Shown here: piece after piece, positions 1 through 64,000 of the stretch | How positions within the stretch are numbered: position 1 is the stretch's first letter | How the letters are laid out: every line of letters starts with the position of its first letter | From: an uncultured virus (IMG/VR IMGVR_UViG_3300048919_000076) | Taxonomy: Duplodnaviria; Heunggongvirae; Uroviricota; Caudoviricetes | Strand: one strand, 5' to 3' | Length of the DNA stretch: 64,000 bases | IMG/VR virus record: IMGVR_UViG_3300048919_000076 | Position numbers and translations under genes: made by a program | Notes under the pieces: model-generated | Database searches by the model: none | Seen by the model: only the letters and a program-made list of their open reading frames with translations | What the model was told of the DNA's origin: nothing

Positions 1-320
1 ATAATATTACTGTAGGGCAACAAGTGTTTGATGCTTTCTGGGAAGCAGCAGCACCTTTGAACAAACTGAAGAAACGTCTGTCTGAGTATTGGGAACGACA
101 GGGGGGTAAGAAATTCATTCTTGGTATCGACGGGCGTAAGGTTCCAACACGCTCTGCACATGCAATCTTAAACTCTTTGTTCCAGTCAGCAGGAGTCATA
201 TGCGCTAAAAGAGCAATGGTGATTCATGATCGTAAACTTAAGGCAGAGGGATTAGCAGTAGACTTTTTTAAAGACGATTGGAAGAATAAATCTTTCTGCC
301 AGCAAATGATTGCCTACCAT
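1..320 (+). CDS. Family A DNA polymerase, upstream exon (5' partial)
   Basis: Frame is open from the window start. Contains GIDGRK and LNSLFQSAGVICAK. Ends at ...MIAYH, the His of motif C (HDE). Confidence 0.93.
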
Positions 321-560
321 AAATAATTGTGGCCTTGCATTGTGAAGTGCATTGAATAACCTGTTGAATTCGGGGAAAGCTAAAGCGAGAGCCATGCCAA
401 TCCCGAGCGAAGCCTAAGAGTCTTTAGGAACGTGTAACGACTATCCCGTAAGGGAGTAGGATGCAAGCGCATTCGAAGCGGCAGGGGACTCTATGAGTCC
501 GTGATATAGTCTGATTCTCCGTGAAAGCGGAGTGAGTTTAGCGAACTCAATAACTGAATG
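321..560 (+). ncRNA. Group I self-splicing intron (240 nt, no ORF) in the DNA polymerase gene
   Basis: Upstream exon ends in U and the intron ends in G. P1 CCAU/GUGG has the U.G pair. P AAUUCGGGGAA 367-377, Q AAUCCCGAGC 399-408, P7 GACUA 439-443/UAGUC 507-511, P3 CCUGUU/GGCAGG. Splicing restores AYH-DEAQ in frame. Confidence 0.95.
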
Positions 561-824
561 GATGAGGCACAGTTGGAAGTCAAGAAAGAATTGGTGCAAT
601 TTAAGATGTTTGCAACAGAAGAAGAGGCACAAGCTTTTAAAGACAGTGAAACTAAGATTTGGTCTGATATCAAACCAAACGTAAAGGGCGGTTTCTTTGT
701 GGCCTACTCCCGTGCTGGTGAACTGGCATCGGAGTCTGTCAAAGAGGCTGGGGAATACTACAAACTAAATGTTGAACTAACAGCAGGATATATGGTGCAC
801 AAGCATTGGGCTGGGTGTCACTAA
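561..824 (+). CDS. Family A DNA polymerase, last exon
   Basis: Starts at DEAQLEV (motif C) and ends with the typical phage PolA terminus ...WAGCH. Confidence 0.93.
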   Translation, partial: DEAQLEVKKELVQFKMFATEEEAQAFKDSETKIWSDIKPNVKGGFFVAYSRAGELASESVKEAGEYYKLNVELTAGYMVHKHWAGCH

Positions 825-835
825 TGGAGTAAGTT

Positions 836-1492
836 GTGGAAGAAATTTGGAAAGATATTAAAGGTTTCGAAGGTATTTATCAGGTAAGCAATCAAGGTCG
901 TGTAAAACGATTAGAAACAACTACGATCATGAGAAATCAGGTCACAAGTTGGGAGCAGCCTCTTGCTGAGTATATCTTTAAACCCCCTCTAGACGGTCAC
1001 GGTTATCCTCAAGTATCTTTGAGCATGGGTGAAACTAAGAGAACAGCACGCGTGCATAGGCTTGTAGCTGAAGCGTTCCTGAGCGACCCGTCTGAAGAGT
1101 TGGTGCAAACTTGTATGGATGCTGGTTTGAATTACGTTCTGGTGAATCATAAAGATACTGATCCCACTAATAATGTATGGACAAATCTAGAATGGTGTAG
1201 TCCTAAATTTAATTGCGATTGGTCAGTTACTTCAGGAACTCACAACACAGAGACAATGAAAGGATCTTTGAACTACAATTCAGAGTTGACAGAGGAAGAC
1301 GTGGATGCTATTGTGAACCTCTTGAAAACGAAAGCTATGAGTCAGGAAAAGATAGGTGAGTTGTACGGTGTTAAACAAATTACAATCTCAAATATTTGGA
1401 CAGGACGTAGTTGGGCATGGTATGCTGGGATTCCTTGGAAAGCTCGCAGTCGTAGAAAGAAACAAAGATCAATTTCTATCGCTGAAAGCTAG
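836..1492 (+). CDS. Free-standing NUMOD4-HNH homing endonuclease
   Basis: EEIWKDIKGFEGIYQVSNQGRV (NUMOD4); VHRLVAEAF...VNHKD..PTNN..TNLEW (HNH); C-terminal HTH-like segment. Confidence 0.9.
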   Translation: MEEIWKDIKGFEGIYQVSNQGRVKRLETTTIMRNQVTSWEQPLAEYIFKPPLDGHGYPQVSLSMGETKRTARVHRLVAEAFLSDPSEELVQTCMDAGLNYVLVNHKDTDPTNNVWTNLEWCSPKFNCDWSVTSGTHNTETMKGSLNYNSELTEEDVDAIVNLLKTKAMSQEKIGELYGVKQITISNIWTGRSWAWYAGIPWKARSRRKKQRSISIAES

Positions 1493-1526
1493 TGCCATTG
1501 ATTTCAAGCTAAACCAAAAATATCGC

Positions 1527-1555
1527 TTGTAATGTCTGAATAAACGTGTCAGAAT
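1527..1555 (+). promoter_or_regulatory. Sigma70-like promoter
   Basis: TTGTAA-17 nt-CAGAAT with extended -10 TG, upstream of a GAGGAG RBS. Confidence 0.55.
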
Positions 1556-1588
1556 GGTAGTATCAAAAATAAATGAGGAGAGAAAGAA

Positions 1589-1876
1589 ATGGGTTATTAT
1601 ACGCACTACGACATTTCAGATAATTCTGAAGAAATTCAAGAGGCTATTAACCTGAAATCAGGCTATGAACGAGTAGATGAAGACTCTATTAAATGGTACG
1701 ATTGTGAGAAAGATATGCGAGAAGTTAGCGTAGATTTTCCTAATATTGTCCTAACCGTTTCTGGTGAAGGCGAGGAAAGCGGAGATATCTGGAGGGGGTA
1801 TTTCAAGGATGGTAAGGGTTTCATTAGTAAAGCAAAACTTGTATTTGAAGACTTTGATGAAGCAAAACTTAAATAA
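1589..1876 (+). CDS. Hypothetical protein
   Basis: ORF with strong RBS. Confidence 0.8.
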   Translation: MGYYTHYDISDNSEEIQEAINLKSGYERVDEDSIKWYDCEKDMREVSVDFPNIVLTVSGEGEESGDIWRGYFKDGKGFISKAKLVFEDFDEAKLK

Positions 1877-1890
1877 ATTGGAGAAACAAA

Positions 1891-2064
1891 ATGATTACAA
1901 AGTTCAACTATACTATTCAAAATGAAGATCAAATCTTCTGTGATAACATTGACTCACGACACTCTGCACGTAATCGCCTCCGTGAAGTTAAGTCTCTCGG
2001 ATTCAAAACAGCTAAGATTGTCCGAGAAGAGTTTGTTAAGATCAGTGAGAAGGTAGCGCGATAG
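1891..2064 (+). CDS. Hypothetical 57-aa protein (not in ORF track)
   Basis: GGAG RBS, MITKFNYTIQ...KVAR*, fills the intergenic gap. Confidence 0.7.
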   Translation: MITKFNYTIQNEDQIFCDNIDSRHSARNRLREVKSLGFKTAKIVREEFVKISEKVAR

Positions 2065-2065
2065 T

Positions 2066-2290
2066 ATGGGCAGCATCAAAGTAAACAGCAAAGAAAAACT
2101 TGGTGAAGTAAGCTACGAAACTGAATATACTTTCACTGATGCGTCTGACTTCTTTGCTTGGGAGGATATTAAGGTTGAACGTCTGACTAATGCTGTCAAG
2201 GGATTTAATCTTGGTGGGGAGGGGTTGTTTCAAGATGAAGAGCCAACTGTAGTAGATATTAAAGTGGCTAAGAAAACCACTAAACATTAA
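2066..2290 (+). CDS. Hypothetical protein
   Basis: Tightly packed ORF. Confidence 0.75.
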   Translation: MGSIKVNSKEKLGEVSYETEYTFTDASDFFAWEDIKVERLTNAVKGFNLGGEGLFQDEEPTVVDIKVAKKTTKH

Positions 2291-2303
2291 TTAAGGAGAT
2301 AAA

Positions 2304-2597
2304 ATGCTAGACGAAATTATGCAGTACATCGAGCTTATCCCAGAGTTCCAACCAGTTGCACGCAAAGTGATTGATGGACTGAAGGCTTATGAGGCTGAAT
2401 ACAACGAGATTACAGATTTTGTAATTGACCGTACAGTTGCTAACAAAGTTAAAATGTACAAAGCTTTCCAAGCTGCTGGTATTAGTGATGATCATTCGTT
2501 GGTTCTCACTGTAAATACCTATCAACAGTTTGAGAAAACTGCAAAAGAATTTGGTAAGAATATCTCGGCTAATAAAGCGGATAAGATTGCTAAATAG
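2304..2597 (+). CDS. Hypothetical protein
   Basis: AAGGAG RBS. Confidence 0.8.
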   Translation: MLDEIMQYIELIPEFQPVARKVIDGLKAYEAEYNEITDFVIDRTVANKVKMYKAFQAAGISDDHSLVLTVNTYQQFEKTAKEFGKNISANKADKIAK

Positions 2598-2665
2598 TCT
2601 CGTTAGAGACAACACTCAACGTAATGTGAACTAAATAATATACACAACTAAATAGAGAAAATTAA

Positions 2666-3370
2666 ATGACTACGCAAGTAAGCACTTCTGTAATTGTAAA
2701 GCAACTCCCTAAGTCCGGTACTTTGGAAACCTTCAACGTATATGTGCTGAATGCCCCTGTGTTTTATGCTGCTGTACATAGCCCGAAAAGCAAGTACCAA
2801 TCGACAGACAAAGAGTTTAGTCTGACAGCGTTTGTGGATGAGGCAACTAAGGACAAGCTGTTGGATGAAGTAATGTTGAACAAAGGGTTTGCGCTCGTAG
2901 GCAAGGACAAGACTACCAAGCCACCACGCCGAATCAAATATCCTTTGTCTAAGGACGTTGAGGAAGGTAAGACCAACTACGATGTTGTAGAAGGTATGTA
3001 CGGTTTTGGTTTGGCTAAGCCTGAGTTCTCGAAAAAAGGCAACGCCATGAGCGTCAACGTTATCGACAAAGAAGGTCAAGCGTTTACTCAGGATATTGGT
3101 AATGGTTCTGTCTGCACTTTGAAACTGTTCGGTTATCGTAACCCTGAAGGTCAACTTACTGTTACTCTGGATACTGTTCAAGTGGTTGAGCATATTCCAT
3201 ATGAAAGTAAGGGTGGTGATGGTAATGTTGTGGACGATGTACTTGGCACTTATGCAGTGAAGAAAGTTGAGGCTAAAGTAGAGGAGAAAGAAGAAGCTCC
3301 AGCACCAAAGGCTAAAGCTGTGAAACAACCTGAGCCAGAAGATGACGAACTGAGTGACCTACCATTTTGA
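2666..3370 (+). CDS. Single-stranded DNA-binding protein (T7 gp2.5-like)
   Basis: IGNGS motif, acidic tail ending DDELSDLPF, replication-module context. Confidence 0.75.
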   Translation: MTTQVSTSVIVKQLPKSGTLETFNVYVLNAPVFYAAVHSPKSKYQSTDKEFSLTAFVDEATKDKLLDEVMLNKGFALVGKDKTTKPPRRIKYPLSKDVEEGKTNYDVVEGMYGFGLAKPEFSKKGNAMSVNVIDKEGQAFTQDIGNGSVCTLKLFGYRNPEGQLTVTLDTVQVVEHIPYESKGGDGNVVDDVLGTYAVKKVEAKVEEKEEAPAPKAKAVKQPEPEDDELSDLPF

Positions 3371-3392
3371 TCTAAGAAACTAGTTTAATATA

Positions 3393-3417
3393 GCTGCTCG
3401 AAAGGGCAGCATCTTTT
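3393..3417 (+). terminator. Rho-independent terminator
   Basis: GCTGCTC-GAAA-GGGCAGC followed by ATCTTTT. Confidence 0.7.
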
Positions 3418-3436
3418 AAGAATTAAGGAGAAACAA

Positions 3437-3694
3437 ATGATTAGCGAAAAAGAACTCTTTGACCGACTGGCAGACTTGGAATCTCAGAAACTTGTGTTGG
3501 CTGAAGACATTCGACAGCTCAAAGCAGACAGTAAGTATAATGAAGATGATTGTCCCCAAGGCCTGACTGCTGAAGTAATCAAACTCATTGCAGCAGCGGC
3601 TAAACTAGAAGCTAAGCGTGATTTTGAAGAAAAGAAAGATGCTGCAAATGCTGTGTTCAAGAAGTATGAAGAACTTAGTGGGTATAACGATTGA
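3437..3694 (+). CDS. Putative GapR/DUF2312-like dsDNA-binding protein
   Basis: Pattern L.DRL..LE.QK..LAEDI.QL.A..K...G.....IK.I resembles GapR/T4 DsbA. Confidence 0.5.
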   Translation: MISEKELFDRLADLESQKLVLAEDIRQLKADSKYNEDDCPQGLTAEVIKLIAAAAKLEAKRDFEEKKDAANAVFKKYEELSGYND

Positions 3695-4368
3695 AAAAGG
3701 TGAGGCTTGTTCATGGCATCGGTATTAATGATGTAGACGAACCAACACAAAGATTTATTCAAGTGTACGACCCAAAAACAGGCAAGAATAAATCAAAACA
3801 AGTTTGGAGGTGTCCGTTCTACAACAGATGGAAAGCCATGTTAGAAAGGGTTGCGTGCTTTAAATTAAAAGCTAAGTATCCTACATATGAAAACTGCACG
3901 GTCTGTGAAGATTGGCTTTATTTCTCTAAGTTTAAAGCTTGGATGCAACAGCAGAACTGGGAGGGAAAGTCTTTAGATAAGGATCTGTTGTTTAAAGGGA
4001 ATAAACATTACTCGCCAGACAATTGTGTTTTTATTGATAAGATCGTAAACACGTTTGTTCTTGAGAGGGATGGTGATAGGGGTCAGTATCCGTTAGGTGT
4101 TATCCTTCACAAAAAGACTGGGAAGTTTGAAGCACAATGCAACGATCCATTTTCAAACAAACGCGGCTATATTGGGTTGTTTGATACACCAGAACAAGCC
4201 CATGAAGCTTGGAGAAAAGCTAAAGAGGAGTATGCAAAAGAAATGGCTAAATTACAAAAAGATCCACGAGTAGCTAATGCGTTAATTGAACGCTATAAAC
4301 AAGATAATCTTGCAGAGAAAGTTGAAGAGTTGAATAAGCTTCAACAGATTCAGGAAGCTTATAGCTGA
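3691..4368 (+). CDS. HNH homing endonuclease with AP2-like domain
   Basis: VCEDWLYFSKF..W, LDKDLL..GNKHYSPDNCVF, IGLFDTPEQAHEAW. Confidence 0.85.
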   Translation: MKKVRLVHGIGINDVDEPTQRFIQVYDPKTGKNKSKQVWRCPFYNRWKAMLERVACFKLKAKYPTYENCTVCEDWLYFSKFKAWMQQQNWEGKSLDKDLLFKGNKHYSPDNCVFIDKIVNTFVLERDGDRGQYPLGVILHKKTGKFEAQCNDPFSNKRGYIGLFDTPEQAHEAWRKAKEEYAKEMAKLQKDPRVANALIERYKQDNLAEKVEELNKLQQIQEAYS

Positions 4369-4420
4369 GTATTAAATAGGGAGTGTAAAAACTCCCGTTC
4401 TTTACAAGAGGAGAATTACA

Positions 4421-4716
4421 ATGGGAGTGGATGTCAATTCAGTTATCTTTGTAGGTAAACACACTAAAGATCCTCGTGAATACTTTACAGAAGAACAACT
4501 AGAAGGGTTGATGGTGATTGGCAAGATCATGGAATGGATAGTGTGCTTGAAGTACATCCTGTGAGTGGTTATGCTGATTATGGATATTACGTTGGATTTC
4601 AAGTTGGTATAAAAGATCCAGAAGCAACTATCCGGCAAATTCGTTCTGCAATTGATGACTTTAAAACGATTACCAGTGAAGATGCAGAGTTTCATAATTG
4701 GGCTTATTATTGGTAG
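4421..4716 (+). pseudogene. Frameshifted hypothetical gene
   Basis: GAGGAG RBS and ATG at 4421; this frame stops near 4564. The -1 frame is open from 4480 and continues VDGDWQDHGMDSV... to 4716. Confidence 0.55.
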
Positions 4717-4725
4717 GAGGTTAGT

Positions 4726-4947
4726 ATGGGCTGGGGCGGTGGTACACAAATATTTGACACAGTTGTTAAGTCACTTAAAACAACACAAATCTCATATGAA
4801 AAACAAGAACACATTCTTTGGAATCTTCTAGATGCACTTGAAGATCAAGATTGGGATAACCACCAAGAAAGTGATTACTGGGATGACCCTGATGTTAAGT
4901 CTGTAATTCAACAGATGCATCCACATTGGTTTGAAGACGATGAGTAA
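4726..4947 (+). CDS. Hypothetical acidic protein
   Basis: AGGAGG RBS. Confidence 0.8.
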   Translation: MGWGGGTQIFDTVVKSLKTTQISYEKQEHILWNLLDALEDQDWDNHQESDYWDDPDVKSVIQQMHPHWFEDDE

Positions 4948-5881
4948 ACTACTTCTAATAGATGCGGATACGATCCTGTATGCAGCAGCCTCGCAACAAC
5001 AAAGTAACAAGTGCTTAGCTACAAACATTGAATATAAAACAAGCCGTCTGTTTGAGTCAAAGACAGCTTTCAATGACTGGCTCAAGATTACACCAGATCG
5101 TACAAAGGATATGTACAGCTTTGAAACTGTCAGCGAAGTAACTGGTGAGCCACGATATGCTTTCCAAACAATCAAGCAGAAAGTTGAAGCAATTGTTGAC
5201 GCTTCAGGTTGTAAGGATTATCGTGTATGCATTCAAGGTGAAGGGAACTTCAGAAAGTATTATGAATCGAAGTTCGTAGACTACAAGGGACAACGTACAG
5301 CTAAGCCTTTATTGTTCCAAGAATGCTTTGATTTCATGGCTAAAAAGTACAAGACAAAGTGCGTTGTGTCTAAAGGTATAGAGACGGATGACTACGTTAA
5401 CATTGCAGCTTGGGCAGGCTATAATGCCGCTATAAAGACCAAGAATAAGGATGATTCAGAGTTCGTTGTAGCCTTTGTAGATAAAGACATCGTAAGCAAT
5501 GGCCGTGGTTGGTTTCTAAACTACAATAAGCTTGAGAATGGTGTTATCTGGAATGACGCAGTAAGTCAGTACAGTAGATTTTGGGGGCAAGCACTCCACG
5601 GAGATACAGCAGATAATATCAAAGGGCTTGAGAAGTTAGCTCCAGAAACAAAAGAGAAGTATGGAATCAAAACAAACGGCGTTGGTGAAGTAGCTTCAGG
5701 TAAGATTCTTGAGGGTGCTAAGTCAGAGTTGGAAATGTTCCAACGTGTAGAAGAAGCTTACAAACTTTCTTGGCCTGATGATTATCAACAGCGATTATCT
5801 GATAATTGTTTCTTCCTGTATTTGCAACGCAAAGAAGGGGAAATGTTTAACCTTTATGATTATGTGGAGACTTTGAAATGA
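4940..5881 (+). CDS. 5'-3' exonuclease (T7 gp6/FEN-like)
   Basis: LLIDAD, NFR...YKGQR..KP, ETDD, DKD, GDTADNIKG motifs. Confidence 0.9.
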   Translation: MSKLLLIDADTILYAAASQQQSNKCLATNIEYKTSRLFESKTAFNDWLKITPDRTKDMYSFETVSEVTGEPRYAFQTIKQKVEAIVDASGCKDYRVCIQGEGNFRKYYESKFVDYKGQRTAKPLLFQECFDFMAKKYKTKCVVSKGIETDDYVNIAAWAGYNAAIKTKNKDDSEFVVAFVDKDIVSNGRGWFLNYNKLENGVIWNDAVSQYSRFWGQALHGDTADNIKGLEKLAPETKEKYGIKTNGVGEVASGKILEGAKSELEMFQRVEEAYKLSWPDDYQQRLSDNCFFLYLQRKEGEMFNLYDYVETLK

Positions 5882-6219
5882 ATAAGATTACTGAAGATTA
5901 CCTGCTGGAATACATCTCAGACGTAGGTGAGTTTGAAAAAGAACACCGCAAGTATTCTAGCTTCTGGTGTACAGTTACACACCGAATCACTCAGGAAGAT
6001 GTTGATGCACTCGCAGATGACGGTGTTGATGCAAGTGACTTCTTGAACGTATTGATTACATGTAATGGTATGTGGAGTGATAGTGACGGTACAGATTGGG
6101 ATAGTGTTACTTACGAGAAGCTGCAAGAGTATCAAGAGCTTGTACCGGAGGTTGTGATTCCTGAACACTATGTTACTAAGTATAAAACTTCAGCTTTCAA
6201 GCCTGTGTTTGAGGAGTAA
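5878..6219 (+). CDS. Hypothetical protein
   Basis: ATGA overlap with the upstream gene. Confidence 0.75.
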   Translation: MNKITEDYLLEYISDVGEFEKEHRKYSSFWCTVTHRITQEDVDALADDGVDASDFLNVLITCNGMWSDSDGTDWDSVTYEKLQEYQELVPEVVIPEHYVTKYKTSAFKPVFEE

Positions 6220-6222
6220 ATT

Positions 6223-6534
6223 GTGACCGATATTTATAAGCTGTTTGAAAAAGAAACTTGGACACCTGATGATTGCACACCATATATTTGGTACAGAGCG
6301 TGTGTTGATGAGTTGTCCTTTAACAAAGATGATGATGTCAATAATCTAATGAATGGTGATGGTCTTACTTACTCTTATAATGTAAGCAGCGAAGTCGAAC
6401 GTGATGGCTTTGTAATCTTCACCCTACAGAATGATTATGGTGGCGAATCGTTTCAAGCTATCTTTGATATTTCTAAGAAAGTTGATGAGGACAAGTACTG
6501 GGAAGAAGTTGATAGTGAAGATGAAGAAGAATGA
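6223..6534 (+). CDS. Hypothetical acidic protein
   Basis: GAGGAG RBS, GTG start. Confidence 0.75.
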   Translation: MTDIYKLFEKETWTPDDCTPYIWYRACVDELSFNKDDDVNNLMNGDGLTYSYNVSSEVERDGFVIFTLQNDYGGESFQAIFDISKKVDEDKYWEEVDSEDEEE

Positions 6535-7061
6535 AAGAACCTTGGCTAAACTACCCTCACATCTGGCCCACCAAGAGTTCTTTCCTTAGTTTTCTGCGGG
6601 GCGGTATTAGACGTGCTTTATGGAACCGTTCACCAATCAAGTTGGAATTTATTAAGAAATACCGTCGCAAGATTAAGAATCCCAACCCAAGAGGTAAGAT
6701 CAAAGAAGTTTGGGGTGGTACTTGCAATCTATGTGGGGATGAATTTCCAAGTAATCAGTTGAACGTCGACCACCGTGAAGGGCAGAATAGTCTGAGGGAG
6801 CTTTCTGATATACAATCTTTTATGGAAAGTATTGTACTTGTGCAGGAAAGTGATCTACAATTCGTATGTCTACCGTGCCACAAGATCAAGAATTTACAGG
6901 AAAGGACAGGGGTAGATTTCGAGACTGCAAGGACAGAGAAACTTGTAATTGAAATATGCAAGAATAAGCAAGACAAGGCATGGCTAATCGAGAAAGGCAT
7001 TACTCCACTAGGAAATGCTAAGTTGAGACGCCAACAAATCACTGAGGAGATGATGAAATGA
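6531..7061 (+). CDS. HNH-family endonuclease
   Basis: CxxC...VDH...LQFVCxxCH. Confidence 0.8.
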   Translation: MKEPWLNYPHIWPTKSSFLSFLRGGIRRALWNRSPIKLEFIKKYRRKIKNPNPRGKIKEVWGGTCNLCGDEFPSNQLNVDHREGQNSLRELSDIQSFMESIVLVQESDLQFVCLPCHKIKNLQERTGVDFETARTEKLVIEICKNKQDKAWLIEKGITPLGNAKLRRQQITEEMMK

Positions 7062-7249
7062 CTAACAAGAAATTGAAAGTAAACAGTGCTGCCTATACAG
7101 AACTTAGTATTCAAATTGCCGTACTTCAAGCATCTGTGGATAAACTACTCCAACTCGCTATGAAAGATAATACTTTAAATATTATTGGTGACGTAGTTAT
7201 CTCAGGAACTATCCCAACAGATGAAGAATTCTTGGAGGCATACAAATGA
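7058..7249 (+). CDS. Hypothetical protein
   Basis: Overlapping start, RBS. Confidence 0.65.
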   Translation: MTNKKLKVNSAAYTELSIQIAVLQASVDKLLQLAMKDNTLNIIGDVVISGTIPTDEEFLEAYK

Positions 7250-7346
7250 TTAAAGATTATTGGACAGCAATCTTCTGGTGCGAGTTTGTTCAGTTTAGCG
7301 TGTTCTTCAACATCTGGACACAACAACTTGGTGTTTAGCTTGAGAG

Positions 7347-7568
7347 GTGGGTATGTCAGTTATAGAGATGTTTCCGAAGAAAGAAGTTGCAGATAAATCA
7401 GTTGAGCATACTATCTCTAAGTTAGACTTCTGGATCGGGAGGAATGAGATTATAAGTAGGGACTTTGTAACTTCCAGTGTTTACCAGAAACAAGAGACGC
7501 TTGATACTGTACTCTCGATCAACAACCAATTGTATGAACTTATTTTGAAACTTAAAGGAGAGATTTAA
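7347..7568 (+). CDS. Hypothetical protein
   Basis: ORF within the operon. Confidence 0.6.
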   Translation: MGMSVIEMFPKKEVADKSVEHTISKLDFWIGRNEIISRDFVTSSVYQKQETLDTVLSINNQLYELILKLKGEI

Positions 7569-8351
7569 TTGAGCAATCGCCACCTATTTATTCCAGACGT
7601 ACAAGCAAAAGAAGGCGTTCCACTTCAACACCTTGAAGCTTTGGGAAATTACATCGTTAAGAAACAACCAGAAGTTATTGTAATGATTGGGGACTTCGCC
7701 GATATGCCAAGCCTAAGTTCTTATGATGTTGGTAAGAAATCTTTTGAAGGTCGCATGTACACAAAGGATATTGAATCTGCACGTAAGGCGATGGATGTTC
7801 TTCTTGCACCACTAAAAGCTTTTAATAGTCAGCAGTCACTTAACCGTAAAAAGCAATACAAACCACGAATGGTTATGTGCTGGGGTAATCACGATCAAGG
7901 CCGTATTGAGCGGGCTATTGAGAATGATCGTAAACTTGAAGGTTTGATTTCTGTTGATGATCTTGGTTTTAAAGAAGCTGGCTGGGAGTGCCATGATTTC
8001 CTTGAAATTGTAAATATCGACGGTATCCGTTACTCACACTACTTTGTTAATCCAAATAGCTTGCTGAAGAATTGTGTTGGTGGTAACATTGACGCGAAGC
8101 TGAAGAACTTGGGGTGGTCGTTTAGTATGGGCCATCAGCAGACTTTACAATACGGGGTCCAGTACTTGCCAGATGGTATTGCTCGCCAAGGTTTGGTTGC
8201 TGGTGCTTTCTACATGCATAACGAGAGCTACATGGGAACACAGGGTAATCTTTCTCACTGGCGTGGTGTTGTGATGAAGAATGAAGTTCAGGAAGGCAGG
8301 TACGATCCTTGCTTTATCTCTATTCCATTCTTGCTGGAGAAGTATATTTAA
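7569..8351 (+). CDS. Calcineurin-like metallophosphoesterase
   Basis: PDxQ, GDFAD, GNHD, SH and GHQQ motifs. Confidence 0.9.
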   Translation: MSNRHLFIPDVQAKEGVPLQHLEALGNYIVKKQPEVIVMIGDFADMPSLSSYDVGKKSFEGRMYTKDIESARKAMDVLLAPLKAFNSQQSLNRKKQYKPRMVMCWGNHDQGRIERAIENDRKLEGLISVDDLGFKEAGWECHDFLEIVNIDGIRYSHYFVNPNSLLKNCVGGNIDAKLKNLGWSFSMGHQQTLQYGVQYLPDGIARQGLVAGAFYMHNESYMGTQGNLSHWRGVVMKNEVQEGRYDPCFISIPFLLEKYI

Positions 8352-8487
8352 GTGGAAGACTACAAACTAAAGAACACTGTCAATCGCTTAGAGAATTCGG
8401 TTGACAGCTTAACTAAAGAGATCTATAATCTCAAACAGCAGCAGAAAGATATGCTGGAACAAATTAAGCGACTAAAGGAGGGGTTTA

Positions 8488-8925
8488 ATGATGGCAGTAG
8501 CAAATGAACCACAGAAGTTTAAAGTAAAGAATGATGTAACTGTCTACTCACTATTACCACCATTCATGGACACACACACTGTAGTTTGGAATGATGAGAA
8601 TGGACACCACCAAGAAACAGAGTGTAGTATTGGATATGTAAAGGATCAGTTCAGGAATGATATCTGGACTTACATCATTGAGAGTCCTAAATCATCTGTA
8701 GATAAGCCACAATCAGCTCTAGACAAACAAGTCAGCGGTAATCACTATAAAGACTTTAAGATCCAACCTGCTGAATATTGCCATGCTAACAACATCCCAT
8801 TCTTAGAGGGCAACGTAATAAAATACACATCTCGTCATCGGGCTAAGAACAAGAAGAAAGATCTTGAGAAAGCTATTCATTGTCTTGAGTTGCTGATTGA
8901 GTTGGAGTATGGTAATGAGGACTAA
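8488..8925 (+). CDS. DUF3310 / T7 gp1.7-like nucleotide kinase domain protein
   Basis: QVSGNHY...FLEGNVIKY..R...KN...DLEKA.H.L. Confidence 0.8.
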   Translation: MMAVANEPQKFKVKNDVTVYSLLPPFMDTHTVVWNDENGHHQETECSIGYVKDQFRNDIWTYIIESPKSSVDKPQSALDKQVSGNHYKDFKIQPAEYCHANNIPFLEGNVIKYTSRHRAKNKKKDLEKAIHCLELLIELEYGNED

Positions 8926-9364
8926 GCGCCTATTAGGTATTGACGTTGATGGCGTCTGTGTAGACACACTAACCCTCTACAAACAAGCTTCACATCACTT
9001 GGAAGATCCTCTAGACTTCTGGCGAGATGAGAACCTTTATGATAACCTTGTTCCAATGGATGGTGCTGTAGAGAAACTTGAGCAACTTAGTAAATACTTT
9101 GGTATAGTGTTTGTGAGTCGGTTGAAGGGAAATCATCACCGTTCAAAGGTGTATTTCTTGAAGAAGTTCTTTCCGTTTATGACTGGCTTTATTGGTACTC
9201 ACGAGAAGTACCTTTTGAATGAAAGTCTTGTTGCAATGGTGGATGATTTAGAGGATAATCTGTCCAAGTTTGAAGCTCACAAGCGAGTGTTGTTTGGACA
9301 AGGTGAATATAAAGATTGGAATAGTTTTAGTGTTAAAGATTTCTGTAAAGATTACTTGGTTTAA
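8915..9364 (+). CDS. HAD-family 5'(3')-deoxyribonucleotidase-like protein
   Basis: IDVDGV motif I and K...VDD motifs. Confidence 0.8.
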   Translation: MRTKRLLGIDVDGVCVDTLTLYKQASHHLEDPLDFWRDENLYDNLVPMDGAVEKLEQLSKYFGIVFVSRLKGNHHRSKVYFLKKFFPFMTGFIGTHEKYLLNESLVAMVDDLEDNLSKFEAHKRVLFGQGEYKDWNSFSVKDFCKDYLV

Positions 9365-9378
9365 TTAAGGAGAAAGTT

Positions 9379-9858
9379 TTGAGTAATGCACGGGTAACAC
9401 GGTTTAATGTAATTTGCGGCAACCCCGTAAACATGGGTACTGATCTAGAATATTGGCGTCAAGTGAAAGAACAGGCTGCTCGTATTCTTGAAGAAGCAAT
9501 TGAGATGAATACAGCAGCACAGGAAGAGGACTATCAAGGTGTAATTGATGGTTGGGGAGATGTAAAATACACCAACGAATACATGGATGATATCCTGAAA
9601 GGTGCTGGTGTAGATACTAAGAAAGTATTTGATACGATTGCAAGTAACAATGATCAGAAGTTTACAACTAGCTACACATATGCTTGTGATAGTAAAGAAG
9701 CTTTGGAACAACTTGACGTTGATTGTTATTTGGATAGCACAACTTACGAAGGGACGCTTTACTATGTTATTCGTCGAGTCCATGATAATAAGATTCTTAA
9801 GCTGAAGCATCATGAGTCGCCGGATTTGAGTAGCTTTATTCCAAAGGAGTTGCTATGA
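9379..9858 (+). CDS. MazG-like NTP pyrophosphohydrolase
   Basis: ILEEAIE...DGWGD...NNDQK...KILK...PDL. Confidence 0.7.
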   Translation: MSNARVTRFNVICGNPVNMGTDLEYWRQVKEQAARILEEAIEMNTAAQEEDYQGVIDGWGDVKYTNEYMDDILKGAGVDTKKVFDTIASNNDQKFTTSYTYACDSKEALEQLDVDCYLDSTTYEGTLYYVIRRVHDNKILKLKHHESPDLSSFIPKELL

Positions 9859-10026
9859 TTCACGCAAGCACACAACAAGCTAGACCAAAAGCTAATTGGA
9901 AAGATTATGTCTTCAATAAAGAAGACTATAGTAAAGTAGTAAGCTCTGGCATGGCTTGGGTAGTATTTCCAGACTGGCCTACACCACAAGAGTTTAGTGA
10001 ATATTTGAAGGAGAAGGGAGAGAAAG

Positions 10027-10686
10027 ATGTTTGATTTCATTAAATGTAAAGTTATCGGTGTAACGCAACCTGTGGTAGACTTCATCCCAGATAGCGAAGG
10101 CATCATTTCCTACGCAGCACGAGTCAGCGCACCACAGAATCAAAGTAACTTCGACACAGCAGCAAAGCTTCTTAAGTATTGCGTAGATCATCAACACTAT
10201 TCAGTATTTGAAACTTGTAATATCACAATGGAAATTGAAGCTCCACGGGACATTGCAAGGCAGATTCTTCGTCACCGTAGTTTCAGCTTTCAAGAGTTCA
10301 GTCAAAGGTACGCAGAATCCACAGACTTCATTACTCGTGAATGTCGTTTGCAAGACGAGAAGAATCGTCAGAATAGTATTCAAACAGATGACCTAATGCT
10401 TCAGGATTATTGGCAGATTGCACAAGAAGAAGTATTGGAGCTTGTAAAGTTTCATTATGAAAAAGCTTTAATGCTAGGTATTGCTAAAGAAGTTTCACGT
10501 TGCCTATTGCCAGAAGGTCTTACAATGAGTAAGATGTATATGAATGGTACAGTACGTAGTTGGTTGCATTACATTCAGCTACGCGAGGAGAACGGCACGC
10601 AGCTTGAACACACTGATGTTGCTAAGAAGGCTAAAGTAGAAGTATTGAAGTATTTTCCATTCCTTGAGAATGTATTGGAGAAATAA
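10027..10686 (+). CDS. thyX: Flavin-dependent thymidylate synthase
   Basis: H.SVFE, QILRHRSFSFQEFSQRY, KEVSR.LLP, TQLEH. Confidence 0.97.
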   Translation: MFDFIKCKVIGVTQPVVDFIPDSEGIISYAARVSAPQNQSNFDTAAKLLKYCVDHQHYSVFETCNITMEIEAPRDIARQILRHRSFSFQEFSQRYAESTDFITRECRLQDEKNRQNSIQTDDLMLQDYWQIAQEEVLELVKFHYEKALMLGIAKEVSRCLLPEGLTMSKMYMNGTVRSWLHYIQLREENGTQLEHTDVAKKAKVEVLKYFPFLENVLEK

Positions 10687-10687
10687 A

Positions 10688-10888
10688 ATGAGTTTTAACA
10701 ATTCAGAAGAAAATCCTATCGAATTCTATCTTCTTGAAGTAGCATCATTGATTGCAGTGAGGGAAGGTAAAGAGAAACGTGTGGCGAACTTGATTATTCT
10801 TGAAACTCTTTCTGAATGGATATTCATGTATGAAAGTGGTTTGAACCCAAAAACAGCGTATGGTAAATTTCGGAGTAGTAGTGTATGA
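10688..10888 (+). CDS. Hypothetical protein
   Basis: GGAG RBS. Confidence 0.6.
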   Translation: MSFNNSEENPIEFYLLEVASLIAVREGKEKRVANLIILETLSEWIFMYESGLNPKTAYGKFRSSSV

Positions 10889-11247
10889 GCGTAGGTTTTA
10901 ATTTGAGTTTGTCAGACCTCCTTCTTTGTGAAGGTTTCGCTCAAGCATTTGGTGAGGATAACAAACCAGCAATTAATAAGTTTCTTTTTGATAACGGTTT
11001 AGACGTTTCGATGGGGATAGATGAAGTAGTTTGTAAGCATCGCAATCTTCGTGGGAATGTTGTAGACTGTTTGATGTATCAGGGGCATGAACGCTCTGAT
11101 GAATGGTTGAAGTCTGGTGCTGCATCTTGGGATGCAATTGTTGAAGATTGTAGTTTGGATCTTCGGATTGATCTTAAGACAATGGGCAAGCAGAGTAATA
11201 ATACTGGTATGATCCTTGATTCACTGGAACGCCACGCAAGTAAATAA
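10885..11247 (+). CDS. Hypothetical protein
   Basis: ATGA overlap. Confidence 0.75.
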   Translation: MSVGFNLSLSDLLLCEGFAQAFGEDNKPAINKFLFDNGLDVSMGIDEVVCKHRNLRGNVVDCLMYQGHERSDEWLKSGAASWDAIVEDCSLDLRIDLKTMGKQSNNTGMILDSLERHASK

Positions 11248-11256
11248 GGAGAAGTA

Positions 11257-12240
11257 ATGCTAACGCGAATTCAAACGCCTAAGACAGAGTTTACCGTTGA
11301 CTATCCAGAGGCTTGTGAATTTACTAATCAACAGGCAGCTGTCTTCTGGCCTCACTTTGAAGTAAAGGTGCATAAAGATAAACAAGATATTCTAGTAAAC
11401 ATGACGCCTGCTGAACGTCACGGTACGATTACAACACTTAAGTTGTTTACTAAGTATGAACAGATTATTGGTGATGAATTCTGGCTTGGATTTGTGTACA
11501 AGAAGTTCCCCCGTCCTGCTGATATCCAACCAATGGCTGCTTTGTTTGGTGCAATGGAGACAGCAGTTCATGGGAAGTTTTACAGTACGTTGAATGAAGA
11601 ACTTGGACTAGCAACAGATGAATTCTATAATGAGTACTTGCAAGATGAAGATCTTAAAGCTCGTGTGGAATTCCTAGAAAGCAGTATTGCCGATAAAGAT
11701 GATCTTCGGGCTCTCGGTTGTTTTACATTCGGAGAGGGTGCAATCCTATATTCTAGTTTTGCTTTCTTGAAGCATTTCCAGAGTCAAGGTAAAAACAAGT
11801 TGTTGAATGTGGTGAGTGGTATCAACTTCTCTGCGCGGGATGAAAATCTACACGCTGAAGCAGCGGCTTGGTTGTACCGTACACTACTAAAAGAAAAGAA
11901 AGATGCTGGGTATATCGATGCAGCTTACGAAGATGAGTTGAAGAAAGATGTCTACCTTGCTGCTGAAACAGTAATGGAACATGAAAAATCAATTATCAAG
12001 AAGATCTTTGAGAAAGGTCGGATTGATGGTATTACAGATGTACAACTTGAGTACTTTGCACAGAGTCGGATTAACCTCTGTCTTCGCAACCTCGGTTATG
12101 AAAATCTATTTAAAATTGAGTATAATCCTGTTGCTGAATGGTTCTATAAAGGCATTAACGGTTTCAGCTCTATCGACTTCTTCAACAGCCAAGGTAATCA
12201 ATACCAGCGAGACTGGGATTCTGAAGGTTTTAAATTTTAA
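11257..12240 (+). CDS. nrdB: Class I ribonucleotide reductase beta subunit
   Basis: ExxH..Y, EG..LYSSFA and RDENLH metal ligands. Confidence 0.95.
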   Translation: MLTRIQTPKTEFTVDYPEACEFTNQQAAVFWPHFEVKVHKDKQDILVNMTPAERHGTITTLKLFTKYEQIIGDEFWLGFVYKKFPRPADIQPMAALFGAMETAVHGKFYSTLNEELGLATDEFYNEYLQDEDLKARVEFLESSIADKDDLRALGCFTFGEGAILYSSFAFLKHFQSQGKNKLLNVVSGINFSARDENLHAEAAAWLYRTLLKEKKDAGYIDAAYEDELKKDVYLAAETVMEHEKSIIKKIFEKGRIDGITDVQLEYFAQSRINLCLRNLGYENLFKIEYNPVAEWFYKGINGFSSIDFFNSQGNQYQRDWDSEGFKF

Positions 12241-12250
12241 GGGGAATTAA

Positions 12251-13939
12251 GTGACAAATAGTTATCGTGTATTGAGTGAAGAACGTAAGAAGCTACAAGA
12301 AGATGGTTTGATGCCTGCCCATTGGTCTACCGGCTCTTGGCAATTATTCAAGAGTAAATACCTTTACCAAGCGTCAAACCCGAAAGAACAGTATCAGCGA
12401 ATTGCAGCAACATTGGCTACACACACGCCTGATCCGTCTGAGTGGAAAGAGAAGTTCTTTGATATTATGTGGAAAGGTTGGTTGAGTCCTAGTACCCCAA
12501 TCTTAGCTAATACAGGAACAAATCGTGGTTTGCCAGTAAGTTGTGCTGGTAGTTATATTCCTGATAGTATCGATGGTATCTACAAAGCAAAACATGAAAC
12601 TGCAATGCTAACTAAAATGGGTTTTGGTACGGCAGGTTATCTTGGAGATGTCCGTGCTCGTGGAGAATCGATCAGCGTAGGTGGTACTTCTACCGGGGTT
12701 ATGCAGGTCATTGAGGGGTTTCAACGTGACATGGAGTACGTTGCTCAGGGTACGGCTCGACGTGGTTCTTGGGCAGGTTATTTGCCTATCGATCATGGTG
12801 ATTTTGATGAAGTTTGTACTTATCTAGAGCAACACCCTGACGGTAATAATATCGGCTGGAATGTTTCTGATGATTTTATTGAGAAGTTGAAAACTGGTGA
12901 TAAGGAAGCAGTACGGCGTTACGGTAAAGCTCTGAAAACTAAGATGGTGACAGGTAAGGGGTACTTCTTCTTCCCTCAAAAGACTGAACGTAAGCGTCCG
13001 CAATGGTATGTAGATCAGGGCTTGGATGTTAAGGCTCCACAGCTCTGTAATGAAGTAATGCTGCATTCAAGTAAAGATTTTACATATACATGCGTCCTTG
13101 CATCAATGAACGTAGAGCTTTTTGATGAGTGGCATGGTACAGACGCTGTAAACACTGCAATTGTTTTCCTTGATGCCGTATGTCAAGAGTTTATTGAACG
13201 AGCTAAGAATATTCCCGGTCTTGAGAAAGCCGTAGCATTTACGAAGAACAGTCGGGCGCTTGGGCTTGGACAATGTGGTCTGGGATCTTACTTCCAAAAG
13301 AAGATGGTTCCATTTGAAAGCTTTGATGCACATATGCTGAACAACAAGATTGCAAAGTACATTCAAGATGAAGCAATTAAAGCTTCTGAATGGCTTGCAA
13401 GTGTTTGGGGCGAGCCAAAGTGGATGAAGGGTTATGGTCGTGCAAATACACACTTGATTGCAATCGCACCAACTAAGTCAACAGCACTTATAATGGGTGG
13501 TGTTAGTGAAGGCATTAGCCCCGATACTGCGATGGTTTACACACAGAAGAGTGCTGGTGGTGAAGTTGACCGAGTTAACCCTTACTTACTGAAGTTGATG
13601 AAAGAGAAGGTTGTTTTCAACAAAGCTAACGTTGAAGATGTTCGTGACAAGATGGGTAGTGTGCAGCATGTAACTTGGTTGACTGAAGATGAGAAGCTGG
13701 TGTTCCGTACAGCTTTTGAAATCAATCAACACACAATTATCCGTCTAGCTGCTGCCCGTGGTAAGTTTATGGATCAATGGCAATCGCTTAACTTGTTCTT
13801 TGCTGCTGGTGAAGATGAGAGTTACATTAACGAAGTACATAAAGAGGCTTTCTTGAACCCTGACATTCTTGGTTTGTATTACGTATACAGCATGGCTGGT
13901 GTTCAAGCAAGCAAGGATGAATGTTTGGCTTGTCAATGA
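12251..13939 (+). CDS. nrdA: Class I ribonucleotide reductase alpha subunit (no ATP cone)
   Basis: SPSTP..N, SC, LCNE, RALGLG, IAPT, QSLN, LYY, C-terminal CxxC. Confidence 0.95.
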   Translation: MTNSYRVLSEERKKLQEDGLMPAHWSTGSWQLFKSKYLYQASNPKEQYQRIAATLATHTPDPSEWKEKFFDIMWKGWLSPSTPILANTGTNRGLPVSCAGSYIPDSIDGIYKAKHETAMLTKMGFGTAGYLGDVRARGESISVGGTSTGVMQVIEGFQRDMEYVAQGTARRGSWAGYLPIDHGDFDEVCTYLEQHPDGNNIGWNVSDDFIEKLKTGDKEAVRRYGKALKTKMVTGKGYFFFPQKTERKRPQWYVDQGLDVKAPQLCNEVMLHSSKDFTYTCVLASMNVELFDEWHGTDAVNTAIVFLDAVCQEFIERAKNIPGLEKAVAFTKNSRALGLGQCGLGSYFQKKMVPFESFDAHMLNNKIAKYIQDEAIKASEWLASVWGEPKWMKGYGRANTHLIAIAPTKSTALIMGGVSEGISPDTAMVYTQKSAGGEVDRVNPYLLKLMKEKVVFNKANVEDVRDKMGSVQHVTWLTEDEKLVFRTAFEINQHTIIRLAAARGKFMDQWQSLNLFFAAGEDESYINEVHKEAFLNPDILGLYYVYSMAGVQASKDECLACQ

Positions 13940-13948
13940 AGAAAACAT

Positions 13949-13976
13949 TTGACACAGTAATCTAATCTGCTACACT
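13949..13976 (+). promoter_or_regulatory. Sigma70-like promoter
   Basis: TTGACA-16 nt-TACACT with TG extension. Confidence 0.5.
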
Positions 13977-14009
13977 GACCCTATGAGCAGAAATGCCGTA
14001 GGGTCTTTT
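13977..14009 (+). terminator. Rho-independent terminator
   Basis: GACCCTATG/CGTAGGGTC stem followed by TTTT. Confidence 0.65.
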
Positions 14010-14028
14010 ACTAACTGGAGGAATAGTC

Positions 14029-14217
14029 ATGAAAGGTTATGAAGATGTAGCAGCGGGACTTGTGTTGTTGGTAGTTGTGCTCATAGGTGGCTATTACTAT
14101 TTACAATCTGAGGCATACCACCAGAAACAAAGCTTGCATCAACTGGATGTTAAAACTCAGAAGAAAGTAGACTACAACTGGTCTAAGTTTGAAGTTGCTT
14201 CTAAACGAACAGATTGA
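14029..14217 (+). CDS. Small membrane protein
   Basis: GGAGG RBS, N-terminal TM segment. Confidence 0.7.
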   Translation: MKGYEDVAAGLVLLVVVLIGGYYYLQSEAYHQKQSLHQLDVKTQKKVDYNWSKFEVASKRTD

Positions 14218-14230
14218 CTAAATAATAGGC

Positions 14231-14270
14231 AAAAGAAAGCCCCTCGTCCGTTGCTGGATAGAGGGGCTTT
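14231..14270 (-). terminator. Terminator at the convergence of the two operons (possibly bidirectional)
   Basis: AAAGCCCCTC/GAGGGGCTTT stem with T-runs on both strands. Confidence 0.75.
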
Positions 14271-14323
14271 AACACATCTGAGATAAGCTGTTGGCTCAGC
14301 TTAGTGCCTAGTGGCTTCTTATT

Positions 14324-14665
14324 TTAATTATTCGTATTGTTATTTATATTCGTTTGAATCACTTTACTATTCTGCCGCTTATCAGCCTCATACCACTTGA
14401 TACGTTCTTCGATAATCCTTAGTCTTGAGTCAGTACCATTCTGATATGAATCTTGTTGCTCCGCTTGCCTATTCTGACGTGTCTCTAAATACTGGACATT
14501 GTTAGACATCACTTTCATTTGTTCTTGTTTATACAAATCAAACTTAGCTAGTATGTTATCTGATTTTATTGTATTAGTGTTATTGCTCAGCAATATTGAA
14601 ATAATGATGATTGCTAAAAGTAGGAATACTAAATTTACACTCCTCTCCACAACTGTCCAGAACAT
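14324..14665 (-). CDS. Membrane-anchored coiled-coil protein
   Basis: N-terminal TM segment, end of the lysis operon. Confidence 0.7.
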   Translation of the reverse strand: MFWTVVERSVNLVFLLLAIIIISILLSNNTNTIKSDNILAKFDLYKQEQMKVMSNNVQYLETRQNRQAEQQDSYQNGTDSRLRIIEERIKWYEADKRQNSKVIQTNINNNTNN

Positions 14666-14678
14666 TTAAACATCCTTG

Positions 14679-14948
14679 TCATTTTGAAGACTTCTGAAAG
14701 TATAGGTCAAGCCGACTGAGAATGTCAGATTTCATGGCTGAGATGTTGGTGTTGATACGGTCCTCAACTTCACGTAAATCTCCTTTATCAACCTTACTTG
14801 TCTGTAGGACAATCACTGTTGACTCAAGCTTCTCAACTTTCTTAGATTGCTCTTGGAAAGAATAGACAGTCAGTGCTAGAACAATACCTAAGAGAAAGAG
14901 AGCTGCTCGCTCCCAGTATCCTTGTGGTCTTCCTTCATTTGGTTCCAT
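14679..14948 (-). CDS. Membrane-anchored coiled-coil protein
   Basis: GGAG RBS before MEPNEG; one TM segment. Confidence 0.7.
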   Translation of the reverse strand: MEPNEGRPQGYWERAALFLLGIVLALTVYSFQEQSKKVEKLESTVIVLQTSKVDKGDLREVEDRINTNISAMKSDILSRLDLYFQKSSK

Positions 14949-15201
14949 ACAACTTCTCCTGTTCAAGCTTCCACTTACGCTGCTTTTCTAGAAGAAGTTT
15001 ATAATCAAACACACAGCCTGTGTTATTCACATAGCCTTTAGCCAATGAACGTACAGTATCACCAGCTTTAATTGCACCACATGGATCTTGCATAAGATTA
15101 TTTGGTAGGAACACAGGTGTCTCCTTCGTCTGGTAAACAACTCTCGGAGAGCATCCTGACAAGATCAGAAGGCAAAGCAGAGTCAATATCAATTTCTGCA
15201 T
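14935..15201 (-). CDS. o-spanin (Rz1-like lipoprotein)
   Basis: Lipobox LILSGC; overlaps the i-spanin gene. Confidence 0.8.
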   Translation of the reverse strand: MQKLILTLLCLLILSGCSPRVVYQTKETPVFLPNNLMQDPCGAIKAGDTVRSLAKGYVNNTGCVFDYKLLLEKQRKWKLEQEKLYGTK

Positions 15202-15514
15202 CTGGGGCTACCTTTGGTACATCCTGAATGGAAACTTTCTTAGGGAGGCTGTCAATCTTAGAAATAGTGGCTTGAGCCTTATCTTGCTGAACTTGTTTCT
15301 CAGATTGATATTCAGATGTGATGGTGTCACTTATTTTACAAGACTCAACCTGCAAGTTAAGGGACTTTTGTAATGATGTATTCGCATCAATAGCTACCAC
15401 TAGTGCTGATTCAGCTTCAGCCTGTGTTCCATAGAAATGATAACTTAATGCACCAAACAATCCAGATAAGGCCATAAAGAATACTAGGATGTAAGATGTA
15501 ATAGAATTACTCAT
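15098..15514 (-). CDS. i-spanin (Rz-like)
   Basis: N-terminal TM plus coiled coil, downstream of endolysin/holin. Confidence 0.75.
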   Translation of the reverse strand: MSNSITSYILVFFMALSGLFGALSYHFYGTQAEAESALVVAIDANTSLQKSLNLQVESCKISDTITSEYQSEKQVQQDKAQATISKIDSLPKKVSIQDVPKVAPDAEIDIDSALPSDLVRMLSESCLPDEGDTCVPTK

Positions 15515-15734
15515 CTTCTGGATGCTCCTCTTCATATTGCTTGATAAACTTACCTACAGAGCCCATCACCGCAATAGATCCCATTGCAACCACAATCCAT
15601 ACAGGGCTAATAGTTGCTAGTCCAATACCTAATGCAAGACTAGCACCATACGCAATTGAGACAAGAACATTAGCAAAGAGAGAAAGGGCCGAGTAACTTT
15701 TTAGGTGTTGCTTCCAGTTATTTATTACTTTCAT
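15507..15734 (-). CDS. Putative holin
   Basis: 75 aa, two TM segments, charged C-terminus, adjacent to the endolysin. Confidence 0.65.
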   Translation of the reverse strand: MKVINNWKQHLKSYSALSLFANVLVSIAYGASLALGIGLATISPVWIVVAMGSIAVMGSVGKFIKQYEEEHPEDE

Positions 15735-16272
15735 TAGCTAAGTCCTTTACTTCTTGTGGTACGTCACCTAGACACCACTTATATTCTTTAGTGGCTCTGA
15801 CAACCAAACCATTCATTTTAACTTTAATACCCTCATGATTCTTACCATAAACAAATCTAGTAAGTTGTTCACAAACTAGCTCGTGTTTTCCAGCATTGAA
15901 GTACGAAAGCATTGTACTTGATTGGAGAGTACCGATACCTTTATTGTAAGTAAAATCAAGCATCGCTCCGTATTCCCAATCAGATTTGAATGGACCTTTT
16001 GTAACTGAACGGAGTTGTTTATCATGCTTGATCAAGTCTTTTGCAAAGATATCTACACATTGATCATAAGTGAAAGTTTGCCCTAACTTCACTTCCGGTC
16101 CTGTATGGCCAAGACAATTTGTCGGGACTCTTCCAGTATCTAAATAAGTGTGAAGAATAGGTTGACCATTAGGAGCTTCGGAGGGCGCTGTTAAGAACGC
16201 CCCAGTCAAAGCCAAGGAGCCAGCAAGACCAACCCCAAGAAGTTTTTTATACAAATTAGAGTTGGCTGACAT
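15718..16272 (-). CDS. SAR endolysin (GH24 lysozyme)
   Basis: Gly/Ala-rich N-terminal hydrophobic segment; E...YLD...PT.CLGHT; FTYNKG; GLVVR. Confidence 0.88.
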   Translation of the reverse strand: MSANSNLYKKLLGVGLAGSLALTGAFLTAPSEAPNGQPILHTYLDTGRVPTNCLGHTGPEVKLGQTFTYDQCVDIFAKDLIKHDKQLRSVTKGPFKSDWEYGAMLDFTYNKGIGTLQSSTMLSYFNAGKHELVCEQLTRFVYGKNHEGIKVKMNGLVVRATKEYKWCLGDVPQEVKDLANESNK

Positions 16273-16280
16273 CTATTAGA

Positions 16281-16850
16281 TTACCAAATAATTGCGTTAA
16301 TTTGAGCTACAGTAGTAGCAGCATCTACAGCAGCTAGTTTAGAAACAAGAAGAACTTGGTTTTCTTTGATATGTTCATTCATATCCCCCATCACACCTAC
16401 TAACTCTTCTGCTGTATGGTCTTTCCAAGTGTAACGTGTGCCATCAGAAGCCCATAGAGGCTCTGATCCCCCTGTATGATTTGCAACAGCATAGCGGATA
16501 GTGATATTGATTTGGTCAACTGTACGGCAGTCATAGTTATGAACAGTACCTAATGCAGAAGATGTAAAGGAAGTTCTTTCAATCTCATCATCACAGTTTT
16601 GTCTAAGCTCTACTATTTTACTAACAACTGCCTGAGCCAGAGTTGGTCCAGTTTGTGGAGGGGAGAAAGTAGTTCCGTCATATGTCCATCTCTGCTGTGG
16701 TTGAGGATCCAGGTCGGTGATATCCACCATCATGGCAACCATGTTGGGCGTATATCTATCCTCGATTGGGACGTCGACGCCATCCGGATTCACATACGGC
16801 GGGATAACCTCAGAAACAGCTCCATCCTCAATTAGCGCGTAAGTTTTCAT
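16281..16850 (-). CDS. Tail fibre assembly/chaperone protein (DUF4376-like C-terminus)
   Basis: WTYDG.TFSPP, FTSSALG..H.YD, terminal W; follows the tail fibre gene. Confidence 0.7.
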   Translation of the reverse strand: MKTYALIEDGAVSEVIPPYVNPDGVDVPIEDRYTPNMVAMMVDITDLDPQPQQRWTYDGTTFSPPQTGPTLAQAVVSKIVELRQNCDDEIERTSFTSSALGTVHNYDCRTVDQINITIRYAVANHTGGSEPLWASDGTRYTWKDHTAEELVGVMGDMNEHIKENQVLLVSKLAAVDAATTVAQINAIIW

Positions 16851-18149
16851 TTATGCATACTCCCAAATAATTACGATACCTGGAGCGCCATTACCACCTA
16901 TACGCGAGCTGCCTGCGCTTGGAATATTAGAGGTTGCTCCGCCGCCGGAACCAAAAGACGTAGAAGCTGTGCCGTTGGTTCCGGCGGCGGTATATTGAGC
17001 GCCGGGCCCGAATATCGTACCGCCCGGCAGAGCGCCAACAATAAGCCCTGCTGCCTGCGAAATCATGTTAATGCTAGCGCTTCCAACATTTGAGGTTATA
17101 TTTCCGCCCGTAGGGGCTGGGCTATTTAGTGAGAACGTATCAAATTGGCCGCCTGACGGCCCTGCGATTGGGCCGCCTCGTCCGCCAGGGCAACTGATAC
17201 CAGCGCCAAACGACGACGTCCCTCCGTTACCGCCCGCCGAAGCCGTTACCCCAGCGCCACCAGCCCCGACTACAACAGTTGCACCTGAAAACCCAGAAGA
17301 CAGAAGGCTCTTGGCGTATGAGCCTGCGCCACCAGGCGCACCGATTGCATTCTGCCCTGCGCCTGTTGCTACTGCACCACCGCCCGCGCCGCCTGCAGCC
17401 TGAACTTCTACGATTACTCTCGCGGTGCCTGGTGTTGGCGTATAAGTGAAGGTGCCGGGAGTACTGAAAATCTGAGGCGCACCAAGCAGCCTACCTCCAG
17501 ACGTATTCACACCAGTACTAGCAATCAATACCCACGAACCCCCACCAATAGATGAGTTCCACTGAAGCCACACATCGCCATTTACAGAGATAACTCCCAT
17601 TGTTAGGGCTGTATGACCAGTACCAACAATGGGGGCTGCTGTAATAACACCATTATTTGGTGTAAAGGTAGATGCGCCGGTGTTGGCATTGAGTGCCTTA
17701 AACCTCAACACCATACCATCAACAAGTGTTTTTACTACAGGAACATAGTCAGCTTTATAGGTGTTTGCTGTGCCCGTATCCAATGCATAAATAGGGCTGC
17801 CAGACTGGTTTCTGAAGGCTTGGCGCCAGTATGAATTAGTGGTATCTGTGGTTGGGTTTTGGTTGGTGCTGCTTTGCACAGCTTCGTAAATAAGACCATC
17901 ACTACCTTGTACAAACGCTTTAGGGGCAGATGCAGTGAAGTAGTAATCTTGTGTACTAGACCAAACACTAATACCCTTTTGGAAGATATGAACAAGAGCA
18001 TTATCTTGACGATTCTGTGACCAGTTCTCCCACTGAAATGGTGGAACTTCAGCAGTCCAACCAGTTTGAATCTTAGCGTTGCTAGGAGCTACAATAGCCC
18101 CACCACTTGACCATTGGTAGGTAAAGTCTGGACGTGAAATCTCTGTCAT
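16851..18149 (-). CDS. Tail fibre protein
   Basis: N-terminal GW.AEVPP.QWENW baseplate anchor and Gly-rich C-terminal domain. Confidence 0.85.
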   Translation of the reverse strand: MTEISRPDFTYQWSSGGAIVAPSNAKIQTGWTAEVPPFQWENWSQNRQDNALVHIFQKGISVWSSTQDYYFTASAPKAFVQGSDGLIYEAVQSSTNQNPTTDTTNSYWRQAFRNQSGSPIYALDTGTANTYKADYVPVVKTLVDGMVLRFKALNANTGASTFTPNNGVITAAPIVGTGHTALTMGVISVNGDVWLQWNSSIGGGSWVLIASTGVNTSGGRLLGAPQIFSTPGTFTYTPTPGTARVIVEVQAAGGAGGGAVATGAGQNAIGAPGGAGSYAKSLLSSGFSGATVVVGAGGAGVTASAGGNGGTSSFGAGISCPGGRGGPIAGPSGGQFDTFSLNSPAPTGGNITSNVGSASINMISQAAGLIVGALPGGTIFGPGAQYTAAGTNGTASTSFGSGGGATSNIPSAGSSRIGGNGAPGIVIIWEYA

Positions 18150-18165
18150 TTAATAATTTCCTTTG

Positions 18166-18927
18166 TTAGATGAGCTGAGCATATTGCCCACCCAATGATA
18201 AATCGCTCAAGTCTCCATACCCTTTGGCATTAGGAAAGCCTTGAAATCCAAAAACGTTATCAGCAATAAATTCCCCAAAGTTCACTCTTACACCAATTGG
18301 TTTTGGAATGAATCTTGAAGGGTAACCAGAAGAATATGAGGTGTAGTTGAGCAATACTTTTTCAAAAGATGTAAGCTCTCTGCCCATCATCAAAGTAAAT
18401 TCAGCATTACCTTCAGCAACAATCAAGTTGATATCAATACCGAAGACAAACTGCATAAATTCAATAAATTGATTTGGTGTTGCATTTGTATTATTCTTAA
18501 TAATCTTAGCTTTAATAAACAAACGATACTGTTCGTCTGTCAGTAGTGTGTTACCAGCTAGTGGATTATTGATATCGTAATACGGGCCACCTAAAGATGG
18601 ATTGTTCAAGTCGCCATATGACTGAGCATCTGGATAACCAACAAAAGCAAAGAAGGTAAGAAGTGCTGTGTCAATAAGTTCTCTAGGTTGACCAACAATA
18701 TCTCCAATGATGTCTAGTTGAGCACCGACAGCAGTGTCAAGAGAACGTTCTTGCATAAGTTGACGGAAGACTTCTTGAAGCTCAATCTTTCCGCCAAGGA
18801 GGAGTTGGAGGTACTTATCGAACACGATTGGCCCAGAACCGTCAGCATCTAGCATAAATTGCTGAGTTACACGAGAACGAGCAACAGAGAGGTATTCTTC
18901 TATGAAAAATTGATTTAGCTCAGACAT
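18166..18927 (-). CDS. Baseplate protein (DUF2612-like)
   Basis: LDTAVGAQLDIIGDIVG; LTDEQYR..IKAKI. Confidence 0.85.
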   Translation of the reverse strand: MSELNQFFIEEYLSVARSRVTQQFMLDADGSGPIVFDKYLQLLLGGKIELQEVFRQLMQERSLDTAVGAQLDIIGDIVGQPRELIDTALLTFFAFVGYPDAQSYGDLNNPSLGGPYYDINNPLAGNTLLTDEQYRLFIKAKIIKNNTNATPNQFIEFMQFVFGIDINLIVAEGNAEFTLMMGRELTSFEKVLLNYTSYSSGYPSRFIPKPIGVRVNFGEFIADNVFGFQGFPNAKGYGDLSDLSLGGQYAQLI

Positions 18928-18936
18928 AGAAGCCCC

Positions 18937-20376
18937 TTATGTAATGATGATGTTGACGCTTGACAGGGATGCTATCTGGTCAAAGTTTATAACTACGTTA
19001 CTAGTACCGACAGGACTTGGTGAAGTGCCAATCTTCAAAGATACAACTTCATGGCCGGGGATAGAATTTATTGGAGTATACAAACGGCTATAAATAACAT
19101 CATCACCTGTACCTAAGTTATCAGCGAAGTATTGAATCAAGGCACTCTGGATAGCTGCGTTACCATTAGCTGGGAAGTTGACATTAGTGGTGATGTCAAT
19201 ACTAATGTAGATAACAACAGGGGTTGGTCTAGAGAAGCTTACGTCGTGAGCGATGCCCTGTATATCGTTAATTGATACGGTAGTATTGCCATAACTCAAA
19301 ATACCAATTGGTTTGTTATCCCAAATAGCATTTGCAATATCTGTACTCAAACCACCAACAACGATTGGAAGAAAGCTGTGTGCAGGAACACCATTACCAT
19401 CTACAACACTTGTATCATTCTCATAAATAGTTACTTCACTAACATTATCTAAGTTGATGAGAGCGGAGTAGATAGCATCTAAAGTGTTAGTTGCACGATC
19501 AAACTTACCGTTACGAAAGCGTAAACGAAGCTGCTCATCCGTCTCACGATCTTCGCCGGGAGTTGCTGCAATTGGGTTGATTACACTGTCCCAACCAAGC
19601 ATCGGTGTGAGGATAGTGTCAACGGTGTTTGCAGGCTGTACGATAATGCCGGAATTAACAGCAACAACTTCACCAACTGTTCGTACTTTGTTAATACCAA
19701 GATTAACAGATGTTGTAAAGTTAACAGTCTGGAAGATATCTAAACGATCAATTACAAGCATTGTGCCAACAACTGAAGATACAAGACTAGGATGAGCACC
19801 AGCAATAACGCCTTGCAACCCAGCCAAGATTTCAGCTACAGTAGCACTTGCATCAGATGTAAATGTGATGGTGTTAGAGGTTGTTGTATTGGTATAAGTG
19901 ATGGTGTAAGCTGTGCTATTCTGTAAGGTGACTACGGAGACGGTGATACCGCTAGCGTTGCTGGGAGATAGAGAAATAGCACCAACTGTAGTGAATTGTT
20001 CACCAGTTGTAGAGCTACTTACTGTCTGTCCAACAGGGATAAGAGTGTTCGTATCCCCAGCTACCAGAATAGATGATGTGGTGAAAGTTTGTTCTTTACG
20101 TGTAATACCAGCGTATGCTACCAGATTATCTAGAGCAATCCCTGTTGCAGAGTTTGGGTCAAAGGCTGCGTATACTTCTTGAGCAGCTTCCCAAAGGTCA
20201 GCTTCACTTGGAGCAGCTAGGGAGATTAGGCGACCTAGTGCTGAAGAGTCTGAAACGTCGACCGTATCACCGGGAATCGTCAAATCTTGAAATAATTGAA
20301 CAGCCAAGGCCCTGTCATCAGCAAGGATATCAGCCAATCTTTTTATAATAAATCCCTGATCAGTAATACCTGCCAT
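18937..20376 (-). CDS. Baseplate J-like wedge protein
   Basis: ATG.ALD.L....GI.R; G.D.ETDEQLRLR. Confidence 0.9.
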   Translation of the reverse strand: MAGITDQGFIIKRLADILADDRALAVQLFQDLTIPGDTVDVSDSSALGRLISLAAPSEADLWEAAQEVYAAFDPNSATGIALDNLVAYAGITRKEQTFTTSSILVAGDTNTLIPVGQTVSSSTTGEQFTTVGAISLSPSNASGITVSVVTLQNSTAYTITYTNTTTSNTITFTSDASATVAEILAGLQGVIAGAHPSLVSSVVGTMLVIDRLDIFQTVNFTTSVNLGINKVRTVGEVVAVNSGIIVQPANTVDTILTPMLGWDSVINPIAATPGEDRETDEQLRLRFRNGKFDRATNTLDAIYSALINLDNVSEVTIYENDTSVVDGNGVPAHSFLPIVVGGLSTDIANAIWDNKPIGILSYGNTTVSINDIQGIAHDVSFSRPTPVVIYISIDITTNVNFPANGNAAIQSALIQYFADNLGTGDDVIYSRLYTPINSIPGHEVVSLKIGTSPSPVGTSNVVINFDQIASLSSVNIIIT

Positions 20377-21313
20377 TAGCTAGATCCTTATACTGGTTTG
20401 TTTGAAAATCTACTAGTTCCCCCAAATCTGTAATAGATATGGTTTCAGTAAATCCGCTGGGAAGTTCCCATTGTGAAAAATATGAACCGAATGTTTTCCT
20501 AATCAACCTTTCATGTAGCTGGGCATCGAGACCTGTTGAATAATCCCAAGAGTAAGCTAATTCAAAATTAATATCTAATGGACGACAGTCTCTTTTGTGT
20601 TCGTAAAGACGTCTTTCAATATCACAAGTAATCCCGTACTTATAACCTTGTAAGATATTATCTTCAGAAATCACTCGTAGAATATATAGCTTTGCTGGTA
20701 ACGAAGGGTTGAAGCCTGAAAAGGCACAGTGAGGACAGGCACAGTTTCTCCTAATACTGCCTATTTTAGTTATCCAATCCTTACCACAAAAATCGCAATT
20801 AAGACTAAACTCTATTTCTCTGACCCTTTTCTCGATCTTGTAATCTACAAAGTTAACTGTAAAATTATTCTTCTGACCTTTTTCAGAAACCTTATTAAAA
20901 AGATCTTCTTTAGATGGACGAGTGTTGTTTGCACAAACCCTACAACCTTTTTGACTAAAAGCAACGCCACTGTAAGTACCTTCCCAGTGGAAGTCACAAG
21001 TATTACATTTTAGTTTTATAGGGTCGTGGGACTTACCAATAACTTCGTCTAATAGGGTAATACCAAGTTTATTAAGAATCGGCAACATTCTTTCAATTTT
21101 TCTCTCAGAGTTCGTGCCAAACTTACCACTACAAATACAAGGCTTCCGGCCTGATAAAATTGAAGCTGCTGTTACAGTGGAAACCAGAGAACAGATAATA
21201 CATTTAACGGTAAACCTTGATCGTTGATTTTTGCCAAACTCTAGAACTTCGTAATTAGCCCCATTTTGGGAGTAAATACTATCTTTATAATATTCTGATA
21301 AAAGCATATTCAA
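20360..21313 (-). CDS. Putative homing endonuclease (zinc-ribbon repeats plus GIY-YIG-like C-terminal domain)
   Basis: Repeated CxxC...CxxC; GFNPSLPAKLYIL...YKYGIT.DIERR; G.TE; inserted among baseplate genes. Confidence 0.75.
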   Translation of the reverse strand: MNMLLSEYYKDSIYSQNGANYEVLEFGKNQRSRFTVKCIICSLVSTVTAASILSGRKPCICSGKFGTNSERKIERMLPILNKLGITLLDEVIGKSHDPIKLKCNTCDFHWEGTYSGVAFSQKGCRVCANNTRPSKEDLFNKVSEKGQKNNFTVNFVDYKIEKRVREIEFSLNCDFCGKDWITKIGSIRRNCACPHCAFSGFNPSLPAKLYILRVISEDNILQGYKYGITCDIERRLYEHKRDCRPLDINFELAYSWDYSTGLDAQLHERLIRKTFGSYFSQWELPSGFTETISITDLGELVDFQTNQYKDLANGRYY

Positions 21314-21684
21314 TTCAACGGATCAAGAGAAATGGGTGTTGTAATTTCCCCAGTAACAACTCTTACGCTGAATACCAGAGAATACTTACGATTTACAAAA
21401 GTAGAATTAAAGGTAACAATTTCCTTTACACCCTGCTCTTTTAATATTTCCTGTTGGAAAATCAGATCAGCCGCTGCTTTAGAAGTTTGCTTTTGTCCAA
21501 GGAGTCTTTGGAACCAAGGAACACCATAAGTAGTGTCCAAAAACCATTCTTGACGAAAAGTAAGTAAACGTATCTTTAGCCGTTGTCCAACAGTTTCAGT
21601 AAGAGGTTGAGTTGTATCTTCTCTCTGCAATGGCCCGTTGTGCCAGATAATATCCCAAGATGCGGGCTCAAGTTTGAAGTCCAA
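21310..21684 (-). CDS. Baseplate wedge protein (gp25-like)
   Basis: QRLKIRL..F..EWFLD...GVPW; AAGGAG RBS before TTG at 21684. Confidence 0.75.
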   Translation of the reverse strand: MDFKLEPASWDIIWHNGPLQREDTTQPLTETVGQRLKIRLLTFRQEWFLDTTYGVPWFQRLLGQKQTSKAAADLIFQQEILKEQGVKEIVTFNSTFVNRKYSLVFSVRVVTGEITTPISLDPLN

Positions 21685-21694
21685 AAGTATCTCC

Positions 21695-22480
21695 TTATGC
21701 TGTAGGAGTACCAGAAGTACCACCGCCAACTGTAACGCCAATGTGTTTGTGGGTAGAGAATGGAATACCGTTGAAGGTTGCAATCCCAGTGATTGTATAA
21801 TTACCAATTTGAACAAGATTACCTTGTAGGTTGATATTACCAATCCAAGTTGTAACGTCCGCATCAACTACCATACTTGGGGTATTCAAATTAATGCTTG
21901 TTGCAGCATTAATAGTGACGTCGGAACCTTCAATAATAATCGGCATATTGCTTGTTGTAATTCCAATACTGCCGTCTGACTTAATTCTAACTTCAGCTTC
22001 TACGCCACCAAGATTGCCGAATAGAACAGTATCCTTAGTATCGTGAGTGAGTACATGCTTTGCTGGGTTATTAACAGCTACACCGGGAGGCTGAATCCCC
22101 GGAAGGAATATTGCATCTCCTTTGTCCATCTTGGCAAAGTTGGCTGGACTAGATGGTCTGCCATTTCCACCTTTCCAACCATCCATATTTCTCATCGAGA
22201 ATATTGCCATACCCGTATCCCCAACTTCAATTGGGAATGTGAAGCCTGCCTTCTTAGAGACTTGGAACGAGATAGGAACACCGCCAATAGTGGGGTACTC
22301 TTTTACAGTCCCGTCTTGAAACTTTTGATTGATGGTTGGTTGGATATCTACCATCTGCCCATTTAATCCGTCACGTACAGCAACAACGATACAAGGAATA
22401 TTGGTAAAGACATTATCCATCTGACTATCGAAAGCGCTTACTAGAGAGGCTTGGATAGCTGCTACAGCTTCTGAACTCAT
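21695..22480 (-). CDS. Baseplate central spike (gpV/Gp138-like)
   Basis: VDIQP, FPIEVGD.G...F, C-terminal HxH iron site (THKH..V..G..TSGTP). Confidence 0.88.
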   Translation of the reverse strand: MSSEAVAAIQASLVSAFDSQMDNVFTNIPCIVVAVRDGLNGQMVDIQPTINQKFQDGTVKEYPTIGGVPISFQVSKKAGFTFPIEVGDTGMAIFSMRNMDGWKGGNGRPSSPANFAKMDKGDAIFLPGIQPPGVAVNNPAKHVLTHDTKDTVLFGNLGGVEAEVRIKSDGSIGITTSNMPIIIEGSDVTINAATSINLNTPSMVVDADVTTWIGNINLQGNLVQIGNYTITGIATFNGIPFSTHKHIGVTVGGGTSGTPTA

Positions 22481-23379
22481 TTAGTTGCAGCTCCTTGTTG
22501 AATAACTTTCTCAAGACTAGTAGCACGTATCTCAGTGTACCAACCTGAACTTCTCCAACCACCAGAATGTCTTAAAGTGTCCACCTTAAACCACCCAGTA
22601 ATTAACGTATCTTCAAGCCTAATGATATCACCCGCCCGTATGTCGGGATTTAACAGAATCTTCATCTGTACACCGGGCTTTTTAACTTTATCTTTCTTAG
22701 AGCGTTGTCGATCACCAGAAACTCTGTAAGCACTTTCAATTAAGCCCGTACCTTCCGATATAACATAAGCTTGCTGAAAGTTCTCAGAGTTTCCTCTGTC
22801 ATTGTCATGAATATAGACAACACCATCATCTAGTTGCCAGTTGCAAGCGTACTTCTCACAAATCTCATCCAACATCTCTTTGGGCGTGCCGCTTAGTGGA
22901 TATCCGTATATGAGAGGATTGCTAAGATTAGTTCCGTTAAATACTCCACGATCTGCACCAATGGCCTTGATAAGCCGATTAGCTGCATCTTTAGGGCTTT
23001 GGCCTTCTGGGACAAACTCAGATAAAACTTGATGGTTAAGTTCGGTGTAGCCTGTACCCATTGTGATTTGGGTAACACGATCAGTACCTGATTTACGTGT
23101 TGAGGTGTGGGTTACTTGACCTGAAAATAGACGCTTGGGCCCACCAGTATCCAAGTAACCAGCGCTGAAGACTGCTGCTGGGTAGTCAGTATCTAGGAGT
23201 TTGATATGCTCAAGAGATAGGTTGTACACTTCAATACTTGCACTATTAGTTTTCTTTTTATTATCTGAGCTTTTACTAATGTCAAATGTAACTTGAAGAT
23301 CAGTGACCTGCAAACCTTCTCCAGTCTGAAAATCCCCAATGATAAGTTCGTACTGGCGATTCCTCTGGATTAAGTCCAT
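22477..23379 (-). CDS. Baseplate hub protein
   Basis: Position; A.IEVYNLS; LLNP.I..G. Confidence 0.75.
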   Translation of the reverse strand: MDLIQRNRQYELIIGDFQTGEGLQVTDLQVTFDISKSSDNKKKTNSASIEVYNLSLEHIKLLDTDYPAAVFSAGYLDTGGPKRLFSGQVTHTSTRKSGTDRVTQITMGTGYTELNHQVLSEFVPEGQSPKDAANRLIKAIGADRGVFNGTNLSNPLIYGYPLSGTPKEMLDEICEKYACNWQLDDGVVYIHDNDRGNSENFQQAYVISEGTGLIESAYRVSGDRQRSKKDKVKKPGVQMKILLNPDIRAGDIIRLEDTLITGWFKVDTLRHSGGWRSSGWYTEIRATSLEKVIQQGAATK

Positions 23380-23717
23380 TAATCTTCCTCGGTGGTATAG
23401 ATGTAGAAGAGATTGTAATACTGATCAATTGAATCAGGATAAACTTTATAAGGTTCACTAATAATATCTGCTTTCTCTTCCATCCAGATAAATCCTGTCA
23501 ACGGAAAGATTGCATAGTCCAAGAATATTGGATAATTAGGAACTAGAGCTTCACCTAAAACAACAGGATTGTTATCAGCATCATACAAATTGATAAAGTA
23601 CAGCTTAGCCCTTTCATTATAGATAAACTCAAAGATGTATGAGTCACCTTGAAAGGCTATGGTATAAGTGTAATATGTGTCACCAAACAAAGGCATTGCT
23701 ATATATTTATCAGCCAT
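23379..23717 (-). CDS. Baseplate/virion protein
   Basis: Position in the baseplate cluster. Confidence 0.6.
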   Translation of the reverse strand: MADKYIAMPLFGDTYYTYTIAFQGDSYIFEFIYNERAKLYFINLYDADNNPVVLGEALVPNYPIFLDYAIFPLTGFIWMEEKADIISEPYKVYPDSIDQYYNLFYIYTTEED

Positions 23718-24495
23718 TAGCTCTTGCCTGCCTTAGCGGATCAGTGTCTTTAGGGGAGTTACCACTACCAACATCTTGTGGTGTACTGTCTTGTTTACCT
23801 TTAGAGTTCTTACTAGAAGCTTTCTTTTTCAAAGCATCCTGCACATCTTTGGGAATGACAGTTTTCTTCAAGAAAGCAAAAGTAACTTGCTCAAACGTGA
23901 TGTCACAATAAAGACCATACCCAGTGTTAGGATCTTCTTTGAAAGTAATCTTAGTCATTACAAGATTATTGATTACTTTACGTAGCAGTGTGTTATCATA
24001 CTCAAACAAGCGTACGAGCTGAATACTCGGATCAAATTGACCGGTCTTGTCGTTAAAAACAACACCGGCAGTAAGATCAATAAGAGCTTGTCTAATCTGC
24101 TCAATAAGATCAGCACGCCTACTATCAATAACTACTTCAGGAGTACTGTCTGACAGAAACTGACCAATGCTGTCCGGGATAAACTTCTTCAAGACACTTT
24201 GATCTGTGGAGTTTACACTAACAGCATTAGGAGCTTCGTTACTGTTGTAAGGGTTGTTGCCATCCAAGTCTTGAATTAGGTAAGTACCAGTAGAGATATC
24301 TACACCAGTAATTACGGCACCAATTGTAAAGGTGGGATTATTACGGATAAAGTGATCAGTAACATTAGATCCGCCGTCAATTGGGTGTTTTGTCACACTA
24401 CCAGTATAACTTTGAGTGTACGCGACCGTCGCATCCAGATAGATGAATCCGCCATCTTGAATTGAGGAGTCACCCCATTCGATTGCCAAACTCAT
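23710..24495 (-). CDS. Tail tube initiator/baseplate protein
   Basis: VTKHPIDGG..VTDH motif, directly after the tape measure gene. Confidence 0.7.
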   Translation of the reverse strand: MSLAIEWGDSSIQDGGFIYLDATVAYTQSYTGSVTKHPIDGGSNVTDHFIRNNPTFTIGAVITGVDISTGTYLIQDLDGNNPYNSNEAPNAVSVNSTDQSVLKKFIPDSIGQFLSDSTPEVVIDSRRADLIEQIRQALIDLTAGVVFNDKTGQFDPSIQLVRLFEYDNTLLRKVINNLVMTKITFKEDPNTGYGLYCDITFEQVTFAFLKKTVIPKDVQDALKKKASSKNSKGKQDSTPQDVGSGNSPKDTDPLRQARANG

Positions 24496-24505
24496 AGGTG
24501 ACTCC

Positions 24506-26392
24506 TTATTGTTTTACTGGGAACTGGACATTAACTTGATCGAATGATTGAACAAACATATTTGCTACAGCTTCACCAATAGCTTGAGCTTGAGCATTTG
24601 CGTCCATACCCTGAAGCGTTGAGCCATCAACATTAACTTCAATGTTGATTTCATTGCTATTGTTATTCACAATACCCATTGCTTTATCTTCAGCCGCTGC
24701 CTTGGCCATTTCAGCTTGTTGATCATCATAACCAGCAGCATCATGGTAGTAGAGAGAATTAGGATCGTCATAAACCGCACGGCCTCTTTCGCGGGCTTTG
24801 TTCATGTTAAAGCCAGTGTTGTTTATAATGTCACCAACAATGGCTGCTGGTGAAGCATACTCTAAACCAAACAAATTAGCTTTTTCAGTGGAACTATTAC
24901 TTGTCTCGGAAGTTGGAAGCGATCCACTTTTCCACTTCTGGAATTCAGCAATCGCATTCATGATAGAGGCAATTTCTTTTGCTGTGGCTTCAAGTGTTGG
25001 GAGGAAGTCAAACTTAATACTGGAGATATCTGTGAAGATTTGCTTAATATCTGTCCAGTCTTTCTTGAGTTGTGCCGTCTTATCAGCACCTAACCAATCA
25101 GCTACAACACTATCCTTGCCTTCTAAAGCCCTCATGAACGATTGTGGAAAAAGGAGTAGATCATCGGCCCACTTAGTGGCCTCATTAAAGCCCTCAGCCA
25201 ACCCCTTAACCAGAGTACCACTCTCACTCAATCCTGCGTTTAATGTGCGGAATATACGCGCAAAACCCTCTTCTACACCAGCATCAGAGGCTACAATAGC
25301 CATATCATTAACAGTATTCTGATAACGGGCTTGTTCAGCCTGAGATGCCTGAGAAGCCTTTACCAATCCCGGCTGGGAACGTTCACTTGCAATATTGGCT
25401 GCGTAGTTGAGGATATTACCACGAACTTGCCCCTTCTTCATTGCAGCTTCAAGTGCAATGATAGCAGCGCTTCCTGTAAGATCCCCCTTTCCCTTACCAG
25501 TTTCTCTCAACTGCTGTTGATAAGCTTGTGCAAAGATATCTTTGGCACCGGGAAGGCTGTTGCCAAGTTGTTTTGTCAGCTCTTCTGCTTGCAGTTTATC
25601 TTTACCGGCAATTTGAGAGAGTGCGTTAAATACTAGTTTCTGTCTTGCTGGAGAGAGCTTGTTAACACGCCCGTATTCAGCAAAACCTTTAAAGATGTTC
25701 TGTGACTGCGCTACAGTACCACCAGCACCTAAGAGGTTAGAGGTAAGTACGTTGAAATCACCAGATGAGTCAAGGTAGTTGAAACCTACACGGTTCGCAG
25801 TCTTGCGCAGCCAATCAAAAGATTGTTCACCTTGTTCAGCCGTACCGCCATTCCCTGTGATCACTGCTTGAGTTTGAAGCTGAGCAGCAACTACTTCTTG
25901 GTTACGTTTATTAAGAGCATTAAGCCCATAACCACCAAGACCAAGCGCAATGGCAGGACCAAGTAAACTTGGCATTCCACGAGTACGACCAACTCCTCCA
26001 GCAACTGCCCCAGTAACAGCGGCCTCTCTTACACGCCTCCCCGGTGGAGTGACAGGAGGGATGTGCGGAGGTTGAATAGTTGGCCTTAGAGGGTGGGCCA
26101 TCCCGGCTCGGGCCATTGCCAAGCCAACAGTCTGATTCAGTGCAGCTTGGTTGACAACAAATCTGTTAATGTCGAAGACAACACGATTACTAGCTATGTC
26201 CAAAGCAGTACCAAGAACTCTTTCAAGTTTGCGTTGGTCAACTGTAAAGTTACCAATACCAAAGCTTAGATTACCAAAAGCACTAAACTTCTTAAGTTTT
26301 TTCTCAAGAGTATCTAGGGCTTTATCAACCTTCTTCAATCCTTTGGTGTCTACATCAAAACCGAGTGACGCAAAGTATTTTGCAATCTGCAC
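24506..26392 (-). CDS. Tape measure protein
   Basis: Ala/Gly-rich; ALSQI.GK.KLQAEEL..QL...LPGA. Confidence 0.92.
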   Translation of the reverse strand: MQIAKYFASLGFDVDTKGLKKVDKALDTLEKKLKKFSAFGNLSFGIGNFTVDQRKLERVLGTALDIASNRVVFDINRFVVNQAALNQTVGLAMARAGMAHPLRPTIQPPHIPPVTPPGRRVREAAVTGAVAGGVGRTRGMPSLLGPAIALGLGGYGLNALNKRNQEVVAAQLQTQAVITGNGGTAEQGEQSFDWLRKTANRVGFNYLDSSGDFNVLTSNLLGAGGTVAQSQNIFKGFAEYGRVNKLSPARQKLVFNALSQIAGKDKLQAEELTKQLGNSLPGAKDIFAQAYQQQLRETGKGKGDLTGSAAIIALEAAMKKGQVRGNILNYAANIASERSQPGLVKASQASQAEQARYQNTVNDMAIVASDAGVEEGFARIFRTLNAGLSESGTLVKGLAEGFNEATKWADDLLLFPQSFMRALEGKDSVVADWLGADKTAQLKKDWTDIKQIFTDISSIKFDFLPTLEATAKEIASIMNAIAEFQKWKSGSLPTSETSNSSTEKANLFGLEYASPAAIVGDIINNTGFNMNKARERGRAVYDDPNSLYYHDAAGYDDQQAEMAKAAAEDKAMGIVNNNSNEINIEVNVDGSTLQGMDANAQAQAIGEAVANMFVQSFDQVNVQFPVKQ

Positions 26393-26406
26393 TGTTTATT
26401 ACTCCG

Positions 26407-26978
26407 TCACTTTAGTTTATTTTTATCTGCTTTAGCTTTTTCTATAGCTTGCTGATGTAGAGAATCATACACATCCAGCATTTCAATCAACTTAAGCATC
26501 TGTCTTGTAGAATATTTCCATTCCATCTCAGATGCTAATTCCAACCCACCTTTCTCATGCATTGCAATTCTGTAAATACTCCAATGTTGAGAAAAGGTTT
26601 TGTCTATCTCTTGATCCAATCTTGTTTTACCCGATACAGGCTGTCCATTGGACTGTATTATTCTTCTGTATCGGGTGCCTGAAAAAGCTCTTCGAAGTTA
26701 AAGTTCAACACTTCCTTATAGAGCTTGTTCAAGTGGGCATATTTGCGAGAGAAGAAAACATCAAAAGACTTCTCAGTGATCTGCATATTATCTTTAGACA
26801 CATAGTTGCAGATGATTTGTTTCATCTGACTAAGGTCAGCTTTGCCTGCGTCAATAGCTTCTTGGTGCTTTTCAATAAAGATTAGACCCTTGGTTGCAGG
26901 CATAGCTGATACAAGGTATTCAATATCATCAACTGTAATAGTTGTTTGTTCAAGTACTTCAAATTTTGGAGCTGCCAT
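26407..26978 (-). CDS. Tail assembly chaperone pair (gpG 26658-26978 and -1 frameshifted gpGT to 26407)
   Basis: Lies between the tube genes and TMP. The -1 frame is open across CTTTTT (26687-26682) and an 11-bp stem follows. Confidence 0.75.
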
Positions 26979-27004
26979 TTATTTTATCTCAGAAATTACA
27001 TCAG

Positions 27005-27502
27005 TTAGAAAATGTTACTAATAAAATCAGTTGCTTCATTTACCGCACTGTCAAATAGACTTGTAGACGGACGAGTGTTGCCACCAATTTTATATGTGTC
27101 TGTTGACTGGCAAAAGATTTCCCAACCTCTGTATTCAAAGCCACCTGAATAAGTGGTAGTTGGGTATCCAGTAATGTATGCCTCATTGGATGAGAACACA
27201 CTTCCACCAGAGCCATCTTTCAACGTAAGGGCGATCCTTGCTGTACCTTCCTCTAAATCCAACTCATGGATATATGAAAGTACATCATTAGTTGGGGAGA
27301 ATTGAGCTAAGGAGAATTGAATAGTTGCTGAAGTATCTCTGTTGGGCACTCGTGTGTTTTTACCACGAATACCCCTGACAACACTAAAACCTTTGACAGT
27401 TCTGGATATAGAGATGGATTGCCAGCCAACAACTTGATAGCCACCGATGGTGAGTTTAACATCACCGGGACTATAAGTTGTTACCGTAAAACTATTTGCC
27501 AT
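27005..27502 (-). CDS. Tail tube-like structural protein
   Basis: YSP.DV...GG motif shared with the two neighbouring genes. Confidence 0.7.
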   Translation of the reverse strand: MANSFTVTTYSPGDVKLTIGGYQVVGWQSISISRTVKGFSVVRGIRGKNTRVPNRDTSATIQFSLAQFSPTNDVLSYIHELDLEEGTARIALTLKDGSGGSVFSSNEAYITGYPTTTYSGGFEYRGWEIFCQSTDTYKIGGNTRPSTSLFDSAVNEATDFISNIF

Positions 27503-28005
27503 CAGATAATTCCTTCTAGAATTGGTAGAGCACCTGTGGCAATATTAATTAAGTCTTGGAGGATACTTTGTTCATTTGCATTGCTGCCAATGTTGATAAC
27601 TGCTTGTGAACTTCTCAATACCCATGTCCGTGTATCTACAGAAGCGCTCTTTGACAAAGTTGGAAGACCCTCAATCCATGTAGTGGTACTGAAGAATAAA
27701 TCAGAGCCAGAGGAATCTTTACAGAGGAAGGCGAATTTCCCTCTTTGACTTATTTCATCAAGCTGCCAAAACTTAGTCAACACATCATTTGAGAAGGATC
27801 CAGCGTGAAGGGTCAGTGTGATTGTATAAGTCTGATCACTCTGATACAGCCTACCCATCTGACCATCCGCTGTCTTAACAGATGTGAATGGCATCATATC
27901 TTTATTAATGGATATGAAAGTTCCATCTACAAAACCCTCAACTGGCAAGATACCACCAATAAGGCAAACTACATCGTCTGGACAGTAGTTGAAAATTCCA
28001 GCCAT
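27502..28005 (-). CDS. Tail tube-like structural protein
   Basis: YCPDDV; GFVDGTFISI; ITLTL...S.SN.VL. Confidence 0.7.
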   Translation of the reverse strand: MAGIFNYCPDDVVCLIGGILPVEGFVDGTFISINKDMMPFTSVKTADGQMGRLYQSDQTYTITLTLHAGSFSNDVLTKFWQLDEISQRGKFAFLCKDSSGSDLFFSTTTWIEGLPTLSKSASVDTRTWVLRSSQAVINIGSNANEQSILQDLINIATGALPILEGII

Positions 28006-28018
28006 AAAAGCTCCTTAG

Positions 28019-28044
28019 AAAAGAGAGGGCAGACAAGCTGCCCC
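28019..28044 (-). terminator. Terminator (hairpin identical to 32711-32728)
   Basis: GGGGCAG-CTTGT-CTGCCCTC followed by TCTTTT on the minus strand. Confidence 0.7.
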
Positions 28045-28050
28045 ATTCAA

Positions 28051-28581
28051 TTATGGATTCAACTGCCAGCGCGGATCAACTTCACCACCAGCAGCTTCAA
28101 CTGCCGCAACTTCGGAATCACTAAGCGGAATATTGCCCCCAATAAAGAGGTCAGAACCAAACAAGTAGATAGCCCAGTCGCGGGTGCTAGTGTCTGAAGC
28201 AAATTGAACTGCTGGTGGTGCGACGATGATTGCGGTATTGGAACTAGCAACAGTCTGACCACTGGGATCTTTTAGGGTGCAGTTGAACACCCAATCGTTA
28301 TTAGTTGTGTTAGCATCAGCCAATTGCAACTGCTGTAGTACAGTATTACTTGGAGAGTACTGATGAAGTGTAATAGTTACATTCATACCTGTGTTCCGAC
28401 GACGTACTCTACCGAAGGCTGCGCCCCCAATCCCCTGATAAGGAATCGAACTCGGCTGTAACCTGTCCATACTAACAAAGGTTCCGTCTGCGAAGCCAGT
28501 AACAGTATGAACAAAATCACCCTTAGAAATTACAATCGTGAAATCATCGGGGGAATAACTACCAATAAAATTATCGGCCAT
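28051..28581 (-). CDS. Tail tube protein
   Basis: YSPDD; GFADGTFVS; follows the sheath gene. Confidence 0.8.
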   Translation of the reverse strand: MADNFIGSYSPDDFTIVISKGDFVHTVTGFADGTFVSMDRLQPSSIPYQGIGGAAFGRVRRRNTGMNVTITLHQYSPSNTVLQQLQLADANTTNNDWVFNCTLKDPSGQTVASSNTAIIVAPPAVQFASDTSTRDWAIYLFGSDLFIGGNIPLSDSEVAAVEAAGGEVDPRWQLNP

Positions 28582-28590
28582 TAGATTTTC

Positions 28591-29394
28591 CTATGCGTAT
28601 TGAAAATCAGGATGATTTTCTTTAATTCTTTTGTGAATGATATATTTCGAATGACCGGTAGCCTCTGTGGCGTGTTTAATACAGTCAAACTTAATATCAT
28701 TAATAATTACAGCAACAGAACTGTTATGATCTTTAGGATCAATACCAAAGAAGTTATTCTTCTCTCCATATTGATCCTTTTGTCTTTTCTTTGTTCCGGT
28801 AAAACCCTTATCTACACGATTCTGTACAGTGGCATAAGAAAGGGCTAGTTTATCAGCCGCTGTTTTTCGATTAGGAAACCAAAAGTCGCCTACAAAAACT
28901 GGATTATAAACCTCAGTTTGTTTGTAAACAATATCCTTCCTACCACGAATAATATCACCGAGAGTTCCGTTCCTTTGGCGATTTTTATAAGTAGATGTGG
29001 TAATATTTAATGCTTTGATAGCAACCCTTCGAACAGGGAACCAAAAACCACTTACGAAAACTGGCGTATCTCGCTTACTTCCGTTAACTGAATATCCGCG
29101 ACCAGCTTGACCACCCGGCTTAATATTATAACCGAACTTCTTTTCACAAGTTCTGTACAATGAAATAGCCTTTACTTCAAGATCTAAGATATAGTCCTTC
29201 GTGCCAATACAGGTAATTTCAAAAGAAAAGTTCTCCCTCCCATATTTATCCATGGCAACACGTATAATAGAAAATGCACTATGCCCCGTTTTCGAGAAAT
29301 GCCTTTGTTTTCTATTAGCTGGATTTGAAGTAATGCCTATATACATCTTACCGTTGATTTGGTTAACAATTTTATACAAGTAGCAATCTTTCAT
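28591..29394 (-). CDS. Free-standing GIY-YIG homing endonuclease
   Basis: YLYKIVNQINGKMYIGIT...R...H...E...GYN. Confidence 0.9.
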   Translation of the reverse strand: MKDCYLYKIVNQINGKMYIGITSNPANRKQRHFSKTGHSAFSIIRVAMDKYGRENFSFEITCIGTKDYILDLEVKAISLYRTCEKKFGYNIKPGGQAGRGYSVNGSKRDTPVFVSGFWFPVRRVAIKALNITTSTYKNRQRNGTLGDIIRGRKDIVYKQTEVYNPVFVGDFWFPNRKTAADKLALSYATVQNRVDKGFTGTKKRQKDQYGEKNNFFGIDPKDHNSSVAVIINDIKFDCIKHATEATGHSKYIIHKRIKENHPDFQYA

Positions 29395-29453
29395 AGAACC
29401 TCCTAAATAAAATGACTTAAATCATATCACCTAAAAGGTTCCATGTAAAGGAC

Positions 29454-30734
29454 TCAGACTGAAAGGAACCCATTAATTTGCACACGTCTGATACTTCCCG
29501 CAAGACGAGCGCGGAATACAAAGACACCGGCAGTACGTTGAGCGCGGAGTGTTGGGCTGATGGTACTTACATCTGGGGTACTCACGCTCCAACCACGATC
29601 AATCAGGCCATTTGCTTCTGCTTGAGAAAGTACAGAACGAATTTCATTTTCGATAATAGCAAGACCCGGATTTGTCATCGGAACTTTCAAACTATTAATC
29701 AAACGGAAATACACGCCTTCCTGAAGTCGGGCATAAAGCCAGTCGATCCCTACAATTTCGTCAATAGGCGAACCACCAAAAGTATCACCATCTTGGAAGA
29801 TGTTAACACCGGCAACAGTGGTGTACATGTTGCAGTTTTTATTACGAAGATTTACACGTTGAGTGTCAGTAAGATTACTTACGGTTACACCAACAGCACG
29901 TTTGAAGTCCCAGTCGTTCGAACCCGGAGTGTAGGGGAGTTGAGCACCCATCCAAGCAGCTTCTGGAAATTCAGTGTCAGCAGTTGGCAGATAGATACCA
30001 TAAGTGCGATCAGCAGTCTTATCACTCAACTTCTTAGCGATGTCTGTAATACCAGTAGTTGGAGTTACAGTATCAGCAGTGGAAGTACCATACAACTTAC
30101 GACGTGCATTAATCGCATCACTCAGAGCTTCTACGTCAGCAGAAACATGAGTCTCGGAAACAATACCGTACCAAACATTGTTTTCTTGTTCTACAGCTTC
30201 AAGAGCTTCAACCCAATCTTCAGTTACAGTGTTAACACCAACAAGATTAGCCGAAGCTGTAACACTCCAAGGAGTACCAAGTACAGTGGTGGTCAGAACT
30301 AGAGTGGTAGTACCGGATACTGTAATACCTGTAGGAGTACCAATAGCGGCTTTCAGACCAGTAACGATAGTGGTAGCAGTCGCGCCAACACCCGAAGTGA
30401 AGGTGTATGGAGCACCATTCAAGGTAACACTATACAGGGTATTGTCTGCTACAGTTGGGGTATAGGTTACAGCATCAACTTGACGACGACCTACAACAAT
30501 CGAAGGAGGTACAGCACCAACAGAAGATTGACCAAACAACTTAGTTGCAATCTTAGATACGTTACTGGTAGATTCGAAATCATCGCCTACAGCAGTGATA
30601 TCAGTGTAAGTACGGGTGCGTTCGGAGAAATTTGTAAAGGTTGCAAGAACCAACGGAATCTGGAAGCTTGCGGTGGCTACGGCTGTAGACTCACGGGTGA
30701 TCGTGATAGAAACGATCTGGTCCAATTCACTCAT
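29454..30734 (-). CDS. Tail sheath protein (DUF3383-like)
   Basis: Size, position, GIDWL..RLQ and LAG.I..V.I.G motifs. Confidence 0.9.
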   Translation of the reverse strand: MSELDQIVSITITRESTAVATASFQIPLVLATFTNFSERTRTYTDITAVGDDFESTSNVSKIATKLFGQSSVGAVPPSIVVGRRQVDAVTYTPTVADNTLYSVTLNGAPYTFTSGVGATATTIVTGLKAAIGTPTGITVSGTTTLVLTTTVLGTPWSVTASANLVGVNTVTEDWVEALEAVEQENNVWYGIVSETHVSADVEALSDAINARRKLYGTSTADTVTPTTGITDIAKKLSDKTADRTYGIYLPTADTEFPEAAWMGAQLPYTPGSNDWDFKRAVGVTVSNLTDTQRVNLRNKNCNMYTTVAGVNIFQDGDTFGGSPIDEIVGIDWLYARLQEGVYFRLINSLKVPMTNPGLAIIENEIRSVLSQAEANGLIDRGWSVSTPDVSTISPTLRAQRTAGVFVFRARLAGSIRRVQINGFLSV

Positions 30735-30810
30735 TGGTTCACCTCTGTATAATTAAAAGACATTCGTTAATCCTTATTTTATTGTTAAACTGCGGCATAC
30801 GAATGCCTTC

Positions 30811-31341
30811 TTACGGAATTATGATACCTTCGGGAACTGTAAAAACTCCCGTTTGTTCGGAGTCCACAATAATAGATTCGACCCAATCGCTAATCTCTGA
30901 AGTATTCACGATGTAGTTAAAGGTTACGTCTAAGTTGTGATATTCCACCCACTTGGTATCTCTTTTCTGTGGGGCTCTGCGTATTTGACTCTTACGCATA
31001 AATGCTAAATTATTCTTTGTTAAAGCTTCTCTTGACACAGGGACATTGTTAATTCTCTGAGTAAAGCTTTGAGACATGTCACCAGACAAGCTACCGACAA
31101 AGCTAAATTGAACCATCACTTCGTACACAACCCTAACATCTAACTTATAATCGGTACGTGTTTGAGCTGAAGTACTATTATGACCCTGTTGTTCAATATT
31201 AAGAATATTAATTACAACATAACTCTCAGCAGGTTCTGTACCATTATTGTGACTGAAGATTACCGGAGTAGTTGGATATTCTGATAATGCTGCAAGAGCC
31301 CCAAGTCTGATTGCTTTTCGGACATCTGTGTAAATTGGCAT
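30811..31341 (-). CDS. Neck/tail terminator protein
   Basis: Immediately upstream of the sheath gene. Confidence 0.65.
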   Translation of the reverse strand: MPIYTDVRKAIRLGALAALSEYPTTPVIFSHNNGTEPAESYVVINILNIEQQGHNSTSAQTRTDYKLDVRVVYEVMVQFSFVGSLSGDMSQSFTQRINNVPVSREALTKNNLAFMRKSQIRRAPQKRDTKWVEYHNLDVTFNYIVNTSEISDWVESIIVDSEQTGVFTVPEGIIIP

Positions 31342-31350
31342 ATGATGTCC

Positions 31351-31719
31351 TTAGTTTGGGGTTAGTTCTATTCTTGCGGCTTTACCCTCAAAATGATCAC
31401 GAGGCCCCATCTGGTATTGCTGGACCTTCATCATTTCGTAAAGTTCACCATTCCATGTGAATCGATCCCCACCATATCCGGCAGTACCTTCCTTCTTGTG
31501 TCGAATAGGGTCAGCCGTGAAGAACCACAACCAAGCTTTTGTTCTATCAGACTCAGGAAGAAGCATTACTTGATAATCAGTAAAAGGATGGACGTTAGCT
31601 TGTACAGTAACGGTTGAGTCAGCACCTTCAATCCATTCACCATCAACATACGAACCTGCTGCTTGTCGAGTAATAACGACAGGAGTTTTTCTAACTAAAG
31701 TAAATTCTGCAACTGACAT
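31351..31719 (-). CDS. Head closure protein
   Basis: G.YVDGEW; LLPE.DR; position. Confidence 0.65.
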   Translation of the reverse strand: MSVAEFTLVRKTPVVITRQAAGSYVDGEWIEGADSTVTVQANVHPFTDYQVMLLPESDRTKAWLWFFTADPIRHKKEGTAGYGGDRFTWNGELYEMMKVQQYQMGPRDHFEGKAARIELTPN

Positions 31720-32195
31720 TAGTCATCTCCCCGTTTAGCTACTTCGAAGTCTGTTGTTTCATACATGGTCCCACTATCAATCAGAGGATTATTAAATCCT
31801 TTATTCTCGATTGTTTTAGGGCTGTTTGGTGGTGTGTCCCATTTAGCAATAACATCTTTCATGTCTGTTACAAATACCGGACCAAGCTTTGTGTACTCTT
31901 GTTTGAAAGAACTCTTACCTTCAGCAATCCTTTGCATACTTTCTACAAAGAGCTTATCGTAGACTCCCTTCTTAACTGGTCCCATAAAACCTACTCGTAT
32001 GAAAGGTCTTGTTGGGTTAGTTGTTGAACCTTCTTCGTTCCACTGTGCTACTTGAGCAACAGGTAGGTTATCATTCTCAGGTCCGTAGTTTGATCCTTCA
32101 AACCAACCAATACGAAGTTCTTCTTGAGAACCTTTAAGAAGTTCTTTCTTTAATTTATTCCAACCAGACTTATCTACTTTTAGTTTGAAACTCAT
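31719..32195 (-). CDS. Neck/tail completion protein
   Basis: P.RPF; PNSPKTI..KG.N.PLIDSG. Confidence 0.75.
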   Translation of the reverse strand: MSFKLKVDKSGWNKLKKELLKGSQEELRIGWFEGSNYGPENDNLPVAQVAQWNEEGSTTNPTRPFIRVGFMGPVKKGVYDKLFVESMQRIAEGKSSFKQEYTKLGPVFVTDMKDVIAKWDTPPNSPKTIENKGFNNPLIDSGTMYETTDFEVAKRGDD

Positions 32196-32686
32196 TCGAA
32201 AGCATCCAACTCCCAACCAACGAATTGGATGGCAGAATCGATACCAAAGAAAGTAGAAGCATCTCTTGTAGAGTTACCATGATTATAAGGCTTCTCACCC
32301 TTATCAAATCCTTGATAAATAGGTTGAATATTATTATCTTGGTTAGAATCATTGTTGAACATGTCTACCTTACTAATACCACCAGCGTAAGGAATGATCC
32401 TTGTAGACAGTAATGAGGCCGGGGTTTTAATAACGTTCTGTAACGCAGCCAGATAAGCTGTGGAATAAGAGTTCCACACTTCATAATTCCCTGCTCTTTC
32501 ACGAGTAGGATAACTAGCAATTCGTAATGAAATGATGATTGCAGCTTTAATAGCAGCTTGCCAAACATCACCATTAGTTGTTTCTAAAAGATATTCATAG
32601 GTTTCGTCATCTAGGATTGGATAGAGAGGGTTTCCCTCTACATCACCTACAATGATTTTAACCTTGTCTGTATCTGTCAGGGCCAT
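32192..32686 (-). CDS. Head-tail adaptor protein
   Basis: V...VGD...P.LDDE....LL; PYAGGIS. Confidence 0.7.
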   Translation of the reverse strand: MALTDTDKVKIIVGDVEGNPLYPILDDETYEYLLETTNGDVWQAAIKAAIIISLRIASYPTRERAGNYEVWNSYSTAYLAALQNVIKTPASLLSTRIIPYAGGISKVDMFNNDSNQDNNIQPIYQGFDKGEKPYNHGNSTRDASTFFGIDSAIQFVGWELDAFE

Positions 32687-32699
32687 GCAGCCTCCTTAT

Positions 32700-32728
32700 A
32701 AAGTAAAGGAGGGCAGACAAGCTGCCCC
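32700..32728 (-). terminator. Terminator (hairpin identical to 28027-28044)
   Basis: GGGGCAGCTTGTCTGCCCTC followed by CTTTACTTT. Confidence 0.6.
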
Positions 32729-32732
32729 ACAA

Positions 32733-33077
32733 TCAACTGGCAGGCATAATCCCGGCAGTAATAAGTTTTGTCAGCAAAGCATTATATGCAGTGGTAACAG
32801 CTGCAAGGGATGCAAAGTCTGGAGACTGTTGTGCTGTGAAAGTAATTTGCTTGACAATACCAGCAGCAGCGGTAGTTGCAGCAACAGTACCAATAGCAGT
32901 ACGTGCAGCAGCAGCATCAGTTGCTGTAAGGACAGCGCGACCTACAGTAGTAGAGTCAGTGATGTCAGCAGCTTGTACAGAAGCACCACCATCATTTACG
33001 TTTGTAATTACACGATCAATTACAGTGAAGACATCGCCCCAAGAACGCTCTTGGATAGTTGTTTTTACAATAGCCAT
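32733..33077 (-). CDS. Putative head fibre/decoration protein
   Basis: TTVGRAVLTA.DAAAARTAIG; YNALL.KL..AGIM; follows the capsid gene. Confidence 0.65.
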   Translation of the reverse strand: MAIVKTTIQERSWGDVFTVIDRVITNVNDGGASVQAADITDSTTVGRAVLTATDAAAARTAIGTVAATTAAAGIVKQITFTAQQSPDFASLAAVTTAYNALLTKLITAGIMPAS

Positions 33078-33140
33078 TTCAAACTCCTAATCTATTTAAA
33101 CTGTAAGGGCACCAAACGATGCCCTTTATTTCAAAGACTA

Positions 33141-34184
33141 TTAAGTCGAAGAAATCAGCTTAACGAGTACTTGAGGCTGAGTGACGAAGTATAGAGGAGA
33201 AGTCTCAACTTGCATCTCGTGGAACTCATCTTTAGGATCGGTGAACTCGTATGCAAACATCTCAACACCAACACCGTTAGCACCACCCAGCTTGTTGCTT
33301 GGGCCGTAGTAACCACGGAACAGATCATTCACAACTGGCAGAACGTGACCAGTATCGGTAGCAACAGCTACTTCGGTAGTATCGTTAGGCAGTTTGAAGA
33401 TGTGATCGTAGGTGATGAAAGTAACACCTTTGTAGGTGAACTGATCTACCGAACCCCAAGCCATGAATTGGTTGGTGCTGTTACGGTTAATCTCAACTTG
33501 CGAAGCGTAGTACAGATAAGCTTGGCGAATCATTGGGTGACTAACCAGTTTATCGAAGAAACTACCATCTACAACAACACGAATACCGCCACCAATGGTG
33601 GAACCAGTTTTAAGGTTGGTTTGCAGATAACGCTTCAGTTGCGAGATTTTAGCGTTAACGTCGGTGGACGCATCACCAAGATCGAAGTCAATCACTTGTT
33701 GGGTGATACCAAACTGGGTGAACATGTCAGCAATTACAGCACCATCAGGGGTCTTCATGATACCCTTGGCAGCTTGCAACTTCATGTACTCAAGCGATTG
33801 TTCAACTTGGGCTTTCATGTCGGTCAGTTTTTGTACACGAACACGGGCCATTTGCTCAGGAGCGTCTGGGGTGCCCGGCATACGCCAGCCTTGAATATCT
33901 TCAGGAGTGATATAGTCACTGTGCTTGAAGTAAGCCAAAGGCAGGGAGAAGGTTTCAACTTTACGGTCGTTACCTTTGGTAGTATCACGGGAACGACGGC
34001 TTACTTGTGGAAGCAAGGTAGTATCGTTCATGCTCTTGTCAAAGACAATAGCGGTTTGGGTGGTGCCTTGAGTACGGAAAAGATCCATACCGCCAATCAA
34101 ACCAGCCTGATTGTCAAGGTTATTAATTTCGGATGTCCAGTCTACAAGCTGGAAGCCATTGCCAAAACTACGAGTAGTTGCCAT
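33141..34184 (-). CDS. Major capsid protein (lambda gpE-like)
   Basis: 347 aa, follows the decoration gene; DMFTQFGI; ETSPL...QP..LV. Confidence 0.9.
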   Translation of the reverse strand: MATTRSFGNGFQLVDWTSEINNLDNQAGLIGGMDLFRTQGTTQTAIVFDKSMNDTTLLPQVSRRSRDTTKGNDRKVETFSLPLAYFKHSDYITPEDIQGWRMPGTPDAPEQMARVRVQKLTDMKAQVEQSLEYMKLQAAKGIMKTPDGAVIADMFTQFGITQQVIDFDLGDASTDVNAKISQLKRYLQTNLKTGSTIGGGIRVVVDGSFFDKLVSHPMIRQAYLYYASQVEINRNSTNQFMAWGSVDQFTYKGVTFITYDHIFKLPNDTTEVAVATDTGHVLPVVNDLFRGYYGPSNKLGGANGVGVEMFAYEFTDPKDEFHEMQVETSPLYFVTQPQVLVKLISST

Positions 34185-34197
34185 TATTTATTATTCC

Positions 34198-34626
34198 TTA
34201 CGCGAATTGGTTCGGTTGATCGATTACTTGAATCCCTACAGCTTCCATCTGTGCGTACACAGCAGCAAGCTCAGGAGCAGTATCAACAGATGCACCAAAA
34301 ACCAAGTAACTCTTACCTACGCCAGCAGGACCACGGAACAGAACAGTTACCGAAGTATCAGTGGTAGCAGCGATGGATTGTTTGTTATCGCCATCAGGCT
34401 TGCCAATGTAGATACCAGCGAAGTTCTGGCTACCATCTACAGCAGTAGCTTCCAGAATCTTGTATTTACCAGTGGCAGTAACCAAACCAAGAACAGTACC
34501 AATCACATAGGATTTGATAGCAGCTTCGTTAGCGGTTACGACTTTACGGCAGTGGCCGTACTCAGGATGATCTTCATATTGCAGTACAGCGCCAAGGCGA
34601 GTAGAGCGAGTGTCAATTGCAGCCAT
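34198..34626 (-). CDS. Head decoration protein (gpD-like)
   Basis: GTVLG...ATGKY......DGSQ..AGI. Confidence 0.85.
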   Translation of the reverse strand: MAAIDTRSTRLGAVLQYEDHPEYGHCRKVVTANEAAIKSYVIGTVLGLVTATGKYKILEATAVDGSQNFAGIYIGKPDGDNKQSIAATTDTSVTVLFRGPAGVGKSYLVFGASVDTAPELAAVYAQMEAVGIQVIDQPNQFA

Positions 34627-34668
34627 ATTATTTGAAACTCCTAGCTAGGATTTTATTGATAAACAATA

Positions 34669-35622
34669 TTATTGTTTTTTACTTTTGTTAATAAGTTCAC
34701 CAACAAGATTCAGACCAGCTTCTTCTTGTTTCTTAGGTTCACCTTCACCGCTAACACCTTTCTCTTTGAAAAGGTCAGAGTCTTTTTCGTCTTTGGCTTT
34801 GTTGCCAAGGGACTTCAGAACTGCTTCAAATGCTTCGTCAGCCAATGCTTCGGTTGCTTTGAACAGACCTTCTGCTTCTTCTTTGCTAACTACAGCTTCA
34901 AGCTTTTCTTTACGGGCTTTAGCTACGACTTCCAGTTTCTCAGCCTTGAACACTTCCAGATCAGCGAGTGCTTTAGTCAGGGCAGATTCTTTTTCTACGA
35001 GCTGTGCTTTAAGAATTGCTTCAGCAGCATCAACTGCTTTCTTGATTTCTTGTTCCAAAATTTCTACCTCAGATTTTTTAAGTTCTTGCGCTTTGTGCAT
35101 CAACAATAGATGCTCTTGTGTATCTTTGTTTTGAAGGGCTTTAGTTACAAGGCTATAGATTCCTTCTTCTAGTTTATCTTCCGCATCTTCAGACAGAAGC
35201 ATTTCCCCAGACTCAGGTACGTATGAAATAACACGAGTCATGGGTTTGGCCAAATCACCAAGGGTGACCTTTCCATCTACAAGAGTGTAATCTACCGAAA
35301 ATAGACCACCCTCACTACAGAAGAGAACAATGGAATCATTATAATCTTCTACATACAGCCAATGATCGTCATCACCGAAAGCTTCACGAACTGCACTAGA
35401 AAGTGCCTCACTAACTTTGGATGCGAACATTGATTTGTTGATAAGTGACTTATCCAAGCCCAAAGCTACAAGAGCCTTTTCAACATCGTCAGTAATAGTT
35501 GCATCAGACTTCATAAGAAGCGATACATTACGTCCGTTAGCAGCGCCACCCTGCAAAGCATTGTGAGTAAGTGCTAGATGAGGACGTTTACTATCATCTT
35601 TTGTTTTAATAATCAAAGGCAT
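34669..35622 (-). CDS. Scaffolding-like protein
   Basis: Charged coiled-coil C-terminus, between protease and decoration genes. Confidence 0.7.
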   Translation of the reverse strand: MPLIIKTKDDSKRPHLALTHNALQGGAANGRNVSLLMKSDATITDDVEKALVALGLDKSLINKSMFASKVSEALSSAVREAFGDDDHWLYVEDYNDSIVLFCSEGGLFSVDYTLVDGKVTLGDLAKPMTRVISYVPESGEMLLSEDAEDKLEEGIYSLVTKALQNKDTQEHLLLMHKAQELKKSEVEILEQEIKKAVDAAEAILKAQLVEKESALTKALADLEVFKAEKLEVVAKARKEKLEAVVSKEEAEGLFKATEALADEAFEAVLKSLGNKAKDEKDSDLFKEKGVSGEGEPKKQEEAGLNLVGELINKSKKQ

Positions 35623-36326
35623 TATTCACCACCATCGAATGTGACATTGGTGATTTCACCAGTCTTTTGATTGATCTTACCTTTACCGCCGATACTTACA
35701 CCACCGATGACACCAGACTTCTTGAGGTTCCAAAGATCCTCACTATGGTACTGAACCTTTGCAATCCAAGTACCAGCCTTAATGACTTCATCAGTTTGAA
35801 CTACTTTCACATCCAATTCCTTTTGAACCCAAGTGGATTCAATAGTGAATGCATCAGTTTGTTCAAGGTGGAACAGATTAGCAGTAACAACCCCTTTCTC
35901 AAGGTTCTGATTGAAGTTATCACAAGCTTTTTCAATAGTGTCTTCAGACATCCATTCCCCATGAGCATCCTTCACTAGAGGCTCATAGACAACTTCGTAA
36001 GACACCATTTCTTCGTTGATTTCTTCAACTGCCTGTGTCTCGGTAGAGGCACTCCCAAAGAACTTCTCAATGAAGCTAGAGAACATGTCAATCATTTCAG
36101 AAGCTTTGAGGATGTTAGGTAGTTCATTATCTGGATAGAATTTCTTGTAAGCAGCACGAACTTTCTTCTTTACTGCTGGAAGATCAGCTTCCGGGATATC
36201 TACTTTGTTACCTCTGAAACCTTTACCAAGAGCTGCAACCGCGTCTGCTGTATGTCGGGCATCAGAGATATTAAGCTTTGCTTTAGACTCATTTTCGGGG
36301 TCTGGATTATATGCGTAAGTAGTCAT
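35622..36326 (-). CDS. Prohead serine protease (XkdF-like) with an extra N-terminal domain
   Basis: VVYEP..KDAHGE...H...GTW....LW...K.G.I.G.SIGG. Confidence 0.8.
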   Translation of the reverse strand: MTTYAYNPDPENESKAKLNISDARHTADAVAALGKGFRGNKVDIPEADLPAVKKKVRAAYKKFYPDNELPNILKASEMIDMFSSFIEKFFGSASTETQAVEEINEEMVSYEVVYEPLVKDAHGEWMSEDTIEKACDNFNQNLEKGVVTANLFHLEQTDAFTIESTWVQKELDVKVVQTDEVIKAGTWIAKVQYHSEDLWNLKKSGVIGGVSIGGKGKINQKTGEITNVTFDGGE

Positions 36327-37907
36327 TTATTCAGACTCCCTTTTAAGTTCATCATAGTCTTCTTTCATAAATCTGAATGACTTCCCATTGACAACCACAT
36401 CTACAAACTCCTCACCTTTAAAAAGTTGTGCAGATTTATTCTCAAGATTACCTACAGAGTTATCATTAGATCCGATTGGACTCTTACTTGTACCTTCACC
36501 GGCTGTTTTTTGGCCTTCACCTGCACCGGATTCATAACCAGTCAGTTGAGGTTTAAGTTCATCCAAACTTAGCTCAGAATCATGTCGTGTTGGTAAGCCT
36601 ACCCAATCAGCAACTTGATTAATGTTTTCAGGGGTAACAGCAATCAAACCAACAGATGCTGCACGTTGCAAGTACTTGGAGAGAACATCCAAATCTTCTT
36701 CTTTAATCTGGTCGTATTCAAAACAAGGAAGACGATCCAAACTCCAGCCATTCAACTTCCACAATTGCGGGATTAGGTCGGTGTTCAAAGGATCTTGAAT
36801 CTCTTTCAGATAGCTTTCAACTGCCATGTGAACAATACTGGACTTAGAGTCAGCGAGGTTGAACGAACCACCCTTACTGTTACCCATCTGCAAGATATCA
36901 GCGAACAGCGCTTGAAGGATCTTATTATCCCAACGAGTAATGGCTTTATCAGTGTCATACTGACTAGCATTAGGTGGGCCGATCAGTTCAAAGTCAAACA
37001 GACTGTTATTCTGATCATCATAGAACTTTGGCATAATAATACATGCTTGTTCATTGTTCTGAAGATTACGGCCAATATTCTTAAAGGCTTCAACAGTTGC
37101 CATTTGATCAGCAGTGGCATCAGCTTTGAGATAGTCAGCGGGGATATCAAACTTAGGAATACCACCCAAACCACGAGTGATACCAACAGCTTCAGACTCT
37201 TCAATCTGTTTACGATAACGCCAAGCTTTGTAAACTTTGCTCAGAGGAGAGCGACCTTGTGGGTTATCTCGACTTACATCTGTACGGAACAGAAGGAACT
37301 TATGACGTTCAATATCAATCTGACCACCGTATTGTGAGCTGTTAGCTAGACGATAACCATCAACTAGGAAACTTGTGTCTTGTACAACACCGCTAAGTTC
37401 ACGTCCGTCATCACTAAAGAGCCAACGATAAATAGTAGTCTGAGAGCGAGTTGCTAGCTTCTCAATACCAACAAGTCCGTCATCAAAGCGAGAACCATTA
37501 CTGAGGCGTCTACGCCGATACACTTTCTCTTGGATAGCATATCCGTATGTGAACATGCTAGTAACCTCTTTTATGAAAGAGAACCAACTATGTTCCATGT
37601 CATCCATACATTGTTGAAGGAATTGTACTTTCTTCAAATCATCTTCAGTAGGATCATTCGGAGGAGTTACTTTCCAAGATACTCGGCTAATCATCATAGA
37701 GAACAATGAAAGAGCAGAAGCAATTGTTGCATCTTCCCCCATTTCTTGGTAAGTACGGTTGGCTCTGGGCCAGGTCAAATCGCGTCTTTGCTCTTCAAGG
37801 ATAATACCATCGAACTCACGAAGACCTGTCCAGCCTACCTCCGACATCTTCATACGAAGTGCAGGGTTATCACCGGCAGAGAGGTCTAGATTGTCATTTT
37901 CTGCCAT
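36327..37907 (-). CDS. Portal protein (DUF935-like)
   Basis: 526 aa, follows terL; NPQGRSPL; GS..LAD.K. Confidence 0.9.
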   Translation of the reverse strand: MAENDNLDLSAGDNPALRMKMSEVGWTGLREFDGIILEEQRRDLTWPRANRTYQEMGEDATIASALSLFSMMISRVSWKVTPPNDPTEDDLKKVQFLQQCMDDMEHSWFSFIKEVTSMFTYGYAIQEKVYRRRRLSNGSRFDDGLVGIEKLATRSQTTIYRWLFSDDGRELSGVVQDTSFLVDGYRLANSSQYGGQIDIERHKFLLFRTDVSRDNPQGRSPLSKVYKAWRYRKQIEESEAVGITRGLGGIPKFDIPADYLKADATADQMATVEAFKNIGRNLQNNEQACIIMPKFYDDQNNSLFDFELIGPPNASQYDTDKAITRWDNKILQALFADILQMGNSKGGSFNLADSKSSIVHMAVESYLKEIQDPLNTDLIPQLWKLNGWSLDRLPCFEYDQIKEEDLDVLSKYLQRAASVGLIAVTPENINQVADWVGLPTRHDSELSLDELKPQLTGYESGAGEGQKTAGEGTSKSPIGSNDNSVGNLENKSAQLFKGEEFVDVVVNGKSFRFMKEDYDELKRESE

Positions 37908-37933
37908 GTTATTCCTTTGTTAAAGTAGGCTAA

Positions 37934-39271
37934 TTAAAAGCTGAATTCATTGGATTTTGTCATGCTGGGCATTGAGAACATCGGAACGTTTAACTTCTGG
38001 GCAAGTGTAATAAATGCATCAGATGAGGCGTCCACTTGGTCATCCTTTACATTACGACTACCATCAAAAGCCTCTAGTTCAAAAAAGTAAGCTTCGTTCC
38101 AAGGGCCTTCAACATATGAAACAAGACCAGCTTCGGATGCTGCTGCGAAAGGTTGGAAACGAACCACTTTAGACTTGTTAGTTGGTCGCATTCTTGCAGC
38201 AAAACCTTCTTCAAGTAGCTCTTTAATCATCATCTTACCGGCTGCAATTCCGGCTTGACCGGGCTCTTGAGGCAATATAATCTGAGTGTTATCAGGATCA
38301 GACTGAGCAGTCTTGATGATGGTTTTCATAACTTCACCATACCGAGCCATAAATGTGATTACGTCTTCGATGATGTACTGTCCTTGTTTTGTCTTTGCAA
38401 TCAAGACTCCACAAGTTTTGTCTGGGCGGGGGTTTGCATCTGATGGCACCGAGCCTGCGATATCCCATGCCCTGCATCGTGACACAATTTCTTGCTCAAA
38501 CATTTTTACCGGGATCACCCAGTCACGCTTGAAAAAACCACTCCCAGAATCGCGTACAAACCAATTCCCAAAAAGCAACCTAGCTTTTTCAGTCCCTTTG
38601 AGACCTTTAAGCCAAGAGACGTATTTTGGGTTAACTTTTTTTACGATTGGATTGTCATCTACGTTAGCACTAATAAAAGTAAACGACAGAGCGTCTTCTT
38701 CTGCTATTCCGTGGTTCTCAACAAGAGCTTCAATTGAATCACCCCAAACAAAGTCACCATCTTGGAAGGAGAAGTATCTTACAATACCGTCTCTGCTTCG
38801 ATCTGGAGTTCCATCTTCATGCAAGTAAGGCTCAACCCACTTCCTCAAGAAATGGTCTGCGTCAGGATTGCAGGTAATCTTTAGATGAGGCTTTACTTCA
38901 GGGCAAGATGGGTTACGCATACGAGACATGATGTATTGAATCATGTGTTGTGTGAACTGCGTACCTTCATCTACATAGAAAAGATTTGCCTCGGCACCTT
39001 GCCATGAGACATCACTTTGATCATTTTCAAAGTGTTTTAAATAGATTTCAGCTCCACTTTTATGGAACAAAAACTTACCGTCCTTAGCTCTCCAAGTGTA
39101 TTCATCTGGCTTATATGCTTGAGAGAAAATACGCTTACACTTAGTTAGAAGTCCACCGGGACCGGTGAGCTGTGGAGTATTCCGTCTGGTCATTACCCCA
39201 ATAAAATTAGGAATATCGGTGTACTTAAGAAAATCAATTACACCGATTTCAGATTTACCAGAACCTGCTGC
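37934..39271 (-). CDS. terL: Terminase large subunit, exon 2
   Basis: Starts at AAGSGKS (Walker A). Walker B FYVDE, TCNP, RAWDIA and KDDQVDA (nuclease). Confidence 0.93.
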   Translation of the reverse strand, partial: AAGSGKSEIGVIDFLKYTDIPNFIGVMTRRNTPQLTGPGGLLTKCKRIFSQAYKPDEYTWRAKDGKFLFHKSGAEIYLKHFENDQSDVSWQGAEANLFYVDEGTQFTQHMIQYIMSRMRNPSCPEVKPHLKITCNPDADHFLRKWVEPYLHEDGTPDRSRDGIVRYFSFQDGDFVWGDSIEALVENHGIAEEDALSFTFISANVDDNPIVKKVNPKYVSWLKGLKGTEKARLLFGNWFVRDSGSGFFKRDWVIPVKMFEQEIVSRCRAWDIAGSVPSDANPRPDKTCGVLIAKTKQGQYIIEDVITFMARYGEVMKTIIKTAQSDPDNTQIILPQEPGQAGIAAGKMMIKELLEEGFAARMRPTNKSKVVRFQPFAAASEAGLVSYVEGPWNEAYFFELEAFDGSRNVKDDQVDASSDAFITLAQKLNVPMFSMPSMTKSNEFSF

Positions 39272-39511
39272 CTTTTCTGTTATAAAGCTCGCTAAGCCTT
39301 CTTAAGTTTCCCTAAGTGTCGGACCAACTCTTAATTCTAAGAATTCTCTCTGTTTCGGGAATCGCTTGATCCCTACTCTACTCACTTCCACATTACTGTG
39401 TGTTTTCGATGGCCTCTACGCACTGTCTTTAAACATTGGCACGGGATTGGCATAGACTAAAGTCCTCAGCTTTCCCCGTTTAAGAGAGTTTTAAATGGAG
39501 GCGCAAAGTTC
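39272..39511 (-). ncRNA. Group I self-splicing intron (240 nt, no ORF) in terL
   Basis: Exon 1 ends GGU, which pairs with intron GCC (U.G). Intron ends in G. AAACGGGGAA, AAUCCCGUG, P7 GGCCA/UGGUC, P3 CUCUCU/AGAGAG. Splicing restores YGG-AAGSGKS. Confidence 0.93.
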
Positions 39512-39613
39512 ACCACCATATAGCGTCACGTCCGTCTGGGCGGCAACATACATGTGTTGCCGCTGACTCACGGGACCGGGTAAAGGAGTTTCTTTACTCT
39601 TTTGTCCAGCCAT
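39512..39613 (-). CDS. terL: Terminase large subunit, exon 1 (34 aa, not in ORF track)
   Basis: MAGQKSKETPLPGPVSQRQHMYVAAQTDVTLYGG; the spliced product is 479 aa. Confidence 0.88.
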
Positions 39614-40511
39614 AATATTTGATTTCACCTTCTGTTCTAGCTTGGCAAGCCGCTTCAAAGGAAACATTATAGGCTAGAATAATTCTCTCTTTATAGTGGG
39701 AGATTATTGCTTGCCAACTGCCATTTGCTAATTGGAAGACACCAACTCTACCTGAAGTATTATTTGTGCCCATTCTTCGATTATAAGCTTGTACTGTTAA
39801 GTCTGCCCAACGACAATTTTCCTTGAAATAACCAAGGTCAGGGTCTATTCGATCTAAAGTCATTCCTTCGGGACGTTCGCCCATGTCAGCATAGAAAGCT
39901 TCAAAAGAATCAATCCACTCCTGACAAACACCAATACCACGGTCTTGATAATAATCTTTTTCAGCATAAGACTCTAAGTAACAACGCTCTTTCATTTTCT
40001 GCCAAGAGCGATGAGTTGGAGTGCCATGCATACCGTGTTTAGTTTGCAGTTCAGAGATTTTCTCAGATTTCCAGCATCCACAGGATGAGTAATCTTGCAA
40101 GTTAGAACGTCTTGTAGAGTGTTCAGTTCCACACTCACACAGGCAATTCCAAACAGAAACTTGTTGATCATCTGAAAGCCTGTTCCACTCTTTAAACCCT
40201 AAGACTGTAAGGCGCCCAAACTTTTCACCAACAAGTTTCTCTGGAATCCATTCACCAGACTTAACCTTCTCACGGTGTTTGACGAATATCTGTCTTTTCT
40301 CACACCCGCAAGAGGTTGTATGTCCTTCCTGTTTTAAGTTAGAACCTGTTGCAACAAATTGTTGTCCACAAGCACACTGACACAACCACTTAGACTTTCT
40401 TTGCCCACTTGGTTGATAATGCCAACTATCAAAAGATAAGACTTCAACTTTACCAGTCTTAAATCCCGTATAGTCTACGAACCCTTTCGGGAATTTTATT
40501 TCTTCATTCAT
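39594..40511 (-). CDS. Free-standing HNH homing endonuclease
   Basis: Two W.C.C.CG...SCGC repeats; DMGERPEGMTLDRID....Y.KENCRWA; AP2-like tail. Confidence 0.9.
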   Translation of the reverse strand: MNEEIKFPKGFVDYTGFKTGKVEVLSFDSWHYQPSGQRKSKWLCQCACGQQFVATGSNLKQEGHTTSCGCEKRQIFVKHREKVKSGEWIPEKLVGEKFGRLTVLGFKEWNRLSDDQQVSVWNCLCECGTEHSTRRSNLQDYSSCGCWKSEKISELQTKHGMHGTPTHRSWQKMKERCYLESYAEKDYYQDRGIGVCQEWIDSFEAFYADMGERPEGMTLDRIDPDLGYFKENCRWADLTVQAYNRRMGTNNTSGRVGVFQLANGSWQAIISHYKERIILAYNVSFEAACQARTEGEIKYYGWTKE

Positions 40512-40657
40512 GTTTTAGTCTCTTATTAAACTAAGATAACTGCGTGCCTCCCGGCAAGACATGAGTATAGGAGCGTTTCACAACGTGTCCTGAATAGGTG
40601 AGGGCGTCGTCCCGACGAGCCTCGTGTTGCTGCAAGCAGCGAACTCTTTATAAATCT

Positions 40658-41041
40658 TTAAGCGTTAGCTTCGATAAACTGTCGTGTGATAAGCTGGCGG
40701 TCGCGACCTGAGATATTCTTTGTTTTACACAAGGCTCTCAATAGATCCCAGTCCATATTATCCAATGCCTCTTTAGTCCACTCTTCCCGAACAATCACAA
40801 CCTCAACACTAGGCTCTGACTTAAGAAACTCTTCAGTCTCAATATTCATTACACATGCATGAGGATAGTCATTAAAGAATCGCTCTTTCTTGTCCAAAAC
40901 ACCACCCTTCCCAGAGTATTTGATGATGTTGTCAATAAAGTTATGACCGTAATAGTCTTGGCTTGTAATCAAAAGTTTGTACTTATTCAAAATTCTTCTC
41001 TCCGTTGTTTCTTTCTTTGATGGGAGAAGTGTATCAAACAT
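40658..41041 (-). CDS. Hypothetical protein
   Basis: ORF in the late region. Confidence 0.7.
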   Translation of the reverse strand: MFDTLLPSKKETTERRILNKYKLLITSQDYYGHNFIDNIIKYSGKGGVLDKKERFFNDYPHACVMNIETEEFLKSEPSVEVVIVREEWTKEALDNMDWDLLRALCKTKNISGRDRQLITRQFIEANA

Positions 41042-41129
41042 ATTGACGTCCTGTCAACCCTTTGTGAAAATAAATAGTAAATTTATTGATAAGCACTCAA
41101 TTAAGAATGCTTATTGTAAAGTTACTTAC

Positions 41130-41474
41130 TTAACCGCCGGTAGAAGTCTCACCAATAACAGTAACCTGTATCACTGTACCATCTGGGACAGTCCTTGTGG
41201 TAGCACCAAGAGCTAGCAAGTTAGCACCTCTTAAACCATACCCACTAGCACTAGTAGTGGTCGGTGCAGTGCTCAATGTAGCCCAAGCTCTATCATAAAC
41301 GTTAGCAGCAGATAAGATTGCTGTAGCTTGTACAACAGGAGCAGTAATAAACCCTGCTGCTGTGTAGTCTACGCTCCAAGTACCACCAGTCGTTGTAGTT
41401 GTCCCAAGCCACATAACAGGACCATTCATAATCCCATTTGAGTTGTACGCCCATACAGCAACATGATCAGACAT
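41130..41474 (-). CDS. Putative virion structural protein
   Basis: Thr/Gly-rich, coupled to the fibre gene. Confidence 0.6.
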   Translation of the reverse strand: MSDHVAVWAYNSNGIMNGPVMWLGTTTTTGGTWSVDYTAAGFITAPVVQATAILSAANVYDRAWATLSTAPTTTSASGYGLRGANLLALGATTRTVPDGTVIQVTVIGETSTGG

Positions 41475-41475
41475 A

Positions 41476-43686
41476 CTAAATTACCTTGTAAGTGAAGGTG
41501 AATACATGGTCACGAGCAGCATTGGAACCAGCTTGAAACTCCATGAGTGCTCTGTCAGTTGTTGTATTAGCGGATAGAGCGCCTGATTGTGTAGTTTGAG
41601 CGCAGCTACTAACACCAATCAAATCACCTACAGCTCCAAGGTTAGATGCAACAGGGAGAGTCATTTCAATAGCTGTAGCACTACCGTTTGTTGTCGGGTC
41701 AATGTTAACGCGACCATTCACAGTAACCATTGTACCAATCTGAGTGAACATACAGACAGCAGGAGTGACAGCTTGGATGTTGCTGATGTTGGTGATTGTT
41801 GGTGTGTACGTACTGGAAGTAATCCCAAGGTTTGTACGTGCATTTGCTGCTGTACTGGCTCCAGTGCCACCATCTGCTATATCTAGGTCAGTGATACCAG
41901 TAATGCTACCACCTGTAATGGTAACGCTATTACCGTTCTGTACAGCCATTGTACCAAGACCTAGTGTAGTCCTAGCAGATGGTGCATCCACATCATCAAT
42001 CAAACTACGACCAAACACCGTCAGGGATGTTTCACCGTAAGCATCTACACCAGCAGAATAGAACAACCTATCAGCCACAGTACCGAAGGCAGAGAACTGT
42101 TGTAGTGTATTATCCCAAGCCTGTACATCCGTACCGATAACCAAACCTAAGTTTGTACGAGCACCACTTGCAGTAGAACTTCCTGTCCCACCATCAGCAA
42201 TAGTAATATCAGTGATGCCTGTTACAGAACCACCAGTAATACTTACGCTGTTACTATTCTGAGTAGCGATACTGCCTAAGCCGAGATTAGTACGTGCGTC
42301 TGAGGTAGTACTTGCTCCAGTGCCGCCATCAGCAATAGTAATATCCGTAATCCCTACTACACTACCTCCTGTGATTGCCACGTTAGCAGCATTCTGCAAT
42401 GCCATGTCACCAAGGCCCAATGTTGCACGAGTAGTGGCAGCAGAAGTGTCATCTAGGATTGTACGTGCAAAAGGAGTGAGGACTGTTTGAGCAAAGGTAT
42501 CTACACCAGTGCTATAGGTCAGTCCATCAGAGGCTGTAACTTGAGCAGCTAGAGCCGTCAGTGTAGCATCAACTGGTTGAGCACCGATAGAGGTAGTTGT
42601 GATAACCACATCACCCGTACCGCCATTGATTGTATTTACTACGTCTTGAATGGCACTTTTACTGAGCTTATTAGGGCTCAAAAGCGTTTCTAGTTTAGTT
42701 TTGATATCTGTGGCAGAGTAGACACGATCAGTGATTACATCGTCGAAAACACCGCGTTGAATCATACTAGCGAAGTATGCACTTCCAGCCGGACTACCTT
42801 TCAAAGCTACGACATCAGCTCTAATTTCAAATTGAAGTTCAACACCCGCTGATAGGATTACAGGGCTGTCTGTGAAATCGAATGTGTTATCACCCAACAC
42901 CCAAGTAAGCCCATCAGTATCCTTCTCGAATGAGGTCTTGTTTGGGATGTATTTTAAAGCAACGCCATTACTGGTTTGACTAACTTTAATCCTGACATTA
43001 GTCATTGGAGCATAAGTGCGGAACTTAATAGCGTTGGTTCTGGCATTGTTCTGCACAACGTACAAGAATGTCAGCGGATTGTCTGGGAGATTTGTACTGT
43101 CAATAGGCTGAGCACCAAATTCAAATTCAGGCTCAATCAAATGAAATACAGTAGGTTCAGAAGATGCAGCAGTACGTGGAGTATAGAAGTCCACAATCGT
43201 ATACTGACGGTCATTCAAAAGGTTGGATATACCGAGGAAACCAGCCACTTCGGACAGCTTCAGGACATCGCCGAAGGTAACAGACCCACTTTCTACTCCG
43301 AAGCCCGGAGGTGCTAGAATTGTACCATCTTCCAGAACACGCATGCCAGAACCACCAAAGGTTCCATCTAGGAGTTTGTAAGGAAGTTCACCAATAGGTA
43401 CACCAGCAAGAGAAACAACTTCACCATTCGGGCCTTGTACGACAGGTGTGATGTCTACCCATTGTCCGGCAACACGCTGCATAAACGAAGAAGTGAGTGC
43501 CGTGTCTGTGTAGATAAGTCTAACTAGAAGATCACTGTTACCATCGTAGACAGCTAAGTTAGACGGGTTACTAACAAAATAGCTATCTCGTGCAGCTTCT
43601 GCTGCTGTCCTATCCGCACCCATGAAGTCATGAGTCTGTGGACCCATACGAAGGGATTTACTAATTCGTGTGTCAGTTGCACTCAT
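41476..43686 (-). CDS. Fibre-like structural protein with internal repeats
   Basis: Three ITGGS..GITD..IADGGTG.ST...ARTNLG repeats and two T.F.R...DD..A...R.TLGLG repeats. Confidence 0.75.
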   Translation of the reverse strand: MSATDTRISKSLRMGPQTHDFMGADRTAAEAARDSYFVSNPSNLAVYDGNSDLLVRLIYTDTALTSSFMQRVAGQWVDITPVVQGPNGEVVSLAGVPIGELPYKLLDGTFGGSGMRVLEDGTILAPPGFGVESGSVTFGDVLKLSEVAGFLGISNLLNDRQYTIVDFYTPRTAASSEPTVFHLIEPEFEFGAQPIDSTNLPDNPLTFLYVVQNNARTNAIKFRTYAPMTNVRIKVSQTSNGVALKYIPNKTSFEKDTDGLTWVLGDNTFDFTDSPVILSAGVELQFEIRADVVALKGSPAGSAYFASMIQRGVFDDVITDRVYSATDIKTKLETLLSPNKLSKSAIQDVVNTINGGTGDVVITTTSIGAQPVDATLTALAAQVTASDGLTYSTGVDTFAQTVLTPFARTILDDTSAATTRATLGLGDMALQNAANVAITGGSVVGITDITIADGGTGASTTSDARTNLGLGSIATQNSNSVSITGGSVTGITDITIADGGTGSSTASGARTNLGLVIGTDVQAWDNTLQQFSAFGTVADRLFYSAGVDAYGETSLTVFGRSLIDDVDAPSARTTLGLGTMAVQNGNSVTITGGSITGITDLDIADGGTGASTAANARTNLGITSSTYTPTITNISNIQAVTPAVCMFTQIGTMVTVNGRVNIDPTTNGSATAIEMTLPVASNLGAVGDLIGVSSCAQTTQSGALSANTTTDRALMEFQAGSNAARDHVFTFTYKVI

Positions 43687-43697
43687 AGTCTATCTCC

Positions 43698-43973
43698 TTA
43701 TACAAGTTGTTGTACGGAGACGTGAGTGTTACCAATCTTTGCAGCCTTAGCCCAAACGATATCTGTTTCGTTTTCGATATACAGATACTTTAAAGGTTCA
43801 ATCACTTGACCATTTTCAGAGGAGGCTGCTGGGAGAGATGCTGCAATAATAATGCGTACAGGTTCACTTCCCTTGTTCTGAATAGAGAGGGGAGTGCCAG
43901 TAATTAGTGAGGTTGCGAGGTTTAAATTCTGATAGGCAGTGCCAGTCAGTAGAACGTCAGGCAGGGTTGCCAT
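43698..43973 (-). CDS. Hypothetical structural protein
   Basis: AGGGAG RBS before MATLPD; the longer ORF call runs into the structured RNA. Confidence 0.7.
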   Translation of the reverse strand: MATLPDVLLTGTAYQNLNLATSLITGTPLSIQNKGSEPVRIIIAASLPAASSENGQVIEPLKYLYIENETDIVWAKAAKIGNTHVSVQQLV

Positions 43974-43986
43974 CGTTATTCTCCCT

Positions 43987-44260
43987 TCAGAGATGGCTCT
44001 TTGAGCCTTATTGTTATTGTTACAAAGGGGAATATACACTTCAACTGTATGCACAGTTGTATATTGAATTTGTGTCATCAGCACCCACACTACCATGGCC
44101 TGACAAGCTCTCTGAATGCAAAGTCATTCAGCTTCTCCACTTTGATAGCTTACCTATCAGCATTTACATCAGTGATCCGCCAGAACCACGGGTTTCCGAA
44201 CTAGGCAGCTCAGAAATTCTTTTCAGTAACAACAATTCAGCACAATACCAAGCCATCTGA
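43987..44260 (-). ncRNA. Candidate structured non-coding RNA (~274 nt)
   Basis: Nested long-range helices plus three local hairpins filling an intergenic gap. Confidence 0.65.
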
Positions 44261-44328
44261 TACTGTTCAGCTTTTATGTTACTCAAACATTACATTTACA
44301 CATGAATGTTTAGTATATGTTACTTTTA

Positions 44329-44742
44329 CTACTCGTCTTCGTCAGGTTCAACAAACACCAATGACAAACGTGGCTTCATTTCAGATTTGATCTGTTCCGG
44401 AGTTTGCTCTTCACTTTCTTCGTCATCATCCGAACGCTTACCTTCCATACGGATCTTAGTCAGACTAGCTTCTTCACTTGCTGCAGCACGGTCGAGCGCT
44501 ATGATGCTGGAAACGACCCACTTCGAAGAATCTAACTGCTGAGATTCTACTTTCTCGCCTTCTACACTCTTCTTGATATTCTCAAGTGCAGTTGGTTCGA
44601 TTTCACGAAGTTTTTCGGCCGTCGCACGAAGCTTTGATTTCTGGATGCGAATTTTACTGTTCGATTTCGTGTTCCTATTCGAACGTGGTCCATCAAACCT
44701 AGTATCAGGTGATGGGTTCGGATTTGTAATTTTCTTAGCCAT
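44329..44742 (-). CDS. Possible terminase small subunit
   Basis: Basic N-terminus (PDTRFDG), helical core, acidic tail; size fits, but it is not adjacent to terL. Confidence 0.4.
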   Translation of the reverse strand: MAKKITNPNPSPDTRFDGPRSNRNTKSNSKIRIQKSKLRATAEKLREIEPTALENIKKSVEGEKVESQQLDSSKWVVSSIIALDRAAASEEASLTKIRMEGKRSDDDEESEEQTPEQIKSEMKPRLSLVFVEPDEDE

Positions 44743-44771
44743 TTTAGTACCTTACATTAAAGCAGCTTGAA

Positions 44772-47300
44772 TTATGAAACATAAAGGTCCCCCAAAGTGC
44801 TTGTAAAAAAGTTCCAAGTAGCATTAGGGTTTGTTGATCCAATAGGTGTAGCCTTCAATTGTGAAGAGGCGTCAATAGACCATGTGAACGATGGGAATGT
44901 TCCACCAGCACCAGTTAGAAGCCCAACAGCACTGACAGTTACCAATTGAGGAGCAAGAGACGTGGCTCCCTTAGCTACCTGAAGGATGTAGTGTGCTGTC
45001 TCAGAAGCATTTGCATCGACTTGTTTAACTGTAATGAACAATACACCGGAAAAGTTGGTTGCTGTACCATCTTGTGAAACACAAGTACCAACCACGTTTC
45101 CGGTGGTTGTCAGGTTCTTGGAGATTGTCTGTGATGCAGTGTTGATCCTTTTAGATGAATAGTCCCTACGTGCTGTGCTGTTCTCGTCACGATTACCCAC
45201 ACCAGTGATAAAATCATAGGAAGTTCCCAGTGGGACGTTAACGGTGTTATACCTTGCTCTTGCTCCTTTGGAACCCTCAGAGTCAGTGGAGATAGATATC
45301 CCAGATGCCCCAGCAACGCCTGAGTGTAGATAACAGCCCTCAACAATAGCCTTACCTTTGTTTACCCTAATACCAGACCCATTGAATTGGTATGCTGTTA
45401 CGTCTTTTACAACAACATCAGGAAGAAGCTCAAGACCTCCAGTGGGGGAGATGTCACCTGTGACATCTGCCACGTTGTTCAGGAATGCACTAGTAATCAT
45501 GTAGGCATTAGCCTTACTACCTACGGCAGAGCAGTTCTCAATGCTTGCATTTTGAGCGCCGTATACCGAGAACGAATGTGATCCGGAGGTGGGGTTCCTC
45601 TCTATAATATCAACACCGCGCATGACAACATGCTCGTGGTAGCCGCCAGAGGCCGCCGCGATAATAGCCACACCTGTTGCGGAGCCGGCTGCTGGTACAT
45701 CACCTACACTGAGGGCAGACGGAAGAACTTCAATATTACTGGCGATACCACACTTGTACAAACGATGAGTACCTGTGAAAGCACCAATAGTTTTGTAAGT
45801 ACCTGTGATAGCATCTTCCTTGGTTTCAGCTACTTTAATAGTGTTAGCGTCAACTACAATAGCGAAATAGTAATTGGCCCGTCCAAAACCAGTAATCGCT
45901 GTGTTGTTCTGGCGGGAGTAAATTAAAGGGTAACCTGTAGTCAATCCGTGCGCTGTCAGGGTGAGAGCATTTGCGGAAGATGTGGTAAAATCGTATTTAC
46001 CTAAAGTGTATGGCTCTATACCAATAACTTCACGCATAGTGTCGGTAGAGAACACCTGCATACTACCATGATCTACGTTCCCATATTGAAGGCCGAAGTT
46101 ACCGCCTTTCTCACAGATAAGTTTTCCATAGCAGTTAGTGGACGGTCTGTTATATGGATAAAAAGCACTAACGCCTACGGCTCCACCCAAAGCAGTGCCA
46201 TCTGAAATTACTTTCAAATCTAGGAATAGACCATCTGTATTATCTAGCAATATACCATGTTCGGCATGAGTACCAATACGAGCTACAGTGAATCCCTTCA
46301 AGGATATGTTCTTAAGTCTTGGTCCAGTGAATGGGCTTGCAAAGAACAGCTTACCAGAAGATGGAAACTTACAATAGATTACAGGTGAATAAGTGTCATC
46401 CCCTAATATATCCATTGAAGACCACGCATGTATTGTATCAGTGATCATGTACTTCTTGTTTCTTTTAAGCTTGATTGGTAAGCCCGAAGCTTCAGCTGCA
46501 AGGAAGGCTGGTGTACAATCCGTACCAATCTGGGTATCTGGGTCATAGTCACCAACTGCACCAAACAATTCAATAGGCACACGAGAGTCACCAAGTATGG
46601 AGTAAATAGTGGCTGGTGTGCCATCAAGATCAATACCGATCAAGGCTGCGCCTTTTAAATGATCGGAGTTGTTGGATAGATCTGCGATATCAGCTTTAGT
46701 AGAAAGAAGCCCTTCAGTATACACAGCACTAGCTTCAGCGGCATTAGCCGAATCCAAAGAATCCTGTGCAGATGTGGAAGCTTCAGTAGCCTTAGTGGTA
46801 GATACACCCGCAAAAGTACTAGCAGATGATGCACTATTAGCCGAGTTAGTTGCAGAGGTTTGACTTGCTACCGCTGACGTTTGAGAGGCTATTGCACTAT
46901 TGGCACTGGCGGTAGCACTGTTAGTAGAATTCGTAGCTGATATAGCAGCAGCATTCTTACTAGCCAATGCAGCAGCAGCGTTAGCTGCAACTTGAGCTAC
47001 TAAAGGATCACTCCCAGCAGTTTGCCCAACCATCAACAGAGCGTTAATAGTTGTCTCTGTTGTATCATCTGTAATTTCAATATTACCAATGCTTGTAAAT
47101 GCATGGTAATCATTTACGAATACACTTACTTTATACCAACCATTAGGAACATCAATCTCGTATTCCCCGTCAATGTCTGTCTTAAAATCTTTAGTGACAA
47201 ACATCAAGACATCGGGAGATGTATTATTAGCTGTAATCCGTACAAGTGAGTTTGAATATGGAACACCTGTAGGGGTTAGAAGAATACCTGAAAGAATCAT
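44772..47300 (-). CDS. Tail spike/fibre with putative beta-helix depolymerase domain
   Basis: Stf-like N-terminus (LSGIL..P.G.P), Ala/Ser stalk, FGAVGD...GTD.T.AF, repeating beta-strand pattern. Confidence 0.8.
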   Translation of the reverse strand: MILSGILLTPTGVPYSNSLVRITANNTSPDVLMFVTKDFKTDIDGEYEIDVPNGWYKVSVFVNDYHAFTSIGNIEITDDTTETTINALLMVGQTAGSDPLVAQVAANAAAALASKNAAAISATNSTNSATASANSAIASQTSAVASQTSATNSANSASSASTFAGVSTTKATEASTSAQDSLDSANAAEASAVYTEGLLSTKADIADLSNNSDHLKGAALIGIDLDGTPATIYSILGDSRVPIELFGAVGDYDPDTQIGTDCTPAFLAAEASGLPIKLKRNKKYMITDTIHAWSSMDILGDDTYSPVIYCKFPSSGKLFFASPFTGPRLKNISLKGFTVARIGTHAEHGILLDNTDGLFLDLKVISDGTALGGAVGVSAFYPYNRPSTNCYGKLICEKGGNFGLQYGNVDHGSMQVFSTDTMREVIGIEPYTLGKYDFTTSSANALTLTAHGLTTGYPLIYSRQNNTAITGFGRANYYFAIVVDANTIKVAETKEDAITGTYKTIGAFTGTHRLYKCGIASNIEVLPSALSVGDVPAAGSATGVAIIAAASGGYHEHVVMRGVDIIERNPTSGSHSFSVYGAQNASIENCSAVGSKANAYMITSAFLNNVADVTGDISPTGGLELLPDVVVKDVTAYQFNGSGIRVNKGKAIVEGCYLHSGVAGASGISISTDSEGSKGARARYNTVNVPLGTSYDFITGVGNRDENSTARRDYSSKRINTASQTISKNLTTTGNVVGTCVSQDGTATNFSGVLFITVKQVDANASETAHYILQVAKGATSLAPQLVTVSAVGLLTGAGGTFPSFTWSIDASSQLKATPIGSTNPNATWNFFTSTLGDLYVS

Positions 47301-47414
47301 ATTGTCCCTACTGAATGATTGTGATAAATCACATATTGTTTTAATTGAATTTTCTAAATCATTCTGGCAAGACTACTTGCAATAATATCAATGGATAACA
47401 AAATGATTAAGAAA

Positions 47415-47521
47415 ATATTCTCTTAAGCGAGGAGAGAGACACTTAAGAGAATATGAAAGACAAGCTGATAGGAGAGGATCAGTTATCTTTAAGATCCGGC
47501 ATAGAGGAGGAGAGACGCCGG
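47415..47521. ncRNA. Candidate small RNA with three hairpins sharing AGGAGAG(+)/CUCUCCU(-) loops
   Basis: Stems at 47415-47454, 47456-47490 and 47496-47521, each with the same loop motif. Confidence 0.6.
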
Positions 47522-47567
47522 GAGGAACACACCTTTCTAGAATTTGACCTTCGTGGTGTGGTGAAAC

Positions 47568-47651
47568 TGGTGCGGAACGTAAGACTCGAACTTACACGTC
47601 TTTCGACAGCAGTTTCTAAGACTGCCATGGCTACCATTACATCAGTTCCGC
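47568..47651 (-). tRNA. tRNA-Leu(TAG)
   Basis: GCGGAAC/GTTCCGC acceptor stem, encoded CCA, anticodon arm GCAGT-CTTAGAA-ACTGC, long variable arm, TTCGA. Confidence 0.95.
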
Positions 47652-47655
47652 AAAT

Positions 47656-47731
47656 TGGTCTAAGCGGCAGGGATCGAACCTGCGAGTACTCGGTTCCAAA
47701 CCGAGACGATTACCACTTTCGCTACGCTTAG
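47656..47731 (-). tRNA. tRNA-Pro(TGG)
   Basis: CTAAGCG/CGCTTAG acceptor stem, encoded CCA, anticodon arm CTCGG-TTTGGAA-CCGAG, GTTCGA. Confidence 0.95.
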
Positions 47732-47789
47732 ATAAAACTTAAAATAGATGCTCTGCTCACCTTCCCAACCCACAGACACTTCGGGAAGC

Positions 47790-47838
47790 TACGCGACCTA
47801 ATAAGGTTTCGACTTATTACAAAGTCTCATCAGGCGTA
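47790..47838 (-). ncRNA. Type I hammerhead ribozyme
   Basis: UACGC CUGAUGA GACUU-uguaau-AAGUC GAAA CCU-uauu-AGG UC^GCGUA; full core, all three stems and a GUC triplet. Confidence 0.9.
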
Positions 47839-47964
47839 TTAAATAAGTGTGTCTGACTGGATACCTACTTGCAGAGCGGTGGTATCGTACGCTCGTAAAT
47901 TAATGCTGGTGTTGTTTATCTCGTCTTTATCACGAGGTGGCAGAATCCAGCAACTGCGCATTCT

Positions 47965-48225
47965 TTAACAAGTGATCTGAACAGGACTTTGAAAGTCTGT
48001 CAACTTCCACTGTTTGAAGTAGTCTGAAGGATACACCCGAGTAGGTATGTCACCAACCCCTACGAATACTTCTTTGTTACAATCAGGTGTACGCACTGGC
48101 GTGACTTTATCAAACACAAGCTTCAAATGATCTTTAATAATCAACCATTGTTTTTCAGAGATGGTGTCTGTGTCGGATAGTTCTATGAAGCCTTGGAGCC
48201 AATATGTGAAGCTTTCAGAATTCAT
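47965..48225 (-). CDS. Hypothetical protein
   Basis: GGAG RBS; F.YWLQGF.E...QW..IKDHL.LVF.KVTP. Confidence 0.8.
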   Translation of the reverse strand: MNSESFTYWLQGFIELSDTDTISEKQWLIIKDHLKLVFDKVTPVRTPDCNKEVFVGVGDIPTRVYPSDYFKQWKLTDFQSPVQITC

Positions 48226-48261
48226 GGTTTTCTCCGCCCAGTTCTCGACTGGATATACTTG

Positions 48262-48290
48262 ATTATTGCACGTTTTAGGTTAGTTGTCAA
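48262..48290 (-). promoter_or_regulatory. Sigma70-like promoter facing the ORF-hammerhead-tRNA unit
   Basis: TTGACA-17 nt-AATAAT with TG extension. Confidence 0.65.
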
Positions 48291-48296
48291 CAACTA

Positions 48297-48473
48297 TTAT
48301 TCGTATTTAGGTAAAATAGTCTTATAAACACTGAAATCAGGGTCTGTTAGTGATTCAAACTGATATTCCATCCGAAACACTTCAATACTATCTTCCAAAT
48401 ATTCTACTTCAATATCACATACACAATAATTATTAATACGCCCACATTGTGAGCAAAAGCAAATCTCGCCCAT
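48297..48473 (-). CDS. 58-aa Cys-containing protein (not in ORF track)
   Basis: GGAG RBS; MGEICFCSQCGR...; TTGACA upstream near 48539. Confidence 0.6.
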   Translation of the reverse strand: MGEICFCSQCGRINNYCVCDIEVEYLEDSIEVFRMEYQFESLTDPDFSVYKTILPKYE

Positions 48474-48558
48474 AATGTGGACTCCGTTAGTTGTTTCTCA
48501 AGTTCATGTAGTAAAACACAATTGAGCTCGTTCTGTCAAGGTTTTAGGAAAATAAATA

Positions 48559-48846
48559 TTAAAAATGTTCTCCGTAGTTATCATTCACCAACAAATCCTC
48601 TACAGAATACCAATTCTTACATTCCAACCTACTGCCACGAGCTTCGTTAATTTTCTTAGTTGTAGGCCAAGAATTATATTTGTAGAAATACTGAATCCAT
48701 ACACAAGATTCAGTAAGCTTGATTTTGTTGATGCTCAGTTTTAAATCATAAGGGATTAAGTCTGTAAATTCCTCTTCAGTCTTGAAAGATTTTAGAAGGT
48801 CTATGCGTCCAGAGTATCCGGGATAGCTTTTCCACCAATCACTCAT
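48559..48846 (-). CDS. Hypothetical protein
   Basis: ATGA coupling to the upstream gene. Confidence 0.7.
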   Translation of the reverse strand: MSDWWKSYPGYSGRIDLLKSFKTEEEFTDLIPYDLKLSINKIKLTESCVWIQYFYKYNSWPTTKKINEARGSRLECKNWYSVEDLLVNDNYGEHF

Positions 48847-50201
48847 TTCTTATCCACCTTACAGAATGTAGTATCACCCAATACTGTTTCCCAAGCTGAG
48901 AACATAGCCTCTCTCAAGTCATCTTCAACAGAAGCTTTAACTAGGCAACTGTCGTGATAAGCCAATACTGTGTGTCCCTTAGCCCCCATTGCCCCAACAA
49001 TACGCATCATGATCTTACTATCAATGTTTTGAAGAACAATACCAGCATCAGAGAAGAAACGATCTTTAATAAAATCATTATGTGTTTGCACAGCCTCAAG
49101 AACAGCACAATAATCTGTCTCACCAATCAAAGCGTAGAAATCCTGATCTTCAACAGCCTTGGAACGATCTTGTTTAACCTTGTTACCAAGTGTCCATGCT
49201 GCACTATTCTTGTCGTTAGAGTTCATACCAATCAAGATAGCTAACTTAGCTAATTGACGGACAGGGTTGTGTTTCTTACCCGTCTTCTTTTCCCACTCAT
49301 CTTTCAATCGACCATCAACCTTCAGGAATGACAAGTCTGCATCATATGGAGAAAAGTCTTTACCCATCACGTCATAAATATTAAATCCGTTTGTTTTGTA
49401 CATCAACTGATAGCAGATAGATGGGTGGATTGCAGAGTAGTCCAGTTCCACACATGACTCGCCATCAATCATTAGAGATGATGCCCGCACATGCTGAGGG
49501 AGTAATTGCACACCACCACCTAATGTGTACAGCCGACCTCCACTATCCATATCCCCACTAAAGATGCGACGATAGGACACATCAGCAATAGGAACGCCAT
49601 CAAATGTAATCGAACTGCCTTGCAGAGTGTCATTCATATCTCGTACCTCATTTTTAATTTCTTTAAAACCTTTATGTCCACGAGTAGGCATTTGTTCTTT
49701 AGTCTCCCGATCACGAATGATAGCTAAATCATTATCTTCTAATTCTTTCCAAAGATTGTAGGACGTATTAACATTCTCCCACATCTCTTTTGTACGCTTC
49801 CTGAAGATCATACAAGAAGCAATTGCTTCATCAGGGACAAGCTTTCCTTTCTCCATCTTCCAAGACTTAACGTATCCTTTATAAAGGTCAATATACCCTT
49901 TCTCCTCCAAGAAATCAACAAGAGATTTAACCTTTCTGTAGTTGATACCTTGTTTTGTCTTGCTATATGCATTCCTATCCAAGCTAAAGACAAATCCATT
50001 AGCTTTCTTCTTGATTGCACGAGCAGAGTTAGACACCCACCATCTAACTGCATCTTCCCATTTGTATTTAGTATGCTCCATCACATCATCTACTATCTTC
50101 TTGTAGTATTTAGATTCATGGTAATAGATATAGCTTCTTACACACTGTAGGTTAACAGCATAGACATCATACTCTGTCATATTACTTAATTCATAGATCA
50201 A
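48843..50201 (-). CDS. Pol I-fold polymerase-like protein (single-subunit RNA polymerase-like motifs)
   Basis: GGRLY; ELDYSAIHP (motif A); RQLAK (motif B); LQNIDS; YHDS (motif C). Confidence 0.6.
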   Translation of the reverse strand: MIYELSNMTEYDVYAVNLQCVRSYIYYHESKYYKKIVDDVMEHTKYKWEDAVRWWVSNSARAIKKKANGFVFSLDRNAYSKTKQGINYRKVKSLVDFLEEKGYIDLYKGYVKSWKMEKGKLVPDEAIASCMIFRKRTKEMWENVNTSYNLWKELEDNDLAIIRDRETKEQMPTRGHKGFKEIKNEVRDMNDTLQGSSITFDGVPIADVSYRRIFSGDMDSGGRLYTLGGGVQLLPQHVRASSLMIDGESCVELDYSAIHPSICYQLMYKTNGFNIYDVMGKDFSPYDADLSFLKVDGRLKDEWEKKTGKKHNPVRQLAKLAILIGMNSNDKNSAAWTLGNKVKQDRSKAVEDQDFYALIGETDYCAVLEAVQTHNDFIKDRFFSDAGIVLQNIDSKIMMRIVGAMGAKGHTVLAYHDSCLVKASVEDDLREAMFSAWETVLGDTTFCKVDKK

Positions 50202-50461
50202 TCACTTATTCTCCTTATGATTGGTTAGTAAGAGTAGAGATAGTAGTAGTATTAATAGATAGATGTATTGTAGTACACTAAATGCTCTACAGGCCACGGT
50301 TTATAGGGGTTTGTCCTCATTCTACTCGGTACTTTCTCTGTTTTGCTCTCAATTCATTCCACTAAGACTACACCCTCCCAAGCTCAATGTCAACCCTCAC
50401 ACCAAAAATAATCCCCACTCCAAATCAGCCTAACCACAGCTAAATTCTTTTAGCAATCCGC

Positions 50462-50490
50462 TTGCTTTCCACAACAAGACGTGCGAGAAT
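50462..50490 (+). promoter_or_regulatory. Sigma70-like promoter for the rightward arm
   Basis: TTGCTT-17 nt-GAGAAT, sharing ACGTG..AGAATGGT with the promoter at 1527. Confidence 0.55.
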
Positions 50491-50520
50491 GGTTGCATCA
50501 CTTAGAGAAGGAGATTTACA

Positions 50521-50859
50521 ATGTACATGATTACTCGATTCAACAAGGCTAAGCGTGCAGAAGCACTTTGGTATAATCAATACTCGAATTCCACTATGTG
50601 GGATAGTATCACACCAGTGTCAAATAAAACAAAGCGTGAGATTCATGAGGGATTGGTTGCTCTTGGTCCTTTTCCTACACCGGAGCAAGTGAATGAGATT
50701 ATTGGAAACACATCTTGGACTGATTGCCGATGTGATGAGTGTGGTAAATCAGTTGACAAAGTGATTCAGGTTGGACAAGATCCAGATTATGAAAGTTCGA
50801 CTGCTGAAATCTGTGTACAGTGTTTGAAGAAAGCTATTAAACTGAGTAAGGAGGTTTAA
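50521..50859 (+). CDS. Hypothetical zinc-finger protein
   Basis: AAGGAG RBS; CxxC...CxxC. Confidence 0.75.
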   Translation: MYMITRFNKAKRAEALWYNQYSNSTMWDSITPVSNKTKREIHEGLVALGPFPTPEQVNEIIGNTSWTDCRCDECGKSVDKVIQVGQDPDYESSTAEICVQCLKKAIKLSKEV

Positions 50860-50860
50860 G

Positions 50861-51319
50861 GTGCGTTATTCTAAAGGACGCTGGGTAGCCTCTTACCGAG
50901 ACACTTGGTCCCTCGACACAACCCTATCCCCAATCATCTACGCCGGATTATCCAAATTCCACGATGTCCTAGAACAAAAGAACCGCGAAGGGAAATGTCT
51001 AGGCATCCCAAACGAATACATGAAAAATGAATCCGAATGGGTGACAGATTCTGATATACAAGATTGGCTAGACGACATCAAGAAGATGATGTATGCTTTC
51101 GAGAACAAAGAGCCTGATATGGGAGCGTATGATTTCTCTTTGGAAATGGTGCCTGTTCCGGGAGAGGTAGCTAAGGAAGGCTGCTCAGTCCCATACACAA
51201 TTGAGTGTGATAATTTGGAAGAGAAAGCTAGGTATTATGCTGATTGTGATGAGCATGAGAGGTTGGTGCAAGAGGGGTTGAATCTCTTTAGTTTGAGATA
51301 TTCCAGTTTGTGGTGGTAA
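50861..51319 (+). CDS. Hypothetical protein
   Basis: DTWSLD.TL..II..GL..F and GL.LF...Y..LWW. Confidence 0.8.
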   Translation: MRYSKGRWVASYRDTWSLDTTLSPIIYAGLSKFHDVLEQKNREGKCLGIPNEYMKNESEWVTDSDIQDWLDDIKKMMYAFENKEPDMGAYDFSLEMVPVPGEVAKEGCSVPYTIECDNLEEKARYYADCDEHERLVQEGLNLFSLRYSSLWW

Positions 51320-51337
51320 ATTAATAGGAGAAATGTT

Positions 51338-53742
51338 ATGGAAATGAAATCATATACGAATGTTGTAAGCCTATTCAGGCTAAGAGAAGACTCAGTGTTT
51401 AACAGTCTGAATGATGCCGTTGAAGTCTTTGAGGATGACTCATCAGTTGATGTTATCTTGAACACAGACTACCATCGTGTTGATGTTATATTTAAAGAAG
51501 ACGTGACTGTAGCTGACTGTGAATGTATTTACTTAGGTATTAATCAAGTACGTCCGATTGGTGTATTGATGATGACAAACCGAAATGACCTGTTCGCTAA
51601 GTATGAACAGAATTATATTAAAGTCAGTAGGCTTCAAAATAAGATGTTCAAACAATCAGCCAAGTTTAACAAAGCTAAACGTAAACTTGAGAAGGCATTG
51701 GAGAAGCTTGCATGATCTACATCCTATACTACCTAATCTGTGCTGTATCGAGCTTTTACCTTACTAAAAACTACGTTGAGTCCAACCTTAGACGTGTAGG
51801 CATCCAAGACGCTAGCATCGCTACCGCTATGAGAAATGCCGCTAAGAAAGACGAAACAATTGATCCAATGCATGATTGTCCAGACCATGTAGCTTCAGCT
51901 TTGTTTTGGACGATAATTTTGGTGTACAATCTGTTGTGTTGGCCATTCTGTCTGATGACATTGGTGTATTGGCAGATTAATAAACAAGACTTTTCAGATT
52001 ATAGGGGGTAATATATGATTACTAAAACTGACGACAAGAAACACAAATACCAAAGCTGGGAAACTCTCCTGACACTTAGCTATGGAGGTGCTATGGATTG
52101 TATTACATTTGATTTAGCTGCTTGGGGCTCTACTGAACAAGAGTCAATGGATAATTTCAAGGTAGCTTGGAAGATTCTAAAGGATAAAGTGGATAACTTG
52201 GTGGCTAAAGAATGACAATAAAACTATCCCTATTCATGCTTGATCCTGTAACTGCTCATGCAAAGTACATGAAAGAAGTAGCTGAACTGAACGAAAAGAT
52301 TGAAAAGAAAGATAGTTCTCACAAGGAACTTAAGCTACAATACAAACTTCTGAAAGAACGAATGAAGAGGCGTACAGGTGAACTTACCGTTGTGTCTAAC
52401 AAGCTCTCTGAAGAGAGAAAACTAAATCAGGTATGGGAGAATTGAGATGAAACGAACAATCATGTACCGCTACAGTTCTTGGACAGAAGGTTGTGGATGT
52501 TGCTCAAATAGTGAATCACTCTATGATGTCTATGAAGATGGTGTGTTGGTATCAGAAGCAAATTGGTGTGGGCTTGCACAGGATGAGGCAGACTTACGGG
52601 GTATTCTTAAGCATCTAGAACCTTTTGATATTGATCCTGATAGTTGGTGGTTTTGATGAAAGTATGCTGCGGTAACGGAAAGCCTTATGACACTCTAACA
52701 GACTTCGAACGTCTCGGTGGTTGCGGGAACGATCACTGTGTAGGCCCAATTAGTGTAGAAGATTATGATCTACTCTTGACAGGGCTTGGAACATTCGATA
52801 TAAGAGATTGCACAAGCTCAGATGAGTTGTGTAAGTTGATTAAACCAACAGGAGAGCAAGATGAAATTTAGTAAAGAGGCTTGGTGGGAATATGTCAGGG
52901 GTACTGAACTGAAAGATATGGAAGATGGTGATATCCTAATTGCACTGCAACAAGCGTTCTATTCTGGATATATCTGTAAAGAGTCTGAAATTAAAATTAT
53001 TGATTCTCAACTCGTTGCACTCAAGGAGATGTTTAAGTGAAGCCCCACGAGATTGACAAGATTAAAAGTTTAGATCCTACAGGCTGCAACGGCACTGTGC
53101 AAAGTGTTCTGATGAATCCTAATATCAACCAAGCACATTATGCAGAAGTGTTGTATTATTTGTTGAGTAAGGTGCTTGAAGAGAAGGGGTATCTTGAGCG
53201 TGCTAGTAATGCCATGACTAGGGTGTTGCAAGCTAATGGGTTGGTGGATGAATTGAATAAATGTCTTGAATTGGAGGAGAAACTATGAACTACACAGCAG
53301 AAAATGTTAAAGTATTCTTTGGAGATATTGAAGTTACAGGTTATGCACTTGCCGACCCAATCTATGCAAATCGTGAACGACTGTGGTACAAGGATATTGA
53401 AGGAAAACCTTTCACTGTACTTGCAACTTGTGAAGATTACACTGTAGTAGAGGTTCCTTTCAATGAATTAGGTTATGAAAAGCATATTAAGCCGATGAAG
53501 CCAACTGTTAAGAGTCCATTTAAGTGTGTGGTGGAGAAATGATTTCTCATCTAGACTATTTAATGAGTCTTCCACAAGTACATAGGGAAATTTATGGTTA
53601 CGAAGAAGAAAACAAACCAAATGATTATTGTGTCTGGACAGATATTGGTTATAGTAAGAGTCTAATGGCTTGGGTTGAAACTGATGAGCACTTTAGAGAT
53701 AGAATTAAAGAAATAAAGCTTGACTGTAAAATAGAAACATGA
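51338..53742 (+). other. Run of about ten small, tightly coupled hypothetical ORFs
   Basis: Starts at 51338, 51712 (membrane), 52015, 52212, 52447, ~52656, 52861 (59 aa, not in track), 53037, 53285 and ~53539. Confidence 0.7.
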
Positions 53743-53818
53743 GACATTGGTGGTGTAGGGATTTGTAGGCAGGAAAAGCGGGATAATTATTAAATAACCA
53801 GTAGAAGGAAACAAGTGC

Positions 53819-54643
53819 ATGGGAAGTCGCGAAAGGGCGTTTGTAGTACAAGTTGACGGTCAGGATATCGCCGTTCCCCGTAAACGTGTTCGTAAGGATA
53901 AGGTTGGTAAACCTGCTGTAAACCATAAGTATGATGATGAAAAAGAGTTTAATTCGTTGCACTTTAAGCCTATTGGAGAGGCACAAACGCTTGGGGCACA
54001 GTATCTGCAAGAAGGCCGTAAAATAGTTGCACTACAAGGCCCAGCCGGTGGTGGCAAGTCAATTCTAGCTGCATGGCACGCTGCAAACCTGTTGAAAGCT
54101 AAATCTATCCATAAATTGTTCTTGGTTCGACCTTATGAGTCTTGCGGGCGTACAATCGGGGCGGTTCCCGGCACGGAAGGAGAAAAACTCTCCGTTATCT
54201 TCACCAGCATCTTGGAGCATCTGACCAAGTTCCTTGGTAAAACGCAATTGTCTTACATGCTTGAGAAGAAAGTAATCGAATTCAAAAGCGTCGAATGGAT
54301 GCGCGGTTATTCCTTTGAGGACGGCGTTTTTGTCTTGTGTGAAGAGGTGCAGGGATTCGATACTGACCTTATGCAAATGCTGACAACTCGTATTGGTGAT
54401 GGCGCGCAACTTTGTATGACGGGTGATTGGCGTCAAAAAGACATCCGCAAGGAAACTGGGCTTAAGTACTTGAGTGAAGTTGTAGAGGCTGCAAATAACA
54501 CACCACCAGAATTTCTTGATGACGAAGATATTCAGGAAATCAAGAATAACATTGGGTTTGTGAATTTTACATTTGAGGACAGTGGTCGTCGAAGTAAGTT
54601 GACTAAAGCACTTGTGAAATTGTTTTACTACGAGAAGGGGTAG
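53819..54643 (+). CDS. phoH: PhoH-like ATPase
   Basis: GPAGGGKS, G.VPG, MRG.SF, EEVQ, TRIG, GD..Q.D, RS.L. Confidence 0.92.
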   Translation: MGSRERAFVVQVDGQDIAVPRKRVRKDKVGKPAVNHKYDDEKEFNSLHFKPIGEAQTLGAQYLQEGRKIVALQGPAGGGKSILAAWHAANLLKAKSIHKLFLVRPYESCGRTIGAVPGTEGEKLSVIFTSILEHLTKFLGKTQLSYMLEKKVIEFKSVEWMRGYSFEDGVFVLCEEVQGFDTDLMQMLTTRIGDGAQLCMTGDWRQKDIRKETGLKYLSEVVEAANNTPPEFLDDEDIQEIKNNIGFVNFTFEDSGRRSKLTKALVKLFYYEKG

Positions 54644-54645
54644 TT

Positions 54646-55464
54646 ATGGAAGTCGATTCAACAAGATGGGAGATTATAAAAGAATGGAAAGAGGGTAGAC
54701 GCCACTACCTAGAAGTTAAGTGTAATATTTGTAATACACACTTTGATAGATCACGAAAAGAGCAAATCTTTGGAAAGGTTCTTAGGCAGTGTGAATGCGA
54801 TAAAACTGTGCGTGGAAAGCCATTTGAAATAGGTGAGCGGATTGGTAAACTGATAGTTCTGGAAAGAGATAACAGTATTACGGATAATAAACATGTTTGG
54901 TGGAAGGTAAAGTGTGATTGTGGAGAAGTTAAATCCTTACAAGGTAGTCAGTTGAGGAACGGTACAACTTCAACATGCGGATGTTTGCTTTCTGACAAAC
55001 GTGGAGGTAAAAGAGAAAAGCATGGCAGGACTAAAACAAAAGAGTATAAAATTTGGACTAGTATGTGTGGTAGAGTAACAAGACCAGACGAAAGTACCCG
55101 TAAATGGTATTTTGACAAGGGTATTGGTGTTTCTTCTGAGTGGAGAGCTGGTTTTACACACTTCTATGAGGATATGGGAGACTGTCCAGAGGGGTACTCT
55201 TTAGACAGAATTGACCCATCAGGTGATTACTGTAAAGAAAACTGCCGCTGGGCTTCTCTTGAACTTCAATCTATTAACAAAGGATTGTTTTGCAATAACA
55301 CAAGTGGTAAGACAGGTGTTTCCTTGAATCAACACGGAAAATATATGGCTTACATTTACAACAAGGGCGAGAGAATCCATCTAGGGAGTCATGCAACTTA
55401 TGAATCAGCAGTCAAAGCACGCCTTGAAGCCGAAGAAAAATATTGGGGAGACATTAATGAGTGA
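54646..55464 (+). CDS. HNH homing endonuclease with AP2-like domain
   Basis: W..KCDCG...CGC; DMG.CPEGYSLDRID...Y.KENCRWA; paralogous to 39594-40511. Confidence 0.88.
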   Translation: MEVDSTRWEIIKEWKEGRRHYLEVKCNICNTHFDRSRKEQIFGKVLRQCECDKTVRGKPFEIGERIGKLIVLERDNSITDNKHVWWKVKCDCGEVKSLQGSQLRNGTTSTCGCLLSDKRGGKREKHGRTKTKEYKIWTSMCGRVTRPDESTRKWYFDKGIGVSSEWRAGFTHFYEDMGDCPEGYSLDRIDPSGDYCKENCRWASLELQSINKGLFCNNTSGKTGVSLNQHGKYMAYIYNKGERIHLGSHATYESAVKARLEAEEKYWGDINE

Positions 55465-56227
55465 AGATAATATCGTTCCATTCTTTCAACCAAACAAAAC
55501 GTTCACAACAGAATTTCGTGGTGTTCGGTATGATTACTACTTGACTGGTGAAATTGGCAAGGCTGAGGATTATGTAGACTTGTGTAATATTCTGCGTAGT
55601 GCATCGGCACAAGATGAGGTGGTGATAAGAATCCGGAGTGGCGGCGGGTCTGTACACACAGGCAATATGATCATCAACGCTATTAGTGAATCTGAGGCTA
55701 ATGTCGTTGGGTTCATTGAAAGTGACTGTGGTAGTATGGCTACGTTCATCTTCTTGGCCTGTCATACTTGGGGCGTTTCAGACACTGCTGAGTTTTTCTG
55801 TCACACTTGTAGCTATGGTTCTTGGGGTAAGGAACATGAAAATTTTGCACAGGCTGAGTTTATTCGTAAACAAGCACACAAACAGATGCGTGCTCGATAT
55901 GAAAACTTCCTCACAACTCAAGAAATCGAAATGGTCATTTCTGGGACCGACATCTATCTAGATGCTGATGAAATTATGCAGCGACTTGAAGGGTATTCGG
56001 AAGCTCGAAATAATAAGCCTTGCGACTGTGGCTCAGAAGATTGTCCTCAAAACCAACGCCTCGCAGCTCTCCAAGAGGAAGAAGACTTCGACGACATGCC
56101 AACACTGGAAGACATGATTTCTTCCGCTGTAGCTTCCGGTATTGAGCAATATGAAAAGAAACGACTTGCCGCTGATAAAAAGGTCACGAAGGTAAAACCA
56201 GCAAAAGTAATCGAAAAATCTGAATAA
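55457..56227 (+). CDS. ClpP-like serine protease
   Basis: I.S.GGSV..G..I, C.SMA..IFLA, F.H, D.YLDA.E. Confidence 0.8.
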   Translation: MSEDNIVPFFQPNKTFTTEFRGVRYDYYLTGEIGKAEDYVDLCNILRSASAQDEVVIRIRSGGGSVHTGNMIINAISESEANVVGFIESDCGSMATFIFLACHTWGVSDTAEFFCHTCSYGSWGKEHENFAQAEFIRKQAHKQMRARYENFLTTQEIEMVISGTDIYLDADEIMQRLEGYSEARNNKPCDCGSEDCPQNQRLAALQEEEDFDDMPTLEDMISSAVASGIEQYEKKRLAADKKVTKVKPAKVIEKSE

Positions 56228-56232
56228 AGAGC

Positions 56233-56269
56233 TTGCATTAAATACGTGGGAGGGGTAAAATTCTCCCAC
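56233..56269 (+). promoter_or_regulatory. Sigma70-like promoter overlapped by an inverted repeat
   Basis: TTGCAT-17 nt-TAAAAT; GTGGGAG...CTCCCAC flanks the -10. Confidence 0.55.
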
Positions 56270-56294
56270 AAACTTAAACCAAAGGAGAATTAAA

Positions 56295-58040
56295 ATGGGT
56301 GAATTTACAGCGTGGCTTTGTTGTATGATTTTTGTTGCACTTGTGTCAGTTAACAATACAACATTCCGTTTCGATGCAAACGATGCAGTTAAAATGCTAA
56401 ATGAAGTATGTTCCAAGAATGGCGGCATTGAATATTCCAAAGTGGACATTGACAATTGGTTGTTTACTTGTAAAGATACTGCTAAATGCACTGTTAAACG
56501 TTAAGGAGAAATTGTATGATCAGCGCACAAGAAATAGAAGAACTTATCGCAGAACAACAAGCTGACCTTGCTGCACAGGAACTGCTAGAGAATTCTGAGG
56601 AAGAAGAATGAACATCTTTGATAAATTATACGAAGTTCCAGATGAAGATGGACACCTAGAGCCAGTGTTTGATATTGATCCGTATATTTATTTAGAACTA
56701 GATCTACATTATGCCCAAGGAGAGATGTAATGGATTTTGATGAATTTATTAGTTACCTGAAACAAAGCCTACCAGATAATGTTGACTGGTATGTAGACCA
56801 GAGCAGGTTCAAAGGTAATGATCTTGTAGAGGCAACCATTAAGTTTAATTTTCCTGTACAACAGGACGAGGAAGAATAAAATGCCACTATACATGTTAGT
56901 TAAAGTAGACTTCGAACATCGTGAGAATATGGGATTGTTTGATACACAGGCTAAGGCGCTTGCTTTGCAGACATCACTTGAGCTAGAATTATTTGACTCA
57001 GGTAGTTTGGCTGGTATTAGTTTCTATGTAGAGGAGCACTTTGTTAAATGAATTATGAACAAGATCAGCTAGAGGGGTTGGAATCATCTTTGGAACATTG
57101 GATTCTGTCAGATGAAAAAGATATGGTAGATACTTTTGGTGAAGATCTGGTAGTGGCTGTAAAAGAGGCTTTGCACAATGAGTGACTTCAGTAGTTGGGA
57201 AGATTTAAAAGAGTGGTTATCTGATCCTGAAGATAACTGGAATACCGTAAGTTATCATGCTTGGACTTGGGGTAATTCTTACATGTCTTGTTATGATGAA
57301 GACTGTGGTTGTTCAGATGATTTCGAGACTGTAGAAGACGCTGTGGAAAGTATTAGGGATTATTGCGGTAACAAACTTGAGTTGGTAATTAAGAATGACT
57401 GACCACGACCGATGGCTTGACCAAGATTTAGATGATCACTACTTAGAACTTCTTGAGTCTGGCCTTGAAATACCCTGGCCCGATGAACCAGCAATAGAAC
57501 CAAATAACGATTACGATGATTATGACGGCTGGGATGACATGCAATGATGAGGGTAATTAAAATAACTCCTCACATCCCTTATTATCTAGCCGAAGGAAAC
57601 GTTGTACAAAGTAAGTGGAGAGAACCTTTCGTAGACAGAGTTGGTAATAAAGCAACGCTAACGAAACTAGAAGTGCTTACGAAGAAAGGGAAGATTGTAG
57701 ATTACACAATTCAAGTTCAGTGGGAGTAGAGATTATGGCTGAGAAGAAGCAGAGAGAAATCAAAGTAAGTTATATCTCCTACGAGGAGTATACCCAGTAT
57801 GACTACGTGGATGTTGCAACTTGGTTCATTGTAAATGCTCTTCAACAATATGTCTATTTTCACACGTCGGATCGTGCAGAGGCTCAGCGAGTTTGTAATG
57901 ATCTATACGGAGTAGGATTTTATACAGTAAAGACCTCAAAAATTCAGAAGACTAAATCAAGTCGTGAGGATGGCGGATATTCAGCTTACGGGTCGAATAG
58001 TCGTAAAGGGTTTGCAAGTCAGTTGAAGAAAACAACATGA
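56295..58040 (+). other. Operon of microproteins, most strongly acidic
   Basis: 56295-56504, 56516-56611, 56608-56730, 56730-56879, 56881-57051, 57048-57185, 57178-57402, 57395-57547, 57544-57729 and ~57735-58040, with overlapping or abutting starts and stops. Confidence 0.7.
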
Positions 58041-58453
58041 AGTACGATAAACTCTACATGGACTTAGCTTTACGAGTTGCACAGGAGAGTAAATGCCCAC
58101 GTAAAGCTGTAGGTTGTGTCATTGTACCAGAATCAGGAATGTTGGCAGTTGGTTTCAATGGTCACGCATCAGGTGGTCCCAATATATGGGATTATTCAGA
58201 AGACGGAAATCCAGAAGTAGTACATGCAGAATTGAATAGTTTAGGGAAAATGCTAGAACAAGGGGTTAGTGCTAAAGGATCCACGGTCTATGTAAGCTTG
58301 AGTTGTTGCCTTGATTGTGCTAAGCTTCTTGTACGTGCCAAGGTAAGTCGAGTTGTTTATTTGGAGAGTTACAGAAAGACAGATGGGCTGGATTATTTGA
58401 GAAAATACAATATTTGTGTAGAACAATTTAAAGGAGAACAAAATGAAAACTAA
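58037..58453 (+). CDS. dCMP deaminase
   Basis: S.C.R..VG, G.NG, HAE.N, CxxC. Confidence 0.92.
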   Translation: MKYDKLYMDLALRVAQESKCPRKAVGCVIVPESGMLAVGFNGHASGGPNIWDYSEDGNPEVVHAELNSLGKMLEQGVSAKGSTVYVSLSCCLDCAKLLVRAKVSRVVYLESYRKTDGLDYLRKYNICVEQFKGEQNEN

Positions 58454-59050
58454 AGTAAGTGCTTGGAAAGACGAAGACATTGTAGATACTCGCAAACTCC
58501 AAATCTTTAGCTTGTGTCAAGTAATGGCAGCTTTCCATTATGAACTTGTAGAGTACAAAGGCCACGCTTCACGATTTGAAAGTACCCACCGCTCAAATAA
58601 AGGTCGTAATGTAATTAGCTGGTCTAAGGCCATTTCGCTCTATAACGGTGATTCTGTAAAATGTGTATTTGGTCGTCCTCCTAATCGTTTGACATTGTGG
58701 AGTTTTACCGACTACCAAGTAACACAAGCCAAGGCTGCAAGGATAGTTAAACAGCTCAAATTGCAGTTCTGTCGTCAAACCAAACAGGTGATTGTACAAG
58801 ATCATCGTGTTGAATTTATTACCCCTTCGTATAAAGCTCTATTCCTCGGGAATAAGTATCTATGAACAGATCGATTATCTATGTCTGGTCATCAGGATTT
58901 TGGATATTTGGAGTAGATTATCATCACGGTACACATTCAGCTTTAGGTAAGTATCAAGAAGTTATTCTTGGCGAAGGATGGCATAGACAGGAGATTACTT
59001 TGATGGTGAATGACTTCATTGAAGAGAATCTATTGCTGTGGGAAGATTGA
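58443..59050 (+). other. Two hypothetical ORFs (58443-58865, 58862-59050)
   Basis: RBS and coupled starts. Confidence 0.7.
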
Positions 59051-59061
59051 TAGAAATTTAT

Positions 59062-59096
59062 AAGCTCTGAGGCTCTTGTCTCGGGGCTTTTCTTTT
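59062..59096 (+). terminator. Rho-independent terminator
   Basis: AAGCTCTGAGGC/GTCTCGGGGCTT stem followed by TTCTTTT. Confidence 0.75.
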
Positions 59097-59131
59097 GTTA
59101 AAATTATCTTATAAATTAACTAGGAGGCTAC

Positions 59132-62100
59132 ATGATCTACATAACAGAAATGCTGCGTTGGGGTGATGATGAATCCCACCATTATATCATTGGAGCATAC
59201 TCAACCAATGAAGAAGCCTCTTACGCAGGAGAAGTTGAGAAGACTTGGAGAGGTGGTAAGTATGAGTACAGGGTTGTGGTTGTAGAAATGGATAAACCAC
59301 TGGACAGTGATCAAATAGAACATCATGAGGGGATTTATTAAGATGGATAAACAGAAACTAACAAGGCAACTAGAAATGCTTCACCGTGACTTGTCTAGTG
59401 CAGATAAACGAGCTAAAAAGATTTCCAAAGAATGTGGATTGCCTGATAATGAATTGATAGAATTCGCTATGGAGCAGACTAAATTAGTTCTTGAGTATAT
59501 TGAAAGCTTGAAAGGGGAGAAAGACAATGAGTGATTTAATTAAGCTGGTAAAAGCAGAACAAACTAACGTTCGTAAACCCTTTATCGGGCCTTTGGATAC
59601 CTTATTAAAGGTAGACTCTGAATTCAGTCCCTTGGGTGGCAGGGTTGCTACACAATACAAGATTGGAGTGACTCTTGAGTGTCATGTAATGATTCAAGAA
59701 GGTCCACATATGAGTCAGTATGCTGAAAAAGCCTTAGTTGATACAAGGCGTTCTATTGCACAAGCCGTATTTGGAGAATTTCGTGAAGATTTGAATAAGA
59801 TCAAGCACTTAGCTTATAATTTTGACTCAGATGGTGTTATTGATGCTATACGAACTCTAGAAAACAAAATGTTTGAGGTGTAGGTAATGAGTAAGAAAGG
59901 AAATCCTGATTTTAAACCAATGACAGACCAGCAAAGGGAGGAAGCACACCTAAAACGTCTAGCTGACCAAGAATATGCTGTAAATCACCTGATAATTGAG
60001 TACAAAGATGCCGATTATTGGCGTTCATTAGCCTCAGAACAGGGGCTGAAGATGCCTAATTGGTGGATAAAGGGGGTAGAAGCTAAGTATATTCGGAGGG
60101 CTTGTAAGAAACTTGGAATTGATGTCGCTGAATATGTTGAGTCCACTGGCTTTAAAAACCTTAAAGAATTCACTGAAAACAATGAAAAATGGACAGCTTT
60201 TGCCCATGTAGGGTTGGTTTTAGAGTTTTATAAAGAGAATACAGCTCAGAAAGGTTGTTAGAATCAATTGAAAGTGGTAAAGTTAAGGTAGTTTTTGATG
60301 TATTCAGCTCGATTAACATTAACAGAGCCCGGTAGTGGCTCTTAGGAGAAACAGATGCTTATCCTATTGTATTTTATCGTTGTAATTGTTGTTTCATACA
60401 TCCATGCACACGGATGCTACGTCAAGGGAACTAAATATCCGTGGAAAGAGGATGCGATCCTATGCTTTCTTTGGCCCATCACATTGCCTATAGGTATTTG
60501 GATGATTATTGCATCGGAGAGTAGACCATGACACTAGCTGAACATGAAGATCGTCTTGTTAAAGACGAAGAATACCGTAGTAAATGGATTGATGAAGAAG
60601 TTCGCAGTTCTTCTGAGTGGTTTGTGCAGCAACTCAGCACTAAACAGAAGGATACACAAACAGTAACTTAGTGTGGAGAGTGAAATGACTGCGAATCGTC
60701 AGCTTGCAGAACAACGGGGTTTATCTGAACACCAAATTCAAGAGATTGATCGTCTGCACGAACATCTTGACAAAACAATGGACTACTTTATTGAACAAGG
60801 TTGGACACAAGGACGGGAAGATGAAATTCATGATATCGAATACCTCTTGCAACAAGCTTGGGGTTTTCCTAAAGACTGTGGATACCATCGTTATGCACAC
60901 CAATATGCTTTTGTCTGCCAGTGGTATGGGCGTACATTCAAGTGTGTAGAAACTGGGAATAAGATTACACTAGGTAAAGATATTCAAGAACGTCAATACA
61001 TTTCTTTTGGTAATTGTGCAATTGACTTGGGTGTGTTAAACGGTTATTCTCGTCGTATCGGAAACATGGAGGAGATTAAATGATAACAGATAAACAGAGG
61101 TTCGAAGAGTTTACTAGAAATGAAAAAGAATTTGAGAGTCAAGGCTGGGTAGTACATCACATTTGTGGGTGTGGGTACGTTCCTACGCACTCAGAGAACA
61201 GTGTGCTTATGAGGTTTGACTTTCCTTGGTGCCCTAAATGTGAAATGAGAGACTACCGAAAGAAGTATCGTCGTTGGATTTCTCAATCTATTTGGTATAA
61301 ACCACAGACATGGTTTCGCGGTTACTATGAGTGGGAACAACAATGACCACACAATATTCACCCGAGAAACAATTGATCAAAGATTTCATCCGCTGGGCTA
61401 GTGATATGCATAAGTGTGCGATTGTGGCATTCCCAGATGAATTTGCTGCGAGTCAGTATGTGAATTACAAATTTGTCAATACATGTGAATTATTGGATGA
61501 ATTTATGAAGGAGAGAAGTAGTGGGATTTAAAATAGATTTTATAGTTGAGGGTGGTGATCTTATTGATGACCATTGCAATCCCGCAATCTATACACAAGA
61601 TATTAAGGTAGGTGGTAACTCATGCTCTGATACGGTGTTCCTACAACAAGACGGACAAGTAGTGGGGTTTACTACAAGACAGTTTGAAGAGTTTATTCGT
61701 GAGGTTATGAAGTCATCCTTGTTTTGTGATTTGAGGAATGAGCTGAGGGAGGAATAATGAACCAAACAATTGAAGAAAGAATGCAATCCATTGAAGACCA
61801 ACTCAAAGAGCTTCAGAAAGAACTGGAAGAATCTCTTGCGCGCTACAACAAAAACCAGTATCCTTTTACAAATGGTGATATTAGTAAGTTCCGTAGTGGA
61901 GCTATTGGGGATATTCCTGAGACTAAATGTCTGTGGGATAGCATTCCTATAGAAGATCGTATGAAGCCTATGGGGCTAAGTTGTCCTTGTAGGAAGTGTT
62001 CGGCTTGGTGTTGAGGAGAGAAATAAATGATTGTACTAAACGACTTGTGTGGTTGTGAGGATGACACTGTAATTGAAGTTGAATACTTGAAACAGTATCT

Positions 62101-64000
62101 ACAAAACAGTATCTATGAAGCACTCAGTAAAACAGAACCTATTACCTATGAGCAATCAATTAAAATTATGGAGGGGCAATATAGGAAAGTTCTCATGGGT
62201 GCTTACACAAACCCTGAATATGATCCACAAGTGAAATGTACACTTGAAGAAGATGGAAAGATGAATGTAACCTTCTTGTGTCCACAATGGATTGCTGATA
62301 TGATTAATGAAGATGGACACCATTGATGAAGCTGTTACTTATAGGAGTAATTTTAATTCTTACAGCATGTGACAATAAGCCTAAGACTCTTACTTGCACA
62401 TCATCAACACCAAAAGGTTGGGTCACATGGGAGGAAGATGGTGGTAAAACTATTTGTTGGAAAAGTAAAGGTTTCCAATGTGCACCTAAATGTAAGGAGA
62501 AATGAGAATGTTAAAAGATACAGGTTTGAAAGAAGTTTTTGTTGTTTCTAATAAAGTATATATTGTCTTTCATGAACCAACAGAAGAGGTCGGGTTAACT
62601 GTGGATGACCTGCAAGAATTACTTTTGCTGTTGGTTGGAGAATAAAGATGATTGAAGGACTAAAGCTAGCTCTAAAGCACTGCACCAAATATGAAGACAG
62701 GATGTACTTGTCTTTCTTGATTAAAGTGTATGAGAGGAACAACAAATGATTCTAGACTTGAAAGATAAAACAGAGTGTCGATTCAAAACACTTGAGGATA
62801 TTCCGGGCTTTGTAAGTGTGCACGAAGAGGTTAGTGACTTCTTAACGCTCAAGCTGACTATCATCTGTGATGACCCTAAAGACTTTGCCGAATATCTGTA
62901 TTATAATCTACCCTCTGGTTGTAGACTTGTTGGAAGTACAACAGTTACTATCTTGACAGATCTTGTTCAGTATGAGATTGGGGGTATTGATTATAAGTTT
63001 GATTGGGAGAAATCATGAACAAAACAGAACTTATAGGAGCAGCAATAGCTATAACACTTATGCCTTGTATTATTGGGGTTTGGATGGTTTATAATTTGAG
63101 AGGTAAGAAGTGAGCTTATTTGAAGATTGGTATATTACAGTTCGATCAGGCCCAGACATCAATGTCTATGATGATTTGAAACTAGACCAAGAAGGTGAGT
63201 ATTATTACCAAGAAACCTTTTGGATGCATAAAGCATTTCTTGCTGGGCAAATAGTGTGTGAAGAGAAGAAACAATGACAGACACATACGAACGTTGTTCC
63301 TGTGGCGCTAGAGATAGGGCTAAGTGTAGCAAGGAGAGTTTATCAGGTGGCGGTAAGCTGTGTGTAAAAGACTTGAAAGAGGAGAAAGTAGGTATTAAAG
63401 TTAACATGGAAGATATTGGTATTCCAAAATACGATCTATTTGGCGAGCTGTTCAAGCTAGGTGTCACACAAGTAACTGAGAAATGGCATGACCTTCTGAT
63501 TGTTGAGCTTATCCTTGAAGGAGATTTTAAAGATGAGGATATTGCTAAGTGTCTTTATAAGAATTCTCCAATGATGTATAGACATGTGGGTGACATCACT
63601 CAGACAGTTGAAGGTGTGAATGGCATGTTGTTTAAATATGGGTTTACGAGGGGATAGTATGCCAAGATTTAAAGAGTCTTACAAAGTGGTGACAGAAGAG
63701 TTTACAACAAGGGAGGCGGCCCTGAAGGTCTTTCATCTACTGGATGCACTACCTAATGTCAGTGTTCATATTGAGCAAGTCAGTATGCCGGTGGTTAAGT
63801 GGGATTGTATCGATGATGGATATGGTGTTGTCGGCTACAGTTGGGATTGTTTTACATGTGACACTGAGCATTCTTTTGTAACACCTTTCCTAGGGGATAC
63901 ATATCGTTGCAGCAAGTGTCACACGGAACATTATAGTGATTGGGAGGAAGAATGACACCAGAACAACAAGCTCTGATTGATAAAGCCCTTAGTCGTAAAA
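59132..64000 (+). other. Array of about 20 small hypothetical ORFs
   Basis: Contiguous plus-strand ORFs with GGAG RBSs and overlapping starts/stops; several contain CxxC or TM segments. Confidence 0.7.

Follow-up and report, generated by a model that had tools for sequence, protein, structure and literature searches.

T7 RNA polymerase and mitochondrial RNA polymerase act as origin primers, and the T7 replisome needs the phage RNA polymerase at its primary origin. RNA polymerases of the T7 type carry glycine at the steric gate and tyrosine in motif B (G542 and Y639 in T7), and motif C of the T7 enzyme is HDS. PolA enzymes also have tyrosine at this motif B site.

Smaller family A-type polymerases have been described in two groups. 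TV-Pol, reported by Iyer, Abhiman and Aravind (2008, Biol Direct 3:39, PMC2579912), belongs to elements that are linked to integrases and mobile elements, and a primase-polymerase role was predicted for it. TV-Pol has a minimal family A core with RxxxK as its fingers signature, a thumb of two antiparallel helices and an optional N-terminal helical domain, and a D5-type helicase can be fused to it or encoded nearby. One member, CcPol-MP of SCCmec, has been proven to be a primase that uses dNTPs (Bebel et al. 2020, eLife 9:e55478, PMC7581432). No other relative of this type is known to have been characterized biochemically. CcPol-MP is a family A-type primase-polymerase of a mobile element, acting beside a dedicated helicase. 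It keeps the sugar-discriminating Glu and Phe residues and requires an adjacent small OB-fold partner, MP (PMC7581432), and it has a partial exonuclease domain (Rice 2023, PMC10061031).

The second group, divPolA2, was named by Yutin, Tolstoy, Mutz, Wolf, Krupovic and Koonin (2024, Virol J 21:200, PMC11348598), with Rheinheimera barbaviruses as its founders. We found the term in the literature only in this paper and its preprint. Members are ~430-450 aa long, with an intact palm and an N-terminal globular domain, and without an exonuclease or a regular thumb; they are encoded alongside a regular DNA polymerase, which is PolB in the barbaviruses. For the N-terminal domain, the authors reported no similarity (PMC11348598).

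A divPolA2-family gene at a divergent strand switch

We analyzed a 64-kb stretch of viral DNA, here called the window. The product of the gene at 48843..50201 belongs to divPolA2, in a branch allied to TV-Pol, as judged from sequence comparisons; the family was already described in 2008 and 2024. The ORF map agrees with the preliminary description that this is the first gene of the leftward arm, and it adjoins the divergent intergenic region (Table 1). Both the TTG start and the N-terminus MIYEL are conserved in alignments of relatives.

Table 1. Features of the locus. Fractions of 270 count the sequences in an alignment built on the family profile; because these sequences were chosen by similarity, their conservation is partly by construction.
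Feature	Position	Strand	Basis
divPolA2-family gene (TTG start; 452 aa and stop codon)	48843..50201	-	ORF list, phrog_4756, family profile
Minimal family-A-type polymerase core (thumb stub, palm, fingers), residues ~152-452	48846..49748	-	Predicted model
N-terminal globular domain, winged-helix-like, with long beta-hairpin wing, residues 29-153	49743..50117	-	Predicted model
DSGGRLY (D219-Y225), beta-hairpin with invariant Arg223	49527..49547	-	G222 269/270, R223 270/270, Y225 260/270
Motif A, ELDYSAIH (E252-H259), catalytic Asp254	49425..49448	-	D254 270/270, H259 259/270
Motif B / O-helix RxxxK, RQLAKLAILIGMN (R315-N327)	49221..49259	-	R315 266/270, K319 270/270, N327 256/270
QNIDS (Q391-S395), conserved helix element before motif C	49017..49031	-	Q391 250/270, D394 259/270, S395 243/270
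Motif C, YHDS (Y415-S418), catalytic Asp417	48948..48959	-	H416 268/270, D417 269/270, S418 247/270
Shine-Dalgarno AAGGAG	50211..50216	-	9 nt before TTG start; conserved in alignment of upstream regions
Divergent intergenic region, leftward arm versus rightward early-type genes	50202..50520	.	ORF map
Conserved leader core, genome-unique	50253..50338	-	Alignment of 11 upstream regions
Weak -10-like TAGTCT	50370-50365	-	17 nt downstream of TTGACA box
Invariant TTGACA box	50388..50393	-	GTTGAC in 11/11 upstream regions
C-terminal fragment of regular family A DNA polymerase	3..326	+	tblastn with PolA of related genome G002; truncated at window edge
Gp2.5-like single-strand DNA-binding protein, acidic tail ending DLPF	2666..3370	+	phrog_112, E 1e-6

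The protein matches phrog_4756 over its full length (1.6e-83) and the divPolA2 exemplar AUR84708 in BLASTP (E 8e-11). A family profile (hmmsearch) recovers AUR84708 at 5.5e-39 over residues 20-428 (2.0e-36 in a whole-record search), ICP1 ADX89516 at 2.3e-61 and Aeromonas 2L372X_127 at 3.6e-120, and tblastn gives matches in 115 Rheinheimera barbavirus records. The gene is present two or three times in some phage genomes; no second paralogue was found in the window or in a related complete genome, G002. Among 1.84 billion proteins, the profile detects 10,650 representative clusters at E<=0.001, including 4,572 at E<=1e-30. No Pfam or NCBIfam model covers this very large family. Every name returned by a cluster look-up for the protein is "hypothetical", and an ESM Atlas search produced unnamed clusters only.

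The resemblance to TV-Pol lies in the minimal family A core, the hairpin Arg (R223), the two palm Asp residues (D254 and D417) and the RxxxK fingers helix. Ma-LMM01, a Microcystis phage whose genome PMC2579912 names, has an ORF that shares the RxY..GGGxQ..R..D....H signature; this match is marginal (E 0.0023 per genome, over 60 profile positions), and the ORF may differ from the one in the paper. Foldseek also matches the replication protein of Zamilon virophage (E 1.5e-4). A D5-type helicase, whether fused or neighboring, was not found in the window, nor was an integrase, resolvase or transposase.

A minimal polymerase core with a separate N-terminal domain

The predicted model is confident and has a fold of the PolA/single-subunit RNA polymerase type. 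Structure comparison yields Z scores of 13.2 for apPol, 12.7 for Bst, 12.7 for human POLRMT and 12.5 for T7 RNA polymerase, and the best 50 Foldseek matches are DNA polymerases only. The Pol I fold anticipated in the preliminary description was recovered by both approaches, but the structure does not tell an RNA polymerase from a DNA polymerase here. Alignments with polymerase structures begin near residue 152 and cover ~250 residues. Because only ~250 residues align, the specificity loop, the intercalating hairpin and the N-terminal domain of RNA polymerases cannot be present.

According to the model, the product contains no exonuclease and apparently no full thumb. The thumb region comprises ~45 residues between the N-terminal domain and the Arg hairpin, with a single 15-residue helix (179-193) in place of the two antiparallel helices of TV-Pol. 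Residues 1-150 fold apart from the core, and their structural matches are mostly winged helices, without exonucleases. These matches suggest, weakly, a winged-helix-like domain of the DNA-binding type. The domain differs from the partial exonuclease domain of CcPol, from the N-terminal domain of T7 RNA polymerase and from the divPolA2 description, in which no similarity is given.

Catalytic motifs

The motifs DSGGRLY, ELDYSA, RQLAK, LQNIDS and YHDS are present in the translation in the order first reported for this gene, and as a set of sequence motifs they are far above chance. In a 66-sequence alignment, the columns G222, R223, R239, E252, D254, Y286, K319, H416 and D417 are invariant. When the family profile is compared with PDB sequences, the DSGGRLY hairpin aligns with TGRLSS of Taq Pol I, and LDYSxxH of motif A aligns with LDYSQIE, which puts His259 at the steric-gate position; the match to Taq as a whole is not significant (E 0.23). 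The LQNIDS stretch had been included in motif C. By position, and from the known PolA motifs, we assign QNIDS to the Q-helix, ahead of motif C, which would then consist of YHDS alone. With the catalytic set conserved and the predicted fold confident, the enzyme is probably active.

Sugar-discriminating residues of the well-studied enzymes are replaced. The Glu steric gate and the Phe or Tyr of motif B that characterize PF00476 were not found; His259, Leu323 and Asn327 stand in their places. Likewise, the Gly gate and motif-B Tyr of T7-type RNA polymerases are absent, with His259 in 259 of 270 and Asn327 in 256 of 270 sequences at positions assigned from the Taq alignment and motif spacing. The divPolA2 exemplar AUR84708 has Glu at the gate, in contrast to the His found here and in most relatives, and CcPol differs by its Glu and Phe at the positions of His259 and Leu323. 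A Pfam search with the protein returned 0 families at E<=10, with neither RNA_pol (PF00940) nor DNA_pol_A (PF00476) among them, and 2 of the 66 relatives reach E 0.042 with RNA_pol.

A single-copy leader element

The leader core contains an invariant 16-mer (50322-50337) and a conserved 19-mer (50287-50305). Both are single-copy in the window, and there is one exact copy per contig in 12 IMG/VR viral contigs, several of which are complete genomes of 83-92 kb. In 11 of these 12 contigs, the gene starts 118-158 nt downstream of the element. Identity in the core is 71-98%, versus 52-79% at third codon positions, and the core is better conserved than the coding sequence in nine of 10 loci. The element is absent from the distant members 2L372X, ICP1 and Vibrio 1.063.O. 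Neither a single-copy leader element nor the strand-switch position is part of the section on novel PolAs in PMC11348598.

A multi-copy promoter motif for a phage RNA polymerase was considered and rejected, since neither the 16-mer nor the 19-mer occurs more than once in the window or in any of the 12 contigs. A sigma-70 scan lists no site within 50202-50520 (8 sites in total, compared with a shuffle mean of 10.9), and the TTGACA box is missing from this list because its -10 is poor. Conservation of an RNA fold in the leader is not supported (consensus -1.98 kcal/mol, 0 of 10 pairs covarying). Rfam gives no match in 50202-50520, with two tRNAs and sub-threshold matches elsewhere. Iterons, AT-rich repeats and long repeats were not found in this region. 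Alternatively, the leader element could simply serve an early gene as promoter or operator, or control its translation.

Genomic context and possible links to replication

The preliminary description held that the phage has a separate replicative PolA. Window positions 3-326 match residues 551-625 of the 704-aa PolA of G002 (tblastn, 38.7% identity, E 3e-12), and PolA frames of 704-813 codons are present in two of three related complete genomes, with no match in the third. This fragment and these frames support the claim. As in other divPolA2 phages, then, the gene accompanies a regular DNA polymerase; the lineage combines PolA with a T7-type replisome, in contrast to the PolB of barbaviruses. 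G002 encodes such a replisome, including a gp4-type primase-helicase, without a PF00940 RNA polymerase; PF00940 gave no match in three related genomes, and none in control genomes either. In the Gp2.5-like single-strand DNA-binding protein, the terminal P233 and F234 are invariant in a 29-sequence alignment.

The gene with its leader is one of only four patches of nucleotide similarity between the window and G002. In seven of seven phage records, a divergent strand switch precedes the gene start by 0-2.0 kb. This statistic is rough, given that crude ORF calling places 13-44% of a genome no more than 2 kb downstream of such a switch. In Barba18A, the divergent unit with the divPolA2 gene continues to primase and DNA polymerase.

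The homolog in ICP1_2006_E, ORF100, is located at 58,951-60,618. Early theta replication of ICP1 shows a read peak "near the 60 kb position" (PMC7145576), with coordinates that might be off by a few kb because the data are in 1 kb bins and come from an engineered phage without CRISPR and cas2-3. The window has a local minimum of cumulative GC skew at ~50 kb. However, in G002 the global minimum falls at ~81 kb, where the arm of replication genes begins, and not at the divPolA2 gene (24.6 kb); therefore, GC skew was not counted as support for an origin.

Bacterial relatives were found at 12 loci, four of which lack annotation. Of the eight annotated loci, three have a tyrosine integrase within 6 kb and one has a phage tail sheath gene. 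At the integrase-linked loci, the divPolA2 gene is the only replication-type gene within 6 kb. Adjacent to the gene in the window is a translationally coupled 95-aa ORF (48559-48846), which has a homolog in none of 12 related loci. Thus, no conserved SSB or OB-fold partner was found downstream, unlike the arrangement of CcPol with MP.

Proposed role in site-specific initiation

Our best reading, with a probability of about 0.5, is that the protein is an accessory enzyme that initiates nucleic-acid chains at a single fixed position beside its own gene, probably in replication. Its fold, conserved catalytic set and family membership are the established part of this reading, at the level of sequence and predicted structure. 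The N-terminal domain would anchor the enzyme at one DNA site, most likely the single-copy leader element at the divergent strand switch. There, the low-processivity core would lay a short starting chain, and the T7-type replisome (PolA, gp4-like primase-helicase and Gp2.5-like SSB) would take it over. On this reading, the divPolA2 enzyme would be the origin-priming counterpart of T7 RNA polymerase in T7.

The N-terminal domain, the single-copy leader element, the strand-switch position, the location of the ICP1 homolog and the integrase-linked bacterial relatives all lean towards site-specific initiation. We count against it the lack of iterons, the GC skew of G002, the lack of the leader element in distant members and the lack of an SSB partner. 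Origin priming was one option in the preliminary description; as a provisional reading, it fits the evidence better than transcription does. We lean to DNA over RNA as the product (about 55:35) because of the bulky His at the steric gate. Since the lineage already has a gp4-type primase-helicase, the need for a second primase is not evident.

A wider proposal, which we regard as tentative and somewhat doubtful, is that divPolA2 is a third kind of replication initiator beside DnaA/Rep-type binders and DnaG/AEP primases. Its winged-helix head would read a unique element, here the one in the gene's leader, and its thumbless core would lay the first chain. Thousands of phage and integrative-element lineages would use it, and it would supply origin priming to T7-type replisomes that lack T7 RNA polymerase.

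The protein might instead be a minimal DNA-dependent RNA polymerase that transcribes genes of the phage or one particular non-coding RNA, with the N-terminal domain replacing the promoter-recognition modules of T7-type enzymes. The palm-and-fingers fold of the model, the HDS of motif C and the T7-type replisome are indeed shared with T7 and its polymerase, and POLRMT and T7 RNA polymerase score well in structure comparison. The Glu gate of DNA polymerases is missing, and Asn327 could contact a 2'-OH. Yet the scores of DNA polymerases differ from those of these enzymes by no more than 1-2 Z units, a bulky His stands where T7-type RNA polymerases carry Gly, and the protein is half the size of T7 RNA polymerase or less. 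The RNA polymerase modules are missing, Pfam RNA_pol has no match, and no repeated promoter-like motif was found in the window or the 12 contigs. Support for the original proposal of an RNA polymerase is partial. We consider transcription unlikely, although Yutin et al. raised the possibility (PMC11348598). The single-copy element, His259 and the Pfam result argue against the more specific suggestion of a late-gene transcriptase.

Two further explanations appear distinctly improbable. If the enzyme were an extra DNA polymerase that acts in repair, fills gaps or bypasses lesions and takes no part in initiation, its family A fold, intact active site and presence besides a regular replicative polymerase would be accounted for, and repair is among the options of Yutin et al. 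(PMC11348598). However, this would leave unexplained the DNA-binding-type domain, the unique conserved leader element, the regular occurrence of the gene at the start of an early divergent unit in seven of seven phage records and the integrase-linked relatives, and no repair genes are consistently adjacent in the window and the phage records compared. The gene and leader could also form a semi-autonomous selfish module, either a self-priming mini-replicon or a homing-type cassette, that moves between phages; we give this just as small a chance. Gene and leader share 86.7-92.5% nucleotide identity with relatives while their flanks are unalignable, and TV-Pol relatives define mobile elements (PMC2579912). 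The integrases beside bacterial relatives, the huge family and the multiple copies in some phages are also consistent with such a module. Nevertheless, in the window the gene is not bordered by an integrase, a transposase or terminal repeats, and the high conservation may simply come from purifying selection that maintains an essential function. Moreover, the gene is first at a major divergent switch in both the window and G002, and this shared position points to vertical inheritance under strong constraint.

Significance and occurrence

If initiation at a fixed site is the true function, it would explain how origins fire in phages that have T7-type replisomes and no phage RNA polymerase, and it would add a polymerase-fold primase or initiator to the known kinds. 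The window itself adds modestly, as one more family member; the leader element and the recurrent strand-switch position are concrete, testable sites.

Among the sequencing runs listed for this DNA, the three RNA-type rows contain less than one-tenth of its words. At least part of the 64-kb stretch is present in 23 of 24 listed rows, which are root, rhizosphere and soil metagenomes.

Gene identity and family membership

The gene is an ORF of 452 codons that begins with TTG and has AAGGAG 9 nt upstream; the TTG start and the N-terminus MIYEL are kept in alignments of its relatives. The ORF proposed in the preliminary description is real, and its translation contains all the motifs listed there, in the same order (DSGGRLY, ELDYSA, RQLAK, LQNIDS, and YHDS). 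Two other statements made there also hold: the gene is the first of the leftward arm, and the phage has a separate PolA, a fragment of which opens the window. The gene faces a 319-bp divergent intergenic region. Annotation identifies a myophage (tail sheath, baseplate, tape measure, portal, major head protein, and terminase) that also encodes ribonucleotide reductase, thymidylate synthase, dCMP deaminase, PhoH, a Gp2.5-like SSB, an exonuclease, and many HNH endonucleases.

The protein matches no Pfam or NCBIfam family, and 25 longer or more distant family members likewise lack a Pfam family. In PHROGs, it matches phrog_4756 (function unknown) over its full length (1.6e-83). By tblastn, 241 phage records match, each with <60% identity (115 Rheinheimera, 99 Vibrio including ICP1, 14 Aeromonas, and others); among the matches listed, annotation is hypothetical or absent throughout. 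Word-indexed search yielded 108 relatives, and a profile built from 66 of them, searched against 1.84 billion proteins, matched 10,650 representative clusters at E ≤0.001, 8,274 at ≤1e-10, and 4,572 at ≤1e-30.

AUR84708, the exemplar of the divPolA2 branch of family A polymerases (Yutin et al. 2024, PMC11348598), matches the protein by BLASTP (E 8e-11) and the profile over its whole length (5.5e-39). The profile also matches the homologs of ICP1 (2.3e-61) and Aeromonas phage 2L372X (3.6e-120), and fails to match a related phage's true PolA (E 0.053 with a search space of one sequence). These matches make the gene a further member of divPolA2, an already known family. In our literature searches, no source other than the Yutin paper and its preprint used that term, and Rice 2023 was the sole related biochemistry published since 2023.

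Invariant columns in the 66-sequence alignment are G222, R223, R239, E252, D254, Y286, K319, H416, and D417. We also aligned to the profile the query and 269 other family members between 300 and 700 aa in length, excluding 7 of 276 outside this range. R223, D254, and K319 occur in 270/270 each, D417 in 269, H416 in 268, R315 in 266, H259 in 259, and N327 in 256, counts that are partly by construction because the sequences were selected by similarity. The conserved pattern nevertheless reproduces exactly the catalytic residues of family A polymerases.

Fold and active site

An AlphaFold2 model of the protein has a mean pLDDT of 93.1 and a pTM of 0.86. Foldseek gave 155 PDB matches at E ≤0.001, and family A DNA polymerases make up the whole of the best 50 (Aquifex Pol I at 2.3e-6, apicoplast Pol, T7 DNAP, Bst, Klenow, and Pol theta among them). 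When VIA-align was run on the 998 best Foldseek chains, RNA and DNA polymerases tied, each aligning ~235-260 residues within model range ~152-452. The structure supports the polymerase fold originally proposed and does not tell RNAP from DNAP.

VIA-align matches to the model
Chain	Protein	Score (Z units)	Second value	Residues
8q63_A	Yeast mitochondrial RNAP	14.2	4.1	253
9qsc_A	Apicoplast Pol	13.2	4.7	246
7a8p	Human POLRMT	12.7	3.8	251
4dsj_A	Bst Pol I	12.7	4.2	243
8dh4_M	T7 RNAP	12.5	5.5	249
1tk8_A	T7 DNAP	12.2	3.8	235

The best BFVD matches are full-length phage homologs (2L372X, TM 0.84), then viral PolAs; the Zamilon virophage replication protein is also matched (E 1.5e-4). Because a single 15-residue helix (179-193) separates the N-domain from the Arg hairpin in the model, a full thumb is unlikely to be present. 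The N-domain is tentatively assigned as winged-helix-like. Taq Pol I tops a PDB-sequence profile search at a nonsignificant E of 0.23, with GRLY...R...LDYSxxH aligned onto TGRLSS...IRRAF...LDYSQIE, which would place His259 at the steric-gate Glu position. At the gate and motif B, DNAPs have Glu and Tyr, and RNAPs have Gly and Tyr. His259 and Asn327 match neither pattern, and sequence cannot tell sugar specificity; AUR84708 has Glu at the gate. A polymerase fold and probable polymerase activity are well supported by sequence and model.

A conserved leader element

When the sequence upstream of the gene was aligned across the window and 10 related loci, an invariant GTTGAC(A) box appeared, followed by a near-invariant block of ~86 nt inside the leader. 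This core is 71-98% identical to that of the window; third codon positions reach 52-79%, and sequence farther upstream reaches 50-76%. Core identity exceeds whole-CDS identity in 9/10 loci. The 16-mer and 19-mer within the element each occur once in the 64-kb window. Exactly one copy of the 16-mer is present in each of 12 IMG/VR contigs, and divPolA2 starts 118-158 nt downstream in 11 of them; the twelfth ends before any start could show. Because consensus folding found no conserved RNA structure and Rfam gave no match, the element has the look of a site recognized by its sequence, either in DNA or in linear RNA. The 2L372X, ICP1, and Vibrio 1.063.O genes have no such element upstream, and on this comparison it is lineage-specific.

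Strong strand asymmetry flanks the leader. On the gene's strand, G and T predominate and C is scarce in the region upstream of the TTGACA box, and ~60 nt before the Shine-Dalgarno sequence have almost no G and many CTA repeats.

Position in phage genomes

In all seven phage records examined, a divergent strand switch lies 0-2.0 kb upstream of the gene's start: the window (0 kb), Barba18A (0.3), vB_AdhM_DL (0.8), KLEP7 (0.9), ICP1_2006_E (1.3), 2L372X (2.0), and Vibrio 1.063.O (2.0). Two of these, vB_AdhM_DL and 2L372X, are Aeromonas phages of one genus. When ORFs are called crudely, the 2-kb stretches downstream of divergent switches cover 13-44% of such a genome, so the recurrence is suggestive, not decisive. 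In Barba18A, the unit that holds the gene continues to a primase and DNA polymerase 3 kb downstream.

The ICP1_2006_E homolog, ICP12006E_102 (ORF100; profile E 6.4e-61), occupies 58,951-60,618, and early theta-replication reads of ICP1 peak "near the 60 kb position." The reads are in 1-kb bins from a phage without CRISPR and cas2-3, both upstream of the homolog; therefore, peak coordinates may be off by a few kb.

Replication genes of the lineage

G002, a related complete genome of 90,095 bp, has a divPolA2 95% identical to that of the window, likewise first at the major switch. Its nucleotide similarity to the window is confined to four patches, one being the gene with its leader. Its annotated replication region encodes a 704-aa PolA, a T7 gp4-like primase-helicase (phrog_239, 2.5e-147), an exonuclease, and nucleotide-metabolism enzymes. 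PF00940 RNAP matched none of three related genomes in a search that matched no control genome either. The lineage therefore appears to lack a T7-type RNAP despite its T7-type replisome. In T7, the primary origin is primed by the phage RNAP.

The window's PolA fragment matches residues 551-625 of a relative's PolA, and its frame stops at ...MIAYHK, where motif C (HDE in family A polymerases) is expected. An HNH endonuclease ORF lies 0.5 kb downstream, and the gene looks interrupted by an inserted intron or homing endonuclease. HD[EQS] was found in no plus-strand frame of window 1-3000, so no downstream exon could be placed. The 419-aa large terminase ORF matches profile positions 200-619 only, of 642, with an HNH endonuclease gene directly upstream; it may be split in the same way. 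Several of the six HNH or related endonuclease genes in the 64 kb lie inside or beside essential gene clusters. The Gp2.5-like SSB has an acidic C-terminal tail with an invariant Pro-Phe end (DLPF; 29/29 aligned sequences), recalling the T7 gp2.5 tail, which docks on polymerase and helicase.

TV-Pol and cellular relatives

Iyer et al. 2008 (PMC2579912) described TV-Pol as a minimal family A core of transposons and viruses. It is marked by an Arg in a hairpin, two Asp in the palm, and an RxxxK helix in the fingers, and a helical domain at the N-terminus or a D5 helicase may be attached. TV-Pol is linked to integrases and resolvases and was predicted to prime and polymerize. One member, CcPol of SCCmec, is described in later reports as a dNTP-using primase once bound to the small SSB-like MP (PMC7581432; PMC10061031). 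In contrast, the adjacent downstream 95-aa ORF here has a homolog in 0/12 related loci, and thus no MP-like partner gene adjoins ours. In Microcystis phage Ma-LMM01, whose genome Iyer et al. named, one ORF is matched by the family profile (E 0.0023) and shares the RxY..GGGxQ..R..D....H signature. The tie to TV-Pol proper is weaker than divPolA2 membership.

A one-genome-per-species scan with closer alignment produced 12 cellular loci, of which eight were annotated; L040, whose copy shares 48% identity and lies on a 60-kb contig, and three short contigs were left out. A tyrosine integrase lies within 6 kb in three of the eight (L044, both sides; L046, directly upstream; L050), L041 has a phage tail sheath, and four have nothing telling nearby. 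These loci seem to match the TV-Pol picture of small integrative elements with divPolA2 as the sole replication-type gene. In L044 (Humidesulfovibrio MAG, 4055-8613), a 479-aa divPolA2-like gene lies between tyrosine integrase genes, next to a Cas9-type cas1-cas2 locus. In L051, a Woesearchaeota archaeon MAG contig, a distant 443-aa divPolA2-like ORF (5311-6642; 23% identity over residues 219-450, E 6e-6) has a ribosomal protein S7 gene on one side and an EF-G/EF-2 gene on the other.

Possible function

The most likely job, to which we assign a probability of about 50%, is initiation of synthesis at the leader: the enzyme would begin synthesis site-specifically at the unique element beside its gene, and this would probably serve the start of replication. 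Against this reading, no origin-type repeats were found in the gene's intergenic region; the global minimum of cumulative GC skew in G002 falls at 81 kb, where the replication-gene arm begins, and not at divPolA2; the lineage already has a gp4-type primase; and the N-domain assignment is weak. The leader may also be a mere control site of an early gene.

A dedicated mini-RNAP would fit the structural tie, but His259 and Asn327 are unlike the Gly and Tyr of RNAPs, and we consider this role unlikely. A repair polymerase is more doubtful still, and it seems equally improbable that the gene with its leader is a selfish mobile module.

Other features of the window

The second gene downstream of the polymerase is a 58-aa ORF that shows a CxxC...CxC pattern and is kept in 5/10 close related loci. 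Two sub-threshold Rfam matches, Hammerhead_HH9 (23.4 bits versus a gathering threshold of 52; E 0.014) and ar14, adjoin tRNA-Leu(TAG) and tRNA-Pro(TGG), and a perfect 13-nt inverted repeat is also present.

Coordinates of features in the window
Feature	Position	Strand
PolA fragment	3-326	+
HNH endonuclease	836-1492	+
Gp2.5-like SSB	2666-3370	+
Other HNH or related endonucleases	3691-4368, 6531-7061, 20360-21313, 39594-40511, 54646-55464	
Large terminase and upstream HNH region	37934-39193, 39594-40511, 40658-41041	-
ar14 match	47413-47527	-
Inverted repeat	47415-47454	
tRNA-Leu and tRNA-Pro	47568-47731	
Hammerhead_HH9 match	47790-47838	-
58-aa ORF	48297-48473	-
divPolA2 gene	48843-50201	-
G-poor, CTA-repeat stretch	50220-50290	-
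Leader core	50253-50338	-
G/T-rich, C-poor stretch	50394-50450	-
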